Source: Acidobacteriota bacterium (GTDB lineage Bacteria > Acidobacteriota > UBA6911 > RPQK01 > JANQFM01). From it: a DNA stretch of 64,000 nucleotides. The notes beneath the pieces were generated by a model that worked only from the letters and a program-made list of their open reading frames with translations, was not told the DNA's origin and ran no database searches. Within the stretch, counting starts at the first letter, position 1, and every line of letters begins with the position of its first letter. Below are positions 1-64,000 of the stretch, piece after piece. A program made the position numbers and the translations under genes. The stretch lies in contig JBFKLX010000003.1 in the NCBI GenBank assembly GCA_041630155.1, forward strand, positions 1,915-65,914. The letters run 5' to 3'.

Positions 1-706
1 AAGAGGGCGTCCACACGCTTGATCTCGCCGTCGTACAGCTCCTCCAGGAGGGGACGATCCTCCGGCTGGAACTGAACCGAACCGACTGGCACGATTGCGC
101 CGTTGACGATGGCCCGCAAGGCCTCCCGCTCTTCGAACTCCGAAATGGGACGAGTCAGAAAAACGGACGGGGGGCGATAAGGTTGATGAGCCAATGTCGT
201 GTGGTACCAGAGGAAAAAAGGTCCTGCCCCCTCACGCGCCCCTTCCTTCTGCAACCAGTTGAAAAGCTCCTCTCCCGGCGGGTCACCGAAAAACTCTCGC
301 TCGACGGGTCCCATTCCCAGGTTGCGGAAGTAGGGTGAGAAACTGAAGAAGACGAGGTTGGGGACGCGGTAGTTCTCCTTCAGCAGGATTTTGGGCAGAG
401 TCAGCAAGTCCTCGGAACCGGTCTGATCGCGATTGTTGACGGCATGCGTGGGGGGATAGAGGCCCGACAGGATCGACACGACTCCGGGCGCCGTCCAGGC
501 CGAAGTCGAGTAGGCGTCTCGAAACACCGTGCCTCCTTTCGCCCACTCGTCGATGTTGGGGGTGATCGACGGGCTCCGGCCGTACACGCCGAAGCGGTCA
601 GCCCGGCAGGAGTCGATCGAAAAGATCAAGACGTTTTGAGCCATCGACGCAGAAGTACAGAGGACAGCCAGCAGAATCATCTGGAGCAATTGCTTGATCG
701 TCATCC
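1..706 (-). CDS. Sulfatase-family (alkaline phosphatase superfamily) protein, 3' end outside window; signal peptide plus Cys-type sulfatase motif C-R-A-D-R (CxAxR)
   Basis: Revcomp translation from ATG at 706: MTIKQLLQMILLAVLCTSASMAQNVLIFSIDSCRADRFGVYG... matches the sulfatase N-terminal signature (IDSxRADhxGcYG). ORF runs off the window edge, so it is absent from the ORF track. Confidence 0.6.
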
Positions 707-801
707 GGCCCAGGATAGCACGCACCCGATTAGCGGCTGCTGTCCGTCCACGGGGTGGGCCCGAGACCCTGAGACTGGCCCGGTTCGATGGGATTGGGGA
801 G

Positions 802-1380
802 CTAGGAAGGAGGCCGCGGCCGAGAGGATTCGAGGAAATTGTCACCGCCGATCACGAACGTCAAGAACCCCAGGGTCAGAAGTCCGGCCAAAGAGTTGAC
901 CATTGCATCGATCCAGCCAAAATGTCGTCTCTCGAGCATTCCTTGGATGGACTCGTCGCCCACTCCGATCAACGTCACGAGAGCCAGGGTCCAAGCATAA
1001 CGGGACCGCTCCCGGCATCGAAAGCTGACCGCCCGCAGCGTCAGCAAAGTCAGCGGGGCGTATTGGAAGAAATGGATCCGTTTGGCCGGCACTTCCAGTT
1101 GCCAGAGACAGAGGGCGGTGGTCAGAGCGATCAGAAGGAACGCCACCAGGGAGATCATGCGTCGCGAGGAGGCCTGAAACACCCACCCCATGAGCAGCAC
1201 CCCGGCGATCAAGAAGAGCGAGTTGATCGAGAGAGACATGCTGTCCCGTCCGATGCGCCGATAGATCGACATGTACACGTCGAAGGCCAGTGACAAGGTG
1301 CTGTAGAGAAACAGCGTGTAGAGGATCACCGCGATCCAGGCTCGACGCTCGGGAGAGAAGAATCCATTGTTTCCGGCCAT
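802..1380 (-). CDS. VanZ-like family membrane protein
   Basis: Internal ATG at 1380 (MAGNNGFF...) gives a 4-TM protein. C-terminal GDESIQGMLERRHFGWIDAMVNSLAGLLTLG fits the VanZ-like DE..Q...R.....D...N..G..G pattern. TAG stop at 802. Confidence 0.55.
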   Translation of the reverse strand: MAGNNGFFSPERRAWIAVILYTLFLYSTLSLAFDVYMSIYRRIGRDSMSLSINSLFLIAGVLLMGWVFQASSRRMISLVAFLLIALTTALCLWQLEVPAKRIHFFQYAPLTLLTLRAVSFRCRERSRYAWTLALVTLIGVGDESIQGMLERRHFGWIDAMVNSLAGLLTLGFLTFVIGGDNFLESSRPRPPS

Positions 1381-1629
1381 CGACTCCCAGCATAACAGCG
1401 GTGGGGAGGGACCTCGAAGAACCGAATGGCAAGAGGGAAGTCGACCCGCAGTCAGGGGACGAGCTTCCCGGTATCGGGATCGCCCGGGGTGACCAGACGG
1501 GACTGACGACCGGCTGGGAGTGTTCGAGAAGCGACCCCGATTCCGGCCGCTCTGTGTTAGGTTCCCAGTCGAACGCAAGGCGCCCCGCGATTTTCGGGTT
1601 TTCGACCCTACTCCAGAGGAGAGACTCAG

Positions 1630-2487
1630 GTGATGTTTCGAAGGCTGAATTCGGCGGCGAGCTCACTGACTGGTTTCCACTCGAGTCGAGCTCTGTCCTT
1701 CGGGACGGGACTCTGGCTCGTCACAATGACCTTGATGGCACAGCAGGAGCCGGCCCCGTGGGAGAAGACGCTGGAGGTGCGGGGCCGGCAGCTCTCGATC
1801 GTCTGCCGGGGTGAGGGCGCTCCCACTGTGATTCTGGAGAATGGTTACGGCTGGTCCACGACGATCTGGAACGGCATCGACCTGCGCATCGCCGAAGTCA
1901 CGCGCGTCTGTGCCTATGAGCAGCCGGGTCTGCAGCGATCGCCAGAGGGACCCCAACCGCGAACTGCGGGAGAAGTGGCTGACGACCTCGACTACCTGCT
2001 CACCCAGACCCAGGTGAAAGCCCCCTACCTGGTGGTGGGTCATTCGTTCGGCGGATTGGTCGCCCGCCTCTTTGCGGCCCGGCACCTCGACCGGATGGCG
2101 GGGCTGGTACTTCTGGACTCGCCCCACGAGGACATCTACGAAGAATTTGCCCGGGTGATGAAGGAAATTGGAAAGGACCCCACCGAAGCCCAAGGGACGC
2201 CTCAGATCGAGACCAGTTTAGATCAGATTCGAACAGAGGCCGAGTCATTGGACGACCTGCCTCTGGTCGTGATGGGCCACGGGAGGAACCGGCCCCGCCA
2301 GGGGTACACGGCGGACCAGGATGCCAAAATGGAAGCCGTCTGGTCCCTGCTCCAGCAACGCCTGGCCACGATTTCGAGGCAGGGTCGTTACGTCGAAGCG
2401 GAGAAGAGCGGGCATGTGATTTTCCAAGACCAGCCGGATTTGGTCGTCGAGGAAATCACCCGACTGGTCAGGCAGTCTCGCCAGTGA
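1630..2487 (+). CDS. Secreted alpha/beta hydrolase
   Basis: Signal peptide; nucleophile elbow GHSFGG; length 285 aa. Confidence 0.8.
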   Translation: MMFRRLNSAASSLTGFHSSRALSFGTGLWLVTMTLMAQQEPAPWEKTLEVRGRQLSIVCRGEGAPTVILENGYGWSTTIWNGIDLRIAEVTRVCAYEQPGLQRSPEGPQPRTAGEVADDLDYLLTQTQVKAPYLVVGHSFGGLVARLFAARHLDRMAGLVLLDSPHEDIYEEFARVMKEIGKDPTEAQGTPQIETSLDQIRTEAESLDDLPLVVMGHGRNRPRQGYTADQDAKMEAVWSLLQQRLATISRQGRYVEAEKSGHVIFQDQPDLVVEEITRLVRQSRQ

Positions 2488-2700
2488 CACAACCTGACCC
2501 CAACCGATCGGGTTCCCATCGACTTTGCCGGGGGGATCAGCGAAACCGTCCATCCTGACCTCGTATCTCACTTCCTGCCCGGCTCCAGGGACAGAGGCTT
2601 CCGTCTTCCCGCCTCACTCCTGATTACGGACTTCTTCCGGTCGCCCAGAATCCACGCAGCCGTCCTGTCATATGATGGCCCGACTCGGACAACTAAGAAG

Positions 2701-3288
2701 GTGAAAAGAAGAGGAGACCCGCTTTTGGGAGCGATGCGGCACGCTGACATTCTGGTGTTCCTGCAAGAGCATCATCGTTCCGCTTACGGGTGGGCGCTTC
2801 ACTGCTGTGCGGGAGACCGCTGGGATGCGGAAGGAGTCCTTCACGATGCGTACCTTCGCGTATTGCAGGGCGGAAAAGAGTTCCGGGGTGAGTCTCATCC
2901 CAAAACCTGGCTCTTCGCCCTCATTCGCATCACTGCAGCGCAGCGGCGGCGGCGCATTGTCCGGCGGATTCGGCTTCTCCAGACGAAGCTATGGCAGGGC
3001 TCCAGGGTGGCTCATGTTCAACCGGCCGAAGGGGCTCTCGAGAGGGCCCAGCTGCGGGAGCGACTGGAGGCCATGCTCAACCGACTGCCCACCCGCCAAC
3101 GGGAAGTGCTCCACCTGGTCTTTTACCAGGACCTTTCGCTGCGGGAAGTTGCAGAGGTGATGGGTGTTTCAATCGGTACGGTGCGGGTTCACTACCATCG
3201 CGGAAAGGCTGCCTTGCGGCGAGAGATCGAAGAATCGGGGCTAGGCCATGGAAGATCCTGGAAACAATCAAATCCGAAAACTGTTTGA
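2701..3288 (+). CDS. ECF-type RNA polymerase sigma-70 factor
   Basis: Region 2 (DAYLRVLQG...TWLFALIRI) and region 4 HTH (REVLHLVFYQDLSLREVAEVMGVSIGTVRVHYHRGKAALR). GTG start at 2701; alternative ATG at 2734 with GGGAG RBS. Confidence 0.8.
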   Translation: MKRRGDPLLGAMRHADILVFLQEHHRSAYGWALHCCAGDRWDAEGVLHDAYLRVLQGGKEFRGESHPKTWLFALIRITAAQRRRRIVRRIRLLQTKLWQGSRVAHVQPAEGALERAQLRERLEAMLNRLPTRQREVLHLVFYQDLSLREVAEVMGVSIGTVRVHYHRGKAALRREIEESGLGHGRSWKQSNPKTV

Positions 3289-3655
3289 AGAGCTTCGGGA
3301 AGACGACCGGGAGTCTGCCCCCTCCTTCGCACATGTACTGGAAGGGAGGCCGGCAAGATCGTCGCCCTTGCTTTCCGTCCCCGTGCGGGTGGCGGCCGTC
3401 CTGGCAGGCCTGGCTCTGCTGGTCGTCTCCTTCTGGGCGGTCCAAACTCTCACGGAAACACCCCGGGAGGTGGCCGCTCTCTCGGCCTGGCGGGCTCCTA
3501 CAGACTTCCTGCTCGTCCTGCCGGGAAGCGAGCTCCTGGGCCAGCCGCAAATCCTGGAGGGCCAGTTTTCGGCCTGGGGTTTCACTCCCGCCGAACCCGG
3601 AGCCGACGCCGAGACCGGGTCCCGGAAACAGAAGGAGGAACCAGAGAAGCGATGA
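3248..3655 (+). CDS. Putative anti-sigma factor (single-pass membrane protein)
   Basis: Immediately follows and overlaps the ECF sigma gene. 135 aa with one central TM helix (VAAVLAGLALLVVSFWAV). Call rests on position and architecture only. Confidence 0.5.
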   Translation: MEDPGNNQIRKLFEELREDDRESAPSFAHVLEGRPARSSPLLSVPVRVAAVLAGLALLVVSFWAVQTLTETPREVAALSAWRAPTDFLLVLPGSELLGQPQILEGQFSAWGFTPAEPGADAETGSRKQKEEPEKR

Positions 3656-4098
3656 ACAGAAGCATGATCGGAACAATCGTCTTTTTCCTGGCCTGGGTCG
3701 CACTGATGGCTCAGCAACCAGGCCCGGATCCCCTCCAGCGCTACTTGTTTCCCCCGGAGCTGGTGATGCGAAATCAAGAGACTCTGCGGCTGAGCGACGA
3801 GCAGCAAGAGGCCATCATCGCCCGCGTCCAACAGGCCCAACAGCAATTCACCAACTTCCAGTGGAAGTTGCAGCGCGAAGTGCAGCGGCTGGCCGCCTTG
3901 CTGCAGCGAGCTCGAGTCGATGAAGACGAACTGCTCGCACAGCTCGAAGAAGTGTTCGCTTTGGAGATCCAGATCAAGAAGACGCACCTGCTGCTGGTTG
4001 TCGGAATCAAGAATCTACTCACCCGGGAACAGCAGGAGCTGCTGCAGGCACTGAAGGCGAAATCGGATTCGCAACCAACCAAGGAGAAACAGAAATGA
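3652..4098 (+). CDS. Periplasmic LTXXQ-motif protein (Spy/CpxP-like)
   Basis: Signal peptide; helical; LSDEQQEAI and LTREQQELL motifs; 4-bp overlap with the preceding gene. Confidence 0.6.
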   Translation: MNRSMIGTIVFFLAWVALMAQQPGPDPLQRYLFPPELVMRNQETLRLSDEQQEAIIARVQQAQQQFTNFQWKLQREVQRLAALLQRARVDEDELLAQLEEVFALEIQIKKTHLLLVVGIKNLLTREQQELLQALKAKSDSQPTKEKQK

Positions 4099-4571
4099 GA
4101 AGAAGATTGCTATTTTCAATCGTGATGACGCTGGTCCTGGTCGGATCGAGTGCGCTGTCGGCCCAGCAACGAGTCTTCGGCGTGGAGGAGGGCGAAGAGG
4201 TCCAGCCTCCACTGCCGGTGCGGGTGGTTGCTGAATTCCTGGCCCTCTCGGAGGAGCAGCTCAGCCTCTGGGTGGAGCTGCGCGAGGAAACGCAACCCCA
4301 GTTGGAGATGCTCGGCCATGAGGTGAAAGCTCTGGAGCATCGCCTGCAAGAAGAGCTGGAATCCGAGGAACCGGCCGCTCCGATGATCGGGGTCCTGGTG
4401 CTCGAGATTCGAGCCCGGCGCGCCCAGTTCGAGACAATCTTTCGGACTCGTGCTGAGGACTTTGCGGAGGCGCTGGACGACGAACAGCGGGAGCGACTCT
4501 TCCTGATTCATCGCGCTGCCCAACTCCAGCCCCTGCTGCCGGCTTTTCGCCAGTTCGGACTCCTGCCCTGA
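4095..4571 (+). CDS. Periplasmic LTXXQ-motif protein (Spy/CpxP-like), paralogue of the previous gene
   Basis: Signal peptide; LSEEQLSLW and LDDEQRERL motifs; ATGA start/stop overlap with the upstream gene. Confidence 0.6.
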   Translation: MRRRLLFSIVMTLVLVGSSALSAQQRVFGVEEGEEVQPPLPVRVVAEFLALSEEQLSLWVELREETQPQLEMLGHEVKALEHRLQEELESEEPAAPMIGVLVLEIRARRAQFETIFRTRAEDFAEALDDEQRERLFLIHRAAQLQPLLPAFRQFGLLP

Positions 4572-4635
4572 CCGGACGAGGGGCTGCCGGGAGTCACTAG
4601 GCCCGGCTGCCACCGATCGACGTCACGTCAATGCC

Positions 4636-4667
4636 GGCGGGCGGGTTGCTCGATCCGCCCGCCTTTT
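4636..4667 (+). terminator. Rho-independent terminator-like hairpin after the LTXXQ operon
   Basis: GGCGGGCGGG-ttgctcgatcc-GCCCGCC followed by TTTT. Confidence 0.5.
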
Positions 4668-5039
4668 CCAGGCGCCCCTTGGCCTGCTCCGATTGCCTGC
4701 CTCGCCGCCGCACTGGCCTCTCCTGCTCACGTTCCCACCATTCCATCGCAAAAGATCCGGCTGCCCAGCCCCGGTCGCTCTGATCGCTTCGAATCCCGGT
4801 CCCCCGAATCTCATTCATTTGTGCTCAGGCCGAAGGCTCGGCCGGGGGAGAGCTGCAGCCAGGAATAGACTGGGATTTGGAACGCGCAGTGAGATAGGGA
4901 TGTTCGGTATTCCAGTTCTCGTCGTTTCTTCCTTCTTGAGAGCAGTATCGTTTGACAGCGAAGGACTGTCCGGTACCGCCGGCGGTGGTCGGGCCACTGC
5001 CGTGTTCGAACTCAACTATTCTCAACAGGAGGTATTCCC

Positions 5040-5258
5040 ATGGGAGATCATCCAGTCGTGCCGAATCTCGAGCCAATTCTTCGCTTCAACCCCAAGTGGT
5101 GGTGGGATCCGATTCCCCCGTGGTTGCTGGACCGCCTCGACCGGGCGGCCGTCGCCCAGCTCGCTTTGGCTCAGCTGGAACTACAGCGAACCGTGCTGGA
5201 AGGACAGCTGAAGGCCAATGAACGGACCATGGAGGTGATCAAGAGGTTCGGTCAGTAA
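5040..5258 (+). CDS. Small 72-aa protein, Trp/Pro-rich N-terminus (NPKWWWDPIPPWLL) and C-terminal amphipathic helix; candidate partner or substrate of the downstream radical SAM enzyme
   Basis: Strong SD AGGAGG 7 nt upstream of ATG; 48 nt upstream of the radical SAM gene, which has its own SD (AAGGAGGA). Confidence 0.5.
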   Translation: MGDHPVVPNLEPILRFNPKWWWDPIPPWLLDRLDRAAVAQLALAQLELQRTVLEGQLKANERTMEVIKRFGQ

Positions 5259-5306
5259 CCATCACCTCTTCCCTTCTTCCCGGCAGCCGGCTGCCAAGGA
5301 GGACCA

Positions 5307-6914
5307 ATGGAGAAGACAATCGTACTGGTTGGTTTCCAGGATCAGGGCAACCTTGGCATCGGCTACCTGGCGGCGGTATTGAGGCAACGGGGCCACCGGG
5401 TCGAGGTGGCGGATTTCCGCTCCGACCCGGAGGCCCTGCTGCGGTCGATCCGCGCGGCAAACCCGATATTGGTGGGCTTTTCCGTCATCTTTCAATACTT
5501 TCTCCCGGACTTTGCCAAGCTGGCGCAGCATCTCCGTGACGGGGGAATCGACTGCCATTTCACGGCTGGAGGACACTACCCCAGCCTGTGTCACGACGAA
5601 ACCCTTCAGGCCATGCCACAACTGGACAGCGTTGTGCGGTTCGAAGGGGAGTTCACGCTGCTCGAACTGGTGGAGTGCCTGGCTGCGGGCCGTCCGTGGA
5701 GTGAAATCCAGGGCCTCGCTTACTGCCACGAGGATGGGCGGATCCAGGCCACTGAACTGCGGCCGGCGATCCGCGATCTGGACGAGCTGCCCTACCCCTA
5801 TCGCTACTTCGAGCCGGAACAGGTGCTGGGCCGCCGGGCTGAGCCGATCCTGGCCAGCCGGGGTTGTGCTCGAACCTGCTCGTTTTGCTCCATTCACACG
5901 TTCTACCGCGCCGTGCCGGGCAAGATCGTTCGAACCCGGCGTCCCTCGAAAATCGTGGAGGAAATGAAGTTCGTCCACGAAACGCGCGGGATCACGGTGT
6001 TTCTGTTTCAGGACGACGACTTCCCGATGTGGGGAAAGGTGGGCCGGCGCTGGGTCACGGAACTGGCCGACGAGATCCACCGCCAAGGCCTGGCCGAAAA
6101 GGTCATCTGGAAGATCAGCTGCCGGGTCGACTACGTGGAGGCAGAGCTGTTCAGCCGCCTGAGGGATGCCGGCCTCTATCTGGTGTACATGGGCCTGGAA
6201 TCGGGCAACGAGGAAGGCCTCGAGGTTTTGCACAAGCAGGTCAGCGTGGCGCGCAACGAAGAAGCGGTGGCCATTCTGAAGGACATCGGTTTGATGTTCG
6301 AATATGGCTTCATGCTTTTCGACCCCTCGACCACCTTCGAGTCGATCCACTCCAACGTCACATTTCTGAGGCGGATCGTAGGCGACGGCAGCGCGGGGGC
6401 CGTCTTCTGCCGGATGCTGCCCTACGGGGGTACCCCGATCCGGGAACGCCTGGCTCGGGAGGGACGCCTCAAGGGCGATGTGGTCCGGCCCGATTACGAT
6501 TTTCTGGAGCCGGCGATGAACGGCTACTTTCATGCGCTCGACGAAGCCGTGCGGGGTTGGATACACGGGCATGGCGTGTCCCACCAGATCAACTGGGCCT
6601 GGCATGAAGTCGGAGTCATGGAGCGGCTCTTTCCGCCGCTCGGCGGCCTCACCGAATACCGGTCCTTTCTGCGAGAATTGACGCGCGAGAGTAATGGTGT
6701 GCTGTTCGATACGGTCGAGGAGAGCGCTTCGCTCTGGCAGCGGAACGGGCGGTCAGTGTTTCCGCAGGACGATCTGGACCGGACGGCGCGCGGCATCCTG
6801 CAACGCCTGCTGGAGAGCCGCAACGAATTCGTCGCGATGAATCAGAGGACCTTGCTCGCCACGCTGGCCAGCCAACGGATCGACGGACCCATCGTGTCTC
6901 CTCAGATCTTTTGA
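5307..6914 (+). CDS. B12-binding radical SAM protein (class B) with a long C-terminal extension, reminiscent of DUF4070
   Basis: N-terminal B12-binding Rossmann region; CARTCSFCS (Cx3Cx2C) radical SAM cluster motif; ~200-aa C-terminal extension; 535 aa. Confidence 0.8.
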   Translation: MEKTIVLVGFQDQGNLGIGYLAAVLRQRGHRVEVADFRSDPEALLRSIRAANPILVGFSVIFQYFLPDFAKLAQHLRDGGIDCHFTAGGHYPSLCHDETLQAMPQLDSVVRFEGEFTLLELVECLAAGRPWSEIQGLAYCHEDGRIQATELRPAIRDLDELPYPYRYFEPEQVLGRRAEPILASRGCARTCSFCSIHTFYRAVPGKIVRTRRPSKIVEEMKFVHETRGITVFLFQDDDFPMWGKVGRRWVTELADEIHRQGLAEKVIWKISCRVDYVEAELFSRLRDAGLYLVYMGLESGNEEGLEVLHKQVSVARNEEAVAILKDIGLMFEYGFMLFDPSTTFESIHSNVTFLRRIVGDGSAGAVFCRMLPYGGTPIRERLAREGRLKGDVVRPDYDFLEPAMNGYFHALDEAVRGWIHGHGVSHQINWAWHEVGVMERLFPPLGGLTEYRSFLRELTRESNGVLFDTVEESASLWQRNGRSVFPQDDLDRTARGILQRLLESRNEFVAMNQRTLLATLASQRIDGPIVSPQIF

Positions 6915-7135
6915 ACGGCGAGCCCGCTCGTCTGCCCAGCGGTCGATCCGAGAATTCTGGGCTCGATACATCTTGCGCCGGCGCTCTCTCTGGGCCACGC
7001 ATGGGAGCGATGGCGGTCTATGAGCGTGCTCTCACTCATGGCGGCACGACGAGCCGGCCTCCCCGTCCTTTCTCCAGCTCGATCCAACGGCCTGGTGGCC
7101 CTGCGAGCGCTCGAGACCTCGATTCCTGAGAATCT

Positions 7136-7227
7136 GGACAGGGTTACAGGATCTTCAGGATTTTGTTTCGAGTCCCGCGCGGGACCCCCTGGCGAGCCAA
7201 CTTGCCCAGCCAACTTGCCCTGTCCCC
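7136..7227 (+). repeat. Intergenic GC-rich inverted-repeat element (copy A): GGACAGGGTTACAGGATCTTCAGGATTTTG ... tandem AGCCAACTTGCCC x2 ... TGCCCTGTCCCC
   Basis: Core shared with copies at 18669-18749 and 42777-42797; the GGACAGGG and CCCTGTCC ends are reverse complements. Confidence 0.6.
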
Positions 7228-7287
7228 AATGCCCCCAATGGGGATTGAGTTTCCCCAAAGCCCTGCCATTCCCGCTCTGCGGAGGAA

Positions 7288-8253
7288 TCAGCGGCGCAAA
7301 CCCCGGAGAAACTCGGTCACAACCTCCTCGAATTTCTGAGGTTCCTCGAGGGGCGCGAAATGGCCGCTCTTTTCGAAGACCACGAACCGGGACCCCTCGA
7401 TGGCCTGGTGAGTTTCTGCCAGCCGTTCCGGGGGCAGGAGGTCGCTCCGACCGGCGATGAGCAGGACCGGGCAATGGATCTGGGGCAGCCTCGCCCGGGC
7501 GTCCCGCTGTGGGGTGTCGGGTCCGTTGGCGTAGTTCATGTGCCTCCAGCTCAAACCGGTGTCACGGTAGAGCGTGGGAAGAATCTGGCGTCCTTGCCCA
7601 GGGTCGGCGAACAGAAACGGAAACCAGGTCTCGATCACGAACCGGCGGTGTTTGAGCCTGAGTCCCTCCGGCGTCAAGCGCTCCGTGCTCAGCTGAGCTT
7701 GGTAGTTGGCGAAGGCTCGAATCATCTCGGGGCGTTCGCGCTCGACCCTTTCCTGGTCCTCTTCCGAGAAGTTGGCCGACGCGTGGAGGATGATTGCAGC
7801 CGCCACCGAATCCGGGTGTTCGGCCGTGAAGTGCAACAGGTTGATGCCGCCGTTGGACCACCCCAGGATCGGGACTTTGCCCAGGTCGAGGTGCCGGCGC
7901 AATGCCTCCAGATCAGTCCGGACGGCCGCCATCGAGAGATCCTCTTCCTGCATCGCCGGGGCAGAGCCTCCCATGCCGCGTGGGTCGAAATAGACCAGCG
8001 TGAAACTCTTTTCCAGGGGTCGGAAGAGGGCTCTCAAGCCCTGGTGGGTGAGGCCCCACGAGTTGGGCAAGATCATCAGCACGGGTCCTTGCCCGTGAAC
8101 GGCGTAATGAATGGTCGTCCCGTTCAGGTCGGCGTCGAACTCCCCCAGAGGCAGCGCGGCCGGAACCGGCTGGACGGAGGCGAGGGCACAGCTCAGGGTC
8201 AGGCTCAGGACAGCGGTGATCATCAGAGTCCCTTCTTGCACAATAGCGTACAC
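7288..8253 (-). CDS. Secreted alpha/beta hydrolase (prolyl aminopeptidase-like fold)
   Basis: Nucleophile elbow GWSNGG; signal peptide from the alternative start MITAVLSL (8223). Confidence 0.75.
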   Translation of the reverse strand: MYAIVQEGTLMITAVLSLTLSCALASVQPVPAALPLGEFDADLNGTTIHYAVHGQGPVLMILPNSWGLTHQGLRALFRPLEKSFTLVYFDPRGMGGSAPAMQEEDLSMAAVRTDLEALRRHLDLGKVPILGWSNGGINLLHFTAEHPDSVAAAIILHASANFSEEDQERVERERPEMIRAFANYQAQLSTERLTPEGLRLKHRRFVIETWFPFLFADPGQGRQILPTLYRDTGLSWRHMNYANGPDTPQRDARARLPQIHCPVLLIAGRSDLLPPERLAETHQAIEGSRFVVFEKSGHFAPLEEPQKFEEVVTEFLRGLRR

Positions 8254-8553
8254 GATCGAGGTTCAATGCTCGAATATCGTGCCGGGCGCCCCGGTCGCCC
8301 TGCCGGGACGATGGGCCTCCGCGGCGAGAGCCGAACCGCGGGCGGAGGAGTCCGTGAGACGGCGCTCGAGGTCCCGCACCAACCGAGGGCCGCGTTCGGG
8401 ATGAGTGCATCCAAACGGGTTTCTCATGGCCCGGCGCCTTCCGAACGGCTCGTCACACTTTTTCTCGAGTGCTGACCCTTGACTCCGATCTGTGTGGGTG
8501 TTTTTCTTGCTGTGGCCGGATCCATCTGGACGCGCCGAGTCGAGGAGGAAAGC

Positions 8554-9639
8554 ATGGCGGTTTTTCGGGCCTTCGTATGCTGTGGTTGTTTGGCACTGGG
8601 CCTGGGCTCATGCTCGCCGGCCGTCGAAGAATCGGAGTCTCCGAGCTCCATTCCGAAGGTCGACGTGCACGCGCACTACCGGCACTCCCGAACCTACCTG
8701 GAGCCTTTGTTGAGGAGCTGGAACATGCGGGCCGTGCTGGTTGACGTGGCACTTCCCGACCCGGCGGCCCGCCAGGTGAGGTGGGAAGCCATCCGGGAGC
8801 AACGGGCCGCCCTGCCCCACCTCTTCGAGCTCTGCAGCTCGGTTGAACCTTCCCGGATCGACGCCCCGGACTTCGCCGAAGCGGTCGTTTTACGCCTGGC
8901 TGGCGAGATCCGCCAGGGAGCGATCATGGTGAAGGTGTGGAAAGACACGGGGATGGTGGTCCGCGACGAGAGCGGACAGTTCGTCCAGGTGGACGACTCT
9001 CGCCTCCAGCCGGTCTGGGATTATCTGACCGAATCTGGAATCCCGGTTCTGGCCCACATCGGAGAGCCTCTTCAAGCGTGGCGTCCTTTGGAAGAAGGCA
9101 ATCCGCACTACGACTACTACCGCCGCAATCCTCAGTATCACGCCTACCAGCATCCGGAGATTCCCCGCTGGGAGGAAATCATGGCAGCCCGCGACCGGTG
9201 GCTGGCAAGAAACCCCGGCCTGACCGTGATCGGCGCTCACCTGGGGAGCATGGCTCACGACGTGGATCAGGTCTCGCAACGGTTGGAGGCCTATCCCAAC
9301 TTCTACGTCGAGACGGCCGCACGTTTTGGAGACCTGGCTCGCCAGGACAGCCAGAAGGTGCGCAGCTTTTTCCTTCGCTTTCAGGACCGGATTCTGTACG
9401 GTACGGACCTGGGCACACACGAGCCGCAGGGCCAGCTGACGACGGAAGAAGTCAACGGAGAGCGGGAGCGGATCGATCAGACCTTCTCCCTGCATTGGAA
9501 GTACACGAGCGGTGAGGGACCGCTCCAGTTCGACAGGCCGGGGGGTTCCTTTTCGGTCGAGACCGTGTGTCTCGACCTTCCTCCCGAGGTCCTGAGAAAG
9601 TTCTACTATGGGAACGCAGCCCGACTGCTCGGGCTTTAG
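8554..9639 (+). CDS. Amidohydrolase-2 family metal-dependent hydrolase (TIM barrel), secreted/lipoprotein-like
   Basis: VDVHAHY and YGTDLG motifs; ATG at 8554 with GAGGAGGA RBS; TAG stop. Confidence 0.75.
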   Translation: MAVFRAFVCCGCLALGLGSCSPAVEESESPSSIPKVDVHAHYRHSRTYLEPLLRSWNMRAVLVDVALPDPAARQVRWEAIREQRAALPHLFELCSSVEPSRIDAPDFAEAVVLRLAGEIRQGAIMVKVWKDTGMVVRDESGQFVQVDDSRLQPVWDYLTESGIPVLAHIGEPLQAWRPLEEGNPHYDYYRRNPQYHAYQHPEIPRWEEIMAARDRWLARNPGLTVIGAHLGSMAHDVDQVSQRLEAYPNFYVETAARFGDLARQDSQKVRSFFLRFQDRILYGTDLGTHEPQGQLTTEEVNGERERIDQTFSLHWKYTSGEGPLQFDRPGGSFSVETVCLDLPPEVLRKFYYGNAARLLGL

Positions 9640-9644
9640 AAGCG

Positions 9645-10790
9645 ATGCAAACGCCTTCTTCCGACCCCCCATTGAACGGTTCGGCCTCCCCTGTGGGAGA
9701 GAGGCTGGTGTCCCTGGACTTCTTTCGCGGTTTCACCATGTTTCTGCTGGTCGCGGAAGGAGCCGGGGTATACGAGGCACTGGGCGGGATCACTTCCCAG
9801 CCGAGCCTGGCTGGGCATTTGCTCACTCAGTTCCATCACCATCCTTGGAACGGGCTGCGCTTCTGGGACCTGGTCCAACCCTTCTTCATGTTCATCGTGG
9901 GCGTCGCCATGTGGTTTTCTGTGAACAAACGCATGGCTCGGGGGCAATCCTGGGAGCAGGTTCTCGTCCATATGGTGCGACGCTGTGCCACCCTGCTCGC
10001 TCTGGGCGTCGTCCTGCATATCGGTTACAGCGGTCGATTGGTGTGGGAGCTCTGGAACGTACTTTCACAGCTTTCCTTCACCATCCTGGTGGCCTTTCTG
10101 ATCATGTTTCGGCCCGTCAGGACTCAGTTGGCGATTTCGTTTGCCCTGCTGCTGCTCACCGAAGTCCTGTACCGCTTCACGGGAATTCCCGGCTATGACC
10201 AGCCTTTCGTGAAGGACCAGAATTTCGGCTCTTTCATGGACATGGTCTTAATGGGAAAGCTGAATGCCGGAGGAGGTTGGGTCACCATCAATTGCATTCC
10301 CACAGCGGCGCATACGATCTGGGGAGTCCTGGCCGGGCGGCTTCTGGCTGGCGACAGCACGGCCAGTCGGAAGATCCGCGTCCTGCTTCTGGGCGGCATC
10401 TTGGCGCTGGTCGTCGGCTATTCGATGGACTGGACCGCAATCACGCCGATCATCAAGCGGATCTGTACGAGTTCGTTCGTGATCGTTTCCGGCGGTTGGT
10501 GCCTGGTGGCCCTGGCCCTCTGTTACGGATTGATCGACGTCAAGAACCAGAAGCGCGGGACGCTTTTCTTCATCATCGTGGGCTCCAATCCCATCTTTAT
10601 TTACGTCTTCATGGAGACGGCCGGCAAGCAGTGGTTTCGGGACTTTGTTTCCATATTCGTCCACGGAGTGCTCGGCTGGTTCGGCATTGCCGAGGCTGCC
10701 CAGGAAACAGCCAATGCGTTGGTGGTTCTGGGATTGGCATGGTACCTCTGTTATTGGCTCTACCGTCGGCGAATCTTCATCAAGATTTGA
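9645..10790 (+). CDS. DUF1624/HGSNAT-like integral membrane acyltransferase (heparan-alpha-glucosaminide N-acetyltransferase homologue)
   Basis: N-terminal LVSLDFFRGFTMFLLV motif typical of the family; ~10 TM helices; starts 6 nt after the amidohydrolase stop. Confidence 0.6.
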   Translation: MQTPSSDPPLNGSASPVGERLVSLDFFRGFTMFLLVAEGAGVYEALGGITSQPSLAGHLLTQFHHHPWNGLRFWDLVQPFFMFIVGVAMWFSVNKRMARGQSWEQVLVHMVRRCATLLALGVVLHIGYSGRLVWELWNVLSQLSFTILVAFLIMFRPVRTQLAISFALLLLTEVLYRFTGIPGYDQPFVKDQNFGSFMDMVLMGKLNAGGGWVTINCIPTAAHTIWGVLAGRLLAGDSTASRKIRVLLLGGILALVVGYSMDWTAITPIIKRICTSSFVIVSGGWCLVALALCYGLIDVKNQKRGTLFFIIVGSNPIFIYVFMETAGKQWFRDFVSIFVHGVLGWFGIAEAAQETANALVVLGLAWYLCYWLYRRRIFIKI

Positions 10791-10941
10791 CGCAACCCTG
10801 AGTCGCGAGCAACCTTCCGGCGCCGAAGCTTTACGGAGCCGCGCCCGTGAAGAGGGTGTTTGCGTAGATGAACCGTCGCGCTAGCGATCCGTCCAAGGCG
10901 GCATTTTAGACTTCAGGAGAGGGCTCCGGAGAGGAGGAGGC

Positions 10942-11280
10942 ATGCGCTGCCAAACGTGTGGAAAGGACTGGCCCTCGAGACATTACTTCGTCACCGACTC
11001 GCTCTGCAACGAGTGTTTCGGACAAATACCAGAGGCAGAGCAGAAGGCGGTCCGTGCAGACGTGGAGAGTCTCAACCGGGAGGGAGCCGCAAGACGCGTC
11101 GTGGGCGGCTGGGATCTGGAGTGCCCGATCTGCGGCCACCGAGAGTTTTGGAAGCGGAAGACGCTGATGAACACGCCGGGCCTGACTTTCTTCGGAGTGG
11201 AATGGGCGAACCGCCAAGCCGACAATTATGTCTGCGATGCCTGCGGGCACGTGCTGTGGTTTGTGCGCGAGGGCAGCTGA
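10942..11280 (+). CDS. Small zinc-ribbon protein (four CxxC pairs)
   Basis: MRCQTCG...CNEC...CPICG...CDACG; strong RBS GGAGGAGG upstream. Confidence 0.5.
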   Translation: MRCQTCGKDWPSRHYFVTDSLCNECFGQIPEAEQKAVRADVESLNREGAARRVVGGWDLECPICGHREFWKRKTLMNTPGLTFFGVEWANRQADNYVCDACGHVLWFVREGS

Positions 11281-11377
11281 CCCCGGAAGTGCGATCAGTC
11301 CTCGGATGGACTGTCGATACTGGGCTCGAGCGCGGCGACTTCCGAGAAGCCCGAGCCGGTGTCCGGCCGCTTCGGCT

Positions 11378-12619
11378 TTACAGGTTACGCAGGTAGTCCA
11401 AGAGATTCGCGAGTTCCTGGGGCGGCAGGCGGGTGGGAGGCATGGCCGTTCGAGGGTACGATTCCCCAGGTCTGAGAACGACTGCTTCTAGATACGGGAC
11501 AGTTCGCAGCCGGCCGATACCCTGCAGGGCCGGCCCCGCCATGGCTCCAAACTCCCCCGTGGTTTCGTGACAATCGGCGCAACCCTCTTCGCGGTAGATC
11601 GCAATACCCGTCCGCGCGGCGGCGGCGGGTCGCTGCAGAGACATCAGATACTCGACCAGCGCCTCCACAGCCTCTCCGGTCTGGGAGCCCTCCGGCATTC
11701 TGGAGGTCCGGTTGACCGCTCTCGGCGCTTCGATGACCCGGCGAAGGTACTCGGCGGGCCGCCGGCTGCCGATATGGAGCAAGCCCGGACCGCTCTCCCG
11801 CCAGGCAGTGCTGTCGAGGTCGTGACAGAGGTGGCATTGCTCCTCGAAGAAGAGTTCGCGTCCCCTGTCGCGTGCCATCTTCCCTTTGCGGTAATGGAAA
11901 TGCAGGCTGGCGACTCCCACATGGCCGGCACCATCCTCCACGTTCACAGTGAGGAGGTGATCTCCCGGCTCGAGTTTGGGGTCGCAGGGGAGGGCGAAAC
12001 TCTCGACCCCTCCCTCCAACCGAGCTTCGCCCTGTAGAGCATAGTCGAGGTAGCAGCGCACGGAGAATCCAGACTCTCGCCCGAGCTGGGTGGCTCGCGT
12101 GAGCCTGGCTGTGATCCCTGAGAGGTCGGGCTCGGTGCCAGCAGCGGAGCTGAGGATCTCGATGCCGAGCTCGTGACAGTCCTCGGCCGGGTGAGCCAGA
12201 TGGCTTGGCTCGTCCCCCTCGAACGAAATGAACGAGTTCCGGTTGTCCACCAGGTTTCCGGAAGCATCGCGGCCGTCCCAGTTCACGCTGTGGAGGCCGA
12301 AGCCCTGATGGGTCCAGTCCAGGAGCGTACGGAGGACCAATGAGGGGTTTGGGCGCCAGACTACTCGGATGCGGATGAGCCCGTCACGGGTCAGGCGGTA
12401 GGAGATGCGGGCGGGTTCGTCCCGCCTCGGATCGAAGCTGAGCGCGGCCGCGGTTGACCGGTCGGTGATGCGAACGGGAAGGTGCAAGTAACCTTTGTCT
12501 GGAGTGTCGATTTCGAGAAGCTCCGCTGTCTCCTCGGCACCAGACTGGAGTCCTTCGCATCCGCCAGCCCCCGAGACGGACAATACGCAGAGCAGGTGAA
12601 AGAAGGTGCAGCGGCACAT
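11378..12619 (-). CDS. Lipoprotein with N-terminal Ig-like (FlgD-Ig-like) domain and C-terminal dihaem cytochrome c
   Basis: Two CxxCH motifs (CHLCH, CADCH). The N-terminal region is paralogous to the 13276-14187 product (WDGRDASGNLVD vs WDGHDYSGNIID). Confidence 0.65.
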   Translation of the reverse strand: MCRCTFFHLLCVLSVSGAGGCEGLQSGAEETAELLEIDTPDKGYLHLPVRITDRSTAAALSFDPRRDEPARISYRLTRDGLIRIRVVWRPNPSLVLRTLLDWTHQGFGLHSVNWDGRDASGNLVDNRNSFISFEGDEPSHLAHPAEDCHELGIEILSSAAGTEPDLSGITARLTRATQLGRESGFSVRCYLDYALQGEARLEGGVESFALPCDPKLEPGDHLLTVNVEDGAGHVGVASLHFHYRKGKMARDRGRELFFEEQCHLCHDLDSTAWRESGPGLLHIGSRRPAEYLRRVIEAPRAVNRTSRMPEGSQTGEAVEALVEYLMSLQRPAAAARTGIAIYREEGCADCHETTGEFGAMAGPALQGIGRLRTVPYLEAVVLRPGESYPRTAMPPTRLPPQELANLLDYLRNL

Positions 12620-12731
12620 GGAGCCTCCCGAGCCTGGAGGATGCCTCGGCCACCGGGCAATCCGGAGCCCCGGTCATGGGGATCGGGGGAGCAGCGGACG
12701 GCCCGGTGCTCGAGGAGAAAGCAACTACCCC

Positions 12732-13250
12732 CTAGCGGCCCCGATCGTGGGGAACGTAGACTTGACAAGACCTTTCGGCGACCAAGGTCTGGAACAGGCC
12801 CCTGGCCCAGGCGCGGACCACTATGGTGTAGGTGCGGCCCATGCCGTACTGGGCGGCCGTGTTGCCGCACCGCTCAGCCCGGGCTCTGACCATCCCGAAC
12901 CCTTGGCCACTGACGGGATCGGTGGTGTAGGCGGTCTGCACGTAACAGTCGTTGGTGGTGTTTCCGTCGCCGACACCTGTTGCGTTGTCAGGCTGGTTGC
13001 TGCTGACGCTGACCACCTGCCAGTCGACTGGCGGGTTGCTGGGATCCCTGGGGTCGGCGGTAACGTTCGCGGTGACCATGATGTCCCGATATTTATGGTT
13101 GGGCGGCCAGAGTTGGTCGGGATCGCACGAGAGTTCGTTGATGGTCGGCGGGTAATACGCCCCGCAGCAGGCCTCCACTTCTGCTACATGGTAACTGCCC
13201 AGGAAAGCCAGTACTGCGGCAGCCCCGATGACCATTGCTAGTCGTTTCAT
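12732..13250 (-). CDS. Small secreted Cys-containing protein with LWPPNHK motif, function unknown
   Basis: Signal peptide MKRLAMVIGAAAVLAFLG; lies between the two paralogous genes. Confidence 0.45.
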   Translation of the reverse strand: MKRLAMVIGAAAVLAFLGSYHVAEVEACCGAYYPPTINELSCDPDQLWPPNHKYRDIMVTANVTADPRDPSNPPVDWQVVSVSSNQPDNATGVGDGNTTNDCYVQTAYTTDPVSGQGFGMVRARAERCGNTAAQYGMGRTYTIVVRAWARGLFQTLVAERSCQVYVPHDRGR

Positions 13251-13275
13251 TTCTAGATCTCCTTTTTCTTGTTTC

Positions 13276-14187
13276 TTACGGGTTTCCGGCCGCGTTCCGG
13301 AAGACTACCGGAACGCTTGCCGAGGTGGCGTGTTGATGGTGATCACACATTCCGATCTGAAGCAGATGCTCGCCATCCGGGAAGGCGGACGTGTCCAGGC
13401 GGTACGCGAACCGTCCGTCGCTCTCGGGCTTGTAAAATTCCTCTCGTGCCAAAACCCCGTCGACGTAGTAGCGCACTCCGTAACCGTACAAATCGCCATA
13501 ACCGCGGCGATTTTCGTCGACTTCAGAGCGGATCAGGAGAAGCCCGCGCGACTCGGCCCGGGGCGCCGGCTCCAGGATTCGAAGATACGGCACCTCTTCG
13601 GCCCAGGCATGATGAGTGCCGTGCTCGTGTTCCTCCTCGCTGTGCACGATCTCCTCGGGACTTCGTGAATCAAGGGGCATCAGTTCCGACCCGTGCTCCG
13701 GCTTGCGGGCGATGAGTGTGATGGTTGCCCGTGACATGTCGATGATGTTGCCCGAGTAGTCGTGACCGTCCCAAATCTCGGTATGCTCCCCGGGCTCCCG
13801 CAAATCCCAGTTCAGGATGGTCGCCAGAAAGAGCTCGCGGGTCTCTGCATCCTTGACGCGTATCTGAACTCGCGCAGGTTCTGTCAGTCGGTAGTGGAGG
13901 AGGGCCGTTTCGCCGCGTTCCGGGCTGAAGGTGAAGGCCTCTGTGAGATTGACGTCCTGCAATCCTCCCCAATATGTCTCTTCGTGCTGTTCTCCCTCGA
14001 CGTGTACATGTCCGTCCGCGTGCGGATGCTCGTGCCCAGTTTGGGCTGCCTCCCCAAAAGGGCAGACAGTGCCGCTGGAAGGCTCACTCATCGCCTTGGC
14101 TGCTGGCTCTTGGTGAGTCAGGGTCAACAGCCCTGCCCCGACGGCGAACACGGCGATACCGCCGACAATCCAAGTGGAACTCTTCAT
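13276..14187 (-). CDS. Secreted His-rich protein with Ig-like domain (paralogue of the cytochrome c fusion), putative metal-binding
   Basis: Signal peptide; HEHPHADGHVHVEGEQHEE and HSEEEHEHGTHH tracts; central domain homologous to the N-terminal region of 11378-12619. Confidence 0.6.
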   Translation of the reverse strand: MKSSTWIVGGIAVFAVGAGLLTLTHQEPAAKAMSEPSSGTVCPFGEAAQTGHEHPHADGHVHVEGEQHEETYWGGLQDVNLTEAFTFSPERGETALLHYRLTEPARVQIRVKDAETRELFLATILNWDLREPGEHTEIWDGHDYSGNIIDMSRATITLIARKPEHGSELMPLDSRSPEEIVHSEEEHEHGTHHAWAEEVPYLRILEPAPRAESRGLLLIRSEVDENRRGYGDLYGYGVRYYVDGVLAREEFYKPESDGRFAYRLDTSAFPDGEHLLQIGMCDHHQHATSASVPVVFRNAAGNP

Positions 14188-14432
14188 GGGCTACCTCCCG
14201 TGGCGTTGTTTGGAAAGCTGGTGGGTTCAGATTACGGCCGCCTGCTAACGATGTCGATGAGCCCGGTGGCCCATTCTTGGCACTAATTCGTGAGCCATTT
14301 GACCTGGCCCGCGCTTCTCGTGAGGGTTGGTCGGGAAGCGTCCGAAGAGTCGCGCGACTAGAAGGGCCGGGGAGTCCGTGAAGGCTCTGCGAGAAGGCTC
14401 TTGAAGGGACCCGGCGCTCCCTGCCGGAGTGC

Positions 14433-15077
14433 TCAAATCAAGCGGCGGCGCCGGGCACAGGAAACCGCCTCCAGGCGGCTGTGCACTCCCAGCTTGCTCA
14501 GAATGCTTTGGATGTGGTTCCGGACGGTATGCGAGGAGATGAACAGGAGCTCCGAGATCTCCTTGGTGCCTTCTCCCGCAGCCAGCAGCCTCAGAATCTC
14601 CAGCTCGCGCCGAGTCAAGCGCCGGTTCATGGCAGCATACCGCTGGGCTTGCGAAGGGGGAGCCGAAGCATCAGCTCTCCGCGAGCGATTGGAACTGCTC
14701 TTGGGACGACGGGAGGATTTCGTGATCAGACTGAGCACGTGAACGAGGTCGAACTCAGAGTGATCACTTCGGGGGAGTACGATGATGGTGACCCATGCTT
14801 GGATGTATTGGCAGTAGGCGGTTTGCAGATTCAGCCTGAACCGGTGAATCGGCTCTTGCCGGCGAGCCATCCTCTGCACTGGACAATCCGTTCCGCAGTA
14901 ACGGTTGCCGAAGGAATCCGTGCCACAAATGACTCGATGGCACAGTCTCCCGAGGGCCTCGCTCTCTTTCACACCGACGAGTCGCGAAATGGCAGCGTTC
15001 CAAGCACCAATCCTGCCCTCGTGATCGACTGCGAATGCGGCTTCGTCGGTACCCGACACTATGTCGAGGATGTCCAT
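14433..15077 (-). CDS. PAS-domain / LuxR-family HTH one-component transcriptional regulator; PAS carries four clustered cysteines
   Basis: C-terminal GerE/LuxR HTH (LTRRELEILRLLAAGEGTKEISELLFISSHTVRNHIQSILSKLGV); N-terminal PAS-like region with CHRVICGTDSFGNRYCGTDCP; start at MDILDIV. Confidence 0.7.
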   Translation of the reverse strand: MDILDIVSGTDEAAFAVDHEGRIGAWNAAISRLVGVKESEALGRLCHRVICGTDSFGNRYCGTDCPVQRMARRQEPIHRFRLNLQTAYCQYIQAWVTIIVLPRSDHSEFDLVHVLSLITKSSRRPKSSSNRSRRADASAPPSQAQRYAAMNRRLTRRELEILRLLAAGEGTKEISELLFISSHTVRNHIQSILSKLGVHSRLEAVSCARRRRLI

Positions 15078-15451
15078 GTCCACTCCCAGTGACGGTTTCG
15101 GCGCGGCTGTCCTTCGGAATGACCGTTTCGCAGAATAGAGGAGAGCCTCTGGCCTGTGCCACTGAGTCTTACTCCAAATCATACCACGGGCTGCTCCAAG
15201 GACGTTTCAACTCAGACAATATCCTTCCGATCCGAATGCGGCTTGGGCCGGCAAAGCCCGGGGAATTCGGAATACCCGATCCTGTCCATCCCGGGATCCG
15301 GTCAAGACTCGAGATTTGGATGCCGGGGAATTTGGGACAGGATCACCGAGTCGCTTGGTGACTCGTGGATGGCGCGATTCTCACCGGCCGACCCTGTGAC
15401 ATAGGTCTGGCCAGGCTCGTGCGGCTCGGAGCTGGCCCGCAGATGAAACTG

Positions 15452-15859
15452 TCATTGTTCATTCTGAGGCCGTGAGCCAGTCGGCAAAAGCTGTTGCGTC
15501 TCCTCCTGAACCAATACCCAGACCGCGTAGGCCCCCACGAGGGTGCCGTGAGGGAAGACTGGCAGGTTCAGAATGGCCACGATGAGCGTGAGGATCCGGG
15601 CCCAGCTCCGTCTCTTCAGCAATCCGTAGGCAGCGGCAAAGTTGGGGATCGTCGTCAGCGCGATGATGAGGGCGATGAAGGCCCCGAAGGCCGCCGGCAG
15701 AAAAACGAGCGGAAGCGGCACATCGCCTTCTCGAACAGCAACCGTGCCCAGAACAGCGCTTCCCAGGCCGAAAACGATCAGAACCACCAGAATTCCAATC
15801 AACCCCAGAATTCCCAACCCAATGAAGAGTGCACCCAGAGCAGTTATGTGTTTGTCCAT
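15452..15859 (-). CDS. Small integral membrane protein (4 TM), function unknown
   Basis: Hydrophobic 135-aa ORF. Confidence 0.45.
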   Translation of the reverse strand: MDKHITALGALFIGLGILGLIGILVVLIVFGLGSAVLGTVAVREGDVPLPLVFLPAAFGAFIALIIALTTIPNFAAAYGLLKRRSWARILTLIVAILNLPVFPHGTLVGAYAVWVLVQEETQQLLPTGSRPQNEQ

Positions 15860-16259
15860 TCGTACGTCCCCGTTTCAAGCAGCACGTTCTGTGAGAGAGT
15901 ACTCCTGAGCCGGCTCCTTTATTTGGTGGTGGGTCCTTTTCCAGGCGTGGAGAACGCTCGCCACCATCGAGGCCCCTTCGAAATGACATTTGACACAAGT
16001 GGCTGGGGGAAACCACGCACCCTCCCCCTCCCGCCGACTTGGTCGAATCTCGAAAGCCACCTCGCTTTGAGCAGTTTGCCGGACACCTCACCCAGGCTGG
16101 ACCCGGGCACGGAGATTGCGTTGAATTCAGGCAGACGTCGCCCACGTAGGCCTGACGGCTCGAAAACCGCTTCAGCGAAGTGTCGTCTTCCTCCGTGCGA
16201 CTTTCTCGCCGGGCGCCCGTAAAGAGCGTTGTCGGCCTGGGTGTCTTCCGCTTTGGGTC

Positions 16260-17204
16260 ATGTTGGACTTGGCACTTCTTTTGACGGGTCTGGCGGCGAT
16301 AGCCTGGGGGACCACTCTGGCGATCAACAATGCCATCGTGATCGCCGAGCGACGCGGGCTTTCCGACTTCTTTGTCGGCTTCGCCCTCTTGGCCGTCGGA
16401 AGTGATCTGCCGGAGTTGGTCGTCTCGGTCGATGCTGCACTTCGCAACCTGTTCGGAGGTCCGGACACGTCCAGTCTCATCGTTGGCAATGCCATCGGGA
16501 GCTGTTTCGGGCAATTCGGGCTCGTGATGGGATTCTCCGGCCTAGTCGGCTATCATACGCTGCCCCGACGCTACATCTGGCGCCACGGTTCTGCACTGCT
16601 CGGTGGCATCCTGTTCTTGGCGCTCACGGGGCTGGACGGGACGGTCTCCCGCATCGAGGGCGCCATTCTCACCGGCGCTTTCCTGGTCTACCTGGCGTCG
16701 CTGATCGGCGAGGAGCGGGCCCTGGAGAAGACAGAGAAAGCTCCCCAGAATGGCATTGGCCGTGCCTGGCTGCTACTCTTTGTCGGGATGGTGACGGTGC
16801 TCGCGAGCTCCGAGCTGATCGTCGGTTCGGCGGTCAGGCTGGCGGAAGCATGGAACGTCAGACAATCGCTGATCGCCATCTGCATCATTGGGATTGGAAC
16901 GAGCCTCCCGGAACTCTCGATCTGCGTGGTAGCCATCCGTAAGTCGCGGCGCGGCATCTCGGTCGGCAACATGGTCGGCAGCAATATCCTCGATACTCTG
17001 CTCCCTGTGGGTCTGGCTGCTCTCATCCACCCAGTAGGCTTCGAGGCCTCACTGCTGCGATTCGATCTTCCCATTCTGCTGTTGCTGACCTTCTTGGTCC
17101 TGGCGTTTTTCGTCCGACGTCGCGGTTTGCAGAGAGGGGAGGCAATCCTGCTGCTGGTTTTCTATGCCGGCTACATTCTGTTGAAGCTGCTTGGAGTGCA
17201 GTGA
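16260..17204 (+). CDS. Cation/Ca2+ exchanger (CaCA family, YrbG-like)
   Basis: Two alpha-repeat motifs (GSDLPELVVSV and GTSLPELSICVVA); ~10 TM; 314 aa. Confidence 0.8.
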   Translation: MLDLALLLTGLAAIAWGTTLAINNAIVIAERRGLSDFFVGFALLAVGSDLPELVVSVDAALRNLFGGPDTSSLIVGNAIGSCFGQFGLVMGFSGLVGYHTLPRRYIWRHGSALLGGILFLALTGLDGTVSRIEGAILTGAFLVYLASLIGEERALEKTEKAPQNGIGRAWLLLFVGMVTVLASSELIVGSAVRLAEAWNVRQSLIAICIIGIGTSLPELSICVVAIRKSRRGISVGNMVGSNILDTLLPVGLAALIHPVGFEASLLRFDLPILLLLTFLVLAFFVRRRGLQRGEAILLLVFYAGYILLKLLGVQ

Positions 17205-17356
17205 CCTGCGGAAGTCGGGCGCCGGGCAAGGGAGTTGTCCAGGCTCTTGGCTCCACCGAAAATGGCCTGGTGCAACCTGGGCTCCCTCCTGGACAATTGA
17301 ATCACCGCCAAGATGCCAGTGTCACGACCGCGCAGGCGAGGGACCCGGGCTCTCGG

Positions 17357-17965
17357 CTACTTCATCAGTCGAGCAAGTCGAGCCGAGCTTTCGGCAACAC
17401 CTTCTTGCACGTTGACGGCTGCGTAGAGATCGCGGGCTTCCTCCCACAACCGGCAAGCTTCTTCGCTTTGTCCACGAGATTCCTCCAGTATTGCCAAGGG
17501 CCGAATTGCGTTCGCGAGATCGAGCGGGTGAGTTTGCTCATGCCCGCGATAGATCGCGAGCGCTTCGTGATAGCAGGTCTCCGCGAGTTTCGCGCGGCCC
17601 GCATCCTGGTGGATGTCACCGAGATGCCGAACGGTGTGGGCAAGTGTGAGAGGGTCGCCATCTTCGCGGCAAATGGCGACGGCTTCTTCGTAAAACGCCC
17701 GCGCAGCGTCGCTGTGCCCCAGGTCTCGTTCGATCTGGCCGAGTCGCTTGAGTGCCTGGATCAATTCGTGGCCCACGCCAGCCTGGCGACAGAGTGCCAC
17801 GGCCTCGACGAGATTCCGGTGCGCATCGGCCATTCGATCCTGAGCTCGTTGGGAGCGAGGCCCAAGAGAAAGTGCCTCTCGTCGCGCGCGATCGGCTAAT
17901 CGAATGAGTTCTGCGGCATCTTCTGCCATCGATCCCTCCAGGTACTCCCTTCTGGTCTGCAACAA
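17357..17965 (-). CDS. TPR-repeat protein
   Basis: Repeated A..Y..AL..y helical pairs. Confidence 0.55.
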   Translation of the reverse strand: MLQTRREYLEGSMAEDAAELIRLADRARREALSLGPRSQRAQDRMADAHRNLVEAVALCRQAGVGHELIQALKRLGQIERDLGHSDAARAFYEEAVAICREDGDPLTLAHTVRHLGDIHQDAGRAKLAETCYHEALAIYRGHEQTHPLDLANAIRPLAILEESRGQSEEACRLWEEARDLYAAVNVQEGVAESSARLARLMK

Positions 17966-18049
17966 GTGTCCACGGACGTCCCGATCGCCCTCAAGCGGGT
18001 CGGTCTGGCCGTACCCAGCGTGTCATACGATTTCGAAACCTGCGTGAGC

Positions 18050-18379
18050 CTATTCAGCGCGTCGATTTGCCATTTCACCAGCTGCGCCGACAACCAACCG
18101 ATGACAGCTCCGCCCAGGAGTCCCATGACCCAGGATCGGCAGGTGAGTCTTGGAGATGATCGCGGACGGCAGACTCACCAACAGGCCGACCAGCGCTCCG
18201 CGCGCCCACCCCGGCCAGGGAAAGCCTACCAGAGGCACCAGAAAACCGCTGGCGAACCGGTCCGTGAAGGCGCCCAAGAGCGCTACCGTCTTGTCCGGAA
18301 GGTCCAATGGCAACATCAGACCCACCGACAAAGCTCCGACTGCAAGGCCCGCCACGATACCGAATAGAATCGCGTTCAT
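18050..18379 (-). CDS. Hypothetical membrane protein, possibly frameshifted (hydrophobic continuation in the adjacent frame 17896-18126)
   Basis: TM-rich ORF; the neighbouring frame continues GLLGGAVIGWLSAQL. Confidence 0.3.
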   Translation of the reverse strand: MNAILFGIVAGLAVGALSVGLMLPLDLPDKTVALLGAFTDRFASGFLVPLVGFPWPGWARGALVGLLVSLPSAIISKTHLPILGHGTPGRSCHRLVVGAAGEMANRRAE

Positions 18380-18575
18380 TCCGCACCTCGCCAGGCTTGG
18401 TAACCAATCATTGTTCTTCAGTATTCACGGAATGGTGGAGCTCGCCAAGTCATTGGATTCCATTTCTGGTTTGCTGCGACTCGCGGACGGGCAGGGCTCG
18501 GTCGGCTCGCTGAACGCAGGAGGCAAACCTCGTTGCGCCTCCGCAGGATGCCAGGAGTCAGAATCGTCGACTTGG

Positions 18576-18653
18576 CCGACCTCGTGAGGTGCCTTGCCAG
18601 GACGCCGCAATTCACACGCAGCACCTGCCGCAAAGAGGGCGGTCAAATTCCCC
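18576..18653 (+). repeat. ~80-bp conserved intergenic motif, copy R1 (3' side of alr)
   Basis: CCGACCTCGTGAGGTGCCTTGCCAGGACGCCGCAATTCACACGCAGCACCTGCCGC...TCAAATTCC; ~75% identical to 20343-20429; contains a GGTGCC/GGCACC stem. Confidence 0.6.
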
Positions 18654-18668
18654 CGTCCCACTCGAGCA

Positions 18669-18749
18669 AAACTTGCCCTGTCCCCGAACGGGAGGGGGGT
18701 CTTCCTGCGCAGAATATCGGACAGGATTACAGGATCTTCTAGGATTTCG
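18669..18749 (+). repeat. Intergenic GC-rich inverted-repeat element (copy B): AAACTTGCCCTGTCCCC ... GGACAGGATTACAGGATCTTCTAGGATTTCG
   Basis: Shares both sub-motifs with copy A, in swapped order. Confidence 0.6.
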
Positions 18750-18871
18750 TTGAGGTCCAGCCCGGGGCCCACGGTCTGTTTTGGACAGGGCAGTTCCAGG
18801 GCGCACAACGTTTGGGACGTCGCCTCGGCCGGTGCCATCGCACACGAGACGATGTTTACGGATCACGGTAC

Positions 18872-20098
18872 TCAGGCGAGCCGTCTCGGCAAGAGTGGAT
18901 TCAAGTGCATGGTGAGATCGTAGACGGAGGCCCCACAGGCCGCGGAGACATCTTCCGGCCGAGAGCCCGCCCGCCAGTCGAACACCGTGGCAACGTCACC
19001 GACCCCCACCCGAGGGTCGGTGCCAATCTCTACGATGCAGTGGCTCGCCGACACGCTCGCGACAATGGGATAGAATTCGTCTCCGATCCGGACCTTGACA
19101 CTGTTTGCCGCCGAGCGCGGGAGGCCGTCTCCGTGACCCAGCGGCAGCGTTGCCACCCAAACGTCGCGCTCAGCTCGATAGGCGCGGTTGTATCCCGCAC
19201 TATCGCCCCGGCGAAGCTGCTTCACATAGACGACTCGAGTCTTGAGCGCCAGCGCAGGCCTCAGTTCCATGGCGCCGAGCTGTGCGAACTCCGGCTCCGG
19301 GTAGACTCCATAGATTGCCATGCCGGGTCGCACCATGTCGAGAAAGGCTTTGGGATGCTGGAAGAGGGCGTAGCTGGAGGCGGCGTGCTTCTTTCCCAGC
19401 GGAATCCCCTCCGAAGCGAGTCTTCCGCAGAGCGCTTGGAAGCGACCCAGCTGCTCGATGTCGAACTCTGGATCCTCGGTAAATGTCATCATGATGCCAT
19501 CCATCCGAACCGAACTCCGGCTCGCCAGCTCTCGGACCAGCATCGCTGCTTCTCGATGCGGAACACCGACGCGTCCAATGCCGGTGTCGACGCAGACCTG
19601 AATCGGGACGGGTTTTTGTCTCTTGACGGCGAGCCGGTCGAGAGAGTCGCCGATGGGCGTGTACACCATCGGAGTGATTTCGCGCTGGACCGCCTCCTCG
19701 AGGTTCCGGTCGTCGAATGGGCCCATGAGGAGAATGGGTTTCTGAATACCTGCATCTCGAAGCACCATCGCCTCTTGAAGTTTCACCACGGCAACTCCTC
19801 CGATCCCGGCGAGCGGCCCCAGCTGTCGAGCTGCGTTGACCGCTCCCAGGCCGTAACCATTGTTCTTGATGACAGCCAGAATAGGTCGCTTCGAGACGCG
19901 GCGGTGAATCTGGTCGACGTTGTGGCGAAGGTTCTCGCGGTGGATCTCCACCCAGGGATCGAAGGAGGAGCTGCTCTCGTCTGCTGACTGAGGAAGCGTG
20001 CTTCCAGCTGCCGAAGAAAGCGTGTGCGAAGTACGGGCCGTTGCGGCGAGTGCCGCTCCCGCAGTGAGGAACGATCGGCGCGAGAGAGTCATGGTCAC
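18872..20098 (-). CDS. alr: Alanine racemase family PLP enzyme with twin-arginine (TAT) signal peptide, predicted periplasmic
   Basis: SRRSFLTAGAALAA TAT motif; PLP-lysine region AVIKNNGYGLG; 408 aa. Confidence 0.75.
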   Translation of the reverse strand: MTMTLSRRSFLTAGAALAATARTSHTLSSAAGSTLPQSADESSSSFDPWVEIHRENLRHNVDQIHRRVSKRPILAVIKNNGYGLGAVNAARQLGPLAGIGGVAVVKLQEAMVLRDAGIQKPILLMGPFDDRNLEEAVQREITPMVYTPIGDSLDRLAVKRQKPVPIQVCVDTGIGRVGVPHREAAMLVRELASRSSVRMDGIMMTFTEDPEFDIEQLGRFQALCGRLASEGIPLGKKHAASSYALFQHPKAFLDMVRPGMAIYGVYPEPEFAQLGAMELRPALALKTRVVYVKQLRRGDSAGYNRAYRAERDVWVATLPLGHGDGLPRSAANSVKVRIGDEFYPIVASVSASHCIVEIGTDPRVGVGDVATVFDWRAGSRPEDVSAACGASVYDLTMHLNPLLPRRLA

Positions 20099-20342
20099 CT
20101 CCCCGAGAATTCTGGACCAACCGCACTATAACGTTCCCGGAGAAGGGCGGCAATTCAATGAGCTCGAGCCCCCTCCGCCAGTCTTTTTTATAGATGGCAG
20201 GGCTACGCATGACTCATTCGGCCTAATGAGGATGGCAGGCGGGTATACTCGGTGGGCGAGCAGCGCACGGGTGTGGAGCCGCGTCGCGCCACCGCAGAAT
20301 GCCGGCGCGCCGCACGAGTATCGAAACTCTGGCGAAATGCGA

Positions 20343-20429
20343 CCGACCTCGCGAGGTGCCGTGCCAGGGCAGCGCAATTCGCGCGCGGCACCGGCCGCGA
20401 GGGTGGGAGAGGCGGATCGTCAAAGCTCC
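20343..20429 (+). repeat. ~85-bp conserved intergenic motif, copy R2 (5' side of alr)
   Basis: CCGACCTCGCGAGGTGCCGTGCCAGGGCAGCGCAATTCGCGCGCGGCACCGGCCGCGAGGG...TCAAAGCTCC; same orientation as R1. Confidence 0.6.
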
Positions 20430-20450
20430 TTCGCAGTCGCCGACTGAGGC

Positions 20451-21194
20451 TTGCAGATGCTTTTGCCGACCGTGTTCGATCACCTGCTGGCGAGCCTGAT
20501 CTGCCTCGTCTTGCCCGCCGTTGGAGCAATGCAACAACGAGGATCGACCACCCAGGCGGAGCCTGCTGAGTTCGAGCCGTGGGAAAAGATCGCGACCTAC
20601 TGGAGCAACAGCGCCGTGTTGGCCCTGCTCGCCGCTTTGGGGTTACTGACCTGGTGGGCCGCCGGTCGAACCTGGCATGACCTCGGCCTGACGGCGCCAC
20701 CGGCTCGGCTCGGTTGGGGCCTCCTGCTGGCACTGCTCTTTCTCCTCGTGTACGCACTCGATACCTGGCGGCAGCTCATTCCGGAGCGTCTCCCTGCAAC
20801 CAGAGCGAGGTGGCGCCGCGACACCCCTTTCATGCCGCAAACTGCTCTCGAGGTGCGCTACTCCTTGGTGCTGGTGAGTACGGCTGCAGTCGCCGAGGAG
20901 ATTCTCTACCGCGGCTTCCTGATCGCCTACGCGGCGCACTTCACGGGCCCGTCGGCTCTCGGACTTGCGGCGGCAGTCGCCCTGCCGGCCGCGGTTTTCG
21001 GTTTCAGCCATTTCTATCAGGGGTGGCGCGCCGTGTTCAAGATTCTGCTCCTGGCGACTGTGTTCGGCGCGATTTTCCTGGTAACACACTCGCTGTGGAT
21101 CCCCATCCTTCTGCACTTTCTGGTGGATCTCATCGGGATGTTGCTCGGGCCGAAGCTGCTGGGGCCTGGGAAGGGTGGCGCCGCCTCGACGTGA
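20451..21194 (+). CDS. CPBP family intramembrane metalloprotease (CAAX protease-like)
   Basis: EEILYRGF, FGFSH and HFLVD motifs in a polytopic membrane protein. Confidence 0.75.
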   Translation: MQMLLPTVFDHLLASLICLVLPAVGAMQQRGSTTQAEPAEFEPWEKIATYWSNSAVLALLAALGLLTWWAAGRTWHDLGLTAPPARLGWGLLLALLFLLVYALDTWRQLIPERLPATRARWRRDTPFMPQTALEVRYSLVLVSTAAVAEEILYRGFLIAYAAHFTGPSALGLAAAVALPAAVFGFSHFYQGWRAVFKILLLATVFGAIFLVTHSLWIPILLHFLVDLIGMLLGPKLLGPGKGGAAST

Positions 21195-21375
21195 GGTGGG
21201 CTGCTGCGGGGTCCTGATTGAGCGCTGGCCCTGTCTTTCGCATCTTCGATCCTGGACCGGAACCCCGCCGGTTGGAAAGGCCGCCGCTGCCACTGGATCT
21301 TTTGTTTCCGTGGGCCGGAAGCCAACGGCGGCCACGGCCCGCCGCCGCAACCCCGAATCGGGTAAGCTTGCGCCG

Positions 21376-22444
21376 GATGTGGGGACGGGTGGCTCTCGGG
21401 TCGTCGAAATGGTCCGGGCCGCGCCCCGAGCCTTCGACCAGTCTCGATGGAGGATGCATCGTGGAACCGCTTCGTCTCGGGTTCATCGGCGCCGGTGTAA
21501 TGGCGTCCCATACCACCTACCCGAGCCTGCATTTCGCTCCGATCCAGCTGCGAGCCGTCTGTGATGTCGATGAGGCGCGCGCCCGCGCGGCGGCAGAAAA
21601 GTTCGCGAACGGCCGCTGGTACACCGATTTCCGCACCATGTGGGACAAAGAGGATCTCGAGGCGGTGATCGTCCAGATGCACCCGAGCCCGCGCCAGCCG
21701 ATCGTCCTGGAAGCGCTGCGGGCCGGCCTCCATGTCTTCGTGCCCAAGCCTCCGGCCTTCTCGCTGACGGAAGCCCAAGAGTTGTCCGAGGTGTCCCGCC
21801 AGACGGGCAGAACGCTGATGGTCAACTTCCAGCGGCGGTTCAGCTTCGGCGTGTCGCGCGCCCGGCAGATCATGTCGGACCCCGCTTTCGGAAAGCTGAC
21901 TCAGCTCTGCTGTTCCTTCTGCAGCGGCGCCTATGACGAGATCAGGGGAGGCGGCTACGACACGCCGGTTCAGGCCTACGTCCTCGACTTCGCTCTTCAT
22001 CACCTGGATTTGGCTCGATATCTGGGAGGAGAGGTGGCACAGATGTCACTCTTTCACAACCAACTGGAGGGCCGGATCTCGATCGCGGTGGCTCTTCGGT
22101 TCGCCCAGGGAGCCGTGGGGACGCTCCAACTCAACAGTCAGCGCATCTGGTGGCGGAACTACGACCGAATCGAAATCACGGGGCAAGGGGAGTACCTGGT
22201 CGTGGACGGCCTCTGGTCTGTCAAGCACTACACCGAGGCGCGCAACACCTTCACCGAGAACTACAGCGATCAGCGCAGCGGCGAGCTGACCGGCGACGCT
22301 TCGAGCTTGATCGAGTTCGTCGAGGCGATCCGTGAAGCCCGTGAACCGATCTCCAGCATCCGCGATGCGGTCGAGACCATGAGACTCTATCAGGCCGTCT
22401 ACGACGCGCTCCTCGAGGGCTCCGAAGGAGTAATTCCCATCTGA
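21376..22444 (+). CDS. Gfo/Idh/MocA-family NAD(P)-dependent oxidoreductase (start uncertain; GTG near 21460 possible)
   Basis: Rossmann LRLGFIGAGVMAS and EKP-like VFVPKP motifs. Confidence 0.65.
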
Positions 22445-22600
22445 GCCTTCGGTGCAGGAACGCTCGCGGGGACGGCCTCACGGCTCGCCAGACGCGAGCA
22501 ATCCCGCTTCCGGCCCTCCGATTCTCTCGCACAATATTGTTAGTATGATCGGGCACTGGTCAGTAAAACACAGACCTCGACGCGCGCGGAGCAGGCGAGC

Positions 22601-23347
22601 ATGATCGAACTCGAGAACGTCACCAAGTCCTTTGGCCGCCAGCGTGCAGTCGATCGGGTCACGAGCCGTTTCGAGCCGGGCCGCACCCACGTTCTGCTGG
22701 GATCCAGCGGCTGTGGCAAATCCACAATTCTGCGCTTGATCCTGGGGCTTCTGAGGCCCGATTCTGGCGAGATTCGGGTCGACGGTGTCCTGATGGGCCC
22801 CGCCACCCGATCGAAATTGCTGGGGAAAATGGGGTACGTGGTGCAGGAGGGGGGACTCTACCCGCACCTGACCGCCTGCCAAAACGTCACCTTGGGAGCC
22901 GAGGCCCAGAGGTGGCCTCCGGAGCAGACTCGGGAACGAGTGCAGGTCCTGGCGGAGATGGTCGGGTTCCACGACGGAATCCTGGGGCGTTTTCCCAATG
23001 AGCTGAGTGGAGGCCAGCGCCAGAGAGTAGGCCTGATGCGGGCCTTGATGCTCGATCCCCCGCTCCTGTTGCTGGACGAGCCGCTGGCCGCCCTGGACCC
23101 GCTGGTTCGGTCCGATCTGCAGAAGCAGCTCAAAGAGATCTTCATCGCACTGAGCAAGACCGTTCTCCTCGTCACCCACGATATCCGCGAAGCGGTGATC
23201 CTGGGCGAGACCATCACGCTCATGACTGCGGGAAGGGTGGTGCAGCAGGGGACCTTCTCCGATCTGGCCCATCGGCCCTCCACAGCCTTCGTGACGGAAT
23301 TCCTCAACGCCCAGAAGCCCCCACCCGAAATTCAGGAGCAACTCTGA
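22601..23347 (+). CDS. Osmoprotectant (glycine betaine/choline-type) ABC transporter ATP-binding protein
   Basis: Walker A GSSGCGKST, signature LSGGQRQRVGLMRAL, Walker B LLLDEP. Confidence 0.85.
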   Translation: MIELENVTKSFGRQRAVDRVTSRFEPGRTHVLLGSSGCGKSTILRLILGLLRPDSGEIRVDGVLMGPATRSKLLGKMGYVVQEGGLYPHLTACQNVTLGAEAQRWPPEQTRERVQVLAEMVGFHDGILGRFPNELSGGQRQRVGLMRALMLDPPLLLLDEPLAALDPLVRSDLQKQLKEIFIALSKTVLLVTHDIREAVILGETITLMTAGRVVQQGTFSDLAHRPSTAFVTEFLNAQKPPPEIQEQL

Positions 23348-23350
23348 CCC

Positions 23351-24931
23351 ATGGCGCCGAACGCCTGCCGACCCAGTTCGTCGAAGAGAGGCCGCGCCGG
23401 TAGTGTCCGGACGCATCTGACCCTGACGCTCCTGCTGCTCGCGGGCTGCGTCATTCGGGCCGGATGGGCAGCGCCGGAGTCCGTCGTCCGGGTGGGCTCG
23501 AAATCGTTCACCGAAAGCTACATCCTGGGCGAGATCATCGCCCGGATCATCGAGCAGAGCGGGGAAACAAAGGTGAACCGCAGGCTGGGGCTCGGCGGTA
23601 CCGGCATCACCTACCGGGCGATCGCCAATGGAGACATCGACATCTACCCGGAATACACAGGGACGATCACTCGAGCCATTCTCCAGGACCCTTCCGTTCA
23701 GACCGTGGAGGAGATCCGGCGGAGCCTGAAGGCAAACGGGCTGACGATTGGCGATCCGCTGGGGTTCAACAACACCTATGCCTTGGCCGTTCGCCGGGAG
23801 ATGGCCACGCGACTCGAGCTGAACGCCATCAGCGACCTGGGGCGGCATCCCGGTTTGACTGGGGCTTTCAGCGCCGGGTTCCTGGAGCGCGACGACGGCT
23901 GGCCCGGCCTGAGCCGTCATTACGGTTTGAAGTTGGCCGAGGTGCGCCTCATCGAGCATGCGCTGGTCTATGAGGCGCTGGCTCAGGGCAAGGTCGACGT
24001 CATCGACGTCTTTTCCACCGATGGCAAGATCGATCGCCTGGACCTGCAGATCCTGCGCGACGACCGGGGCTTTTTCCCGTCCTACGAAGCCGTCCTGCTC
24101 GTTCGCGAAGATTTCATCGCTCGCTTTCCCGCCACCTGGCAAGCACTCCAACGCACTCTCGCCGGTCGGATCGACCACCGGGAGATGGCGCATTTGAACG
24201 CCCTGGCCGATCTGGAGGGAAAAGGCCTGGCCGAGGTCGGCGCTGCTTTCCTGGGGCAGAGCACTTCGAGTCCGGACCTGCAAACAGAGTGGCAGGGGAC
24301 CCCTCTGCTGGAGGAAATCCTGGTGCTCAGTGTCGATCACCTGTACCTGGTGATTCTCGCGTTGGCGGCCGCCGCGGGGCTGGGCATACCCATGGGAATC
24401 GCCGCCGCCCGCTTCGAGAGACTGGCTCAGTTGGAGCTGATGTCGATCGGTGTGCTGCAGACGATCCCTTCACTGGCCTTGCTTTGCTTCATGATTCCTC
24501 TGTTCGGGATCGGAAAGCTGCCGGCGCTGGTTGCGCTTTTTCTCTATGCGCTGCTACCCATCGTCAGGAACACGTACACGGGCATGATCTCTCTGGACCG
24601 CCGACTTCGGGAGATCGCCATCGTGCTCGGATTGAACGCTTGGCAACGACTGCTGCGGATCGAACTGCCGCTGGCCTCGATGCACATCATGGCCGGCGTG
24701 AAAACCTCTGCCGTCTTCACGGTGGGAACCGCCACCCTGGCGGCCTTCATCGGGGGCGGAGGCTACGGAACGCTGATCGTGCGGGGGCTGGCTCTGGACG
24801 ATCTCTCCACCATCCTGGCCGGTGCAGTGCCGGCAGCACTGATGGCGATGGTGATGCATGGACTGTTCGAGGTGACCGATCGCTTCGTGATTCCCCGGGG
24901 ACTGCGCAAGGACCTCGGTCGTTCCATTTGA
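23351..24931 (+). CDS. Fused substrate-binding domain (OpuAC-like) + permease of osmoprotectant ABC transporter
   Basis: N-terminal signal peptide and binding domain (GSKSFTESYILGEI, YPEYTGT); C-terminal permease with EAA-like loop; 526 aa. Confidence 0.75.
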   Translation: MAPNACRPSSSKRGRAGSVRTHLTLTLLLLAGCVIRAGWAAPESVVRVGSKSFTESYILGEIIARIIEQSGETKVNRRLGLGGTGITYRAIANGDIDIYPEYTGTITRAILQDPSVQTVEEIRRSLKANGLTIGDPLGFNNTYALAVRREMATRLELNAISDLGRHPGLTGAFSAGFLERDDGWPGLSRHYGLKLAEVRLIEHALVYEALAQGKVDVIDVFSTDGKIDRLDLQILRDDRGFFPSYEAVLLVREDFIARFPATWQALQRTLAGRIDHREMAHLNALADLEGKGLAEVGAAFLGQSTSSPDLQTEWQGTPLLEEILVLSVDHLYLVILALAAAAGLGIPMGIAAARFERLAQLELMSIGVLQTIPSLALLCFMIPLFGIGKLPALVALFLYALLPIVRNTYTGMISLDRRLREIAIVLGLNAWQRLLRIELPLASMHIMAGVKTSAVFTVGTATLAAFIGGGGYGTLIVRGLALDDLSTILAGAVPAALMAMVMHGLFEVTDRFVIPRGLRKDLGRSI

Positions 24932-25166
24932 GAACCTTCGGGATGGGCAGCTGGTGCCGTCTCCGATGGTGGGCGACCTCCGTTGGAAGTCTCGAAGAAC
25001 CTCCTCGGCGCGACCGTTGTTGCCGCCCGTTGCACCGGCTGCTATGCTCGGCTCGGAAAGAACCAGGGCCCACCTGCACGGTGAGGCGGTGCGAGCCGTC
25101 GACCGCCCGGCCCTGACACCTTGGGGGCCTTGTCCATACACGGTCGTGCACGGCAATGAGGGGGGC

Positions 25167-26429
25167 ATGGACTCGAACGGGACCGTCACTCTGACGCCCA
25201 CCCGGCGTCGGGAACGCATTCAATCGCTGGACGTGCTGCGGGGATTCGCATTGCTCGGCATCCTGGTCATGAACATCCAGCTCTTCTCGATGATCGAGGC
25301 GGCCTACTTCAACCCCACCGCCTACGGTGACCTGAGCGGCCCCAACTTGTGGGTGTGGATCCTCAGCCACTCGCTGGCGGATCAGAAGTTCATGACGCTA
25401 TTCTCGATCTTGTTTGGAGCTGGGGTCGTGCTGATGAGTTCCCGAGTCGAGTCGCGGGGAGCCAGTGCCGCCCCCGTGCATTATCGTCGGACCCTGGGAC
25501 TGCTCCTGTTCGGCATCATCCACGCCTACTGCTTCTGGTATGGAGACATCCTCGTCTGGTACAGCCTCTGTTCCTTGGTGGTCTTTCTGTTTCGCAGGAA
25601 GAGCCCGCGAACGCTGGTCACCCTGGGCCTGCTCAGCGTGTTGGTTCCCTCGCTGCTCTACGTTCTCTTCGGCCTGGGCATACAGCACATGCCGGAGGAA
25701 GGCCGTCAGGAATTCCTTCAGGATTGGAGGCCGAGCGAGGAGGCGGTGGAAGAGGAGGTCCGAATCTACCGCTCGGGATGGGTGGCCCAGATGGAACATC
25801 GCGTTCCACAGGCCCTCGTCATGCATTCACTGGTCTTCCTGGTTTGGGCCGGCTGGAGAGCGGGGGGGCTCATGCTGGTGGGGATGGCTCTGTTCAAATG
25901 GGGAATCCTCTCGGCCCACCGCTCCGTGAGATTCTATGTGACGATGTCGGTTCTCGGTCTCGGCCTCGGTTGGCCCTTGGTGGGTTACGGGATCAGCCGC
26001 AATTTTGCCGAGGGCTGGTCACTCGAGTTTTCGCGGTTCACGGGCTATCAGTTCAACTACTGGGGGAGCCTGCTCGTCAGTATGGGTTATCTGGGCTTGG
26101 TGATGCTGATCTGCAAGGCCGGGGCCGTGGCGTGGCTGCTGGACGCGCTCGCGTCAGTGGGCCGCCTGGCTCTCACCAATTACCTGTTGCAGACCCTGAT
26201 CTGCACCAGCCTCTTTTACGGCCACGGTCTGGGCCTCTTCGGAAGCGTCGAAAGGATCGGGCAAATCGGGATCGTGGCGGCGATCTGGGTGGTTCAACTC
26301 ATTGCCTCTTCGCTCTGGCTGAGGCGCTTCCAACTGGGGCCCTTCGAATGGCTGTGGCGCTCCATGACCTACCGGCGCTGGCAGCCGCTCGTTTCGTCTG
26401 GAGCCAATCTTGCTGCTGAGAATCCGTGA
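25167..26429 (+). CDS. DUF418/YeiB-family membrane protein
   Basis: SLDVLRGFALLGILVMN at the N-terminus and C-terminal GPFEWLWR motif; start MDSNGT at 25167. Confidence 0.65.
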   Translation: MDSNGTVTLTPTRRRERIQSLDVLRGFALLGILVMNIQLFSMIEAAYFNPTAYGDLSGPNLWVWILSHSLADQKFMTLFSILFGAGVVLMSSRVESRGASAAPVHYRRTLGLLLFGIIHAYCFWYGDILVWYSLCSLVVFLFRRKSPRTLVTLGLLSVLVPSLLYVLFGLGIQHMPEEGRQEFLQDWRPSEEAVEEEVRIYRSGWVAQMEHRVPQALVMHSLVFLVWAGWRAGGLMLVGMALFKWGILSAHRSVRFYVTMSVLGLGLGWPLVGYGISRNFAEGWSLEFSRFTGYQFNYWGSLLVSMGYLGLVMLICKAGAVAWLLDALASVGRLALTNYLLQTLICTSLFYGHGLGLFGSVERIGQIGIVAAIWVVQLIASSLWLRRFQLGPFEWLWRSMTYRRWQPLVSSGANLAAENP

Positions 26430-26551
26430 GACCTGCGCTGGCTGAGGCGTCATCGCGGGACCCCGCAGGAGAGCCGCGAAAGAAAGAACTGCCCTGTCTC
26501 CGTTTCAGCAATCACGCTTCAGCGGAGGGGTGCTCCGAGTTCGAGGACGTC

Positions 26552-27451
26552 TCACCGGACGACCAGGCTGTTGATCGAGAGCAGGCGGCCCTCGAAGCGG
26601 AGCCCGATGTCTCGACCGTTTCTCCTGGCGGAAATGTGCAGGTGCGGTTCGAGCGTGTTGCCCGAGTTGCCGACTCGGCCCAGCAACTGACCGGTTCTGG
26701 AGATCTCGCCCTCGGCTACTGCGATGCTGCCTTGCCTCAGGTGTGCCAATACGACCTCGGCATCTCCACAGTCCAGGACCACGTGGTTGCCCCTCGAGTG
26801 CTCTCTGTCCGGACGGCCGGGCGGGTTGTCCGGCAGGTCGCTTCGCAGCATCGAAACCCTCCCGTCGCAAGGGCTGAACACCTGGTTGCCAAAGATCTGG
26901 TAGGCCTCGAGGATGCCGGGTGCGATCCCGGCAGCGCGATTTCCGAAACGGTTCAGCTCGACAATGTCCAGAGCCAGGCTGTTTCCACTCATCGCATGAA
27001 ACGGATTCGTGATTACGCTGTTGCCTCCCTGCACCACGCAAAAGGTGCCCGAGCTCAGCGGAAAGGACAAGGGAAGCGAATCCGCCTCCCGAAGAAGCGA
27101 GTCGATGAGCCAGAAATCCAGTGCCGCGAAGAGCAGCAGGACGGGCAGTGAAATGCCGAGGCGGGCAAATCTCCGAGGGTTGACCGCAGGTTCGGCGCCC
27201 GCCGGCTGCAGACGCCGATAGGAGCGCAGTACGGCGAATCCGAACACCGCGAGCAGGGCGTACCGCAGGTAGTAACTCGTGAACGCCCAAGGGGCGGCGA
27301 GAAAGGCAAAGACGACGATGCTCCCGGAGGCAAGGACATCGACCATCCAGTGAAGCTGGCGCTCGACTCTCGTCCCCAGGAGCCAAGCGACGCCGATGGT
27401 CCCCACGACTATGGGGGAGACTGCGAAGACCGTCGTAAGAAGCGCATTCAT
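26552..27451 (-). CDS. Membrane-anchored M23 family metallopeptidase
   Basis: N-terminal TM region from MNALLTT; C-terminal GNHVVLD...GNSGNTLEPHLHIS M23 motifs. Confidence 0.7.
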   Translation of the reverse strand: MNALLTTVFAVSPIVVGTIGVAWLLGTRVERQLHWMVDVLASGSIVVFAFLAAPWAFTSYYLRYALLAVFGFAVLRSYRRLQPAGAEPAVNPRRFARLGISLPVLLLFAALDFWLIDSLLREADSLPLSFPLSSGTFCVVQGGNSVITNPFHAMSGNSLALDIVELNRFGNRAAGIAPGILEAYQIFGNQVFSPCDGRVSMLRSDLPDNPPGRPDREHSRGNHVVLDCGDAEVVLAHLRQGSIAVAEGEISRTGQLLGRVGNSGNTLEPHLHISARRNGRDIGLRFEGRLLSINSLVVR

Positions 27452-27617
27452 GGCACGACTCTGCAGCGGTTCTTCCGGGCGGCAGGGAGTCGAAGCCGGA
27501 TTGCGGCGGCTCAGCTTTCCACGCCTGTTCCCGCCACTGCCCGGATCGGAGCTTACTATAGACGAGTGTCGGCCATCGCTGCGAGGGCGATCCAAAAGCT
27601 GATAGCATGCAGAACCA

Positions 27618-28358
27618 ATGGACCACAAGAGAATAGTGCTGCTGGCGTTGATGCCGGTGCTGCTGCTGTGCCTCTCCGGTGCGGCCCGGCTGGCGGCAGA
27701 GGCCGAAGACCAGGAGGTGGGGGGCGAGCGCTCCGGCTTCGTCTTCGCCCGCGTGCAGTTCAATTCCTCGGGGCGGTGGAGCCGCACCCCCGGTTGGGCT
27801 CACGATTACCCGAGGGCCGAGCGAAACTTCCTGAAAATCCTGACGGAAGTCACCAACGTCGATACCGGCCCGGAATCCCACGTGGTCGTACGGTTGGACG
27901 ATCCCGAGATCATGCACTACCCGCTGCTCTATTTCAGCGAGCCGGGAACCTGGAGGATTACCGAAGCCGAAGCCGCGAACTTCCGCCAATACCTGGACCG
28001 GGGTGGATTCGCCATCTTCGACGACTTTGACGGCCGCCGGGACTGGAACATTTTCTACAATTGCCTGAAGCGCGTTGTTCCCGAGCGTGAACTGGAACTG
28101 CTCACCGTGCACGACCCGATCTTTCAATGCTTCTACGACATCGAGACGCTGGACATGGTCCCCCCCTTTCGCTACCGCGACGACCCTCTCTTTTACGGCC
28201 TTCGGGACGAGGTGGGAAGGCTGCAAATCATCGTCAATTTCAACAATGACATCGGGGACTTCTGGGAGTGGTCCGACGAATCCTTGTTTCCCGTCGCCCT
28301 TTCGAACGAAGCCTACAAGCTGGGAATCAACTACGTGGTCTATGCTCTCAGCCACTGA
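27618..28358 (+). CDS. Secreted DUF4159-like protein (conserved EPG motif)
   Basis: Signal peptide; YFSEPGTW; FDDFDG. Confidence 0.45.
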   Translation: MDHKRIVLLALMPVLLLCLSGAARLAAEAEDQEVGGERSGFVFARVQFNSSGRWSRTPGWAHDYPRAERNFLKILTEVTNVDTGPESHVVVRLDDPEIMHYPLLYFSEPGTWRITEAEAANFRQYLDRGGFAIFDDFDGRRDWNIFYNCLKRVVPERELELLTVHDPIFQCFYDIETLDMVPPFRYRDDPLFYGLRDEVGRLQIIVNFNNDIGDFWEWSDESLFPVALSNEAYKLGINYVVYALSH

Positions 28359-28457
28359 GTCGGAGAGCGGGAATCAGGAATTCACGATGTCCCGAGGGCG
28401 GGAGTAGCTGTAAGACCGGGCTTTCTTCCCCGGGCTCGGCTGCCTCTTGGCGAGCCT

Positions 28458-28916
28458 TCAATCCTCATCCTTTTCCACACCTTCGGGAAGCGGGGGAACT
28501 CCGGCCACGTCGAGGGCCGGATTCAATGCCTTCAACTCCCGAACGACTGTGGCCACCTGAACGGGATCCTGGAACAGGAGCTCCCAGCCGCGGGCATGCC
28601 TCAGCACGAAGTTGCTCCTGGAGACAAGCAACCAGGGCCGAACGCGTTTCAGTTCGTTCGACTGAATCTCGCGCCGGCCCAGACCGCGGATGAAGACGAT
28701 GGATCCGTCCGGCTCCAGGGTGATGATTCTCACGGGCGCGAGCCTCACGTACCAGATGTAAGCAATACCCGCCCCCGCAACGAAGGCCACCCACCATGGC
28801 AGCTGACCACTGATCGCTTGAGTGATCCGCCAGAGGAAGTAAAGCGTGCAGAGAACGAACAGAGCCGTGAACCAGACCCCGAAGAGGCCGCCGCGCCGAA
28901 ACTTGAACTCATGCAT
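28458..28916 (-). CDS. Membrane protein with two TM helices and PH-like soluble domain (YdbS/DUF304-like)
   Basis: Start MHEFKFRRG; topology only. Confidence 0.35.
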   Translation of the reverse strand: MHEFKFRRGGLFGVWFTALFVLCTLYFLWRITQAISGQLPWWVAFVAGAGIAYIWYVRLAPVRIITLEPDGSIVFIRGLGRREIQSNELKRVRPWLLVSRSNFVLRHARGWELLFQDPVQVATVVRELKALNPALDVAGVPPLPEGVEKDED

Positions 28917-29611
28917 TTCGCCCTTCCCTGCCAGCGACCTCCCGGGAACGCGCTGGCGTCGCACCAGGCCGGTGGAGCGGAACCACGGTCCCCTCCAGGA
29001 TACAACGACGATGCAGTCGGTGGAGTCCGGCGTGTCAGATCGGCGAGATGTCCGTTCTCGAGCGCCCTTTCAACTGCGGGGAATCGGTGCGACAGCGAAA
29101 TCCGCTTCCGTGTCCAATTCGGCCCCCTCTTGGCCGTCCTGGAGGACGAAGCCGAACGAGTAACCCGGTATATGGGGGGCCACGCCGTGGCAGCCCATAC
29201 AGCCTTTGTCGTGGGCCCTGCCGCGACAGCCAGGTTGGCCATGTCGCGCTGATACGTGGTGCCGTCGTTGGGTGGAACCTGCTCGTAGACCGACCTGGTC
29301 AATCCGGGTGGTTGGCCCTGGAAGAACTGCACCCAGAGGCGTTTCAAAGCCGAAGCCCAAAAAGGCGAAGAGAGAGGGCAGAAGAGACGCCACGCGAACC
29401 ATGGCGGCCCGGGAATCGAAGGAGACCAAGTCTTCGGGCAGACAGGGGTAGATCTAGCGGAGATTCGGCTCTTCGGCCCCCACGAGATCCTCGGCTGCGG
29501 ATTCTATGTGCTGCCCCGGCAAGGCTCAGGGCCAGCCGGCTGGGGCTCGAGACTGGAGGGCCGGGCGGCTGAGCGCCCGGCCCCTTCGAGTCGAAGCACC
29601 GAGAATCGAGA

Positions 29612-30196
29612 TCAGAACGTGAAGGTCAGCCCTCCGGTCATCTCCAGCCAGGTCGAGGACTCACCCAGCAGATTGGGAAGCGTCCGGCCGCGGATGTCCG
29701 TCCGCAGACCCACCGGCCCCCAGATCGCGGGCGCCTTGATCCCGCCGCCGTAGCTGAAAGTCAGGAAGGTGGCCCGATTGTCCAACAGGGGGACCGGCGG
29801 GACCACTTGCACGGTGACCGGGTCGCGGTCAACGGTGATGCCCCCGACACTCACTCCCAGGAAGGGCTTGAACTTCTCCAGGTCGAACCGGTAATTCCCG
29901 TTGGCTTCCCACAAGTAACCCCGGCTGTTCCAATCACTGTTCTCGAACTCAAAGTGATTCAAGTAGGCGAAGTTGCCGCCCAGTTCGATTCTCCGCGTGA
30001 CGAAGAAATCGGCACGGATGCCGAAGATTCCCTGGTTCTTCAATTCAAAGCTGGAAGAACCAGAGTTGATGCTGCTGGGGCCCAAGGCTCCGCCCGCATA
30101 GGGGTGAAGCTCAAAGGTCTGAGCCCGCAGTCCGGCCATCGAAAAGAAGATCACCACAAAACCAAAGACCCCCAGGGATCTCAACAGGCATTTCAT
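29612..30196 (-). CDS. Outer-membrane beta-barrel protein (OmpW/OmpA-like)
   Basis: Signal peptide; alternating amphipathic strands; C-terminal TFTF ending in Phe. Confidence 0.6.
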   Translation of the reverse strand: MKCLLRSLGVFGFVVIFFSMAGLRAQTFELHPYAGGALGPSSINSGSSSFELKNQGIFGIRADFFVTRRIELGGNFAYLNHFEFENSDWNSRGYLWEANGNYRFDLEKFKPFLGVSVGGITVDRDPVTVQVVPPVPLLDNRATFLTFSYGGGIKAPAIWGPVGLRTDIRGRTLPNLLGESSTWLEMTGGLTFTF

Positions 30197-30731
30197 GGTT
30201 CACCTCCAAATGTTCGTCCGCCAGCCCTCGAAAACGCTTCGCGGGACTCTCCAGCGGAATTTCATGGTAATTGGATGCAGGTGGCCCATCCGAGATTTCA
30301 ATAAATCGCAATGTGCGGCTTCTGACCTGGCCGCCTCGGCAGCTGAGCGTGACTCTGTTTACATACTGTTTTCAGCAGCTTACGACGCAGTCGGAAACCC
30401 TGTCCGAGGAAGCGTCAGATATGCGGGTAGTCGACTTTCCGACGGAAAATATGGGGAAGCTGGGCCCCAGCCTCCCGGCCCACACACCTCAAAAGAAATC
30501 TCCCACCTCCGGCGAGCCTGTTCGCATGGAAGGAAATAGGTGGAAACGCCCAGCACGAAAATGCCCTGTCCCCACTTGGTTTCCCCGAAAAGCGTGTTTT
30601 CCTCGGGGTGATCATCGCGAGGGTCGAAGGGGGCCGCTGAAGGGATGACCAGGGCTGCGACGGCGGCGACCCGGAAAGAGAGCACTTGACACTGTGCCGA
30701 CTTTGCGGCACCAAGAGCCTGAGCCGGCTCA

Positions 30732-31850
30732 ATGATTTCGATCTTCGATGCACATCTGGATTTGGCCTGGAACGCGCTTTCGTTCAACCGCGACCTGACG
30801 CTTCCCGTCGAGGAAACCCGCAGGCGAGAACGGCTCATGAGCGACCACCCCTCCCGGGGCGGTTGTACGACCAGCATCCCCGAACTGCGCCGAGCCGGCG
30901 TCGGCGCCTGCGTGGCCACATTGCTGGCGCGAGCGGGGCCCGAGCAGGACCCGCGGGACGGTTACAGCCGAACCGACCTGGATCATGCCGCTCCAGCCAT
31001 CGCCTACGCAGTGGCCCAGGGCCAGCTTGCCTATTATCGTTGGTTGCAGGAGCAGGGACACCTGCGCATCATCCGAACAGCGCAGGAGCTGGAACGTCAC
31101 TGGAGTGAGTGGACGCTGCGGCGGGACTCGACTCCGATCGGCATCATTCTCGGCATGGAAGGGACCGACCCGGTGGTGGCGCCGCAACAGCTCGAAGCCT
31201 GGTGGCGCGACGGGTTGCGGGTGGCGGGACTGGCTCATTACGGCCTGAGCCACCACGCCGGGGGCACTGGAACAGACGGCCCCATCAGCCGGCTCGGACG
31301 CGAACTCCTGAAGCAATTCGAAGCACTGGGGATGGTTCTGGACGCGACGCATCTCTGCGACCGGAGCCTGGAGCAGGCTTTGGATGTCTATGGCGGCCCG
31401 GTCATGGCCAGCCACCACAACTGCCGGGCGCTGGTGCCGGGAGACCGGCAGCTCACCGATCAGCAGATTCGGTTGCTGATCCAGCGGGGAGCCGTGATCG
31501 GCACGGCTTTGGACGCCTGGATGCTGGTGCCCGGGTGGAAGCGGGGAGCGACTTCCCCAGAAGTCGTCGGCATCCAGGCGGCCGCCGATCATATCGACCA
31601 CGTGTGTCAGCTCGCCGGCGATGTGCGGCACGCGGGCATCGGAAGCGATCTGGACGGTGGCTTCGGCCGGGAGCAAACACCACACGATCTGGACACCATC
31701 GCGGATCTGCAGAAGTTGTCTGCGATCCTGCAGAAGCGCGGCTACAGTGCCCGGGAAGTCGCGGCGGTGTTTCACGACAACTGGCTCCGCTTCTTTCATG
31801 ACGCGCTGCCGGCCTCGTCGCCGACCGAGGGCTCCGGAGCCGTGCCATGA
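30732..31850 (+). CDS. Membrane dipeptidase (peptidase family M19)
   Basis: DAHLDLAWN N-terminus and HxD...H metal ligands pattern; 372 aa. Confidence 0.75.
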   Translation: MISIFDAHLDLAWNALSFNRDLTLPVEETRRRERLMSDHPSRGGCTTSIPELRRAGVGACVATLLARAGPEQDPRDGYSRTDLDHAAPAIAYAVAQGQLAYYRWLQEQGHLRIIRTAQELERHWSEWTLRRDSTPIGIILGMEGTDPVVAPQQLEAWWRDGLRVAGLAHYGLSHHAGGTGTDGPISRLGRELLKQFEALGMVLDATHLCDRSLEQALDVYGGPVMASHHNCRALVPGDRQLTDQQIRLLIQRGAVIGTALDAWMLVPGWKRGATSPEVVGIQAAADHIDHVCQLAGDVRHAGIGSDLDGGFGREQTPHDLDTIADLQKLSAILQKRGYSAREVAAVFHDNWLRFFHDALPASSPTEGSGAVP

Positions 31851-32191
31851 AGGAGTCGAAGAAGACCCGCCGTTCTCACCAGTCAGATCCTGACATCCGC
31901 TACGGCCGGAACTTCCTGAACGCCCGCTTCGAGGCTGCCCTGATCCTGGCCGCCTGGTCCGTCTGCCTGGTCTGGACGGTCGGGTACTCAGGGCTGGGGG
32001 CCTATGATTCGTCGCACCAGCACTTGGCCCTCATCCTCGGCATCCCCGGCTGGGTGTTCTGGGGTGTGGTGGTCCCCTGGGTGGCGGCCGTCCTGTTCAG
32101 CGTCTGGTTCAGCCTCTTCTTCATGGCCGACGACGACCTGGGCGAGAGCGACGCCGAAACGGACGAGGAGGAAACGTCACGTCCCGATTGA
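31847..32191 (+). CDS. YhdT-like (DUF997) small membrane protein, typical companion of SSS symporters
   Basis: Two TM helices then acidic tail (ADDDLGESDAETDEEE); overlaps the upstream and downstream genes by 4 nt. Confidence 0.5.
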   Translation: MKESKKTRRSHQSDPDIRYGRNFLNARFEAALILAAWSVCLVWTVGYSGLGAYDSSHQHLALILGIPGWVFWGVVVPWVAAVLFSVWFSLFFMADDDLGESDAETDEEETSRPD

Positions 32192-34128
32192 ACCTGATAC
32201 AGCCAGTCCTGGCGATCGACTCCGGTGCGGCCGGCTCCCTGGCAGCCCTGGCGGTGTTTCTCCTCTACACGGCCACGGTTCTGCTCCTGGCGTTTTTCTC
32301 GCACCGCAGGCTGGCCACCAGACGTTTCTTGAATGAATACTTCCTGGGCAGCAGAGGGCTGGGTGCGATCGCACTGGCTCTCACCTTCGGAGCAACCAGC
32401 GCCTCCGCCGGTTCCTTCGCCGGATTCCCGTCGCTCATTTACACGCACGGCTGGACGCTGGCGCTGTGGATTGCCAGCTACATGATTTTTCCTCTCTGCG
32501 GGATGGGCCTGCTGGGCAAACGACTCAACCGAATTTCCCGCCAGACGGGCGCCATCACACTGCCGGAGGTTCTACGAGAGCGTTTCGAGAGCCGGGCCCT
32601 GGGCCTCTTGAGCACGCTCCTCATGGCCTTCATGCTGACCGTTTACCTGATCCCCCAGTGTACCTTGGGTGCTTTGATCGTCCGGCAGTTGCTGGGCGAC
32701 ATCCCGCTCTACCAGCGGGCTGCCCTCGGGCTGGCGAGTGTGGCGGAAGGCTGGCTCCCGGTGGGGGTGAGCGCCGACTACCTGCTGGGACTGCTTCTGT
32801 TCGCGGTTCTGGTGGTGGTCTACACCACTGTGGGCGGCTTCCGAGCCGTGGTCTGGACCGACGTGCTGCAGGGGCTGGTCATGCTGGCGGGGGTCTGGCT
32901 GATGCTGATTCTGGCTCTGGCCCAGACCGGGGGCCTCAGCGAGGCGACGGCGAAGATGGCGGCGATGACTCCGCCCCGCCTGGGAGAGGTGGTCTTCGAA
33001 TCTTCCGTCCCCGCCCCCCCCGGGGGTTACCGAATCGCCTCCGACGTCTGGCTCGAGCTGGCCGACTCGTCCGGGGAGTCCCGGCTCGTGCGCACCAATC
33101 AGCCGGCCGTGATTCTGGGCGGCCGGACCCAGTCGGCCCCCGTCAAGGCTGTGGAGATCACCTCGCCCTCGGAGATCGAAAGGGTCCTCCGGGAACGGGA
33201 ACTCGCTTCGCCCGATCTTCCGGGCGCGGTGACGCCTCGCATCGTTGAAATGAACCCATACGCGAGGGGCGCGGGGCAGCCTGGTGTCTACGTGACAGCC
33301 CCTGGCCCAAGCGCCGGGGAGGAGACTGGTTTCCTGCCCCTCGGTCTGGCCGTTTCTTTTTTCGTGTTCTGGGCACTCTCGGGGACCGGCCAGCCCGGCA
33401 ACATGGTTCGCTTGATGGCATTCGACACGACGGCCAGCCTGAGACGAGCCATTGCGGGCCTGTCCATCTATTCGGCGCTGATCTATTTTCCCCTCGTGGT
33501 GATCTTCTGCTGCGCTCGCGTCCTGGTCCCGGGTCTGGACCAGACGCCCGACCGCATCATGCCGGTGATGGCCTTCCACCTGACCGACGCAGTCGATCTG
33601 CGCTGGCTCGCCGGTCTGATCATCGCCGCACCCTTTGCGGCTGCCATGTCCACGGTCGACAGCTTCATGCTGATGATTTCGTCGTCCGTGGTGAGGGATG
33701 TGTACCAGCAGAACCTCAACCCTCGCGCCCGGGAACGAACGCTCCGGCGAATGAGCTACCTGTGCACCGTGGCGATCGGCTTCGTGGCGGTTCTGGGAGC
33801 CGTCAACCCGCCGCGCTTCCTTCAATACCTGATCGTCTTCACCGGAGGCGGCCTCTCCGTCTCATTCCTCACTCCCGTGGCGCTGGCTCTGTACTGGCCG
33901 CGCTTCAACCGGGCCGGCGCTCTAGCGGCCATGGTCGGCGGGCTGGCCGCCTATCTGGGACTGTATCTCGCCGGATTCGCGCTCTATCAGAGCACGATTC
34001 CCGTCCGGCCGCTCGGCTTCGATCCGTTGATCTGGGGCTTTGTCGCGTCCCTGGTCTCAGGCTACCTGGGCGCTAAAGCGACGGAGGCGCCGCCGCGCCG
34101 CCTGGTGCGAAAGTTCTTCGGCCAGTGA
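32188..34128 (+). CDS. Sodium:solute symporter family (PanF/PutP-like) transporter with a ~130-aa soluble insertion
   Basis: SSS-type TM core; TTG start; insertion ATAKMAAMTPP...GLAVSFFVFWA between helices. Confidence 0.75.
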   Translation: MNLIQPVLAIDSGAAGSLAALAVFLLYTATVLLLAFFSHRRLATRRFLNEYFLGSRGLGAIALALTFGATSASAGSFAGFPSLIYTHGWTLALWIASYMIFPLCGMGLLGKRLNRISRQTGAITLPEVLRERFESRALGLLSTLLMAFMLTVYLIPQCTLGALIVRQLLGDIPLYQRAALGLASVAEGWLPVGVSADYLLGLLLFAVLVVVYTTVGGFRAVVWTDVLQGLVMLAGVWLMLILALAQTGGLSEATAKMAAMTPPRLGEVVFESSVPAPPGGYRIASDVWLELADSSGESRLVRTNQPAVILGGRTQSAPVKAVEITSPSEIERVLRERELASPDLPGAVTPRIVEMNPYARGAGQPGVYVTAPGPSAGEETGFLPLGLAVSFFVFWALSGTGQPGNMVRLMAFDTTASLRRAIAGLSIYSALIYFPLVVIFCCARVLVPGLDQTPDRIMPVMAFHLTDAVDLRWLAGLIIAAPFAAAMSTVDSFMLMISSSVVRDVYQQNLNPRARERTLRRMSYLCTVAIGFVAVLGAVNPPRFLQYLIVFTGGGLSVSFLTPVALALYWPRFNRAGALAAMVGGLAAYLGLYLAGFALYQSTIPVRPLGFDPLIWGFVASLVSGYLGAKATEAPPRRLVRKFFGQ

Positions 34129-34157
34129 GCCAGCCCCGGGGGTGGGTCGCCTGCATC

Positions 34158-34189
34158 AGATGCCCTGTGCCCGGTATGGTGACAGGGCA
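34158..34189 (+). repeat. Compact copy of the GCCCTGT/ACAGGGC inverted repeat (hairpin) after the symporter gene
   Basis: AGATGCCCTGTGCCC-ggtatggt-GACAGGGCA. Confidence 0.45.
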
Positions 34190-34253
34190 GTTCAGGGAAG
34201 GGATGTGGGGAAGGGGAATCATCCCAACTCCGCGGCGGGGGCGCGCGCCTGAA

Positions 34254-34622
34254 TCAGGGCGATTGCCTCCTCGGCCCGCGTGCAGTGACTGCGCTGCTGA
34301 GAGAGGCCAGCAGCAGCACCAGGGCGAAGACTGCGGCGGCCACGACTCGCCAGCTCGTGGAGGTCGCGAGGAGCGCAAGCATCAGCGCCAGCCACAGGAG
34401 ATTCGCCACACAAACACTCCACCTGCGCCAGGCTGACGCCGCGGCCCGCTCCTCCAGGTTCAGGAGACCGAGAAACATCATGGCCAGTCCGGCTCCCCCA
34501 AACCAGACCATGTCCTGAGAAATCGCGCTGTAGAGCGCAGGGGTGCCCAGGAAGGTGTGGCCCGCTCCTTGAGCGATCACCAGCACCGCCGTGATCTGCT
34601 GCAGGCGTCTCATCATCATGAT
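34254..34622 (-). CDS. Small hydrophobic membrane protein (start at MMMRRL)
   Basis: ~120 aa, 3-4 TM. Confidence 0.4.
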   Translation of the reverse strand: MMMMRRLQQITAVLVIAQGAGHTFLGTPALYSAISQDMVWFGGAGLAMMFLGLLNLEERAAASAWRRWSVCVANLLWLALMLALLATSTSWRVVAAAVFALVLLLASLSSAVTARGPRRQSP

Positions 34623-35056
34623 CGGCTCCTCGTGGTGGGCAAGGCTTTCGACCTGGCTCCGGCGCGGTCCAGAACGCTTCCGGCAAGGGAACCGGCAAAC
34701 CCCCAGGTGGCTGCCGTCCAGAGGACCGGGATGAATTGCCGCACTGCCGTCGCTTCGACCATGGCGTAGAGGTGGAGGTGCTCCGGCAGCGCCACGAACG
34801 CGCCCAGCATGGTTCCCGCCAAGGCTCCCGACCGCCATCCAGGCTCAGCTCCCAGGAGTCTCTTGATCAGATAGGTCAGAAACACCGCGGTCCCGAGGAA
34901 TGCCGCCCAGTGGAAGCCGTTCAAAGGCGCTGGCCGGGCGTTCGCAAATTTCTCGGCCAACCCGTCGGAAAAGACCGAGGGGAAGATCACTCCGTTGACG
35001 AGGATCAGAAAGGAAAAAACCATCAGTGAAGCGGTGACGAACCCACTCGGGATCAT
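34616..35056 (-). CDS. Small membrane protein (DUF1761-like), overlapping the downstream gene
   Basis: 146 aa, 4 TM. Confidence 0.4.
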   Translation of the reverse strand: MIPSGFVTASLMVFSFLILVNGVIFPSVFSDGLAEKFANARPAPLNGFHWAAFLGTAVFLTYLIKRLLGAEPGWRSGALAGTMLGAFVALPEHLHLYAMVEATAVRQFIPVLWTAATWGFAGSLAGSVLDRAGARSKALPTTRSRS

Positions 35057-35090
35057 CGCGCCCTCCAGCTCGACTTCTCTTCCGGTCGAC

Positions 35091-35882
35091 TCACGATCTG
35101 AAGCTGGCTCCCTCCGCCAGGGCCGCCACCAGCCGCTCCGCAGCCCCTTCCAGGCCCGTTTCGATGATGGCCGACTGCCCGGCGGCGGCTCCCCAAGCCG
35201 ATCCGCGCAAGCAGACGGCCTGGAACTGCGGCATGGCGATGCCCTTCAGCTCGATCGCACCGTTGATCTCCTTCCAGCTCAGCGCCAGCTCTCGGCCGCT
35301 GTCGGCGAGCAGGCGACCGGTCAGCGAGGTCCCGTCCCGCAGCACGAGATGCACCTTTTCGCCGACTTCCGTGCCGGCCAGCTCCCCGCTTCTCGTCAGC
35401 CAGCGGGCCAGGCCCTCCCGCCGGCGGTAGAAATTCTGTAGTTCGGCGAACGAGAAGCTGGCGGGCCGCATGACCATGAAGATGCCGCGCCTCTGGCCGA
35501 AATGATTCTCCAGGTAGTGCTGGAGAATTGCGAGGGCCAGCTTCCAGCCCGAGTCGATGCCCTCGTATTCATCACCCCAGTCACTGTCCTCCCCGAAGCC
35601 GGAGTGGATGAGCCGCATCACGGTCTCTCCGCCCTGCCGCTCGATTACGATCTCCTCGCGAAATGGGAAGCCGAAGGGGCTCCGGCCTTCCACGAGCAGG
35701 TAGGACCCAGGCTCGGCCTCGAGCACTTCGTAGGCGATCTCGAAACCCATCCGGCGCCACACGTGAATGATCTGCTTTCCAGGAGTAGCCTCGCCGGATG
35801 CCTCGTCGGGGAACCACTGGGCGAGCTTTTCCGGGTCGGCCCAGGCATCCCAGACGTCTTGCGGGGAGGCGCTCGTACGCAT
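35091..35882 (-). CDS. SRPBCC-superfamily protein (Aha1/AhSA1-like)
   Basis: WDAWADPEKLAQWF N-terminus; paired with the upstream ArsR regulator; start MRTSASP chosen to avoid overlap with arsR. Confidence 0.6.
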   Translation of the reverse strand: MRTSASPQDVWDAWADPEKLAQWFPDEASGEATPGKQIIHVWRRMGFEIAYEVLEAEPGSYLLVEGRSPFGFPFREEIVIERQGGETVMRLIHSGFGEDSDWGDEYEGIDSGWKLALAILQHYLENHFGQRRGIFMVMRPASFSFAELQNFYRRREGLARWLTRSGELAGTEVGEKVHLVLRDGTSLTGRLLADSGRELALSWKEINGAIELKGIAMPQFQAVCLRGSAWGAAAGQSAIIETGLEGAAERLVAALAEGASFRS

Positions 35883-35941
35883 CTCCCGCACGTCTCGTCT
35901 CGATTCTTCACGGGTCTGCTTCTTCGGTGGACTGGGGTCGC

Positions 35942-36592
35942 TCACGATAGTCCTCCTCGAGAGCGGTCGGGTACAGGCTCCTGCGCCGGTGGCGCGGGAT
36001 AACAGCCCACTACGAGGCGATAAGGCCGCCCTGGTCCGGCCAGACCGTCGGGGCCGCGGTGCGGGGAGGTGTGGCTCGCGATGACTCGAGCGACGGCGTC
36101 GCGCAGGGCGCGGGTGAATGCGGCCCGCTGCTGGGCACTGATGAACCGTATTTCGCTCGCCAGCGAGAGCGTGGGCAAACGCTTCGCCTGTTCCCGGGCC
36201 TCTCCCAGGGCACGCGCGATATCCGTCTGGATCTGGCAAGTCAGGGCCAGAAGGCGGCTGGCGCTCTGCTCGTCGGCGCTGCTCTCCGAGCCGGCGGACA
36301 GGGGCCCGATGACCCCCGGTGTGAGCACGTAGGAGCGGGCCGTCGCGACGTAGCGCTGTTCTATGAGGTTTCCCTTGCGGCGCTGCTCGGCCGCGACCAG
36401 CAGGCCGGCACGGGCCAGCCGTCGAACGTGGTAGTTCACCTTTTGACGGGGCTCGCCGAGGCGCCCGGCAATTTCAGTCGCCGAAGCCGGCTCACGCGCC
36501 CCCGCCAAGATCTCGAGCCTCAAGGGATTCAGCAAGGCACCCGCGGGCTCCAGCTCCCCTATGCATTCGATGTCAACAGGATGCGGTTGCAT
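35942..36592 (-). CDS. ArsR/SmtB-family transcriptional regulator with C-terminal extension
   Basis: LLNPLRLEILAGAREPASATEIAGRLGEPRQKVNYHVRRLARAGLL winged HTH. Confidence 0.75.
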   Translation of the reverse strand: MQPHPVDIECIGELEPAGALLNPLRLEILAGAREPASATEIAGRLGEPRQKVNYHVRRLARAGLLVAAEQRRKGNLIEQRYVATARSYVLTPGVIGPLSAGSESSADEQSASRLLALTCQIQTDIARALGEAREQAKRLPTLSLASEIRFISAQQRAAFTRALRDAVARVIASHTSPHRGPDGLAGPGRPYRLVVGCYPAPPAQEPVPDRSRGGLS

Positions 36593-36629
36593 TGAAAAAT
36601 ATCATATACCGGAAAAAATAATTTGTCAA
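36593..36629 (+). promoter_or_regulatory. AT-rich imperfect inverted repeat (TTGAAAAATAT...ATAATTTGTCAA) in the divergent arsR / SSS-symporter intergenic region; candidate operator/promoter
   Basis: Local GC ~25% in a ~67% GC genome; abuts the arsR start codon. Confidence 0.4.
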
Positions 36630-36830
36630 TGGATCGCGTGTCGGAATCTGGTGCGGTGAGGAAGCCGTGGCGTTGAGCATGACGGCGCCTGGAGCCGCGA
36701 GGGGCGCGGACACGTGAAGGCTGAGAATGGGCAGCTGGGTTCCCTCAGCCAATTGCAGAAGGCGGGTGAGTGTGGTCTCCTCGCATTGAGGTTGGGGCAA
36801 GCCGTGATCGAGACTCTCGAAAAGTACTGG

Positions 36831-38261
36831 ATGGTTCACCTCCTGCTTGTGGCTTACACGATTCTGTTGGCCTATCATGCCTGGGCCGGCGGACGGCAGA
36901 CTCGGGGTCTGGCAGACTATTACATCGGAGGCCGCAGGATGGGGGGGCTCGCCATCGGACTCTCCTTCTTCGCGACCTACTCGAGCACCAACAGTTTCGT
37001 CGGTTTCTCGGGACAGAGCTACGCCTGGGGAGCAGCCTGGCTCTGGCTCGTCCCATTCATCGTCGGATTCACCCTCTTGTCCTGGCTGCTCGTCGCGCCG
37101 CGCCTCCGCCTCCTCACCGAATCACTGGACTCACTGACGATCCCCGATTTCATCGGTTTCCGCTTCCGCAGCACGGCGTCACGGTTGGCGGCAGCGGTGA
37201 TCGTCCTCTTCGCCAGCCTCTTCTACATGACGGCCGTTTTCAAAGGCATCGGGAATCTCCTGGAAGCCTTCCTCGAAATCCCATACGAGAGCTCCATTCT
37301 GCTCGTCTTCCTGATCGTGATGCTGTACACGGCAGTGGGTGGATTCATTTCGGTCGTGAAAACGGACACCGTCCAGGGAGTGGTCATGATCGCGGCGGCC
37401 GTGCTGCTGTTCGCCGGCGCCACTCGCGCGGCCGGCGGAGTCGAGACGCTCTTCATGAATCCCGATCCCTCGGCCGGTCCGGAGTTCTCTCCGGGGGATG
37501 GAGGAATCGCCTTTCCCCTTCTGTTGGGAGTGCTTTTTTCGGCGACGGTCAAGACCCTCGTCGAACCTCGGCAGCTCTCTCGATTCTACGCCCTGAACAC
37601 GCCCTCGGACATTCGCGTGGGAATCTGGGTTTCCGGTCTCAGCTTCGCCCTGGTCTATACGCTCTTGACGCCGATCGGACTCTACGCGCGCCGAATCCTC
37701 CCGCCCGGAATCAGTGAAAGTGACCTGGTGGTGCCGACCTTGCTGCGCACCGAAGGGGTCTTCTCGGACGGCGCCAGCGCTTTTCTGCTGCTGGCCATGG
37801 TGGCGGCGGCGATGTCCTCGTTGGACAGCGTCCTTCTGGTGATGGCTTCCACGGCCGAGCGCGACGTGATGGGGGTCTTCAGACGGCGTCCGCTCAGTGA
37901 AGGCGCATCGGTGCGCAGCACCCGGCTCTACGTGGTGCTGTTCGCTTTTCTCACCATGCTGATGGCCCTCCGTCCACCCGGGGGCATCGTGACATTGACG
38001 GCCCTCTCGGGAGCAGTCTATGCGACCTGTTTCTGCCCCGCCCTTCTCCTGGGGCTCTACTGGCGGCGGGGCAACGGAGCCGCGGTCATGAGTTCATTCG
38101 CGGCCGGGCTTCTGGTGCTCTTTTCCTGGAGACTGACTCCCCTTGGCAACACGATTCATGAGGTCTTTCCGGCGGTCCTGCTGTCGTTGCTGGTCTTCGT
38201 GGCCGTCGCGGTCGTCACGCCGCCCAGGATGAGTCACGACGCGGTCGCTCATTTCGAGTGA
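36831..38261 (+). CDS. Sodium:solute symporter family transporter
   Basis: 13 TM SSS core; ATG at 36831. Confidence 0.75.
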   Translation: MVHLLLVAYTILLAYHAWAGGRQTRGLADYYIGGRRMGGLAIGLSFFATYSSTNSFVGFSGQSYAWGAAWLWLVPFIVGFTLLSWLLVAPRLRLLTESLDSLTIPDFIGFRFRSTASRLAAAVIVLFASLFYMTAVFKGIGNLLEAFLEIPYESSILLVFLIVMLYTAVGGFISVVKTDTVQGVVMIAAAVLLFAGATRAAGGVETLFMNPDPSAGPEFSPGDGGIAFPLLLGVLFSATVKTLVEPRQLSRFYALNTPSDIRVGIWVSGLSFALVYTLLTPIGLYARRILPPGISESDLVVPTLLRTEGVFSDGASAFLLLAMVAAAMSSLDSVLLVMASTAERDVMGVFRRRPLSEGASVRSTRLYVVLFAFLTMLMALRPPGGIVTLTALSGAVYATCFCPALLLGLYWRRGNGAAVMSSFAAGLLVLFSWRLTPLGNTIHEVFPAVLLSLLVFVAVAVVTPPRMSHDAVAHFE

Positions 38262-38449
38262 GACGTAGCTCGCCCTGCGGCGACTCCCGGAGCGGATTTT
38301 TGCCCGGTCGTGTCGCCTCAGGGCCCGGGGCATCTGACTGCGCCGCTGGGGCATTCGGCCCGGAAGGGAGAACCTGATGTCCGGAACAGCGCATTGGCCG
38401 ACGCTCTAGGTTATCGGCGGGTACTGCGTCCCCCACTCTTGCCATTCTC

Positions 38450-38465
38450 TGGCACATCCCTTGCT
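38450..38465 (+). promoter_or_regulatory. Sigma-54 (-24/-12) promoter consensus TGGCACatcccTTGCT
   Basis: Exact GG-N10-GC spacing; ~180 nt upstream of the giant-protein ATG. Confidence 0.55.
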
Positions 38466-38645
38466 CGCAATAGCGGCAAATTCACGTTCTTTGCCCGCCT
38501 GACCTCGGGAAGAGGGGCCATGAGCCAATCCGCCAGCCTGTGTTCCGGACCAACCGAAGGGCCATTGGCTCGTCTCTGGCTTCACCCTCGGATGCCGTTC
38601 TCGGGGTGCCTGCGAGCAGCATCGAGAAACAGTCGGGAGACCGCC

Positions 38646-41600
38646 ATGGCCGAGCCGAGATTCAAGTTCAATTCTAGCCAAATCGTGCTTCTGCTGGGAT
38701 TCTGGGTTGCCCTTGCAGGCGTTGCCGAGCCGGCCCTCGCGGGCACGTACTCCAATGGGGTTTACGAGGAACAGTACTTCGGCGGCCAGGCGACACTGCG
38801 GTTCGAGTTCCGGGCCGATGAAGCCATCCCGATCTCGATCCGGGAGGTAGTCGAAAACTACGGCGGGTACGTTTATCCCTACACTTACTTTCTGATTCAT
38901 CACGAATTGCGTGCGAGCATCATCACCTACTCCGTCTCGGGGTCTGCCCAGGTGACCTTGACCCGTTCCAGCGAACAATTCGACTGGAGTTCCCGAAGGC
39001 TGATCTCCGCCAATCCCTTCCGCATGCAGGTCAACACGTATTACCGTTTCCAGCTGCGCGCCAGTGGGCAGCCGGACGTGTACGCGTACTTCACCCTGGA
39101 GCAGACGCAAGCCCCGCCCAATGTCGAGATGGAAGTCTCGGCCACTCCCTGGCTGGATCTGGAGGAGCCGACTCGGGCCTTGATTCCCGCCGACCGGCGA
39201 TTCCCGGCGAAGTTCAAGATCAGCCTGGTGGATGCCGACAGCTACCCCAAAGAGCCGTTCACCGAGCCCCAATCCGTATTCGTGACCCTCGCGGACAGCG
39301 AGAGGGGAACGCTGGAGTCATTGCAGACGTCGGCATCGGGCCGGCAAATCACTTTGACCACCGACGACAAAGGTGAAGCGGAGTTCCAATACGTGTATCT
39401 GGGAAACGCCCCCCAAAGCCAGCCTTTGCAGGAGTCGATTGCGATCGAATGTCCCGCGCTCGGCCTGGAGGAGTCTGCCAGCGTGTCCATCGGATTGAAA
39501 CCGGAAATCCTGGAGGTGGTCAAGCGCTGGGATAGCAGAACCCAGTTGCCCCGAACGATGGGGCTTCGGGTCCAGGTGCGAGACGAGTTCTGGCCCGATC
39601 TGGACTACCTGGAATACAATCGGCGGCTGAGTCTTGCCGACCCGGAAGGCGAGACGCTGGGTGTCTTCCTGACCACCACCTGGCTCAACCCCCCCGATGA
39701 GGAAGGGCACATCGCCGATTTCCTGGAGTACCTGCAGATGGGCTTCGCCTTGAGCGATGAGGACGAATTCTACGACGGGCGGGGGTACGTCGAGATACTC
39801 AAGGGCAGATACCTGTTCAAGGCTATCGACAGCCCCGCGGTGACCCTGGAAATGCGTTTTCCGGCGCACGTCTTCGTCCGCCCGGGGACACGCTGGTTGA
39901 CGGCTCAACTCGAGCTGATCGTGGCGCCCGAGGAAGTCGCCAGTCCGCTCGAAAAGATCTTCGGCACCCAGAGCAATACGATCATCTACGCGGTCGACGT
40001 GATGCGTGGGGGGGAAAGTGTCCTGCAGTCGATTGCCTGTTCGTTTCAGCCGACGACCTCGGCTCAATACTGGGTGAAGTACACGCTCAATCACGACTAT
40101 TTCAAGCATGCCTTGGAGGTCGGCGGGGGCGCCGGATACATCGTGAGCATGCGAACGGTGCAGTTGTTCGACCTGACCTGTGAATACCTGCAGGGCAACT
40201 ACTTCAACGTCATGCAAGCCCTCGTCGGGGAATACCTCAGCAACCTGGACGCCCTTCGTGAGTCGGGGGAGCTCGAGTTGAGTGCAGGGGAGGCGCGGCA
40301 GCTGGCTCGCTACCTCACTGTCAGTGAAGGCAAGGACATGTACGACGTCCTGAATTTCACGGCCGACGAAATACTGGGGAATCAGGACTCACGGTTTTCG
40401 AGCTGGCCGCCGCGGGGACGGCGATTCACCCGGCCCAGCGAGTCGCTACCGGAAATCCCTCCCGGCGTGGACCTGGCCGAGTTGAGGCAAATCTTCAACG
40501 AGTCGCTCCTGGGGTTGCTGGCGGGGATGGGTGAGGAGGGACTCGAGATCATCGCCGTCTCCAATGGAACCGTTCAACTGCTCAGTCCCGACTCGAGTCC
40601 CTACCCGGAGGAGTCGATTCTCGCTGCCGTCGAGAGCGAGGGGAGCAAGATCTACCTCCTCCCGGAGAACACGGCGCTTCTGGCCGTGGAGCACTCGGGA
40701 GCGCTTCAGATCAATCGTTTTCTGTACGGCCCGGGCGCGACCATGGAGACCGCCTGGTACTCGGTGGGAGACCCGCAGGCACCGGCCACCAGCAGCCTGG
40801 ATTGTTCTCAGGGCCTGAATGCGCAGCTTCTGGTCGACGCGGGGTCCAACGGCTCGGTCGATGAGACCTTGGCTCCCGCCACCACTTCCTACACCCCCTC
40901 TCCGGACGATCTGGACGGGGTGGCGGCAGTCGTGGAGGACCAGGGCCCCAACGGCGGAGATGCCAACCGTGACGGTCTCTTGGACAGCACTCAGCCGAAC
41001 GTGGCTTCGTTGCCCAACGCGGTCGATTCCCGGTATGTGACGCTGGTCTCGCCCGCAGGGACTCGTCTCCGCGGCGTACAGGCCTTGGAGCAGATCGAGG
41101 CCGATCCCGCTCCCGAAGGCGTCAGCTTCCCGCTCGGGCTGTTCGAATTTCACGTCGAAGGGTTGGAAACCGGAGGGTCGACCACCGTTGAGATGCTCCT
41201 GCCCGAGGGAGTGCAAGTCAACTCGTACTACATTCGCGGGTCGACGACCGGGGAAGGCACGGACCACTGGTACGCCTTTCCCTACGACCAGGAAACCGGT
41301 TCGGAACTGGAAGAAGACCTGGTTCGGCTGCATTTTCGAGATGCCGGCAGAGGCGACAGCTACCCATTTCCGGACGGAGTGATCATCGAGCCTGGCGGAC
41401 CGGCTTTCGTGATCCGAGAGGATCGCCTGAACTTCGCCCAGTTCGCCACCGGCGGAGGGCTCTTCAGTGAAGTGGTCCTGTTGAATCTGGATGCGGAAAC
41501 CGAGGCGGACGTGGAGGTCTACTTTCGGGACGACGACGGCCAGCCTCTGAGCTACCAAGCCGGCAGCAGGGAGGTGCCTGGATTCATGCACCTTTCGATT

Positions 41601-42743
41601 CCGGCTGCGGGAATGAGAGTGTTTCAAACCGACGGAGGAGGAGTTGGAGTGGCAGGATCGGCCGATGTTCGTTCCAGCCGTCCGCTGGCCGGAGTCTTGA
41701 TCTTCGGCGGTGCTTTCGGCTTGGCAGGTGTCGGCGACAGCCAGGATTTGACGGTATTCTCAGCACCCATGGAGAAAACCGATTCCCGTGGAATCAACAC
41801 CGGGATCGCTGTGATGAACGCAGCCGACGCGCCCACCGACCTCGACCTGCGTCTCCGTGGCGCCGACGGAGAGGAGCTGGCAACCGCCTCGGAAAACCTT
41901 CCGGGGAGGGGACACAAAGCGGTTTTTGTCGACCAGTTCGACTGGAGTCCGCCGGTCGACTTCAGCGACTTTCGGGGAGTCCTGGAGGCGAGCAGCAGCG
42001 GACCCATCGGAGTCACGGTCCTGCAGACCAGGCCGGGGCAGTTCGCCACCATGCCGGTGGCCCCGCCGCCGGGTGGCAGCGGATCGGCCTCTCCCGACCT
42101 GAATTTTGCTCAATTCGCCACCGGTGGAGGGCTGTCCAGTGAGATCATCCTTCTGAATCTGGACGCCGGAACCGAAGCCCAGGCGGAGGTGCATTTTCGG
42201 GACGACGTGGGGAATCCCTCGAGCTTCGAGCTGGACGGCGCCAGCGTCGACGGCCAGCTGCAGCTCTCGATTCCGGCGTCGGGGGTGAGGGTCCTCCAGA
42301 CGGACGGGAGCGGCCCGCCGGTCTCGGGCTCGGCCCGGGTCAGCTCCGATGCGCCACTGGCTGGGGTGCTGGTCTTCGGCGGCAGCTTCGGTCTCGCCGG
42401 TGTCGGGAGCAGCCAGGAGCTGACGGGTTTTCTGGCTCCGATGGAAAGGATCGCGTCCGCCGGCATCAATACGGGAATCGCAGTCATGAATGGGGACGAC
42501 TCACCGGTGAATCTGGACCTGCGGCTGCTGGACGTGGACGGCCGGGAACTGGCGACGGCCAATGAGACGATTCCCGCTCGAGGACACAAAGCGGTCTTCG
42601 TCAACCAGTTCGACTGGAGCCCGGCGATGGCTCTCGCGGACTTTCGCGGAATCATGGAAGTCACCAGCAGTGGGCGAATCGCCGTCACGGTCCTGCAAAT
42701 CCGCCCCGGCCAGTATGCGACGATGCCGGTGGGGAGCAGGTGA
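38646..42743 (+). CDS. Giant secreted protein (1,366 aa): novel N-terminal region, a Ca-binding D-x-N-x-D-G loop + beta-sandwich domain ending ...RGDSYPFPDGVIIEPGGPA, then a tandemly duplicated two-domain C-terminal module
   Basis: Signal peptide MAEPRFKFNSSQIVLLLGFWVALAGVAEPALA. Internal repeats LNFAQFATGGGL...(x2) and GINTGIAVMN...GHKAVFV.QFDWSP...(x2). Confidence 0.7.
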   Translation: MAEPRFKFNSSQIVLLLGFWVALAGVAEPALAGTYSNGVYEEQYFGGQATLRFEFRADEAIPISIREVVENYGGYVYPYTYFLIHHELRASIITYSVSGSAQVTLTRSSEQFDWSSRRLISANPFRMQVNTYYRFQLRASGQPDVYAYFTLEQTQAPPNVEMEVSATPWLDLEEPTRALIPADRRFPAKFKISLVDADSYPKEPFTEPQSVFVTLADSERGTLESLQTSASGRQITLTTDDKGEAEFQYVYLGNAPQSQPLQESIAIECPALGLEESASVSIGLKPEILEVVKRWDSRTQLPRTMGLRVQVRDEFWPDLDYLEYNRRLSLADPEGETLGVFLTTTWLNPPDEEGHIADFLEYLQMGFALSDEDEFYDGRGYVEILKGRYLFKAIDSPAVTLEMRFPAHVFVRPGTRWLTAQLELIVAPEEVASPLEKIFGTQSNTIIYAVDVMRGGESVLQSIACSFQPTTSAQYWVKYTLNHDYFKHALEVGGGAGYIVSMRTVQLFDLTCEYLQGNYFNVMQALVGEYLSNLDALRESGELELSAGEARQLARYLTVSEGKDMYDVLNFTADEILGNQDSRFSSWPPRGRRFTRPSESLPEIPPGVDLAELRQIFNESLLGLLAGMGEEGLEIIAVSNGTVQLLSPDSSPYPEESILAAVESEGSKIYLLPENTALLAVEHSGALQINRFLYGPGATMETAWYSVGDPQAPATSSLDCSQGLNAQLLVDAGSNGSVDETLAPATTSYTPSPDDLDGVAAVVEDQGPNGGDANRDGLLDSTQPNVASLPNAVDSRYVTLVSPAGTRLRGVQALEQIEADPAPEGVSFPLGLFEFHVEGLETGGSTTVEMLLPEGVQVNSYYIRGSTTGEGTDHWYAFPYDQETGSELEEDLVRLHFRDAGRGDSYPFPDGVIIEPGGPAFVIREDRLNFAQFATGGGLFSEVVLLNLDAETEADVEVYFRDDDGQPLSYQAGSREVPGFMHLSIPAAGMRVFQTDGGGVGVAGSADVRSSRPLAGVLIFGGAFGLAGVGDSQDLTVFSAPMEKTDSRGINTGIAVMNAADAPTDLDLRLRGADGEELATASENLPGRGHKAVFVDQFDWSPPVDFSDFRGVLEASSSGPIGVTVLQTRPGQFATMPVAPPPGGSGSASPDLNFAQFATGGGLSSEIILLNLDAGTEAQAEVHFRDDVGNPSSFELDGASVDGQLQLSIPASGVRVLQTDGSGPPVSGSARVSSDAPLAGVLVFGGSFGLAGVGSSQELTGFLAPMERIASAGINTGIAVMNGDDSPVNLDLRLLDVDGRELATANETIPARGHKAVFVNQFDWSPAMALADFRGIMEVTSSGRIAVTVLQIRPGQYATMPVGSR

Positions 42744-42776
42744 ACACTGGCTCAACCGGACTCAGACAAGACCCTG

Positions 42777-42797
42777 AAGATCCTGTAATCCTGTCCA
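42777..42797 (-). repeat. Intergenic repeat element (copy C, inverted orientation): revcomp = GGACAGGATTACAGGATCTTC
   Basis: 21/21 identity to the copy B core. Confidence 0.55.
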
Positions 42798-42891
42798 GGC
42801 TCTCCGGAAACGGGCAGGTTGGTTTGACTGTGCCTTCCCCCAAAACCCCTGCTGGATTCCCGTTTGGACCCGGGCCAGCTACACTAACGCC

Positions 42892-45225
42892 ATGACAGCG
42901 AAGTTGCCTCCGCTCCCCAAATTCCTGGGGGCCCGTGTGCCCCGCAGGGAAGATCCCGATTTGATCACGGGCCGGGCCCGTTTCGTGGCCGACATTGCAG
43001 TGGACGAGCCGCTGCATCTGGCTTTCTGGCGCAGCCCGCAGGCGCACGCGCGGATCGCGGGAATCGACCGCCGCCAGGCCCTGGACTTGCCGGGAGTGGT
43101 GGCCGTCCTGGCCGCCGACGAACTGAATCCCTTGGTCAGAAAACCATTTCCCACGCTCAGTGGAGCCATGTCGGGAGCTTACGAGAGTCTCACGATTCCC
43201 AAGCGATTCCCCCTGGCCCAGCAGTACGTCCGGTTCGCGGGGGAGGCCGTGGCGCTGGTCCTGGCTGAGGACCCGGCCATCGCGCTGGATGCGGTGGAAT
43301 TGATCCAGGTGGAGCTGCAGCCCTTGCCGGTGCTCACCGAACCCGCTCAGGCGCTCCGGGACGACGCTCCTGTGCTGCACGAAGGCATGGACGACAATCT
43401 GAGCTTCGTCTGGAAGGCTCAAAACGGCGACGTGGACGAAATCTTCGAGAGCGCGGAGGTGGCAATCGATTTGGAAGCCCGAGTCCAGCGGCTCGTCCCG
43501 ACCGCGATGGAACCTCGGGCGGTTTTGGCTTCGTTCGACCCCGAACGAGAAACCTTCACTGTCTGGTCCACGACCCAGATTCCTCACCAGGTGCGAGACG
43601 ATCTGGCCCAGATGTTGGACCTGCCGCCGGCGCGAATCAGAGTCATCGCTCCGGATGTCGGGGGAGGCTTCGGCGCCAAGGCCAACGTCTATCCGGAAGA
43701 GGTGCTGGCCCCTCTGCTGGCGCGCAAGTTCCAGCGGCCGGTGCGCTGGGTGGCCGGTCGCAGCGAAGATGCTCTTGCGACCTCTCAGGGGCGGGACCAG
43801 CGGAACCTGATTCGCCTGGCGGCTGACCGTGACGGTAGGGTCAGGGCAGCGGAACTCACCGTGCAGGCTGACTGCGGGGCCTATCTCACCCGCGTCACCG
43901 CCGCCGTCACGCCCTTCACCGGCATGATGGTGACCGGCGTCTACGACATCCCCAGCGTCCGGGCCGAAGCCATGGGAGTGCTGACCAACCGATCGCCGGT
44001 CGAACCCTACCGCGGGGCGGGCAGGCCCGAGGCTGCCTACATGATCGAACGCGCCATGGACGTGCTGGCTCACCGTCTCGATCTGGACCCTGCAGAAGTT
44101 CGCCGCCGCAACTTCGTCCCGCCACAACGATTCCCCTACCGCAACGCCCTGGGACTGGAATACGACAGCGGCGACTACGCCAGGACGCTCGACAAGGCCC
44201 TCGAATTGGTGGACTATGGCGCCCTGCGCCGGGAGCAGGAAGGACGCCGCCAAAGCGGCTCCGCGAGGCTGCTGGGAATCGGGTTGGCCTGTTACGTGGA
44301 AATCTGCGGCTTCGGCCCCTGGGAAGCCGGCGGCGTAAAGGTCGAGCCCGATGGGCAGGTCACCGTCCTCAGCGGTACCTCGCCTCACGGCCAGGGACAC
44401 CAGACCAGCTGGGCCCAGATCGCGGCGGAGGTGCTGCAGGTGCCTCTGGAACGCATCACGGTCAAGCACGGCGATACGGCCATCGTTCCCGCCGGCATCG
44501 GTACCTTCGGCAGCCGCAGCGCTCCGGTGGGAGGTTCCGCCGTCTTCCGGTCGTCCGAATCCGTGCAGCGCGGAGCCAAGGCCATCGCAGCCCATCTGCT
44601 GGAAGCGTCCCCGGAAGACCTCCGGCTCCAGGAGGGCAGATTCTTCGTGGTGGGGGCTCCTCAATTCAGCGTGGGCTGGAACGAGGTGGTCGCCGCCGCG
44701 CATTCGAACGACCTGCCCGAGGAACTGCGGGGAACACTCGAAGCAGAGACCCGCTACGAGCCGGAGGGGGAGACGTATCCGTTCGGCACCCACGTCTGTG
44801 TCGTCGAGGTGGATCGTGACACGGGCGGCGTCGAGATCTTGCGCTACCTGAGCGTGGACGACTGTGGACGGGTCATCAATCCCCTGATCGTGGAGGGCCA
44901 GGTGCAAGGAGGAGCCGCGCAGGGAATCGGACAGGCCCTCTGGGAAGAGGCCCGCTACGACGAAGTCGGGAATTTGTTGACGGCGAATCTGACCGAGTAC
45001 GCCCTGGCCCGAGCCGATTCACTGCCGGCCCTGGAGTCTCACCGCACGGAAACGCCCAGCCCCTTGAACCCGCTGGGTGTCAAAGGTATCGGGGAGGCGG
45101 CCACGATCGGCTCCACCCCGGCGGTGGTCAACGCCGTGATGGACGCGCTGGCCCACCTGGGCGTCACACACATCGACACCCCCCTCACGCCTGCCAGGAT
45201 CTGGCGCGCGCTCTCGCGCGGGTGA
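42892..45225 (+). CDS. Xanthine dehydrogenase/CO dehydrogenase family molybdopterin-binding large subunit (orphan: no adjacent FAD or 2Fe-2S subunits)
   Basis: N-terminal VPRREDPDLITGRARFVADI and AFWRSPQAHARI motifs; 777 aa. Confidence 0.8.
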   Translation: MTAKLPPLPKFLGARVPRREDPDLITGRARFVADIAVDEPLHLAFWRSPQAHARIAGIDRRQALDLPGVVAVLAADELNPLVRKPFPTLSGAMSGAYESLTIPKRFPLAQQYVRFAGEAVALVLAEDPAIALDAVELIQVELQPLPVLTEPAQALRDDAPVLHEGMDDNLSFVWKAQNGDVDEIFESAEVAIDLEARVQRLVPTAMEPRAVLASFDPERETFTVWSTTQIPHQVRDDLAQMLDLPPARIRVIAPDVGGGFGAKANVYPEEVLAPLLARKFQRPVRWVAGRSEDALATSQGRDQRNLIRLAADRDGRVRAAELTVQADCGAYLTRVTAAVTPFTGMMVTGVYDIPSVRAEAMGVLTNRSPVEPYRGAGRPEAAYMIERAMDVLAHRLDLDPAEVRRRNFVPPQRFPYRNALGLEYDSGDYARTLDKALELVDYGALRREQEGRRQSGSARLLGIGLACYVEICGFGPWEAGGVKVEPDGQVTVLSGTSPHGQGHQTSWAQIAAEVLQVPLERITVKHGDTAIVPAGIGTFGSRSAPVGGSAVFRSSESVQRGAKAIAAHLLEASPEDLRLQEGRFFVVGAPQFSVGWNEVVAAAHSNDLPEELRGTLEAETRYEPEGETYPFGTHVCVVEVDRDTGGVEILRYLSVDDCGRVINPLIVEGQVQGGAAQGIGQALWEEARYDEVGNLLTANLTEYALARADSLPALESHRTETPSPLNPLGVKGIGEAATIGSTPAVVNAVMDALAHLGVTHIDTPLTPARIWRALSRG

Positions 45226-45387
45226 GCCCCCGACCCGAGGGCATCACCTCGGGGCGGGGACAGGGCGACTTTTCCCGCCTGAAAACTCGTCTCCCCGCTA
45301 AGGGCGGAAAAAGCCCGCAGCAGGTCTCGGCGAAGTCGGCCGAGTCCGATAGAAAGTCGTTCCTTCTGCGGTCCAGGACGGGTGCCG

Positions 45388-45822
45388 TCAGCGACCCATT
45401 TTTTCGATTGCGCCGGACAGCTCCATCATCTCTCCGAAGCTGACCGTTTCGACCTTGTTGAGCCGCTCCCGGAAGTCGGCGACCAACTCCGTGGAAAACA
45501 CCCTCCACTGCTCCGGGTTGACCGGGTAGATATGCCCTTCGAAGTGCAGATGTGCAGCCCGTATGCCGCCGGGAAAGGGTCGCGGCCATCGGATCGCGGC
45601 GGCACTCGCCTCGGTAGTCCCTCCTCCCGATAACTGCCCGACGATCGGTACCGGATCATCCCGGTAGAGATGGTCAGGGTTGATGCGCTGCAGTTGATGC
45701 TCTTTGATGAACGCACCAATGAACTCCCGCCTCGTGACCCAAATGTCGGCCGGCAGGCCCCAGATCCAACGCCAATGCCACCAGGCCACGCGCGGCCGGA
45801 TCAACTCGTATACTCCATCCAT
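45388..45822 (-). CDS. Hypothetical 144-aa protein, co-directional and immediately downstream of the radical SAM/SPASM gene
   Basis: No recognisable motifs; Trp-rich N-terminus. Confidence 0.4.
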   Translation of the reverse strand: MDGVYELIRPRVAWWHWRWIWGLPADIWVTRREFIGAFIKEHQLQRINPDHLYRDDPVPIVGQLSGGGTTEASAAAIRWPRPFPGGIRAAHLHFEGHIYPVNPEQWRVFSTELVADFRERLNKVETVSFGEMMELSGAIEKMGR

Positions 45823-45874
45823 AATTGCCTCCTATGCGGGTGGCGTTGCAGTTCGAGCGGTCAATGGTCGCCCG

Positions 45875-47011
45875 TCACAGGCTCTTTGCCTGGGGGCTCA
45901 GCAGACTGTTCACCAACGGCGCGCCACCCAGATGTTCAAAAAAGGTCGCACCTACTTTCTTCTCGAGGATCTGAAAAGCGTCGAAGGCTGCGCCAATGGC
46001 GGCTTTCTCCGAAGCACACAGGAAGGGGCCTACCCGGTTGTAGTACCCGGTCGAAAAATAGTTCGAGCAGCCGCACCAGTTCATGCAGTAGTCTCGCAAG
46101 CCGCAACTCGAGCACTCAGAATTGACGGATTCGCCCGCGGCCGTGTGGCAAAGCATCTTCCGGGGCTTGATCCCCTCGTGAACGTTGCCGATGCAGTGCC
46201 CGTTGGCTCCGTCACCGACGAGCCGCTCGCAGGGGTAGATGTCTCCGTTGGGTGTGAACGCGAATTCCCCGCGGCCCATACGGCAGCGCTCGAGCGGATC
46301 ATAGCCCTTGCGGAGGATCACGCTGATCTTGCTGTCGATGGGGCTGATGAAGTGGGGATCCTGGCGCAGGTAGTAGTCTACGTAAAGCTTCCCGATGGCA
46401 CCAAAGACCTGTGGAAGCGAGGCGACTTCGGCCGGTGTCCAGCGGGCGCTGAAATCGGGGTTGAGGTAAATCTGCCTCACGCCGAGTGAAGAAAAATACT
46501 CCACGGTGCGAGGCAGCTGGGCCAGGTTTTTGGGGCCGTAGACCGCGTTGACCATGACGGCCGAAAAAGCCTCCAGAGCCTCCCGAATCGTTCTCTCGAC
46601 GCGATCAGCGGTGCCGCGTCCGGAATGGAAGCGGCGAAACATGTTCTGGACGTCGGGTGGTCCGTCGCAGCTGATCCCGAAGCCCATGTCGTGCCGGGTA
46701 ACGAAGTCGGCGATTTCCGGTGAGAAGATGGTACCGTTCGTGACAATCGTGAGCTGCACGCGAGTCTCGTCGAAACGAGGGTGGCTCTCGATCAGCTTCG
46801 TGATTTCCTTGACGAGGTCGAACTCCAGGAGCGGTTCGCCTCCAAAGAAACCGACCTCCATCTTTTCGCTGAGCGGAGTGTGCCGGTACATGAACTCGAC
46901 TACGTCTCTTGCGACCGAGCGCGTCATGCGCGCCTTACGCTGACCGATGTAACAGTACCGGCAGGCCAGATTGCAGGATTGTGTCACCAGCAGAGTGTGT
47001 TTCATTCCCAT
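45875..47011 (-). CDS. Radical SAM enzyme with C-terminal SPASM domain, anaerobic sulfatase-maturating enzyme (anSME)-like
   Basis: CNLACRYC (Cx3Cx2C); anSME-like ISCDGPPDVQNMFRRFHSGRGTADRV; C-terminal Cys cluster CIGNV...CHTAAG...CSSCGLRDYCMNWCGC. Track ORF starts at GTG 47053; ATG MGMKHT at 47011. Confidence 0.8.
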   Translation of the reverse strand: MGMKHTLLVTQSCNLACRYCYIGQRKARMTRSVARDVVEFMYRHTPLSEKMEVGFFGGEPLLEFDLVKEITKLIESHPRFDETRVQLTIVTNGTIFSPEIADFVTRHDMGFGISCDGPPDVQNMFRRFHSGRGTADRVERTIREALEAFSAVMVNAVYGPKNLAQLPRTVEYFSSLGVRQIYLNPDFSARWTPAEVASLPQVFGAIGKLYVDYYLRQDPHFISPIDSKISVILRKGYDPLERCRMGRGEFAFTPNGDIYPCERLVGDGANGHCIGNVHEGIKPRKMLCHTAAGESVNSECSSCGLRDYCMNWCGCSNYFSTGYYNRVGPFLCASEKAAIGAAFDAFQILEKKVGATFFEHLGGAPLVNSLLSPQAKSL

Positions 47012-47489
47012 CCACAAACGGACTCGCGACTGCTCGCCGCGGGATGATCGCACCCCAATCGAAGACGATCAGGGGTGAGCGAAATTGCCCGACCCACTCG
47101 GTCCGCCTTCCGAGTCGTCAGGGTGAGCAGGCACAAGAGGGCGACCAGTCACCGGGTCTCCGACGAGTTCCCACATTGAGAAAACTCAATTCTGTTTCGT
47201 GTGACTACTAATGGCGCAGTTGGACTAATGAGTCAATAGCCATCTCTGAAGTGAATTGACACAAAAGTCAAAACAAGTCGGCATTGGGACAGCGGGCGGG
47301 GGTGACCGCCGGAAGGGTGTGTCCAAGGTTGGCTGAGTACGGACTGGTGGAAGGGGTCTTTCCCCGGCGGTACGAGCTCTCCACGTCCCGCCAAGGAGCC
47401 TGACGAAACGCCGAGGGTCTTCGACCCGCATCCGTCGCGTCGCCGTGCGACCCTTCGGCCTGTCTGCGGAAGTGCCCGTCGAGGGCGGC

Positions 47490-49961
47490 TTAGGGTGTTG
47501 TGGTGGGCTCAGGATCGGCAACGATCTGCGGAACCAGTGTGAGATTGCGGGTGATCGTCTGGCTGAAAGCGGCCACGGCCACCGGGCGGGAAGCTCGGAC
47601 GACCAACGAACGGGCAGGAGTTCTGGGATGCACGGGGAACCACCGGGGCAGGCGAGCTTCGAGTCGCTCGCGGGGGCCCAGTGTCGCTTTTCGGACGATC
47701 AGGGTATAGTTGCGACCTCTGTCCAGCTCCAGTTCGACCTGGGCACTCTCTTCGGACGAATTCAGGATGTAAAGGAACAAATCCGCTGCGCTTTCGGGTC
47801 GCAGCTCGAATTGGAACTGGGAGGCGAAGCGGGCCGCCGGAAACAAGACACTTCCTCGACCTGCCCCTTCCGTTTTCACGAACCCGGTCAGGGCTTCATC
47901 AGCGTTGACCTCGAGCCACCCGGTCCGACTGGCCCCTTCCCAGCTGGCAGGCCAGGAACGCACCTCGAGCGGTGCAAGCCGAAACATTATTTCGGTCGGA
48001 CTCGCCCCTGCCAGGAGCGGCATCTCAGCCTCGCTTCCATCGGTTCCGCCCAAACGCAGCGTTCCCTGCGCAGTCTCCAGCCCAGGATTGAACAGGACCA
48101 GACGGGTGTCCCAGCCCGGACGCGCTTGGAAGTACGGAAAAACGAGGTGGGTCTGGCGAGCCGCCAATCCCGCCAGCGGCACCTCTGCCGCACCCCACGG
48201 CCCCAGGAAGAGCAGGTGCGCGCTCACCGGGGAATCCGACCGCAGCCCGAGCCATCCCAGATCAGCAGGCCCGCCTCCCGGCAACCCGGTCGCGTCGTTG
48301 GCCGGCCAGAGCAGGCGGCCGGGGGGAAGGGTGATCGTTTCGCGTCCTCCTTTCGATTCACTCCAGCGGGAGCCGCGAATCTCCAAGATAGTAGTTGATT
48401 CGCTGGAATTCTCGAACAGCAAACGAGAACTGGTCTTGTCTCGTTCGGTAACAGGGAAGGAGGCCTCTTGGACCGGCTCGTCGTCCAAGACGGCCTGTTC
48501 CTTCATCCCGGCGAAGGCTACCTCCAGGAAGGCGGGATTCGAAGAGTCCGGTGGAAGATTCGTCTCGAACTTCCCGTTCCGGTAGAGCAAATGATAGCTG
48601 GATTTGGAGTCGGACGAATTGCGGCGCAGATAATCGTTCCAGTGGGGATAGACCTGCAGGCGGGAGGAGCCATAGGCGAGCCTGAGCAGGAATACTTGAT
48701 GATAGCGAGGGATGGGGGAGTTTTCGATCACCAGGACCGCATCCGGTGGAAGATCCGGATGCCTCTCGAACAGTGCAGTTGCAAACCCCCGCCACAGCTT
48801 GCCCCGGTAGAGAAAACTCCGCCGGCCGCGGTCGAAAGCGTCCCAATGCCAGGTGGCCAAGAGGACCAGAAGGACGCCGAAGGCTCCCAACTGGAGCCCC
48901 CGCCTGTCTCTGAACCGCTCTGTGGAAACGAGGCGAACCCCTTGCAGCAGGAGGGCAGCCAGGTAGAGGGCAAGGCCGAGAGCGGGGATGTAGAGAAAGA
49001 GTCCCCAAACACGAGGAAGCGGAAGCACCGGCGCCAGGACGAGCAGGAACCAGGCCAGGCCGAAAATCATGTGCCGGTTGCGCAGCATCAAAGCCAGGAG
49101 GGCGGCCATGGCGAGTCCGATCGACGCGCCGAGAGCCGAGAGTTCGAACCAGCCACCAGCCAGCTGTTCCAAATATTGAGCGAGGTTGTGAGGAATTGTC
49201 GCGTCGAGGTGGTAACGGTACAGAGGGTTTGTTGTGAAGCGGGTTGTTGGACCCCAGATTTTGCCCACGGCGTCGATCAGAGAGATCAGGAAGAAGGGGG
49301 ATAGCCGGACGGCGGATGCCGCCAGCACCCGCCTTTTCGGAGAGCAGTAGAGCAGCTGATAGAGCAGCAGGATCGCCGGCAGGAGAGCCGCAATTTCCTT
49401 GGCGCCGAGGGCCATCCCGAAACTGAGAAAAGAGAGAATGTAGGCCTTTTTCCGCCCACCCTCGAGATAGTTGAGGTAGAAGTGGAAACTGGCGCACATC
49501 AAACCCAGCGCCAGGGTCTCGTAAACCGCACCAAAGTTGTACCAGACGGTCACGTAGGCGGGGTGAATCGCCGCCAGCGCAACCGCGGTGGCAGCCAGGA
49601 AGCGCTGCTTCGTGATGCGCAGCAACAGGGTGAAAGCCAACACCAGATTGAGACTCGTCAGGATCAAGCCCGTCAGGTAGTAGGCCAGTGGATTCACCCC
49701 GAAGAGATCGTAGAGGATCACGTAGACGAGCCCGCCCACAGGGCGCTTGTAGTCCACCCAGAAATGAAGGTTGGCGAGCAGCGCGTCCTGCCAAGGCCTG
49801 AAGACGTAGTAGTGCAGGTTGCTGACGTCGTCGCCGGAAAGGTAAGCGCCCAGCATGGGGAGGACGAACGGCACTGAATAGAGGAGGATCAGAGCAAGCA
49901 GCAACGCCGAAAACCAGGAAGTTCGAAGACGAGAGTCCGGAGTTCGGCGGCGATCGTCCAT
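47490..49961 (-). CDS. Large polytopic membrane protein (PMT/ArnT/YfhO-like glycosyltransferase-type topology, family uncertain) with a C-terminal soluble module homologous to the giant-protein repeat module
   Basis: ~12 TM helices then LVFPYFQARPGWDTRLVLFNPGL... and FLYILNSSEESAQVELEL... segments resembling the 38646-42743 repeats; start MDDRRR at 49961. Confidence 0.55.
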   Translation of the reverse strand: MDDRRRTPDSRLRTSWFSALLLALILLYSVPFVLPMLGAYLSGDDVSNLHYYVFRPWQDALLANLHFWVDYKRPVGGLVYVILYDLFGVNPLAYYLTGLILTSLNLVLAFTLLLRITKQRFLAATAVALAAIHPAYVTVWYNFGAVYETLALGLMCASFHFYLNYLEGGRKKAYILSFLSFGMALGAKEIAALLPAILLLYQLLYCSPKRRVLAASAVRLSPFFLISLIDAVGKIWGPTTRFTTNPLYRYHLDATIPHNLAQYLEQLAGGWFELSALGASIGLAMAALLALMLRNRHMIFGLAWFLLVLAPVLPLPRVWGLFLYIPALGLALYLAALLLQGVRLVSTERFRDRRGLQLGAFGVLLVLLATWHWDAFDRGRRSFLYRGKLWRGFATALFERHPDLPPDAVLVIENSPIPRYHQVFLLRLAYGSSRLQVYPHWNDYLRRNSSDSKSSYHLLYRNGKFETNLPPDSSNPAFLEVAFAGMKEQAVLDDEPVQEASFPVTERDKTSSRLLFENSSESTTILEIRGSRWSESKGGRETITLPPGRLLWPANDATGLPGGGPADLGWLGLRSDSPVSAHLLFLGPWGAAEVPLAGLAARQTHLVFPYFQARPGWDTRLVLFNPGLETAQGTLRLGGTDGSEAEMPLLAGASPTEIMFRLAPLEVRSWPASWEGASRTGWLEVNADEALTGFVKTEGAGRGSVLFPAARFASQFQFELRPESAADLFLYILNSSEESAQVELELDRGRNYTLIVRKATLGPRERLEARLPRWFPVHPRTPARSLVVRASRPVAVAAFSQTITRNLTLVPQIVADPEPTTTP

Positions 49962-50097
49962 GTCGGAGCATTGTACATTTGAGCCCCGGGAGAGGCGACC
50001 AGTCCCCGGCCCGAACAGTTTCGCCCCAGCCTCTGGGCGCCCGGCCCACTCTCCAGCTGCCGGTTGCAGAGGATTGTCTTGGGGGAGTGCTGTCCGG

Positions 50098-50769
50098 TCA
50101 CCAGGGCGGTGAGATGATCGCATCTACCGGGGGCGCCGGATAGTACTGCATCGTTCGCTTGACCTTGCGCGCCATGTCGGGCGATGCAAAGCGCGCGACG
50201 AAATGCAGCGACATGTCGATGCCGGCGCTGATGCCCGCGGAGCTCAGGCATTTGCCATCATCCACGAAGCGGTCGTCGCCGCGAACGTCGATGTCGGTGC
50301 CCAGCCCCGCCAGCAGATCGAGACATTTGAAGTGCGTCGTGGCGCCCCGACCGTCGAAGACTCCGTAGGCGGCGTAAACGAGGGCCCCCACGCACACGCT
50401 GACCGGCATGGCGCCCGAGTCGAAGGCAGCCTCGAGCATCGCTTCGATGTCCGGTCGCAGACCTTTGTCGTAGTTGCAATCCACGAAGTGGGACTCCATG
50501 TTCTGCCCACCCAGGTAGAAAAGGGCATCCAGCGGCAGGACGTTGTCGGGCCAGATTTTGTCCGGGATGAGCTTCATTCCCTTGGCGCCCACGACGTGGT
50601 CGCGGCCGCCCGGCAAGGGAAGGGAGAAGGTGAAGAGGTCCACCTGGCGCTCTTCCGTTGAGCCCTTGGCCAGGAAGCGCCACCAGCCGAGAACCTCCAG
50701 GGGGCCGACCACATCCATCTCGTCGACGCGATCGAAAACGAAGATCCCGATGCGGAAGGGATTGGCCAT
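50098..50769 (-). CDS. DJ-1/PfpI family protein
   Basis: MANPFRIGIFVFDRVDEMDVVGPLEVL; nucleophile-elbow Cys in SVCVGALVY. Confidence 0.7.
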   Translation of the reverse strand: MANPFRIGIFVFDRVDEMDVVGPLEVLGWWRFLAKGSTEERQVDLFTFSLPLPGGRDHVVGAKGMKLIPDKIWPDNVLPLDALFYLGGQNMESHFVDCNYDKGLRPDIEAMLEAAFDSGAMPVSVCVGALVYAAYGVFDGRGATTHFKCLDLLAGLGTDIDVRGDDRFVDDGKCLSSAGISAGIDMSLHFVARFASPDMARKVKRTMQYYPAPPVDAIISPPW

Positions 50770-51179
50770 GTCGAACCTCCAGGGTCGTGAACCGTGCGAA
50801 GGCTCGCGAAACCGGATCGCCGGAGCCTCGATCCACGGTTTTCCTGAGCAAACCCACACGAAGTCCGTCGGGAGGATCTGCAGTCTCGGCGACTGGCTAC
50901 TCTGATGGAGCCCTCGACGGACCTCTTGCCACCCCCGGGGCCGTCCGTGGCGACGCCTGGTCAGCGCGGCGCTTCCGGCGCCCCGTCGACGAGGAACGAT
51001 AGAAAGATCGCCCACGACCCCTGCAACATATGTGACTGTGATTGATGATTCCAGCATTACGATATGCGGACGGAAGAGGCGGCGTCAAGGGGAATCTGGG
51101 GAACGGAAACGGACCGCACCCACGGCGCGGCCAGACCGAACCCCACTCGTGAAACCTCAACTGGAAAGTTCGAACTCCC

Positions 51180-51484
51180 CTACCATCCCTGGGGGAGTCT
51201 TTGCCAGTCGCGCGACAGGTAGTCGCTCATCAGGAAGGCCAGCAGGATCACCAGCCAGAAGAAGCCGGCGCCGGCGTAGACCCAGGTGAGGCGGCTGCTG
51301 TAGCGGACGTGCATGAAGTAGAGGATGACCAGAGTGGCCTTCAGGATGGCGATCGAGAGGGCGAGGATGGTGTTGTAGCTGCCGGGCAGGTCCAGGAAAG
51401 CGGCCCAGACGGTCAAAAGCGTCAGGACCATGAGGGAGGAGAAGATCACCAGATAGACCCTGATCGGGACGACGTGATCGGACA

Positions 51485-51485
<1 letters not shown>
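51180..51485 (-). CDS. Cytochrome c oxidase subunit IV (caa3-type small subunit)
   Basis: 101 aa, 3 TM, last gene of the cox operon; start overlaps the coxC stop. Confidence 0.6.
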
Positions 51486-53827
<2,342 letters not shown>

Positions 53828-53831
<4 letters not shown>

Positions 53832-54802
53832 GGGTTGCTCACGGTCCTTTCCGGGGCGGTCGGCGCCTGGCTGGACGCCTGCAAAGACTTGACATAGGCA
53901 ATGATCTGCAACAGGCCGGTCTCATTGATTTGCCCTTGAAAGGTGGGCATGATCTGGGAGTATCCGGCTACCATCTTGGCGCCTGGATTGAGTATCGACT
54001 CACGAATGTAGGCTTCGTCCGCCAGGACGGTCTGTCCGCCCTGCAGCCGCACCGGCTGGCCCCACAACTGGGCCAGATCGGGGCCGCGAGCGCCCGAGGT
54101 CTCGTTGTGACAGGTGTTGCAGCGCAATTGTTCGAACAGCTTTCGGCCCGACACTTCCAGGGGTTCGCCGGCGCCGGCGCCGCTCAGCCAGCTCTCGTAG
54201 TCGACCGGGTCCATGACCGTCACCCAGCCGATCATTTGCGAATGTTTGGTGCCGCAGTACTCGGTGCAGAACAGGTGGTAGCGGCCCGGCCTGGTGGCCT
54301 CGAACCAGGCGCTGGTCTAGCGTCCCGGCAAGACGTCCATCTTGATGCGAAACGCCGGGATGAAGAAGCTGTGAATGGTGTCTTCGGAGGTCATGGTCAA
54401 GCGCACGGGCTGTCCCACGGGCACGTGCAGGGAGTTGATCTCCCGCTGGCCGCTGGGGTGCTGAATCTTCCACATCCACTGCTTGGCCACCACCAGCATG
54501 TCCAGCGTGTCCGAAGGCGCCCGGTTCATCTTGTAGTAGAGCGACGTCCCCCAGACGAAGATCCCCATGGCGATGACGAAGGGAATGATCGTCCAGGTCA
54601 GCTCCAGCTTGAGCGAACCGACCAGGGGCCTCGGCACTTCGAGCTCGGACTTGCGCCGGTAGCGGATGGCGAAGTACGTCACCAGCGAAAAGATCAGGAC
54701 CGAGAAGAAGAGGCTGACCGCGATCAGGAAAAAGTAGAGGGTGTCGACCTCTCCCGCGATCGTCGAAGCCTGTTCGGGAAACAAGAACGAATCAGACCAC
54801 AT
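53828..54802 (-). pseudogene. coxB: Cytochrome c oxidase subunit II with C-terminal cytochrome c domain (caa3-type), interrupted by one in-frame TAG (plus-strand 54317-54319)
   Basis: Same frame on both sides of the TAG: ...[42 protein letters not shown]... (intact CuA site H-C-E-C-H-M) and CNTCHNE haem motif downstream. Confidence 0.8.
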
Positions 54803-54825
54803 AAGCGTTGAACCCGTATCCTTTG

Positions 54826-55686
54826 TTAGCGGTGCGCAACTCCCCGTCCTGCGGTCACTTCTTTGGCGCGCTCGGCGCGCAGGAACCAGATCATCATGCC
54901 GACCACTCCCAGCAGCGTGAGCAGTGCGGCGATCCGGAGCACGTTCATGATCACCAGGCTGTAGCGGCCCAAAGCGGGATCGTAGCGGAAACAGTACAGC
55001 AGCACCTGGTCCACCGGCGTTCCGATTCTGCCTGAAGCCGCCTCCACCAGGGTCAGCCGCAAATCACGAGGCGAGTACTCGACGCCGAAGAAGTAGCGGG
55101 CGACCTTTCCCTCGGGCGTGAGGACCTGAATGGCGCTGGCGTGGCTGTACAGGTCCGTCTCGGGCTCGTAACGGTAGCGGAAGCCCACCGCGTCGGCCAG
55201 GGCCTGGATAGATGCCTCGGGGCCGGTCAGGAAGTGCCAGCCGGCGGCGCCCTCCGGCCGGCCGTACCCTTTGACGTACACCCCCTTCTTGTCATTCGCC
55301 ATCTGCGCCGTCTCTCCGGGGTCGATACTGACGGTCACGATCCGGTACTCCTCGCCCAGATCGAACTGGAGGGGGCGGATCGCGCGCAGCACTCCGTTGA
55401 GGATTTCCGTGCAGAGCATGGGGCACTCGTAATAGGCGAGGACCAGGACGACCGGCTGCCGGCCGAAGTAGTCGCCCAGCCGGACGGTCCGCCCCTGCTC
55501 GTCGGTGAATTCGGCATCCAGAGGTACCTGGGCGCCCAGCTTCTGGTCGATTCCCACGTTCTGCAGGCCGGGCGGCCGCTGGTCGGCGTTCAAGACTTGG
55601 CCGTGTGCTCCGGACATCAGCGGGCCGAACGCCAGCACCACGGCCGGTGCGGCCAGCCGAAACCAGTTTTGCTTCACTCTTCTCAT
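54826..55686 (-). CDS. SCO1/SenC family copper chaperone (thioredoxin fold, CxxxC), membrane-anchored
   Basis: CPMLC motif; N-terminal signal/anchor from MRRVKQN; C-terminal TM. Confidence 0.75.
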   Translation of the reverse strand: MRRVKQNWFRLAAPAVVLAFGPLMSGAHGQVLNADQRPPGLQNVGIDQKLGAQVPLDAEFTDEQGRTVRLGDYFGRQPVVLVLAYYECPMLCTEILNGVLRAIRPLQFDLGEEYRIVTVSIDPGETAQMANDKKGVYVKGYGRPEGAAGWHFLTGPEASIQALADAVGFRYRYEPETDLYSHASAIQVLTPEGKVARYFFGVEYSPRDLRLTLVEAASGRIGTPVDQVLLYCFRYDPALGRYSLVIMNVLRIAALLTLLGVVGMMIWFLRAERAKEVTAGRGVAHR

Positions 55687-55721
55687 CCGACTCACGTACC
55701 TTCCTCGATGGGCCAGTCCGT

Positions 55722-56072
55722 CTACCGGGCGTCCGGCCTCTGGGGTGGCGCCTGGACTTCCGGCAGACCCCGTTCCAACAGCAACTGCATGGCTCGTTCG
55801 ATGGGAATCCGCACGACTTGGCCGTCCCGGTCGATCCACTGGTAACTCTCCAGCATCTGGGAGCTTCTCATCCGGTACTGCTCCAGGTCGATGCCGGGAG
55901 CGGGCTGCAGTCTCGGCAGCGGGGGCAGGGGATTGGGTTCTGCCAGGGGTGACGGCAGGATGTCGACTGCCGCCTGCCGCTCTTCCAGGAAGTCGAACAT
56001 CCCGATCATGCCCACGAAAGCGATCACCGAAGCCACCGCCAGTATGACGGTCAGCCAGACGATCGGTTTCAT
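55722..56072 (-). CDS. Small membrane-anchored protein within the act-cox operon (possible accessory subunit)
   Basis: Single N-terminal TM (MKPIVWLTVILAVASVIAFVGMIGM), then a Pro-rich linker and soluble domain. Confidence 0.4.
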   Translation of the reverse strand: MKPIVWLTVILAVASVIAFVGMIGMFDFLEERQAAVDILPSPLAEPNPLPPLPRLQPAPGIDLEQYRMRSSQMLESYQWIDRDGQVVRIPIERAMQLLLERGLPEVQAPPQRPDAR

Positions 56073-56124
56073 CTGGACATCGGTTTGTTCGTGTTTGGGA
56101 GGTGCAGGCTTCCCCGGCGTCGGG

Positions 56125-57315
56125 TCAACCATGTTCGACCATCCTCTCTCCGAAGGCCTCTCTCAGGCGCGGATCGTTGATGGGCAGCAGCGCCCGATCC
56201 TTCAGTTTGTGGCACAAGACGGCCAGCCAGAGCCCGCCCAGTCCCAGAAAGGCCACCGGGTCGGTCCACTGCACGTTGAAGCCGGCATGATGATCGATCC
56301 CAGGGACGATCAGGAAGAACAGGTCGGCGATGCGCAGCAACAGCAGCGCCCCGGCCAGCAATCCCAGCACTCGAGCCCGCTGTTTGTTGCTTCGCGAGAG
56401 CAGCAGCGCGAAGGGCAGGGCGAAATGAAAAACGATCAGGAAAATCGCCAGGTACTCCCAGCCGCCGTGGGTGCGGCTGAGATACCAGGGGATTTCCTCC
56501 GGCAGATTGCCCGACCACACGATCAGGTACTGCGAGAAGTTCAGATAGGCCCAGAGCATCACGAAGGCGAGCAGAAGGTTGCCCAAGTCGTGGAAGTGCT
56601 TGGGTTGAACGATCTTGGCCAGCGGCTCGTACGGGCGCAGCCAGCGCAAGCAGAGAACCGCGAACGCCAGGGCCGCCAAACCGTAGCTCTCCAGGAAGAT
56701 CAGGCCGTAGATAGTGGAGAACCAGTGGGGCTCGAGCGACATGGCCCAGTCGATCGAGCTGAAGGTGATGGTGGCGCCCATCAGCAAGATTCCCGGCCCG
56801 CTGATCAGCTGCAGCTGGCGTGTCAGCCCGGGGTCTCCGGTCCGGTCCTGCTGCACCGAGCGCAGGTTCAGGATGTAGGCCCAGGCGATCCAGAGGGCGA
56901 AGTAGAGGGCGGCGCGGCCGATGAAAAAGGGGACGTTCAGGTAAGGCTGCTTGAGCTGCAGGAGTTCGTCCTGCGCGACGGCCTCGGGGCGAGCCCATTC
57001 GAACAGCTCGGGCAGTCCGAACAGCAGCGGGATGAAGAGAACCCCTACCAGAGGAAAGGTCCGCGTGACCGCCTCCAGGATGCGACGGATCACGAAACCC
57101 CAGCCGCCTCCCACCATGTGATGAAGCATGAGAATCGCCAGCGAACCCACCGTGATGCTCAGGAAGAAGAGGTAGCTCAACAGGTAGGATCGGAAGAAAT
57201 GCCCCGGGTGGACGGAGAAGGCCACGGCCAGACCCAGGACGCCCAGGCCGCCGGCGATCAGGAAGCGACCCCGGAGTCGGTCCAGTTGGTTGGCCAGGGC
57301 TTCGGCGACTTTCAT
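56125..57315 (-). CDS. actF: Alternative complex III subunit ActF (NrfD/PsrC-like membrane protein)
   Basis: Polytopic NrfD-like protein following actE. Confidence 0.75.
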   Translation of the reverse strand: MKVAEALANQLDRLRGRFLIAGGLGVLGLAVAFSVHPGHFFRSYLLSYLFFLSITVGSLAILMLHHMVGGGWGFVIRRILEAVTRTFPLVGVLFIPLLFGLPELFEWARPEAVAQDELLQLKQPYLNVPFFIGRAALYFALWIAWAYILNLRSVQQDRTGDPGLTRQLQLISGPGILLMGATITFSSIDWAMSLEPHWFSTIYGLIFLESYGLAALAFAVLCLRWLRPYEPLAKIVQPKHFHDLGNLLLAFVMLWAYLNFSQYLIVWSGNLPEEIPWYLSRTHGGWEYLAIFLIVFHFALPFALLLSRSNKQRARVLGLLAGALLLLRIADLFFLIVPGIDHHAGFNVQWTDPVAFLGLGGLWLAVLCHKLKDRALLPINDPRLREAFGERMVEHG

Positions 57316-57887
57316 GGGCGTTCCTCGATCGTGACTCCCGCCGGCACGTCGGCGGGTGTGGCATTCTGGCTCAGCTGCAGGGCTCGAATGTAGGCGATGA
57401 TCGCCCAGCGGTCCTCCGGTGCGACCCGGGACGCATAACTGTACATGGCCCCGAAGCCGTTGGTGATGACGTCGAAATAGTAGCCGGGCGGCGAGCCGCG
57501 CAGCCGATCGATGTGGAATGAGGGGGGCGGACGCAAGCCACGTTGCACGATCATCCCGTCTCCGTATCCGGCATGCCCATGGCAGGGCGAGCAGAAGATG
57601 TCATAGCGCTCCCGGCCCCGCTCGAGCAGCTCCCGGGTCAATTCCAGCGGGAGGGCGGCGGCCGGCTGACCATTCACCTTGCCCGTGTAGAGATGCTCGT
57701 CTTCGTGGAGCTGGCCACGCGCCACGGTGCCCTCCACGACGGGGCGCGAGGCCCGGCCGTCCCGGAAGAACCGGCTCTCGGCCAGCGGCTTGTAGCGCGG
57801 CTGATCGTGCATGTCCATCCGGCAGCCTCCCGTGAACGCCCCCAGGGCGAGCAGAAGTCCCGCAGCCGGTCCCCTGGGCAGCCTCAT
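57312..57887 (-). CDS. actE: Alternative complex III subunit ActE (monohaem cytochrome c lipoprotein)
   Basis: Lipobox LLLALGAFTGGC; CSPCH haem motif. Confidence 0.75.
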   Translation of the reverse strand: MRLPRGPAAGLLLALGAFTGGCRMDMHDQPRYKPLAESRFFRDGRASRPVVEGTVARGQLHEDEHLYTGKVNGQPAAALPLELTRELLERGRERYDIFCSPCHGHAGYGDGMIVQRGLRPPPSFHIDRLRGSPPGYYFDVITNGFGAMYSYASRVAPEDRWAIIAYIRALQLSQNATPADVPAGVTIEERP

Positions 57888-58423
57888 GACTCCACCTCGT
57901 GGACTCCGTGGGCGCCCAGGCCCTCCAGAAAGTCCCGGGTCTTCTCCCGGTCGTAAAGGGGATCGCCGGCCTCGATGCAGAGGAAGAATCGGTTGCGAGT
58001 GGCCAGCTTGAAGCGATTCACGTTGAACACCGGATGGTACGGCATCGGCAGCCCGTTGAGGGCCAGCATTCCCAGCACGGCGGCCAGAGCGGCTGCCAGG
58101 ACGGTGGTCTCGAAGGTGATGGGAATGAAGGCGGGCCAGCTGTGCAGCGGGCGCCCCCCGATGTTGAGAGGGTACTCGATGACGGTCGCCCAGTACTGCA
58201 GGCCGTAGCCCCCTAGCGCTCCCAGCAGGCCTCCCGTCAGAACGATCAAAGGCAGCCAGGTCCTCTTGAACCCCATCGCTTCGGCCAAGCCGTGCACCGG
58301 CAGCGGCGTGTAGGCGTCCATCTTCCGAAAGCCGGCGGCGTGAGCGGCGGTGGCAGCCTGGAGAATCTCCCCCTGGCTGCGGAATTCCGCCAGCATGCCG
58401 TAAGCCGGAAGTTCTCGACTCAT
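57884..58423 (-). CDS. actD: Alternative complex III subunit ActD
   Basis: Position and size; two central TM helices; DUF3341-like. Confidence 0.7.
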   Translation of the reverse strand: MSRELPAYGMLAEFRSQGEILQAATAAHAAGFRKMDAYTPLPVHGLAEAMGFKRTWLPLIVLTGGLLGALGGYGLQYWATVIEYPLNIGGRPLHSWPAFIPITFETTVLAAALAAVLGMLALNGLPMPYHPVFNVNRFKLATRNRFFLCIEAGDPLYDREKTRDFLEGLGAHGVHEVES

Positions 58424-58436
58424 GCCTCGTCACTCC

Positions 58437-59810
58437 TCAATGATGCGTCGTGTCCTCGCCATCGCCGCGCCCCGGCAGCAAGGTCCGCATTTCGAAAATG
58501 GAAATCATCGGCAGGACCCGGATGAACAGGAACAGCAAGGACAGAAACAACCCCAATGTGCCGATGTAAATGGCCCAATCCCAGAAGGTGCCGGCATACA
58601 TGCCCCACGAGGAAGGCAGGAAATCGCGGTGCAGGCTGGTCACGACGATCACGTAGCGCTCCAGCCACATGCCCACGTTGACGATCAGCGAGACCACGAA
58701 CAGCATGCCCGCGTGGTTGCGAACCTGCCGGATCCACAGCACCTGGGGCGTCAGGACGTTGCACAGGATCAGCATCCAGTACATGTACCCGTACGGTCCC
58801 GTCATGCGGTTGGCCATCATGTAGCCTTCGTAGATGCTTCCGCTGTACCAGGCGAAGAAGGTTTCCATCATGTAGCCGTAGGCGACGATCAGGCCGGTGG
58901 CCAGCATGATCTTGGCCATGTTGCGCAGGTGGCGCATCGTGATGAAGTCTTCCAGCCCGTAGAGTTTGCGGATCGGGATGGCCAGCGTCATCACCATCGC
59001 GAATCCCGAATAGATCGCTCCGGCCACGAAATAGGGCGGGAAAATGGTGGCGTGCCAGCCGGGAACGATTCCGACCGCGAAGTCGAAGCTGACCACGGTG
59101 TGAACCGACACCACCAGCGGCGTGGCCAGCCCAGCCAGCAGGAGATAGGCCGTTTCATAGCGAAACCAGTGGTACGCCGAGCCCCGCCAGCCCATGGCCA
59201 GCATGCCGTAGACGACGCGCGCCAGCTTGACCTTGGTGCGGTCGCGCAGGGTCGCCAGGTCGGGAATCAGCCCCACGTACCAGAACAGCAGCGAAACCGT
59301 GCCGTAGGTCGATACGGCGAACACGTCCCAGACCAGGGGGCTCCGGAACTGGGGCCACATCAGCATCGTGTTGGGGTAAGGCACCAGCCAGTAAGCCAGC
59401 CAGGGGCGCCCCGTGTGCAGCAGTGGGAAGATTCCCGCGCAAGCCACCGCGAACAACGTCATGGCTTCGGCGAACCGGTTGATCGACGTCCGCCAGTCCT
59501 GCCGCAGCAGCAGCAGGATGGCTGAGATCAACGTTCCGGCATGGCCGATACCGATCCACCAGACGAAGTTGATGATGGCGAATCCCCAGCCCACCGGAAC
59601 GTTGATGCCCCACACGCCCACGCCGATCAGAAGGGTGTAGGCGATGGCGTAAAGCATCAGCATCAGCAGCGTGAAGGCACCGGCGAAGCCGATGAACCAG
59701 CCCAGAGGAGTTCGGCCCGTCAGGACGATCGCGCTGATCTTGTCGGTGACCGAAGCGTAGGAGTGGCCCGGCTCGATCACCGGGGGTGGCAGTTCCGGTG
59801 GGCTACTCAC
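58437..59810 (-). CDS. actC: Alternative complex III subunit ActC (NrfD/PsrC-like quinol-interacting membrane subunit)
   Basis: 10-TM NrfD-like sequence WGINVPVGWGFAIINFVWWIGIGHAG. Confidence 0.85.
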   Translation of the reverse strand: MSSPPELPPPVIEPGHSYASVTDKISAIVLTGRTPLGWFIGFAGAFTLLMLMLYAIAYTLLIGVGVWGINVPVGWGFAIINFVWWIGIGHAGTLISAILLLLRQDWRTSINRFAEAMTLFAVACAGIFPLLHTGRPWLAYWLVPYPNTMLMWPQFRSPLVWDVFAVSTYGTVSLLFWYVGLIPDLATLRDRTKVKLARVVYGMLAMGWRGSAYHWFRYETAYLLLAGLATPLVVSVHTVVSFDFAVGIVPGWHATIFPPYFVAGAIYSGFAMVMTLAIPIRKLYGLEDFITMRHLRNMAKIMLATGLIVAYGYMMETFFAWYSGSIYEGYMMANRMTGPYGYMYWMLILCNVLTPQVLWIRQVRNHAGMLFVVSLIVNVGMWLERYVIVVTSLHRDFLPSSWGMYAGTFWDWAIYIGTLGLFLSLLFLFIRVLPMISIFEMRTLLPGRGDGEDTTHH

Positions 59811-62805
59811 TGCTGATCTCCGGGTTGGGGTTTCTCAGCCGCGCCAGATAGGTCGTCCGCGGCTTGGTGTTCAATTCCGTGAGGATTCCGTAGTTGAGCG
59901 GGTCGGCTTTCCATTGGGAGACCTGGCTGGCGGGATCGTTGATGTCTCCGAATACGATGGCCTGGCTGGGGCAGACCGCCTGGCAGGCCGTCCGCACTTC
60001 GCCGTCCCGGATCTTGCGCTTGGCGACTTTGGCGTCGATGCGAGCCGCGTTGATCCGCTGCACGCAGTAGCTGCACTTCTCCATGACTCCCCGGCTGCGC
60101 ACCGTGACGTCTGGATTTCGCATCAGTTCGAGGCTGCTCGTCTCCCAGTCCTGATACAGGATGAAGTTGAAGCGCCGCACTTTGTAGGGACAGTTGTTGC
60201 TGCAGTAGCGCGTCCCCACGCAGCGGTTGTAGGTCATTTCGTTGAGGCCTTCCGGACTGTGAGTGGTGGCGGCCACCGGGCAAACCACCTCGCAGGGGGC
60301 GTTCTCACAGTGCTGGCAAGGCAAGGGCTGGTGCACGAACTCGGGGTTGTCCAACTCTCCCTTGAAGTAACCGTCGACGCGAATCCAATGCATTTCGCGT
60401 CCCAGAATGACCTGCTCCTTTCCCACCACGGGAATGTTGTTCTCCGACTGGCAGGCCACCACACAGGCGTTGCAGCCCGTGCAGGCGCCCAGGTCGATCG
60501 CCATGCCCCAGGCATACCCGGAGTATTCCCAGGGCGGGTAGAGCGTGAAATCCTCCGGGAACTCGTGCCCCATTTCGTGCACGAACTCCGGGTGGGATCG
60601 ATAGTTCTCCAGAGTTCCCTCGCGGACCAGGTGCCGGCGCTCGGCTTCGGACGAGGCCTCCACCTGAACGGCGAAGTGGCTCTGCGTGGAGGCGAAGCGG
60701 TAGCCGCTGCCGCTGCGCGAGATCTGCACCCCGGAGGCGTGCCAGAGGCCATCGGAAGTCCGCAGCGGGTAGGCGTTGAAGCCCACCCGGTTGCCCACCC
60801 GTCCGGCGTGGGTCCTGCCGAATCCCAGGTGAAGGCAAAGCGTGCCGTCGGCCTGCCCGGGAATGATCCAGGCTGGTCCCTCCACCCGGCGCTCTCCCAG
60901 GCTCAGGACCACCCGGTCGCCCGTCGTGAGGTGGAGGTCTTCGGCGGTGGCCGGGCTCATCAGCACCGCGTTGTCCCAGGTCAGCTTGGTGAACGGTTTG
61001 GGCAGCTCTTGGAGCCAGCCGTTGTTGGAAAGCTCTCCCTGGCCGATGGCAGGGTCGGCGCGAAAAATCACTTCCAATCCGGAGGATGGCGGCTCGCTCG
61101 GCCCGCTGTCCCAATCCGCCTGCAGCGCCACCGTGACTGGAGCCGCCTGGGTGCCGGCCACGACGCCGTCGTGGATGCTCCTCCTCCAGAGCTGATCGAA
61201 ATCGCCGCCCGGGGTCCGCTGCTGCCAGTGCTCCCGGACCAGATCGTAGCTGCGAGCCCCGGGACGGCCCAGCAGGGCGGCCACCACCTCGAGGTCGGTC
61301 TTGCCGCCGTAAAGGGGCTGGATCAAGGGCTGCAGGATCGACGTGGTGCCGTCGAAGGCTCGGGCGTCGCCCCAGCTCTCCAGGTCGTGCGCTGCCGGAA
61401 TGTGCCAATGACAGCGAGCCGAGGTTTCGTCCTCGTAAAGGCTGAGATGAACCCGCAGGGCGACCTTGTCCAGCTCTTCCGAAAACTCCAGATCGGCGGG
61501 CGCGTCGTAAACCGGGTTCCCCCCCAGGATGAGCAACACTTCGACGCGGCCAGCCTGCATATCGTCGGACAGCCGGCGCAGCGATTCCAGCTCAACGGTG
61601 GGCTGGGCTTCCACCGGTTCGGTGTAGTGGATGGTCGTTCCCACCGCTCCCAGGCGTGCGTTGCAGGCGTGGGCCAAAGCGTGGACCGCAGCCGGGGCTT
61701 CCTCCCCGGCAATCACGACGCAGCGCCCGCCGCGCCCGCTCGAGTCGCGCGCCACGCTCCGAATCCAGCTCTCGTGCGCGCTTTGGCCACCCCCCTGGAC
61801 GGCGACACCCAACTCGGCCGCCAGCGACCGTGCCAGGCCTTCCAATTCGCCGGCCTGTGCGGCCAGCCGGTGGTCGGCCATGGAGCCGGTGACCGTGGGC
61901 GTCGCCTCCACTACGTAGAGGCGGTTCATCTCCCCGTCTCCCCCGTGGACCCGGCGCCCGGCGGCGAAATCGCGCGCGTAACGCAGGCTGCCCGGGCCGC
62001 TGAACAGGAAGTCGGCGCCCAGCGAGACGATCACCTCTGCGCGACTCAAGTCGTAGCGGGTTTCGACGAAGCGCCCGAAGGCCCGGCGAGCCCCTTGGCG
62101 GACCGAGTCCCGGCCGGCCGCCCTCCACTGATGCCAACGCGCCTGGGGAAACTGCTGCAGCAACTCTGCCAGCAGGGCGCCGAGGGTCGGTGAGGTGACG
62201 GTCTCGGTGAGAATCCGCAGTCCGCCGCCGCCACCCGCCTTCTGGGTTTGCAGAGGTCCCCCCAACTCCTGCAGGAAGGTGTCCCAGGTGCTGATTCGGC
62301 CCGTCTTGCGGACGACTTGAGAGCGGTCCGGGTCATAGAGCCCCAGGATGGCGGCCTGGACCTGGGCGCTGGTAGCGCCGAGGCTGGCCGGGTGGTCCGG
62401 GTTGCCCTCGATCTTGGTGGGCCTTCCCATGTGGCTCTCCACCAGAATGCCCTGCCCGTAGCCGCCCAGCCTGGAGGCCGTGGCGTAGAAGAGAGGCCGC
62501 CCCGGAATCAGTTCCTCCGGCTGTTTCACGTAGGGGACGATCTTCTCGAGGGGCTGCTTGGTGCAGGCGCCCAATCCGGCCAGCGCCAAAGAGGCGCCCA
62601 TCAAGCGGAGGAAGTTGCGCCGTCCCACAGGATCGGTCCACTCCGAGGCATTCTCGGGGAATTCCCGCTGCAGGAAGGATTTGAACTCTTCAGTTTCAGC
62701 CAGCTCCTCCAGGCTGCGCCAGTATTTTCGACCCCGGAGCCGGTCCAGCTTTCCCCGGATGCGCCGCAAGTCGATGAGTTCCCGTGAATTGGCTTTGTCG
62801 CTCAT
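59803..62805 (-). CDS. actB: Alternative complex III subunit ActB (molybdopterin-oxidoreductase-like domain fused to 4Fe-4S ferredoxin domain), TAT signal
   Basis: RRNFLRLMGASLALAGLGA TAT motif; C-terminal CTGCNACVVAC, CQHCENAPC, CSNNCPYKVRRFN, CSYC ferredoxin clusters. Confidence 0.85.
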   Translation of the reverse strand: MSDKANSRELIDLRRIRGKLDRLRGRKYWRSLEELAETEEFKSFLQREFPENASEWTDPVGRRNFLRLMGASLALAGLGACTKQPLEKIVPYVKQPEELIPGRPLFYATASRLGGYGQGILVESHMGRPTKIEGNPDHPASLGATSAQVQAAILGLYDPDRSQVVRKTGRISTWDTFLQELGGPLQTQKAGGGGGLRILTETVTSPTLGALLAELLQQFPQARWHQWRAAGRDSVRQGARRAFGRFVETRYDLSRAEVIVSLGADFLFSGPGSLRYARDFAAGRRVHGGDGEMNRLYVVEATPTVTGSMADHRLAAQAGELEGLARSLAAELGVAVQGGGQSAHESWIRSVARDSSGRGGRCVVIAGEEAPAAVHALAHACNARLGAVGTTIHYTEPVEAQPTVELESLRRLSDDMQAGRVEVLLILGGNPVYDAPADLEFSEELDKVALRVHLSLYEDETSARCHWHIPAAHDLESWGDARAFDGTTSILQPLIQPLYGGKTDLEVVAALLGRPGARSYDLVREHWQQRTPGGDFDQLWRRSIHDGVVAGTQAAPVTVALQADWDSGPSEPPSSGLEVIFRADPAIGQGELSNNGWLQELPKPFTKLTWDNAVLMSPATAEDLHLTTGDRVVLSLGERRVEGPAWIIPGQADGTLCLHLGFGRTHAGRVGNRVGFNAYPLRTSDGLWHASGVQISRSGSGYRFASTQSHFAVQVEASSEAERRHLVREGTLENYRSHPEFVHEMGHEFPEDFTLYPPWEYSGYAWGMAIDLGACTGCNACVVACQSENNIPVVGKEQVILGREMHWIRVDGYFKGELDNPEFVHQPLPCQHCENAPCEVVCPVAATTHSPEGLNEMTYNRCVGTRYCSNNCPYKVRRFNFILYQDWETSSLELMRNPDVTVRSRGVMEKCSYCVQRINAARIDAKVAKRKIRDGEVRTACQAVCPSQAIVFGDINDPASQVSQWKADPLNYGILTELNTKPRTTYLARLRNPNPEISSE

Positions 62806-63452
62806 CGATGGCAAATCGAACAATTGGTCAAGTTGGCGATTTCGTACGCTTGCATCAGCGCGCGGCCCTGCTCCAGTTGATCGGCCGGCGGCCGCCAGTC
62901 GACGTTGAGCACTTCCGGCAGCGGGCGCACGTATTTCTCGGGGTTGCGGTGGCAGTCCAGACACCACTCCATGAAGAGCGTGTTGGCTTTCCAGACCAAC
63001 GGCATCTGGTCGACCTGGCCGTGGCAGGTGGTGCACCCGATGCCCTTGCTGAGGTGGATGCTGTGGTTGAAGTAGACGAAGTCCGGCAAGTCGTGGACGC
63101 GATTCCAGACCAGGGACTCACCGGAGCGGTAGCTCTCCCGGACCGGTTCCAGCATCGGGCTGTCCGACCAGATCTGGCTGTGGCAGCTCATACAGGTCTC
63201 GGTGGGAGGGATTCCCGCGAAGGCGCTCTCCTCGACCGAGGTGTGGCAGTAGCGGCAGTCCACCCCCAGGCCGTTGACATGGTGCTTATGGCTGAACATC
63301 ACGGGCTGTTCCTTCGACTCGCCCACTTCGGTGAAATAGGCCGAACGGTACACCGTGGCGGCCAGCCAGGCCATCGCCCCGAGTATGAAGACCGCGCCGA
63401 AGATGCTCACACGCGCCAGCGTGTTCGTGCTCCGGTGAAAAGTCTGCCCCAT
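62802..63452 (-). CDS. actA: Alternative complex III subunit ActA (pentahaem cytochrome c, membrane-anchored)
   Basis: Five CxxCH motifs (CRYCH, CMSCH, CTTCH, CLDCH, CSICH); N-terminal TM. Confidence 0.85.
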   Translation of the reverse strand: MGQTFHRSTNTLARVSIFGAVFILGAMAWLAATVYRSAYFTEVGESKEQPVMFSHKHHVNGLGVDCRYCHTSVEESAFAGIPPTETCMSCHSQIWSDSPMLEPVRESYRSGESLVWNRVHDLPDFVYFNHSIHLSKGIGCTTCHGQVDQMPLVWKANTLFMEWCLDCHRNPEKYVRPLPEVLNVDWRPPADQLEQGRALMQAYEIANLTNCSICHR

Positions 63453-63788
63453 AAGCGCCCGATCTTACCATTTCTCCGGGGCGGTTTTAAGCGACAGGCG
63501 GAGAAAGTTTTACAGGAGCATGGGGCATGGGGCGCGGGGCTCCGAGCCGTCAGGCGCGGAGAAGCGAGGCCTTCCTCGAAAATCAACGAACCAAGGCGGA
63601 TCGTCCCGATCATCGAGCTTTTCCAGGGCAAACCCGCAATTTGGGAGTTCGCCCTGTGAGGGGGCGTCGGTGGGGGCTCTCACCCCACGGACTGCCGCCG
63701 GCTAAAGAGAGTATAATTCTGGTTTTCCCTGCAAAAGGCTGCGGGAGGGGTCTCGGGAGGAAGAATCGCAGGAGCTAAGAATCTAAGA

Positions 63789-64000
63789 ATGTTGATTCTC
63801 TTGACCAACGACGACGGGATTGAAGCCCTCGGTTTGAGGTCGCTGCGGCCGATTCTCGAGCAACTGGGCGAAGTCGTCACGGTGGCTCCTTCTGAGGAAC
63901 GGAGCGCCACCAGCCACAGCCTCACGATCCACGATCCGATCCGCATCCTCCCGCAAGGGGAACGGGCCTATGCCGTGACCGGCACTCCGGTGGATTGCGT
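63789..64000 (+). CDS. surE: 5'/3'-nucleotidase SurE (N-terminal fragment; continues beyond window)
   Basis: MLILLTNDDGIEALGL... canonical SurE N-terminus. Confidence 0.8.
   Translation, partial: MLILLTNDDGIEALGLRSLRPILEQLGEVVTVAPSEERSATSHSLTIHDPIRILPQGERAYAVTGTPVDC

What the first reader, a model, noticed from the sequence alone, without database searches (positions are those of the whole stretch)
47490..49961. Polytopic membrane protein carrying the same C-terminal two-domain module as the giant secreted protein
After ~12 TM helices (PMT/ArnT/YfhO-like topology) the C-terminal ~230 aa align in pattern with the giant-protein repeats: VFPYFQARPGWDTRLVLFNPGLETAQ vs FAQFATGGGLSSEIILLNLDAGTEAQ, and FLYILNSSEESAQVELEL...LPRWFP vs GIAVMNGDDSPVNLDLRL...QFDWSP. 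A shared extracytoplasmic module on a putative glycosyltransferase-like membrane enzyme and a huge secreted protein 5 kb away suggests a common ligand or a functional pairing (e.g. glycosylation or anchoring of the secreted protein).
Basis: partly seen in the sequence, partly recalled or inferred. Interest (0 to 1): 0.6.

Follow-up and report, generated by a model that had tools for sequence, protein, structure and literature searches.

The report
Membrane glycosyltransferase with shared sugar-binding-like module
A membrane glycosyltransferase-like protein from an Acidobacteriota genome ends in the same pair of beta-sandwich domains (relatives of the ASRT/TM1070 fold, predicted to bind sugars) that a nearby large secreted protein carries twice, but this module is a common tail on many secreted proteins, so the two genes are probably not a dedicated pair.

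Summary
The gene at 47490-49961 (-) encodes an 823-aa protein. It has an N-terminal GT-C/PMT_2 membrane domain of about 11 TM helices (N-terminus inside, invariant GDD in the first outside loop) and a roughly 450-aa tail predicted to lie outside the cytoplasm.

Residues 660-864 of the tail are homologous over their full length to the ~215-aa repeat found twice at the C-terminus of the secreted protein at 38646-42743. The evidence:
- A module HMM hits only this ORF in the window (E 8.6e-7).
- hhalign gives 99.8%, E 1.3e-28, over 202 columns.
- An exhaustive phmmer search with the tail recovers carriers of the module.

Each half of the module is therefore an ASRAH-type beta-sandwich and the module is an ASRAH dyad. 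This superfamily has been predicted, not shown, to bind sugars, and an association with glycosyltransferases has been reported before.

The module has no Pfam model. It sits at the extreme C-terminus of over 100 diverse Acidobacteriota secreted proteins.

A dedicated pairing with the neighbouring secreted protein is not supported:
- The two genes are convergent and separated by unrelated genes.
- The one informative homologous locus shows no synteny.
- The two dyads are only 15-19% identical.
- Most GT-C relatives lack the dyad.

The most likely role is glycan binding: an acceptor holder in the enzyme and a surface anchor in secreted proteins.

The parts
47490..49961 (-). Gene for the 823-aa GT-C membrane protein with the C-terminal ASRAH dyad. 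The stop codon is at 47490-47492. The start at 49961 corresponds to Met55 of the maximal ORF 47490-50123.
   Evidence: P0001 is 100% identical and 823 aa. The alignment with P0126 begins at this Met.
48834..49961 (-). Membrane domain (ORF residues 55-430), about 11 TM helices with the N-terminus in the cytoplasm. The Pfam PMT_2 match covers residues 128-274 (49302-49742).
   Evidence: PMT_2, 31.4 bits against a 26.1-bit cut-off. (hydropathy and positive-inside rule).
49827..49835 (-). GDD motif (ORF residues 97-99) in the first predicted periplasmic loop. It is the candidate catalytic acidic motif of GT-C enzymes.
   Evidence: Invariant in the three full-length homologs. Its catalytic role is inferred from what is known of GT-C enzymes.
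48489..48833 (-). Periplasmic alpha/beta 'linker' domain (ORF residues about 431-545). It is shared with relatives that lack the module.
   Evidence: Alignment with P0165-P0168, P0149 and P0131. AF2 model helices and strands 7-113, pLDDT about 80-93.
48177..48473 (-). First beta-sandwich of the tail (ORF residues about 551-649), probably a solo ASRAH-like domain.
   Evidence: AF2 strands 121-219 at lower confidence. Weak HMM match to positions 53-103. The equivalent region of P0131 matches half B at 43.5 bits.
47532..48146 (-). ASRAH dyad (ORF residues 660-864), homologous to the repeat of the secreted protein. Half A is about 660-760 and half B about 761-864.
38646..42743 (+). Gene for the large secreted protein (1365 aa from the Met at 38646). 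It has a signal-peptide-like N-terminus (38646-38741) and an N-terminal region of about 800 aa with no family match.
41112..41405 (+). Choice-of-anchor U domain of the secreted protein.
   Evidence: NCBIfam NF041766, E 9.4e-16, 58.4 bits against a 32-bit cut-off.
41427..42062 (+). ASRAH dyad 1 of the secreted protein.
   Evidence: Module HMM positions 2-214, 281.5 bits.
42096..42734 (+). ASRAH dyad 2 of the secreted protein, ending 2 aa before the stop codon.

Best explanation
The gene encodes an inner-membrane GT-C (PMT_2-type) glycosyltransferase. By analogy with that superfamily, it takes a sugar from a polyprenyl-phosphate carrier and transfers it to an acceptor on the periplasmic face, using the acidic GDD loop after TM1.

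Its periplasmic C-terminus carries an alpha/beta linker domain, one solo beta-sandwich, and a dyad of ASRAH (ASRT/TM1070-like) beta-sandwiches. The same kind of dyad occurs twice at the C-terminus of the neighbouring secreted protein and once or twice at the C-terminus of more than 100 other Acidobacteriota secreted proteins with unrelated passenger domains.

The most likely role of the dyad is non-catalytic binding of an envelope or matrix glycan. In secreted proteins it would tether the passenger to the cell surface or extracellular polysaccharide. In the enzyme it would hold the glycan acceptor or product, as the C-terminal carbohydrate-binding domains of EmbC and AftD do. The two genes share a widely used module, and at most a class of ligand. 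They are not a dedicated enzyme-substrate pair.

Shown here: the homology, the fold, GT-C family membership by Pfam, and the distribution of the module. Inferred: the topology, the lipid-linked donor, and sugar binding.
For: **Homology of the tail with the repeat**
- Module HMM: E 8.6e-7 in the window, next hit E 0.93. Shuffles score at most 6.8 bits against 26-29 bits.
- An exhaustive phmmer search of the tail against 1.84 billion representatives returned 40 hits. Apart from the query's own twin P0001, 37 of the 39 others match the module HMM at E 3.5e-6 or better, many at over 150 bits.
- The closest full-length homolog, P0126, matches module HMM positions 2-207 at 87 bits.
- hhalign: 99.8%, E 1.3e-28, 202 columns.

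**Fold**
- AF2 model of the secreted protein's dyad has pLDDT 95.7. In the model of the tail the dyad is mostly above pLDDT 90.

**ASRAH hallmarks (described in PMC2739507)**
- The Asn at the end of strand 2 is conserved and present in both halves of the enzyme's dyad.
- The domains occur as a dyad or a tetrad.
- Weak sequence links exist to Pfam DUF5719 (11 of 28 members, best E 2.9e-8) and to ASRT (2 of 28).

**GT-C identity**
- PMT_2 scores above its gathering cut-off.
- More distant relatives combine PMT or PMT_2 with TPR repeats.
- The GDD motif is invariant.
- In L003 the fusion gene is flanked by a divergent GT2 gene, a methyltransferase gene and a YfhO gene.

**Module as a general C-terminal tail**
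- 102 of 119 carriers have it at the extreme C-terminus, with diverse passenger domains.
- Several carriers lie on the same large contigs.
- 39 of 66 full-length-looking carriers have a signal-peptide-like N-terminus.

**Precedent**
- ASRAH dyads in actinobacteria are linked to, or fused with, a glycosyltransferase and are predicted to bind its polysaccharide.
Against: - Sugar binding by ASRAH domains is itself only a prediction from 2009. No ligand is known for any member of the Acidobacteriota family.
- The enzyme's dyad is highly divergent. The conserved NTG and GH motifs of half B are not kept, so it may not bind what the secreted-type dyads bind.
- The closest annotated relatives of the membrane domain carry TPR repeats. 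That points to protein acceptors for the wider family.
- Most relatives of the enzyme lack the dyad, so it is an accessory domain and not essential to the family.
- No GT2 or flippase gene lies near the gene in this window.
- The membrane domain was not modelled, and it has no sequence match in the PDB.
Confidence: 0.55

Rival explanations
1. Dedicated or class-wide enzyme-substrate relationship. The GT-C is a protein O-glycosyltransferase that recognises dyad-bearing secreted proteins, including the neighbouring one, through heterotypic ASRAH-ASRAH association, and glycosylates them during export.
For: - ASRT and TM1070 are tetramers, and ASRAH domains occur as dyads or tetrads, which suggests they tend to associate with each other.
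- The nearest annotated relatives of the membrane domain are PMT/PMT_2 proteins with TPR repeats, an architecture associated with protein acceptors.
- The two genes lie 5 kb apart.
Against: - The genes are convergent and separated by two unrelated genes.
- There is no module-bearing ORF within 10 kb either side of the fusion gene in L003.
- The enzyme's dyad is most distant from the secreted-protein-type dyads, at 15-19% identity.
- The fusion is rare, with three distinct examples, whereas dyad carriers are numerous. Most carriers therefore cannot depend on such an enzyme, unless module-less relatives do the job.
Confidence: 0.15
2. The dyad is a C-terminal secretion or sorting signal, analogous to the T9SS C-terminal domain, and has no ligand of its own. 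Its presence on the glycosyltransferase is a by-product of domain shuffling, or serves only as a structural spacer.
For: - The dyad is at the extreme C-terminus in 102 of 119 carriers, with a conserved terminal ...ATMPV motif and very diverse passengers.
- In the secreted protein it follows a choice-of-anchor U domain, a domain type that is normally followed by a sorting signal.
Against: - The dyad also occurs internally, as the first of two tandem dyads, and on an inner-membrane enzyme that is not exported.
- There is no match to any known sorting-domain model in Pfam or NCBIfam.
- The architecture of the fusion (linker, solo sandwich, dyad) is conserved across homologs that are 35% identical, which argues for a selected function.
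Confidence: 0.12
3. The resemblance is chance or compositional similarity between unrelated beta-rich regions.
For: - Pairwise BLASTP and tblastn are only marginal.
- The half-B HMM alone finds nothing in this sequence.
Confidence: 0.01

Closest known systems
ASRAH superfamily (ASRT / TM1070-like beta-sandwich domains; De Souza, Iyer and Aravind 2009, PMC2739507; Pfam ASRT PF07100)
   Same: - The Asn at the end of strand 2 is conserved.
- The domains occur as a dyad (enzyme) and a tetrad (secreted protein), as described for the secreted ASRAH families.
- The location is extracytoplasmic.
- There is an association with a glycosyltransferase, as in the actinobacterial family.
   Different: - There is no significant sequence-profile match to ASRT or TM1070: the PDB search found nothing and PF07100 reaches at best E 0.021 in 2 of 28 members.
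- The strand-1 aromatic residue is Phe, not the described Trp.
- The phylum is different (Acidobacteriota) and the position is different (extreme C-terminus of many unrelated secreted proteins).
- The glycosyltransferase partner is a GT-C membrane enzyme carrying the dyad in the periplasm, an architecture not described in that paper.
Pfam DUF5719 (PF18986). From memory, not verified here, this is likely the actinobacterial ASRAH lipoprotein family.
   Same: It is the only Pfam family with repeated matches to dyads of the same subfamily as the enzyme's (11 of 28 sequences, best E 2.9e-8). The matched part is the start of the sandwich, including the ...N motif.
   Different: - The matches cover only about 60 of 319 profile positions.
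- The window's membrane protein reaches only E 0.2.
- The secreted protein's dyads gave no match.
GT-C glycosyltransferases of the PMT_2 / PMT type (ArnT, PMT and TMTC-like enzymes), including bacterial PMT_2+TPR proteins
   Same: - PMT_2 scores above its gathering cut-off.
- The protein is multi-span with the N-terminus inside and an odd number of TM helices.
- There is an acidic motif in the first outside loop.
- A large C-terminal extracytoplasmic non-catalytic domain follows the membrane domain.
   Different: - The C-terminal domain is an ASRAH triad instead of TPR, MIR or a periplasmic alpha/beta domain.
- No sequence-level match to any solved GT-C structure was found.
- Donor and acceptor are unknown.
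Mycobacterial EmbA/B/C and AftD arabinosyltransferases (GT-C enzymes with periplasmic carbohydrate-binding beta-sandwich domains). This comparison is from general knowledge.
   Same: The logic is the same: a GT-C membrane domain plus C-terminal periplasmic beta-sandwich modules that hold the glycan acceptor.
   Different: No sequence relationship was detected, the fold of the binding modules is different, and the phylum is different.

Membership tests
ASRAH superfamily (ASRT/TM1070-like) | Eight-stranded beta-sandwich with the TM1070/ASRT topology | tested here: met
   [not shown]
ASRAH superfamily (ASRT/TM1070-like) | [quoted passage not shown] | tested here: met
   - Half A: Asn in 128 of about 159 ungapped copies.
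- Half B: Asn nearly invariant in A2 (N132).
- The enzyme has LVLFN and LYILN at the aligned positions.
ASRAH superfamily (ASRT/TM1070-like) | Conserved Trp at the start of strand 1 | tested here: not met
   The aligned position is an invariant or nearly invariant Phe (F4 and F112 in A2; VFPYF and QFQFE in the enzyme). It is an aromatic residue but not Trp.
ASRAH superfamily (ASRT/TM1070-like) | Secreted versions occur as dyads or tetrads | tested here: met
   - The enzyme has one dyad plus a solo sandwich.
- The secreted protein has two dyads, that is four domains.
- Carriers have one dyad (81 proteins) or two (38 proteins).
ASRAH superfamily (ASRT/TM1070-like) | Sequence-profile match to ASRT (Pfam PF07100) or to TM1070/ASRT sequences | tested here: inconclusive
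   PF07100 matches only 2 of 28 related dyads, best E 0.021. A profile search of the PDB sequences found nothing.
ASRAH superfamily (ASRT/TM1070-like) | Binds a sugar or small molecule in the cleft on one sheet | not testable with these tools
   For the superfamily this is itself only a prediction. Model coordinates could not be inspected.
Pfam DUF5719 (PF18986) | Score above the Pfam gathering cut-off (26.2 bits) | tested here: not met
   - The window's membrane protein tail scores E 0.2, 11.2 bits.
- The secreted protein has no hit.
- Some related dyad carriers pass: P0129 at 32.8 bits and P0131 at 31.2 bits.
GT-C glycosyltransferases, Pfam PMT_2 (PF13231) | Score above the Pfam gathering cut-off | tested here: met
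   31.4 bits against a 26.1-bit cut-off, residues 128-274, profile positions 4-145 of 160. PF13231 is also precomputed for P0001.
GT-C glycosyltransferases, Pfam PMT_2 (PF13231) | Polytopic membrane protein with the N-terminus inside, a conserved acidic motif in the first extracytoplasmic loop, and the C-terminal domain outside | tested here: met
   - About 11 TM helices.
- K/R-rich loops at 169-174, 222-228, 263-265, 347-351 and 394-408 all lie on the same side as the N-terminus.
- The GDD motif is invariant in three homologs.
- This is a prediction only, not an experiment.
GT-C glycosyltransferases, Pfam PMT_2 (PF13231) | GT-C fold of the membrane domain and similarity to a solved GT-C structure | not tested
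The PDB sequence search found no homolog.
GT-C glycosyltransferases, Pfam PMT_2 (PF13231) | Uses a polyprenyl-phosphate-linked sugar, with a cognate GT2 synthase nearby | tested here: inconclusive
   A GT2 gene lies divergently next to the homolog in L003. None lies near the gene in this window.
Known C-terminal sorting or anchoring domains (T9SS CTD, PEP-CTERM, LPXTG and others) | Match to the Pfam or NCBIfam models of these signals | tested here: not met
   No such model matches either protein at E up to 1. The only NCBIfam hit is choice-of-anchor U, which lies upstream of the dyads.

The most novel reading that the evidence does not exclude
The ~215-aa ASRAH dyad is an unrecognised general surface-display module of Acidobacteriota. 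It would be a C-terminal, non-covalent anchor that tethers dozens of unrelated secreted enzymes and adhesins per genome to a specific envelope or matrix glycan. The rare GT-C-dyad fusions would be the enzymes that build or decorate that receptor glycan, using their own dyad to hold it. Enzyme and cargo would then be linked through one ligand.
Probability: 0.2. Interest if true: 0.7.

Novelty: new variant of a known kind. Interest (0 to 1): 0.42.

Why it matters
Acidobacteriota are abundant in soils and sediments, and how they display proteins on their surface is poorly understood. This analysis defines a large family with no Pfam model: an ASRAH-type dyad that forms the C-terminal tail of many of their secreted proteins. 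It links that family by fold to a superfamily predicted to bind sugars, and it shows the same module fused to the periplasmic end of a GT-C glycosyltransferase.

If the dyad binds an envelope or matrix glycan, it would be a phylum-specific anchoring system. The fusion enzymes would then be a lead to the glycan involved. If not, the result is still a useful domain annotation and a fourth family for the ASRAH superfamily.

The specific idea that the two neighbouring genes form a functional pair should not be carried forward without further evidence.

Tried and rejected
- **Pairwise BLASTP and tblastn of the two C-termini.** The results were only marginal (E 1e-3 and 0.05), so profiles were needed.
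- **HMM of half B alone, and a merged half A/B HMM.** Half B finds nothing in the enzyme and the merged model is weaker than half A.
- **Word-indexed homolog search with the full membrane protein.** It found only the protein itself plus weak PMT_2/TPR hits. The exhaustive search was required to find P0126 and P0131.
- **PDB sequence searches with the GT-C profile and with the dyad profile.** No meaningful hits.
- **Foldseek against afdb50.** The library was not available.
- **Literature searches.** 'DUF5719' gave 0 papers. 'ASRAH' gave only the 2009 paper. A search for Acidobacteria sorting domains gave nothing relevant.
- **Genome and metagenome scans for more fusion loci.**
  - Only one more fusion turned up (L003, equivalent to P0131).
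  - Seven other loci were module-less relatives.
  - Conserved neighbourhood could therefore be judged on a single informative locus.
- **Chance similarity.** Considered and rejected on the statistics above.
- **T9SS-CTD-like signal as the main explanation.** Considered and rejected, because of the internal copies and the copy on an inner-membrane enzyme.
- **Dedicated pairing with the neighbouring gene.** Considered and rejected on gene order, divergence between the dyads, and the breadth of the module's distribution.
Full report
**The gene and the observation.**
The ORF on the minus strand runs from 50123 to the stop at 47490-47492, 877 aa from the first ATG. The identical database protein P0001 is 823 aa, and the homolog P0126 aligns from Met55. 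The start at 49961 is therefore right, and the longer ORF would overlap the upstream DJ-1/PfpI gene.

Pfam PMT_2 matches residues 128-274 at 31.4 bits, above the 26.1-bit gathering score. Hydropathy plus the positive-inside rule gives about 11 TM helices. The N-terminus (MDDRRRTPDSR) and all five K/R-rich short loops fall on one side. The first long loop, with its GDD motif, and the 447-residue tail fall on the other. The tail is therefore predicted to be periplasmic, as in GT-C enzymes generally. This is a prediction, not an experiment.

**Is the tail related to the repeats of the secreted protein?**
The secreted protein (38646-42743, with a signal-peptide-like N-terminus) ends in two tandem ~215-aa repeats. 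Direct pairwise comparison with the tail is only marginal: BLASTP E about 1e-3 and tblastn E 0.05.

I built an HMM from 179 copies of the repeat found in 119 database proteins plus the window's own secreted protein. I searched it against all 403 six-frame ORFs of the window. The membrane ORF is the only non-self hit (E 8.6e-7, 23.3 bits), and the next ORF has E 0.93. Residues 660-755 align end to end with HMM positions 2-99. Five thousand shuffles of the tail never exceed 6.8 bits, against 26-29 bits for the real sequence.

An exhaustive phmmer search of the tail against 1.84 billion representative proteins gave 40 hits. One of them, P0126 (841 aa, E 2e-26), is aligned over the whole tail. P0131 (837 aa) has the same architecture. 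Apart from the query's own twin P0001, 37 of the other 39 hits match the repeat HMM at E 3.5e-6 or better, many strongly (for example P0144, 211 and 243 bits). P0126 itself matches HMM positions 2-207 at 87 bits.

In the second pair the FLYILNSS/GIAVMNGD part is in register, and LPRWFP lies about two columns from QFDWSP.

In this single sequence the second half is too divergent to be found by a half-B HMM alone.

**What the module is.**

These two structures define the ASRAH superfamily of De Souza, Iyer and Aravind (PMC2739507). That paper describes:
- an eight-stranded sandwich with a nearly invariant Asn at the end of strand 2;
- secreted versions that always occur as dyads or tetrads;
- a predicted, not demonstrated, sugar-binding cleft;
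- an actinobacterial lipoprotein family tightly linked to, and in Frankia fused with, a glycosyltransferase.

The module fits most of this. The Asn is conserved in both halves and is present in the enzyme as LVLFN and LYILN. The arrangement is a dyad in the enzyme and a tetrad in the secreted protein.

The fit is not perfect. The strand-1 aromatic is Phe rather than Trp, and sequence-level links are weak. Pfam ASRT matches 2 of 28 related dyads (best E 0.021). DUF5719 matches 11 of 28 (best E 2.9e-8) but reaches only E 0.2 for the enzyme itself. No PDB sequence match was found. I therefore file the module as a new, Acidobacteriota-centred family of ASRAH-type dyads, based on fold and signature rather than on sequence profiles.

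**Distribution.**
The module sits within 15 residues of the C-terminus in 102 of 119 carriers, in one copy (81 proteins) or two (38 proteins). The N-terminal passengers are unrelated to one another: LRR, multicopper oxidase, ethylbenzene-dehydrogenase-like, PD40/Tol propellers, Calx-beta, LamG, amidohydrolase, GH26+CBM35, P-domain, FG-GAP.

Named sources are Acidobacteriota MAGs, and several carriers share one large contig. About 60% of full-length-looking carriers have a signal-peptide-like N-terminus by a crude test. This is the pattern of a general C-terminal anchoring or sorting module, not of a substrate-targeting CBM restricted to glycosidases. In the window's secreted protein the dyads follow a choice-of-anchor U domain.

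**The enzyme family.**
The fusion is rare. Only the window protein (and its near-identical twin P0180), P0126 and P0131 have it. Four database relatives of 467-553 aa lack it. So do the tandem paralog pair in one MAG (one of the pair is P0165, which is among those four), one further genome locus and five metagenome loci. All of these stop after the ~100-aa alpha/beta linker domain. More distant relatives carry TPR repeats on a PMT/PMT_2 membrane domain.

The three fusions share the order linker, solo sandwich, dyad at 35% identity. In P0131 the solo sandwich matches half B at 43.5 bits.

In the only long homologous locus (L003) the gene is flanked by a divergent GT2 gene, a methyltransferase gene and a YfhO-family gene. 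This is consistent with a lipid-linked-sugar pathway. No module-bearing ORF lies within 10 kb on either side there.

**The neighbourhood in the window.**
The secreted-protein gene (+) and the enzyme gene (-) are convergent. They are separated by a xanthine-dehydrogenase-type molybdopterin subunit gene (+) and a radical-SAM gene (-). Upstream of the enzyme on its strand lie DJ-1/PfpI, a cytochrome oxidase cluster and an alternative-complex-III-like cluster. Nothing nearby is a GT2 or a polysaccharide export gene.

The enzyme's dyad is 15-19% identical to the secreted-protein-type dyads, but 21-25% identical to most members of a different subfamily ('NPS...GW' rather than 'NLD...GS'). It is not a recent copy of its neighbour's module.

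**Interpretation.**
Shown here: the homology, the shared ASRAH-type fold, PMT_2 membership, and the wide C-terminal distribution of the module. Inferred: the periplasmic location, the lipid-linked donor, and glycan binding.

The best-supported mechanism is a GT-C glycosyltransferase whose periplasmic ASRAH domains hold a glycan acceptor or product. This would be analogous to the carbohydrate-binding domains of EmbC and AftD (general knowledge) and to the glycosyltransferase-ASRAH link noted in actinobacteria. In secreted proteins the same module would act as a non-covalent glycan anchor.

A protein-recognition model, in which the enzyme docks on dyad-bearing cargo and glycosylates it, is not excluded. 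It gains some support from the TPR-bearing relatives and from ASRT/TM1070 oligomerisation.

A pure sorting-signal reading is weakened by the internal copies and by the copy on an inner-membrane enzyme.

A dedicated pairing of the two neighbouring genes is not supported.

**Verdict.**
This is a new variant of a known kind: a fourth ASRAH family and a new GT-C+ASRAH architecture. Interest is moderate. Its value lies in annotating a large orphan module and in giving a testable lead on surface display in Acidobacteriota.

Noticed in passing
window 51180-63036 (-): There is a long same-strand respiratory cluster upstream of the DJ-1 and GT-C genes. It contains an alternative-complex-III-like set: a 1077-aa Fer4 subunit (59803-63036), an NrfD-like subunit (58437-59810) and a cytochrome c (57312-58433). 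These are followed by SCO1 (54826-55839), COX1 (52182-53831) and a COX4_pro-containing protein (51180-52109).
   Followed up: partly
window 45875-47053 (-) and 5307-6914 (+): A radical-SAM gene lies directly downstream of the GT-C gene on the same strand, with a gap of about 436 nt. A second, B12-binding radical-SAM gene lies far upstream. No link between either gene and the glycosyltransferase was examined.
   Followed up: no
L002 8575-10011 and 10001-11500 (the same genes also appear in L004): In another Acidobacteriota MAG, two paralogous module-less members of the same GT-C family sit in tandem with overlapping stop and start codons. They lie next to a huge GH94/glycoamylase protein and a two-component system.
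   Followed up: partly
L003 8152-14998: The GT-C-dyad homolog P0131 is flanked by a divergent GT2 gene (9018-9998), a methyltransferase gene (8152-9021) and a YfhO-family membrane protein gene (12644-14998). This looks like a small envelope-glycosylation cluster, and it is absent from the window.
   Followed up: partly
A3 alignment; proteins P0127-P0164: The dyads fall into at least two sequence subfamilies. The secreted-protein type has '...LLNLD...' and '...GSVTV...'. The type closest to the enzyme has '...LINPS...' and '...TGWxEV...'. Several carriers of the second type have their dyads near the N-terminus and not at the C-terminus.
   Followed up: partly
window 38646-41100 (+): The N-terminal ~800 aa of the large secreted protein have no Pfam or NCBIfam match at all. 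The in-frame extension upstream (38310-38645) is probably not coding.
   Followed up: no
window 31847-34128 and 36714-38261 (+): There are two sodium:solute symporter (SSF) genes. The first is preceded by a small DUF997-like membrane protein gene. They lie just upstream of the secreted-protein gene, next to an M19 dipeptidase gene (30732-31850).
   Followed up: no
L001 317-1703: In the short contig that carries P0126, a Methyltransf_21 gene and a small protein-kinase-like ORF lie directly upstream on the same strand.
   Followed up: no

Follow-up and report, generated by a model that had tools for sequence, protein, structure and literature searches.

The act-sco-cox operon and its interrupted coxB

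The analysed DNA, hereafter the window, is a single 64-kb stretch in which coxB (53828-54802, minus strand) belongs to a 12-gene single-strand cluster running from 63452 down to 51180 in the order actA-B-C-D-E-F, a 136-aa ORF (orf136), sco, coxB, coxA, coxC and coxD. The six act genes, all on the minus strand, are intact: actA (62802-63452), actB (59803-62805), actC (58437-59810), actD (57884-58423), actE (57312-57887) and actF (56125-57315), identified by Pfam together with tblastn. They are followed on the same strand by orf136 (55722-56132), also intact, and by sco (54826-55686), directly upstream of coxB, which encodes a 286-aa SCO1/SenC copper chaperone by Pfam and whose exact protein is present on four other contigs. 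Downstream of coxB lie coxA (52182-53831, minus strand), intact and encoding 549 aa that match the Pfam COX1 profile over positions 1-436 of 436 (E=6e-152), coxC (COX3 by Pfam; 51485-52189, minus strand; 234 aa in the sister gene call) and coxD (COX4_pro; 51180-51485, minus strand; 101 aa in the sister gene call). The ATG of coxA overlaps the TGA of coxB (ATGA), which implies translational coupling of the two genes.

Consistently with the initial annotation, which had described the rest of this operon as intact, the 11 neighbours of coxB were uninterrupted, with near-complete Pfam coverage for those matching specific respiratory families, and tblastn showed the operon to be syntenic with the related loci L011 (JBFGHG010000006.1), L012 (JBHHYX010000011.1) and L013. 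All other genes with a Pfam match throughout the 64 kb were uninterrupted as well, and their strong domain matches covered the profiles. As a separate observation, orf136 matched no Pfam family but its position is conserved in L011, L012 and L013, with 46-60% identity. Possibly it encodes an accessory subunit of ACIII/caa3 that has yet to be characterised.

The coxB frame extends from an ATG at 54802 to the TGA at 53828, i.e. 975 nt and 324 sense positions including the interrupted codon 162. Translation of 53828-54802 yielded a sole in-frame stop, the TAG (amber) at codon 162 (54317-54319, minus strand). When this position was masked, the 324-residue product matched COX2_TM, COX2, Cupredoxin_1 and Cytochrome_CBB3. 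The N-terminal transmembrane pair and the periplasmic cupredoxin domain scored above their gathering scores (PF02790, 2.8e-7; PF00116, 8.7e-18); the C-terminal cytochrome c domain (PF13442) reached 23.5 bits, slightly below the gathering score of 27, and matched 1w2l_A with E=1.5e-15. The product aligned with Thermus caa3 subunit II (2yev_B) in a single alignment spanning the stop (E=2.7e-37). Translation, Pfam, this alignment and the homologues thus identify the coxB product as subunit II of a caa3-type oxidase, bearing a cytochrome c domain at its C-terminus.

The TAG divides the functional residues of the protein. If it terminates translation, the product is a 161-aa stub (54320-54802, minus strand) that consists of two transmembrane helices and the N-terminal half of the cupredoxin domain and includes H144, the first CuA His, in the motif TIHSFF (residues 142-147, 54362-54379). 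The 3' part beyond the TAG (53828-54316, minus strand) encodes the CuA loop (54233-54268) with C179, E181, C183, H187 and M190 (C179-x3-C183-x3-H187-x2-M190), the haem c motif CNTCH (residues 228-232, 54107-54121) and a probable axial Met in IMPTF (residues 284-288, 53939-53953). The CuA ligand set H...C-x-E-x-C-x3-H-x2-M is therefore complete in frame but split by the TAG. These residues line up with the corresponding ligands in 2yev_B and 1m56_B, and their assignment is based on established COX2 knowledge and the alignments. The initial annotation had placed all CuA ligands and CNTCH downstream of the stop, which holds for the Cys-Cys-His-Met loop and for CNTCH, but not for the first His, in TIHSFF, which lies upstream.

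Codon usage pointed to coding sequence on both sides of the stop: GC3 was 0.91 in the 80 codons upstream and 0.86 in the 80 codons downstream, and no other stop in the window is flanked by so strong a coding signal on both sides. The two halves of coxB are not a chance pair of ORFs. The single in-frame TAG within an otherwise intact caa3-type coxB is thus a real feature of this sequence, located at codon 162, with no other stop and with conserved coding sequence on either side; in all other respects coxB is an ordinary caa3 subunit II within an ordinary ACIII-caa3 operon.

Tyrosine is the usual residue at codon 162

Alignment to coxB orthologues revealed the residue that normally occupies the interrupted position: of the 120 best homologues, which ranged from 54 to 84% identity (54-84%) and were full length throughout, 108 have Tyr and the others V, I, F or L. 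The closest full-length homologues in the protein search were 82-84% identical. At the DNA level, relatives carried TAC (64 loci) or TAT (13 loci) in 77 of the 83 loci from genome collections in which the site could be located, and none of these 83 loci had a stop at this codon. The GTDB species representatives and JGI metagenomes that were scanned contained other species only (best identity 82% and 67%, respectively), and this comparison therefore informs the ancestral codon rather than variation within the population. Taken together, the alignments indicate that Tyr is the ancestral state and, since relatives mostly carry TAC or TAT, that TAG is one third-position transversion away from an ancestral TAC.

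Conspecific assemblies carry an intact coxB

Several proteins of the window recur unchanged on short contigs of other MAG assemblies. Conspecific contigs were found through the ActF, ActD, Sco, orf136, CoxC and intact CoxB proteins, and overall the conspecific sequence fetched was 99.6-99.97% identical to the window. In addition, a contig from run SRR29257462 was 100% identical to window 54791-55788. Contigs from three independently assembled MAGs span the site: L172 (GCA_041627235.1), L176/L182 (GCA_041617115.1) and L183 (GCA_041622135.1), 99.6-99.95% identical to the window. In all three, codon 162 is TAC (Tyr). The coxB frame, interrupted in the window, is uninterrupted in L172, L176 and L183, and the three assemblies encode one identical intact 324-aa CoxB. 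Over the 975 nt of coxB, the TAG/TAC base is the sole difference between L172 and the window. In the protein collection, the intact CoxB occurred on three contigs, while fragments of 161 and 135 aa were present on the 67,266-bp source contig only. The intact conspecific protein had been missing from the first protein search, likely because the representative of its 90% cluster is the 135-aa fragment, whose score would be too low for it to appear.

Since the three conspecific contigs have TAC and the truncated products occur on the source contig only, the TAG is private to one assembly and corresponds to a C-to-G change. The normal coxB allele of this species is intact. Microdiversity among about nine conspecific MAG assemblies was ~0.03-0.4% in aligned, non-chimeric stretches (window 1803-9520, 21325-27896 and 48563-60869, compared with L171-L191). 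Besides the three assemblies that span the site, the sisters include GCA_041592685.1, GCA_041625595.1, GCA_041612415.1, GCA_041594635.1, GCA_041600635.1 and GCA_041586375.1.

coxB shows no sign of long-term decay

A premature stop is what would be expected of a long-standing pseudogene in a lineage that is losing its caa3 operon, a reading to which we attach almost no credence. The TAG is the single lesion. Measured against L011, coxB had a dN/dS of 0.215 in the part before the TAG and of 0.167 in the part after it, which is thus equally constrained, and Tajima-type relative-rate tests with two outgroups gave chi-squares of 0.05-3.6, none of them significant, indicating that the window lineage is not accelerated; the largest value arose from an excess of changes on the L011 side and not on that of the window. 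Moreover, the 11 operon neighbours are intact, and the intact alleles of the conspecific assemblies refute such a long-standing pseudogene. The ordinary pseudogene with accumulated damage that the initial annotation had considered was accordingly not borne out, as we detected neither further lesions nor relaxed selection.

TAG acts as a terminator in this genome

Programmed decoding of UAG, whether by a suppressor tRNA(CUA), by pyrrolysine insertion or by context-dependent readthrough with near-cognate tRNA-Tyr or tRNA-Gln, would restore full-length CoxB. It fits the open and conserved frame on either side of the TAG, and the base after the stop is A, reportedly a relatively leaky context for amber suppression in E. 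coli. The stop, however, is not conserved even within the species, the three sister assemblies having TAC, and it was found in 0 of the 83 relatives' loci. Furthermore, three genes of the same operon (actB, orf136 and coxD) end in TAG, as do the genes ending at 802, 9639 and 12732; in the amidohydrolase among these, the Pfam match reaches the last residue, directly before the TAG at 9637-9639. In the 82%-identical relative L011, actB likewise ends in TAG at the homologous position. The window contained no tRNA gene, no match to an Rfam family and, among its Pfam matches, no pyl-like gene (pylTSBCD). The 126 nt from the TAG onward folded no better than shuffled sequences (MFE -42.7 versus a shuffle mean of -44.3, z=+0.43).

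Programmed UAG decoding is consequently very improbable, and the conspecific TAC alleles and the use of TAG as a terminator effectively exclude programmed readthrough or reassignment. The statements of the initial annotation that TAG ends other genes here (the amidohydrolase at 9639 and the gene at 802) and that genome-wide reassignment is unlikely were both confirmed. Among the explanations that it had offered, an error and a recent nonsense mutation or strain variation stand, in agreement with the three TAC sisters, whereas programmed readthrough or suppression does not, given the unconserved stop, the lack of a tRNA or an Rfam match in the window and the lack of an unusual structure downstream of the TAG.

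A recent nonsense allele or a consensus error

Two origins of the private TAG have to be weighed. We slightly favour a real, very recent strain-level nonsense allele over a consensus error. In this case, TAC would have changed to TAG (Tyr162 to amber) by a private single-base substitution carried by the strain or sub-population that dominates the sample behind this MAG. Alternatively, and quite possibly, the TAG is a consensus, assembly or sequencing error: the true codon would be TAC and coxB functional, and a miscall, or a path with little support in the assembly graph, would account for the G at 54317 (coding strand).

We compared the private differences of the window with those of its sisters. 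Over the 23.7 kb covered by at least two sister contigs, the window had 15 private differences: eight synonymous, three nonsynonymous, three intergenic and one nonsense (the coxB TAG). Eight of the 12 coding changes were thus synonymous, against ~27% expected for random substitutions (p=0.005). As random errors would be mostly nonsynonymous, the window consensus looks accurate and its variation real, which argues against an error at codon 162. The source contig is also the longest of the set (67 kb), which suggests good coverage, and no further interrupted gene was seen in the 64 kb. On the other hand, nonsense changes make up ~4% of random substitutions, but among variants filtered by selection they are expected only rarely; the TAG site could thus belong to a small number of errors in the window. 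A majority null allele of a main aerobic oxidase in a sample is, a priori, uncommon.

Several other features point to an error. The TAG stands alone against TAC in three other assemblies, and coxB is otherwise perfect and under purifying selection. Related MAG contigs (for example L011, with the title k141_..._cov_10) point to short-read de Bruijn assembly at modest coverage, and sister contigs break or turn chimeric inside coxB and coxA. The sister-private singletons (n=34), several of them near contig ends, were rich in nonsynonymous changes (22 versus 12 synonymous), suggesting that errors do occur in this dataset. Finally, the change creates CTAG, a tetranucleotide that this genome strongly avoids. 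A literature search on these assemblies or comparable cases yielded nothing useful.

Regarding this tetranucleotide, CTAG occurred 17 times in the whole window compared with ~220 expected from base composition, one of these occurrences being made by the coxB TAG (GCTAGA). That the change creates such an avoided site fits a new feature rather than a maintained one.

Assembly problems in the cox genes were visible in the sister contigs. L171 (GCA_041592685.1, JBFHPQ010000276.1; 4121-4338) tracks the window to about codon 19 of coxB and, below window position 54741, continues after a 1-nt deletion with 218 nt of unrelated Ala/Glu-rich coding sequence that matches no relative; this end is probably a chimeric misjoin inside coxB. 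The ends of L179 (1-250) and L183 (2750-2848), corresponding to window ~53010-53214 and below 52611, respectively, switch to the coxA of a different species, being 85-92% identical to other loci that were fetched. Related populations occur together, and assembly becomes entangled in the conserved cox genes.

Consequences if the allele is real

If the nonsense allele is real, translation would end at codon 162 and release a 161-aa membrane stub retaining one CuA His. Devoid of the Cys-Cys-His-Met loop and of haem c, this stub would leave the ACIII-linked caa3 oxidase without its electron entry site and hence inactive, making the allele a predicted null. With the stop 490 nt ahead of the start of the translationally coupled coxA, expression of coxA, coxC and coxD might be lowered as well through polarity. 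Basal near-cognate readthrough would provide at most traces of full-length CoxB. That a real TAG allele coexists with some full-length CoxB, owing to a strain-specific amber suppressor tRNA or to efficient near-cognate (Tyr/Gln) readthrough at UAG-A, seems to us a far-fetched combination; were it true, a respiratory complex would be kept by stop-codon suppression in a natural, uncultured Acidobacteriota population.

A functional split gene with re-initiation downstream of the stop was considered and rejected. The stretch from the TAG to M190 contains no in-frame ATG, GTG or TTG, which means that re-initiation cannot restore the CuA site, and a C-terminal piece would presumably lack an export signal.

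The coxB TAG provides no evidence for altered genetic decoding. At most, it shows that a natural population of Acidobacteriota harbours a segregating allele in which the ACIII-linked caa3 oxidase has lost its function and, if real, it is relevant to how respiratory capacity varies at the level of microdiversity. Should it be an artefact, it illustrates that lone nonsense codons in MAGs need comparison with conspecifics and with reads before recoding is proposed.

Other loci in the window

Four further regions of the window drew our attention. A 1477-aa ORF (38310-42743, plus strand) has good coding statistics and no Pfam match at E<=0.01, and its C-terminal half contains two internally similar segments, recognised by eye in the translation. 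Three genes at 11378-14187 (minus strand) encode a protein of 413 aa whose C-terminal part contains two cytochrome c domains, and proteins of 172 and 303 aa that have no Pfam match, one of them His-rich; this cluster is possibly a small module with a redox or metal-related role. At 45388-47053 (minus strand), a radical SAM/SPASM protein (392 aa) adjoins a 144-aa protein with no Pfam match, and at 5307-6914 (plus strand), a 72-aa ORF is followed by a B12-binding radical SAM protein (535 aa). Both loci could be involved in peptide modification.

Comparison with known systems

The architecture of the window coxB is that of Thermus thermophilus caa3 subunit II/c (2YEV chain B), with a pair of transmembrane helices, a cupredoxin domain for CuA and, fused at the C-terminus, a mono-haem cytochrome c; the Pfam domains are the same. 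The alignment covers residues 24-284, and Thermus has a Thr aligned with the TAG (PGQTT versus PGR*TS in the window). The window copy differs in being interrupted and in its location in an act-sco-cox operon.

The ACIII-caa3 clusters of Acidobacteriota and their relatives, such as L011 and L012, have the gene order of the window (actB-C-D-E-F, a small ORF, sco, coxB, coxA), and L012 also has coxC and coxD. The operon proteins of the window are 60-91% identical to those of L011. Relatives of this type have an uninterrupted coxB in which codon 162 reads TAC or TAT in place of the TAG of the window.

Pyrrolysine systems (pylTSBCD) occur in Methanosarcinales and in some Bacillota and Deltaproteobacteria. 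With amber suppression or pyrrolysine decoding, the window coxB shares only a UAG inside a conserved ORF. In contrast to these systems, its UAG is unconserved in conspecifics, UAG terminates genes of the same operon, and the window has neither a tRNA(CUA) nor pyl genes.

A further parallel is offered by the nonsense polymorphisms and consensus errors of MAGs, which, like the coxB TAG, are single private base changes in one assembly with no further decay, other assemblies of the population having the sense codon. Compared with other nonsense singletons of this sort, the coxB TAG has nothing distinctive, and it merely happens to strike a central respiratory gene. It is a singleton nonsense codon such as is expected occasionally in MAGs, be it a segregating null allele or an error.
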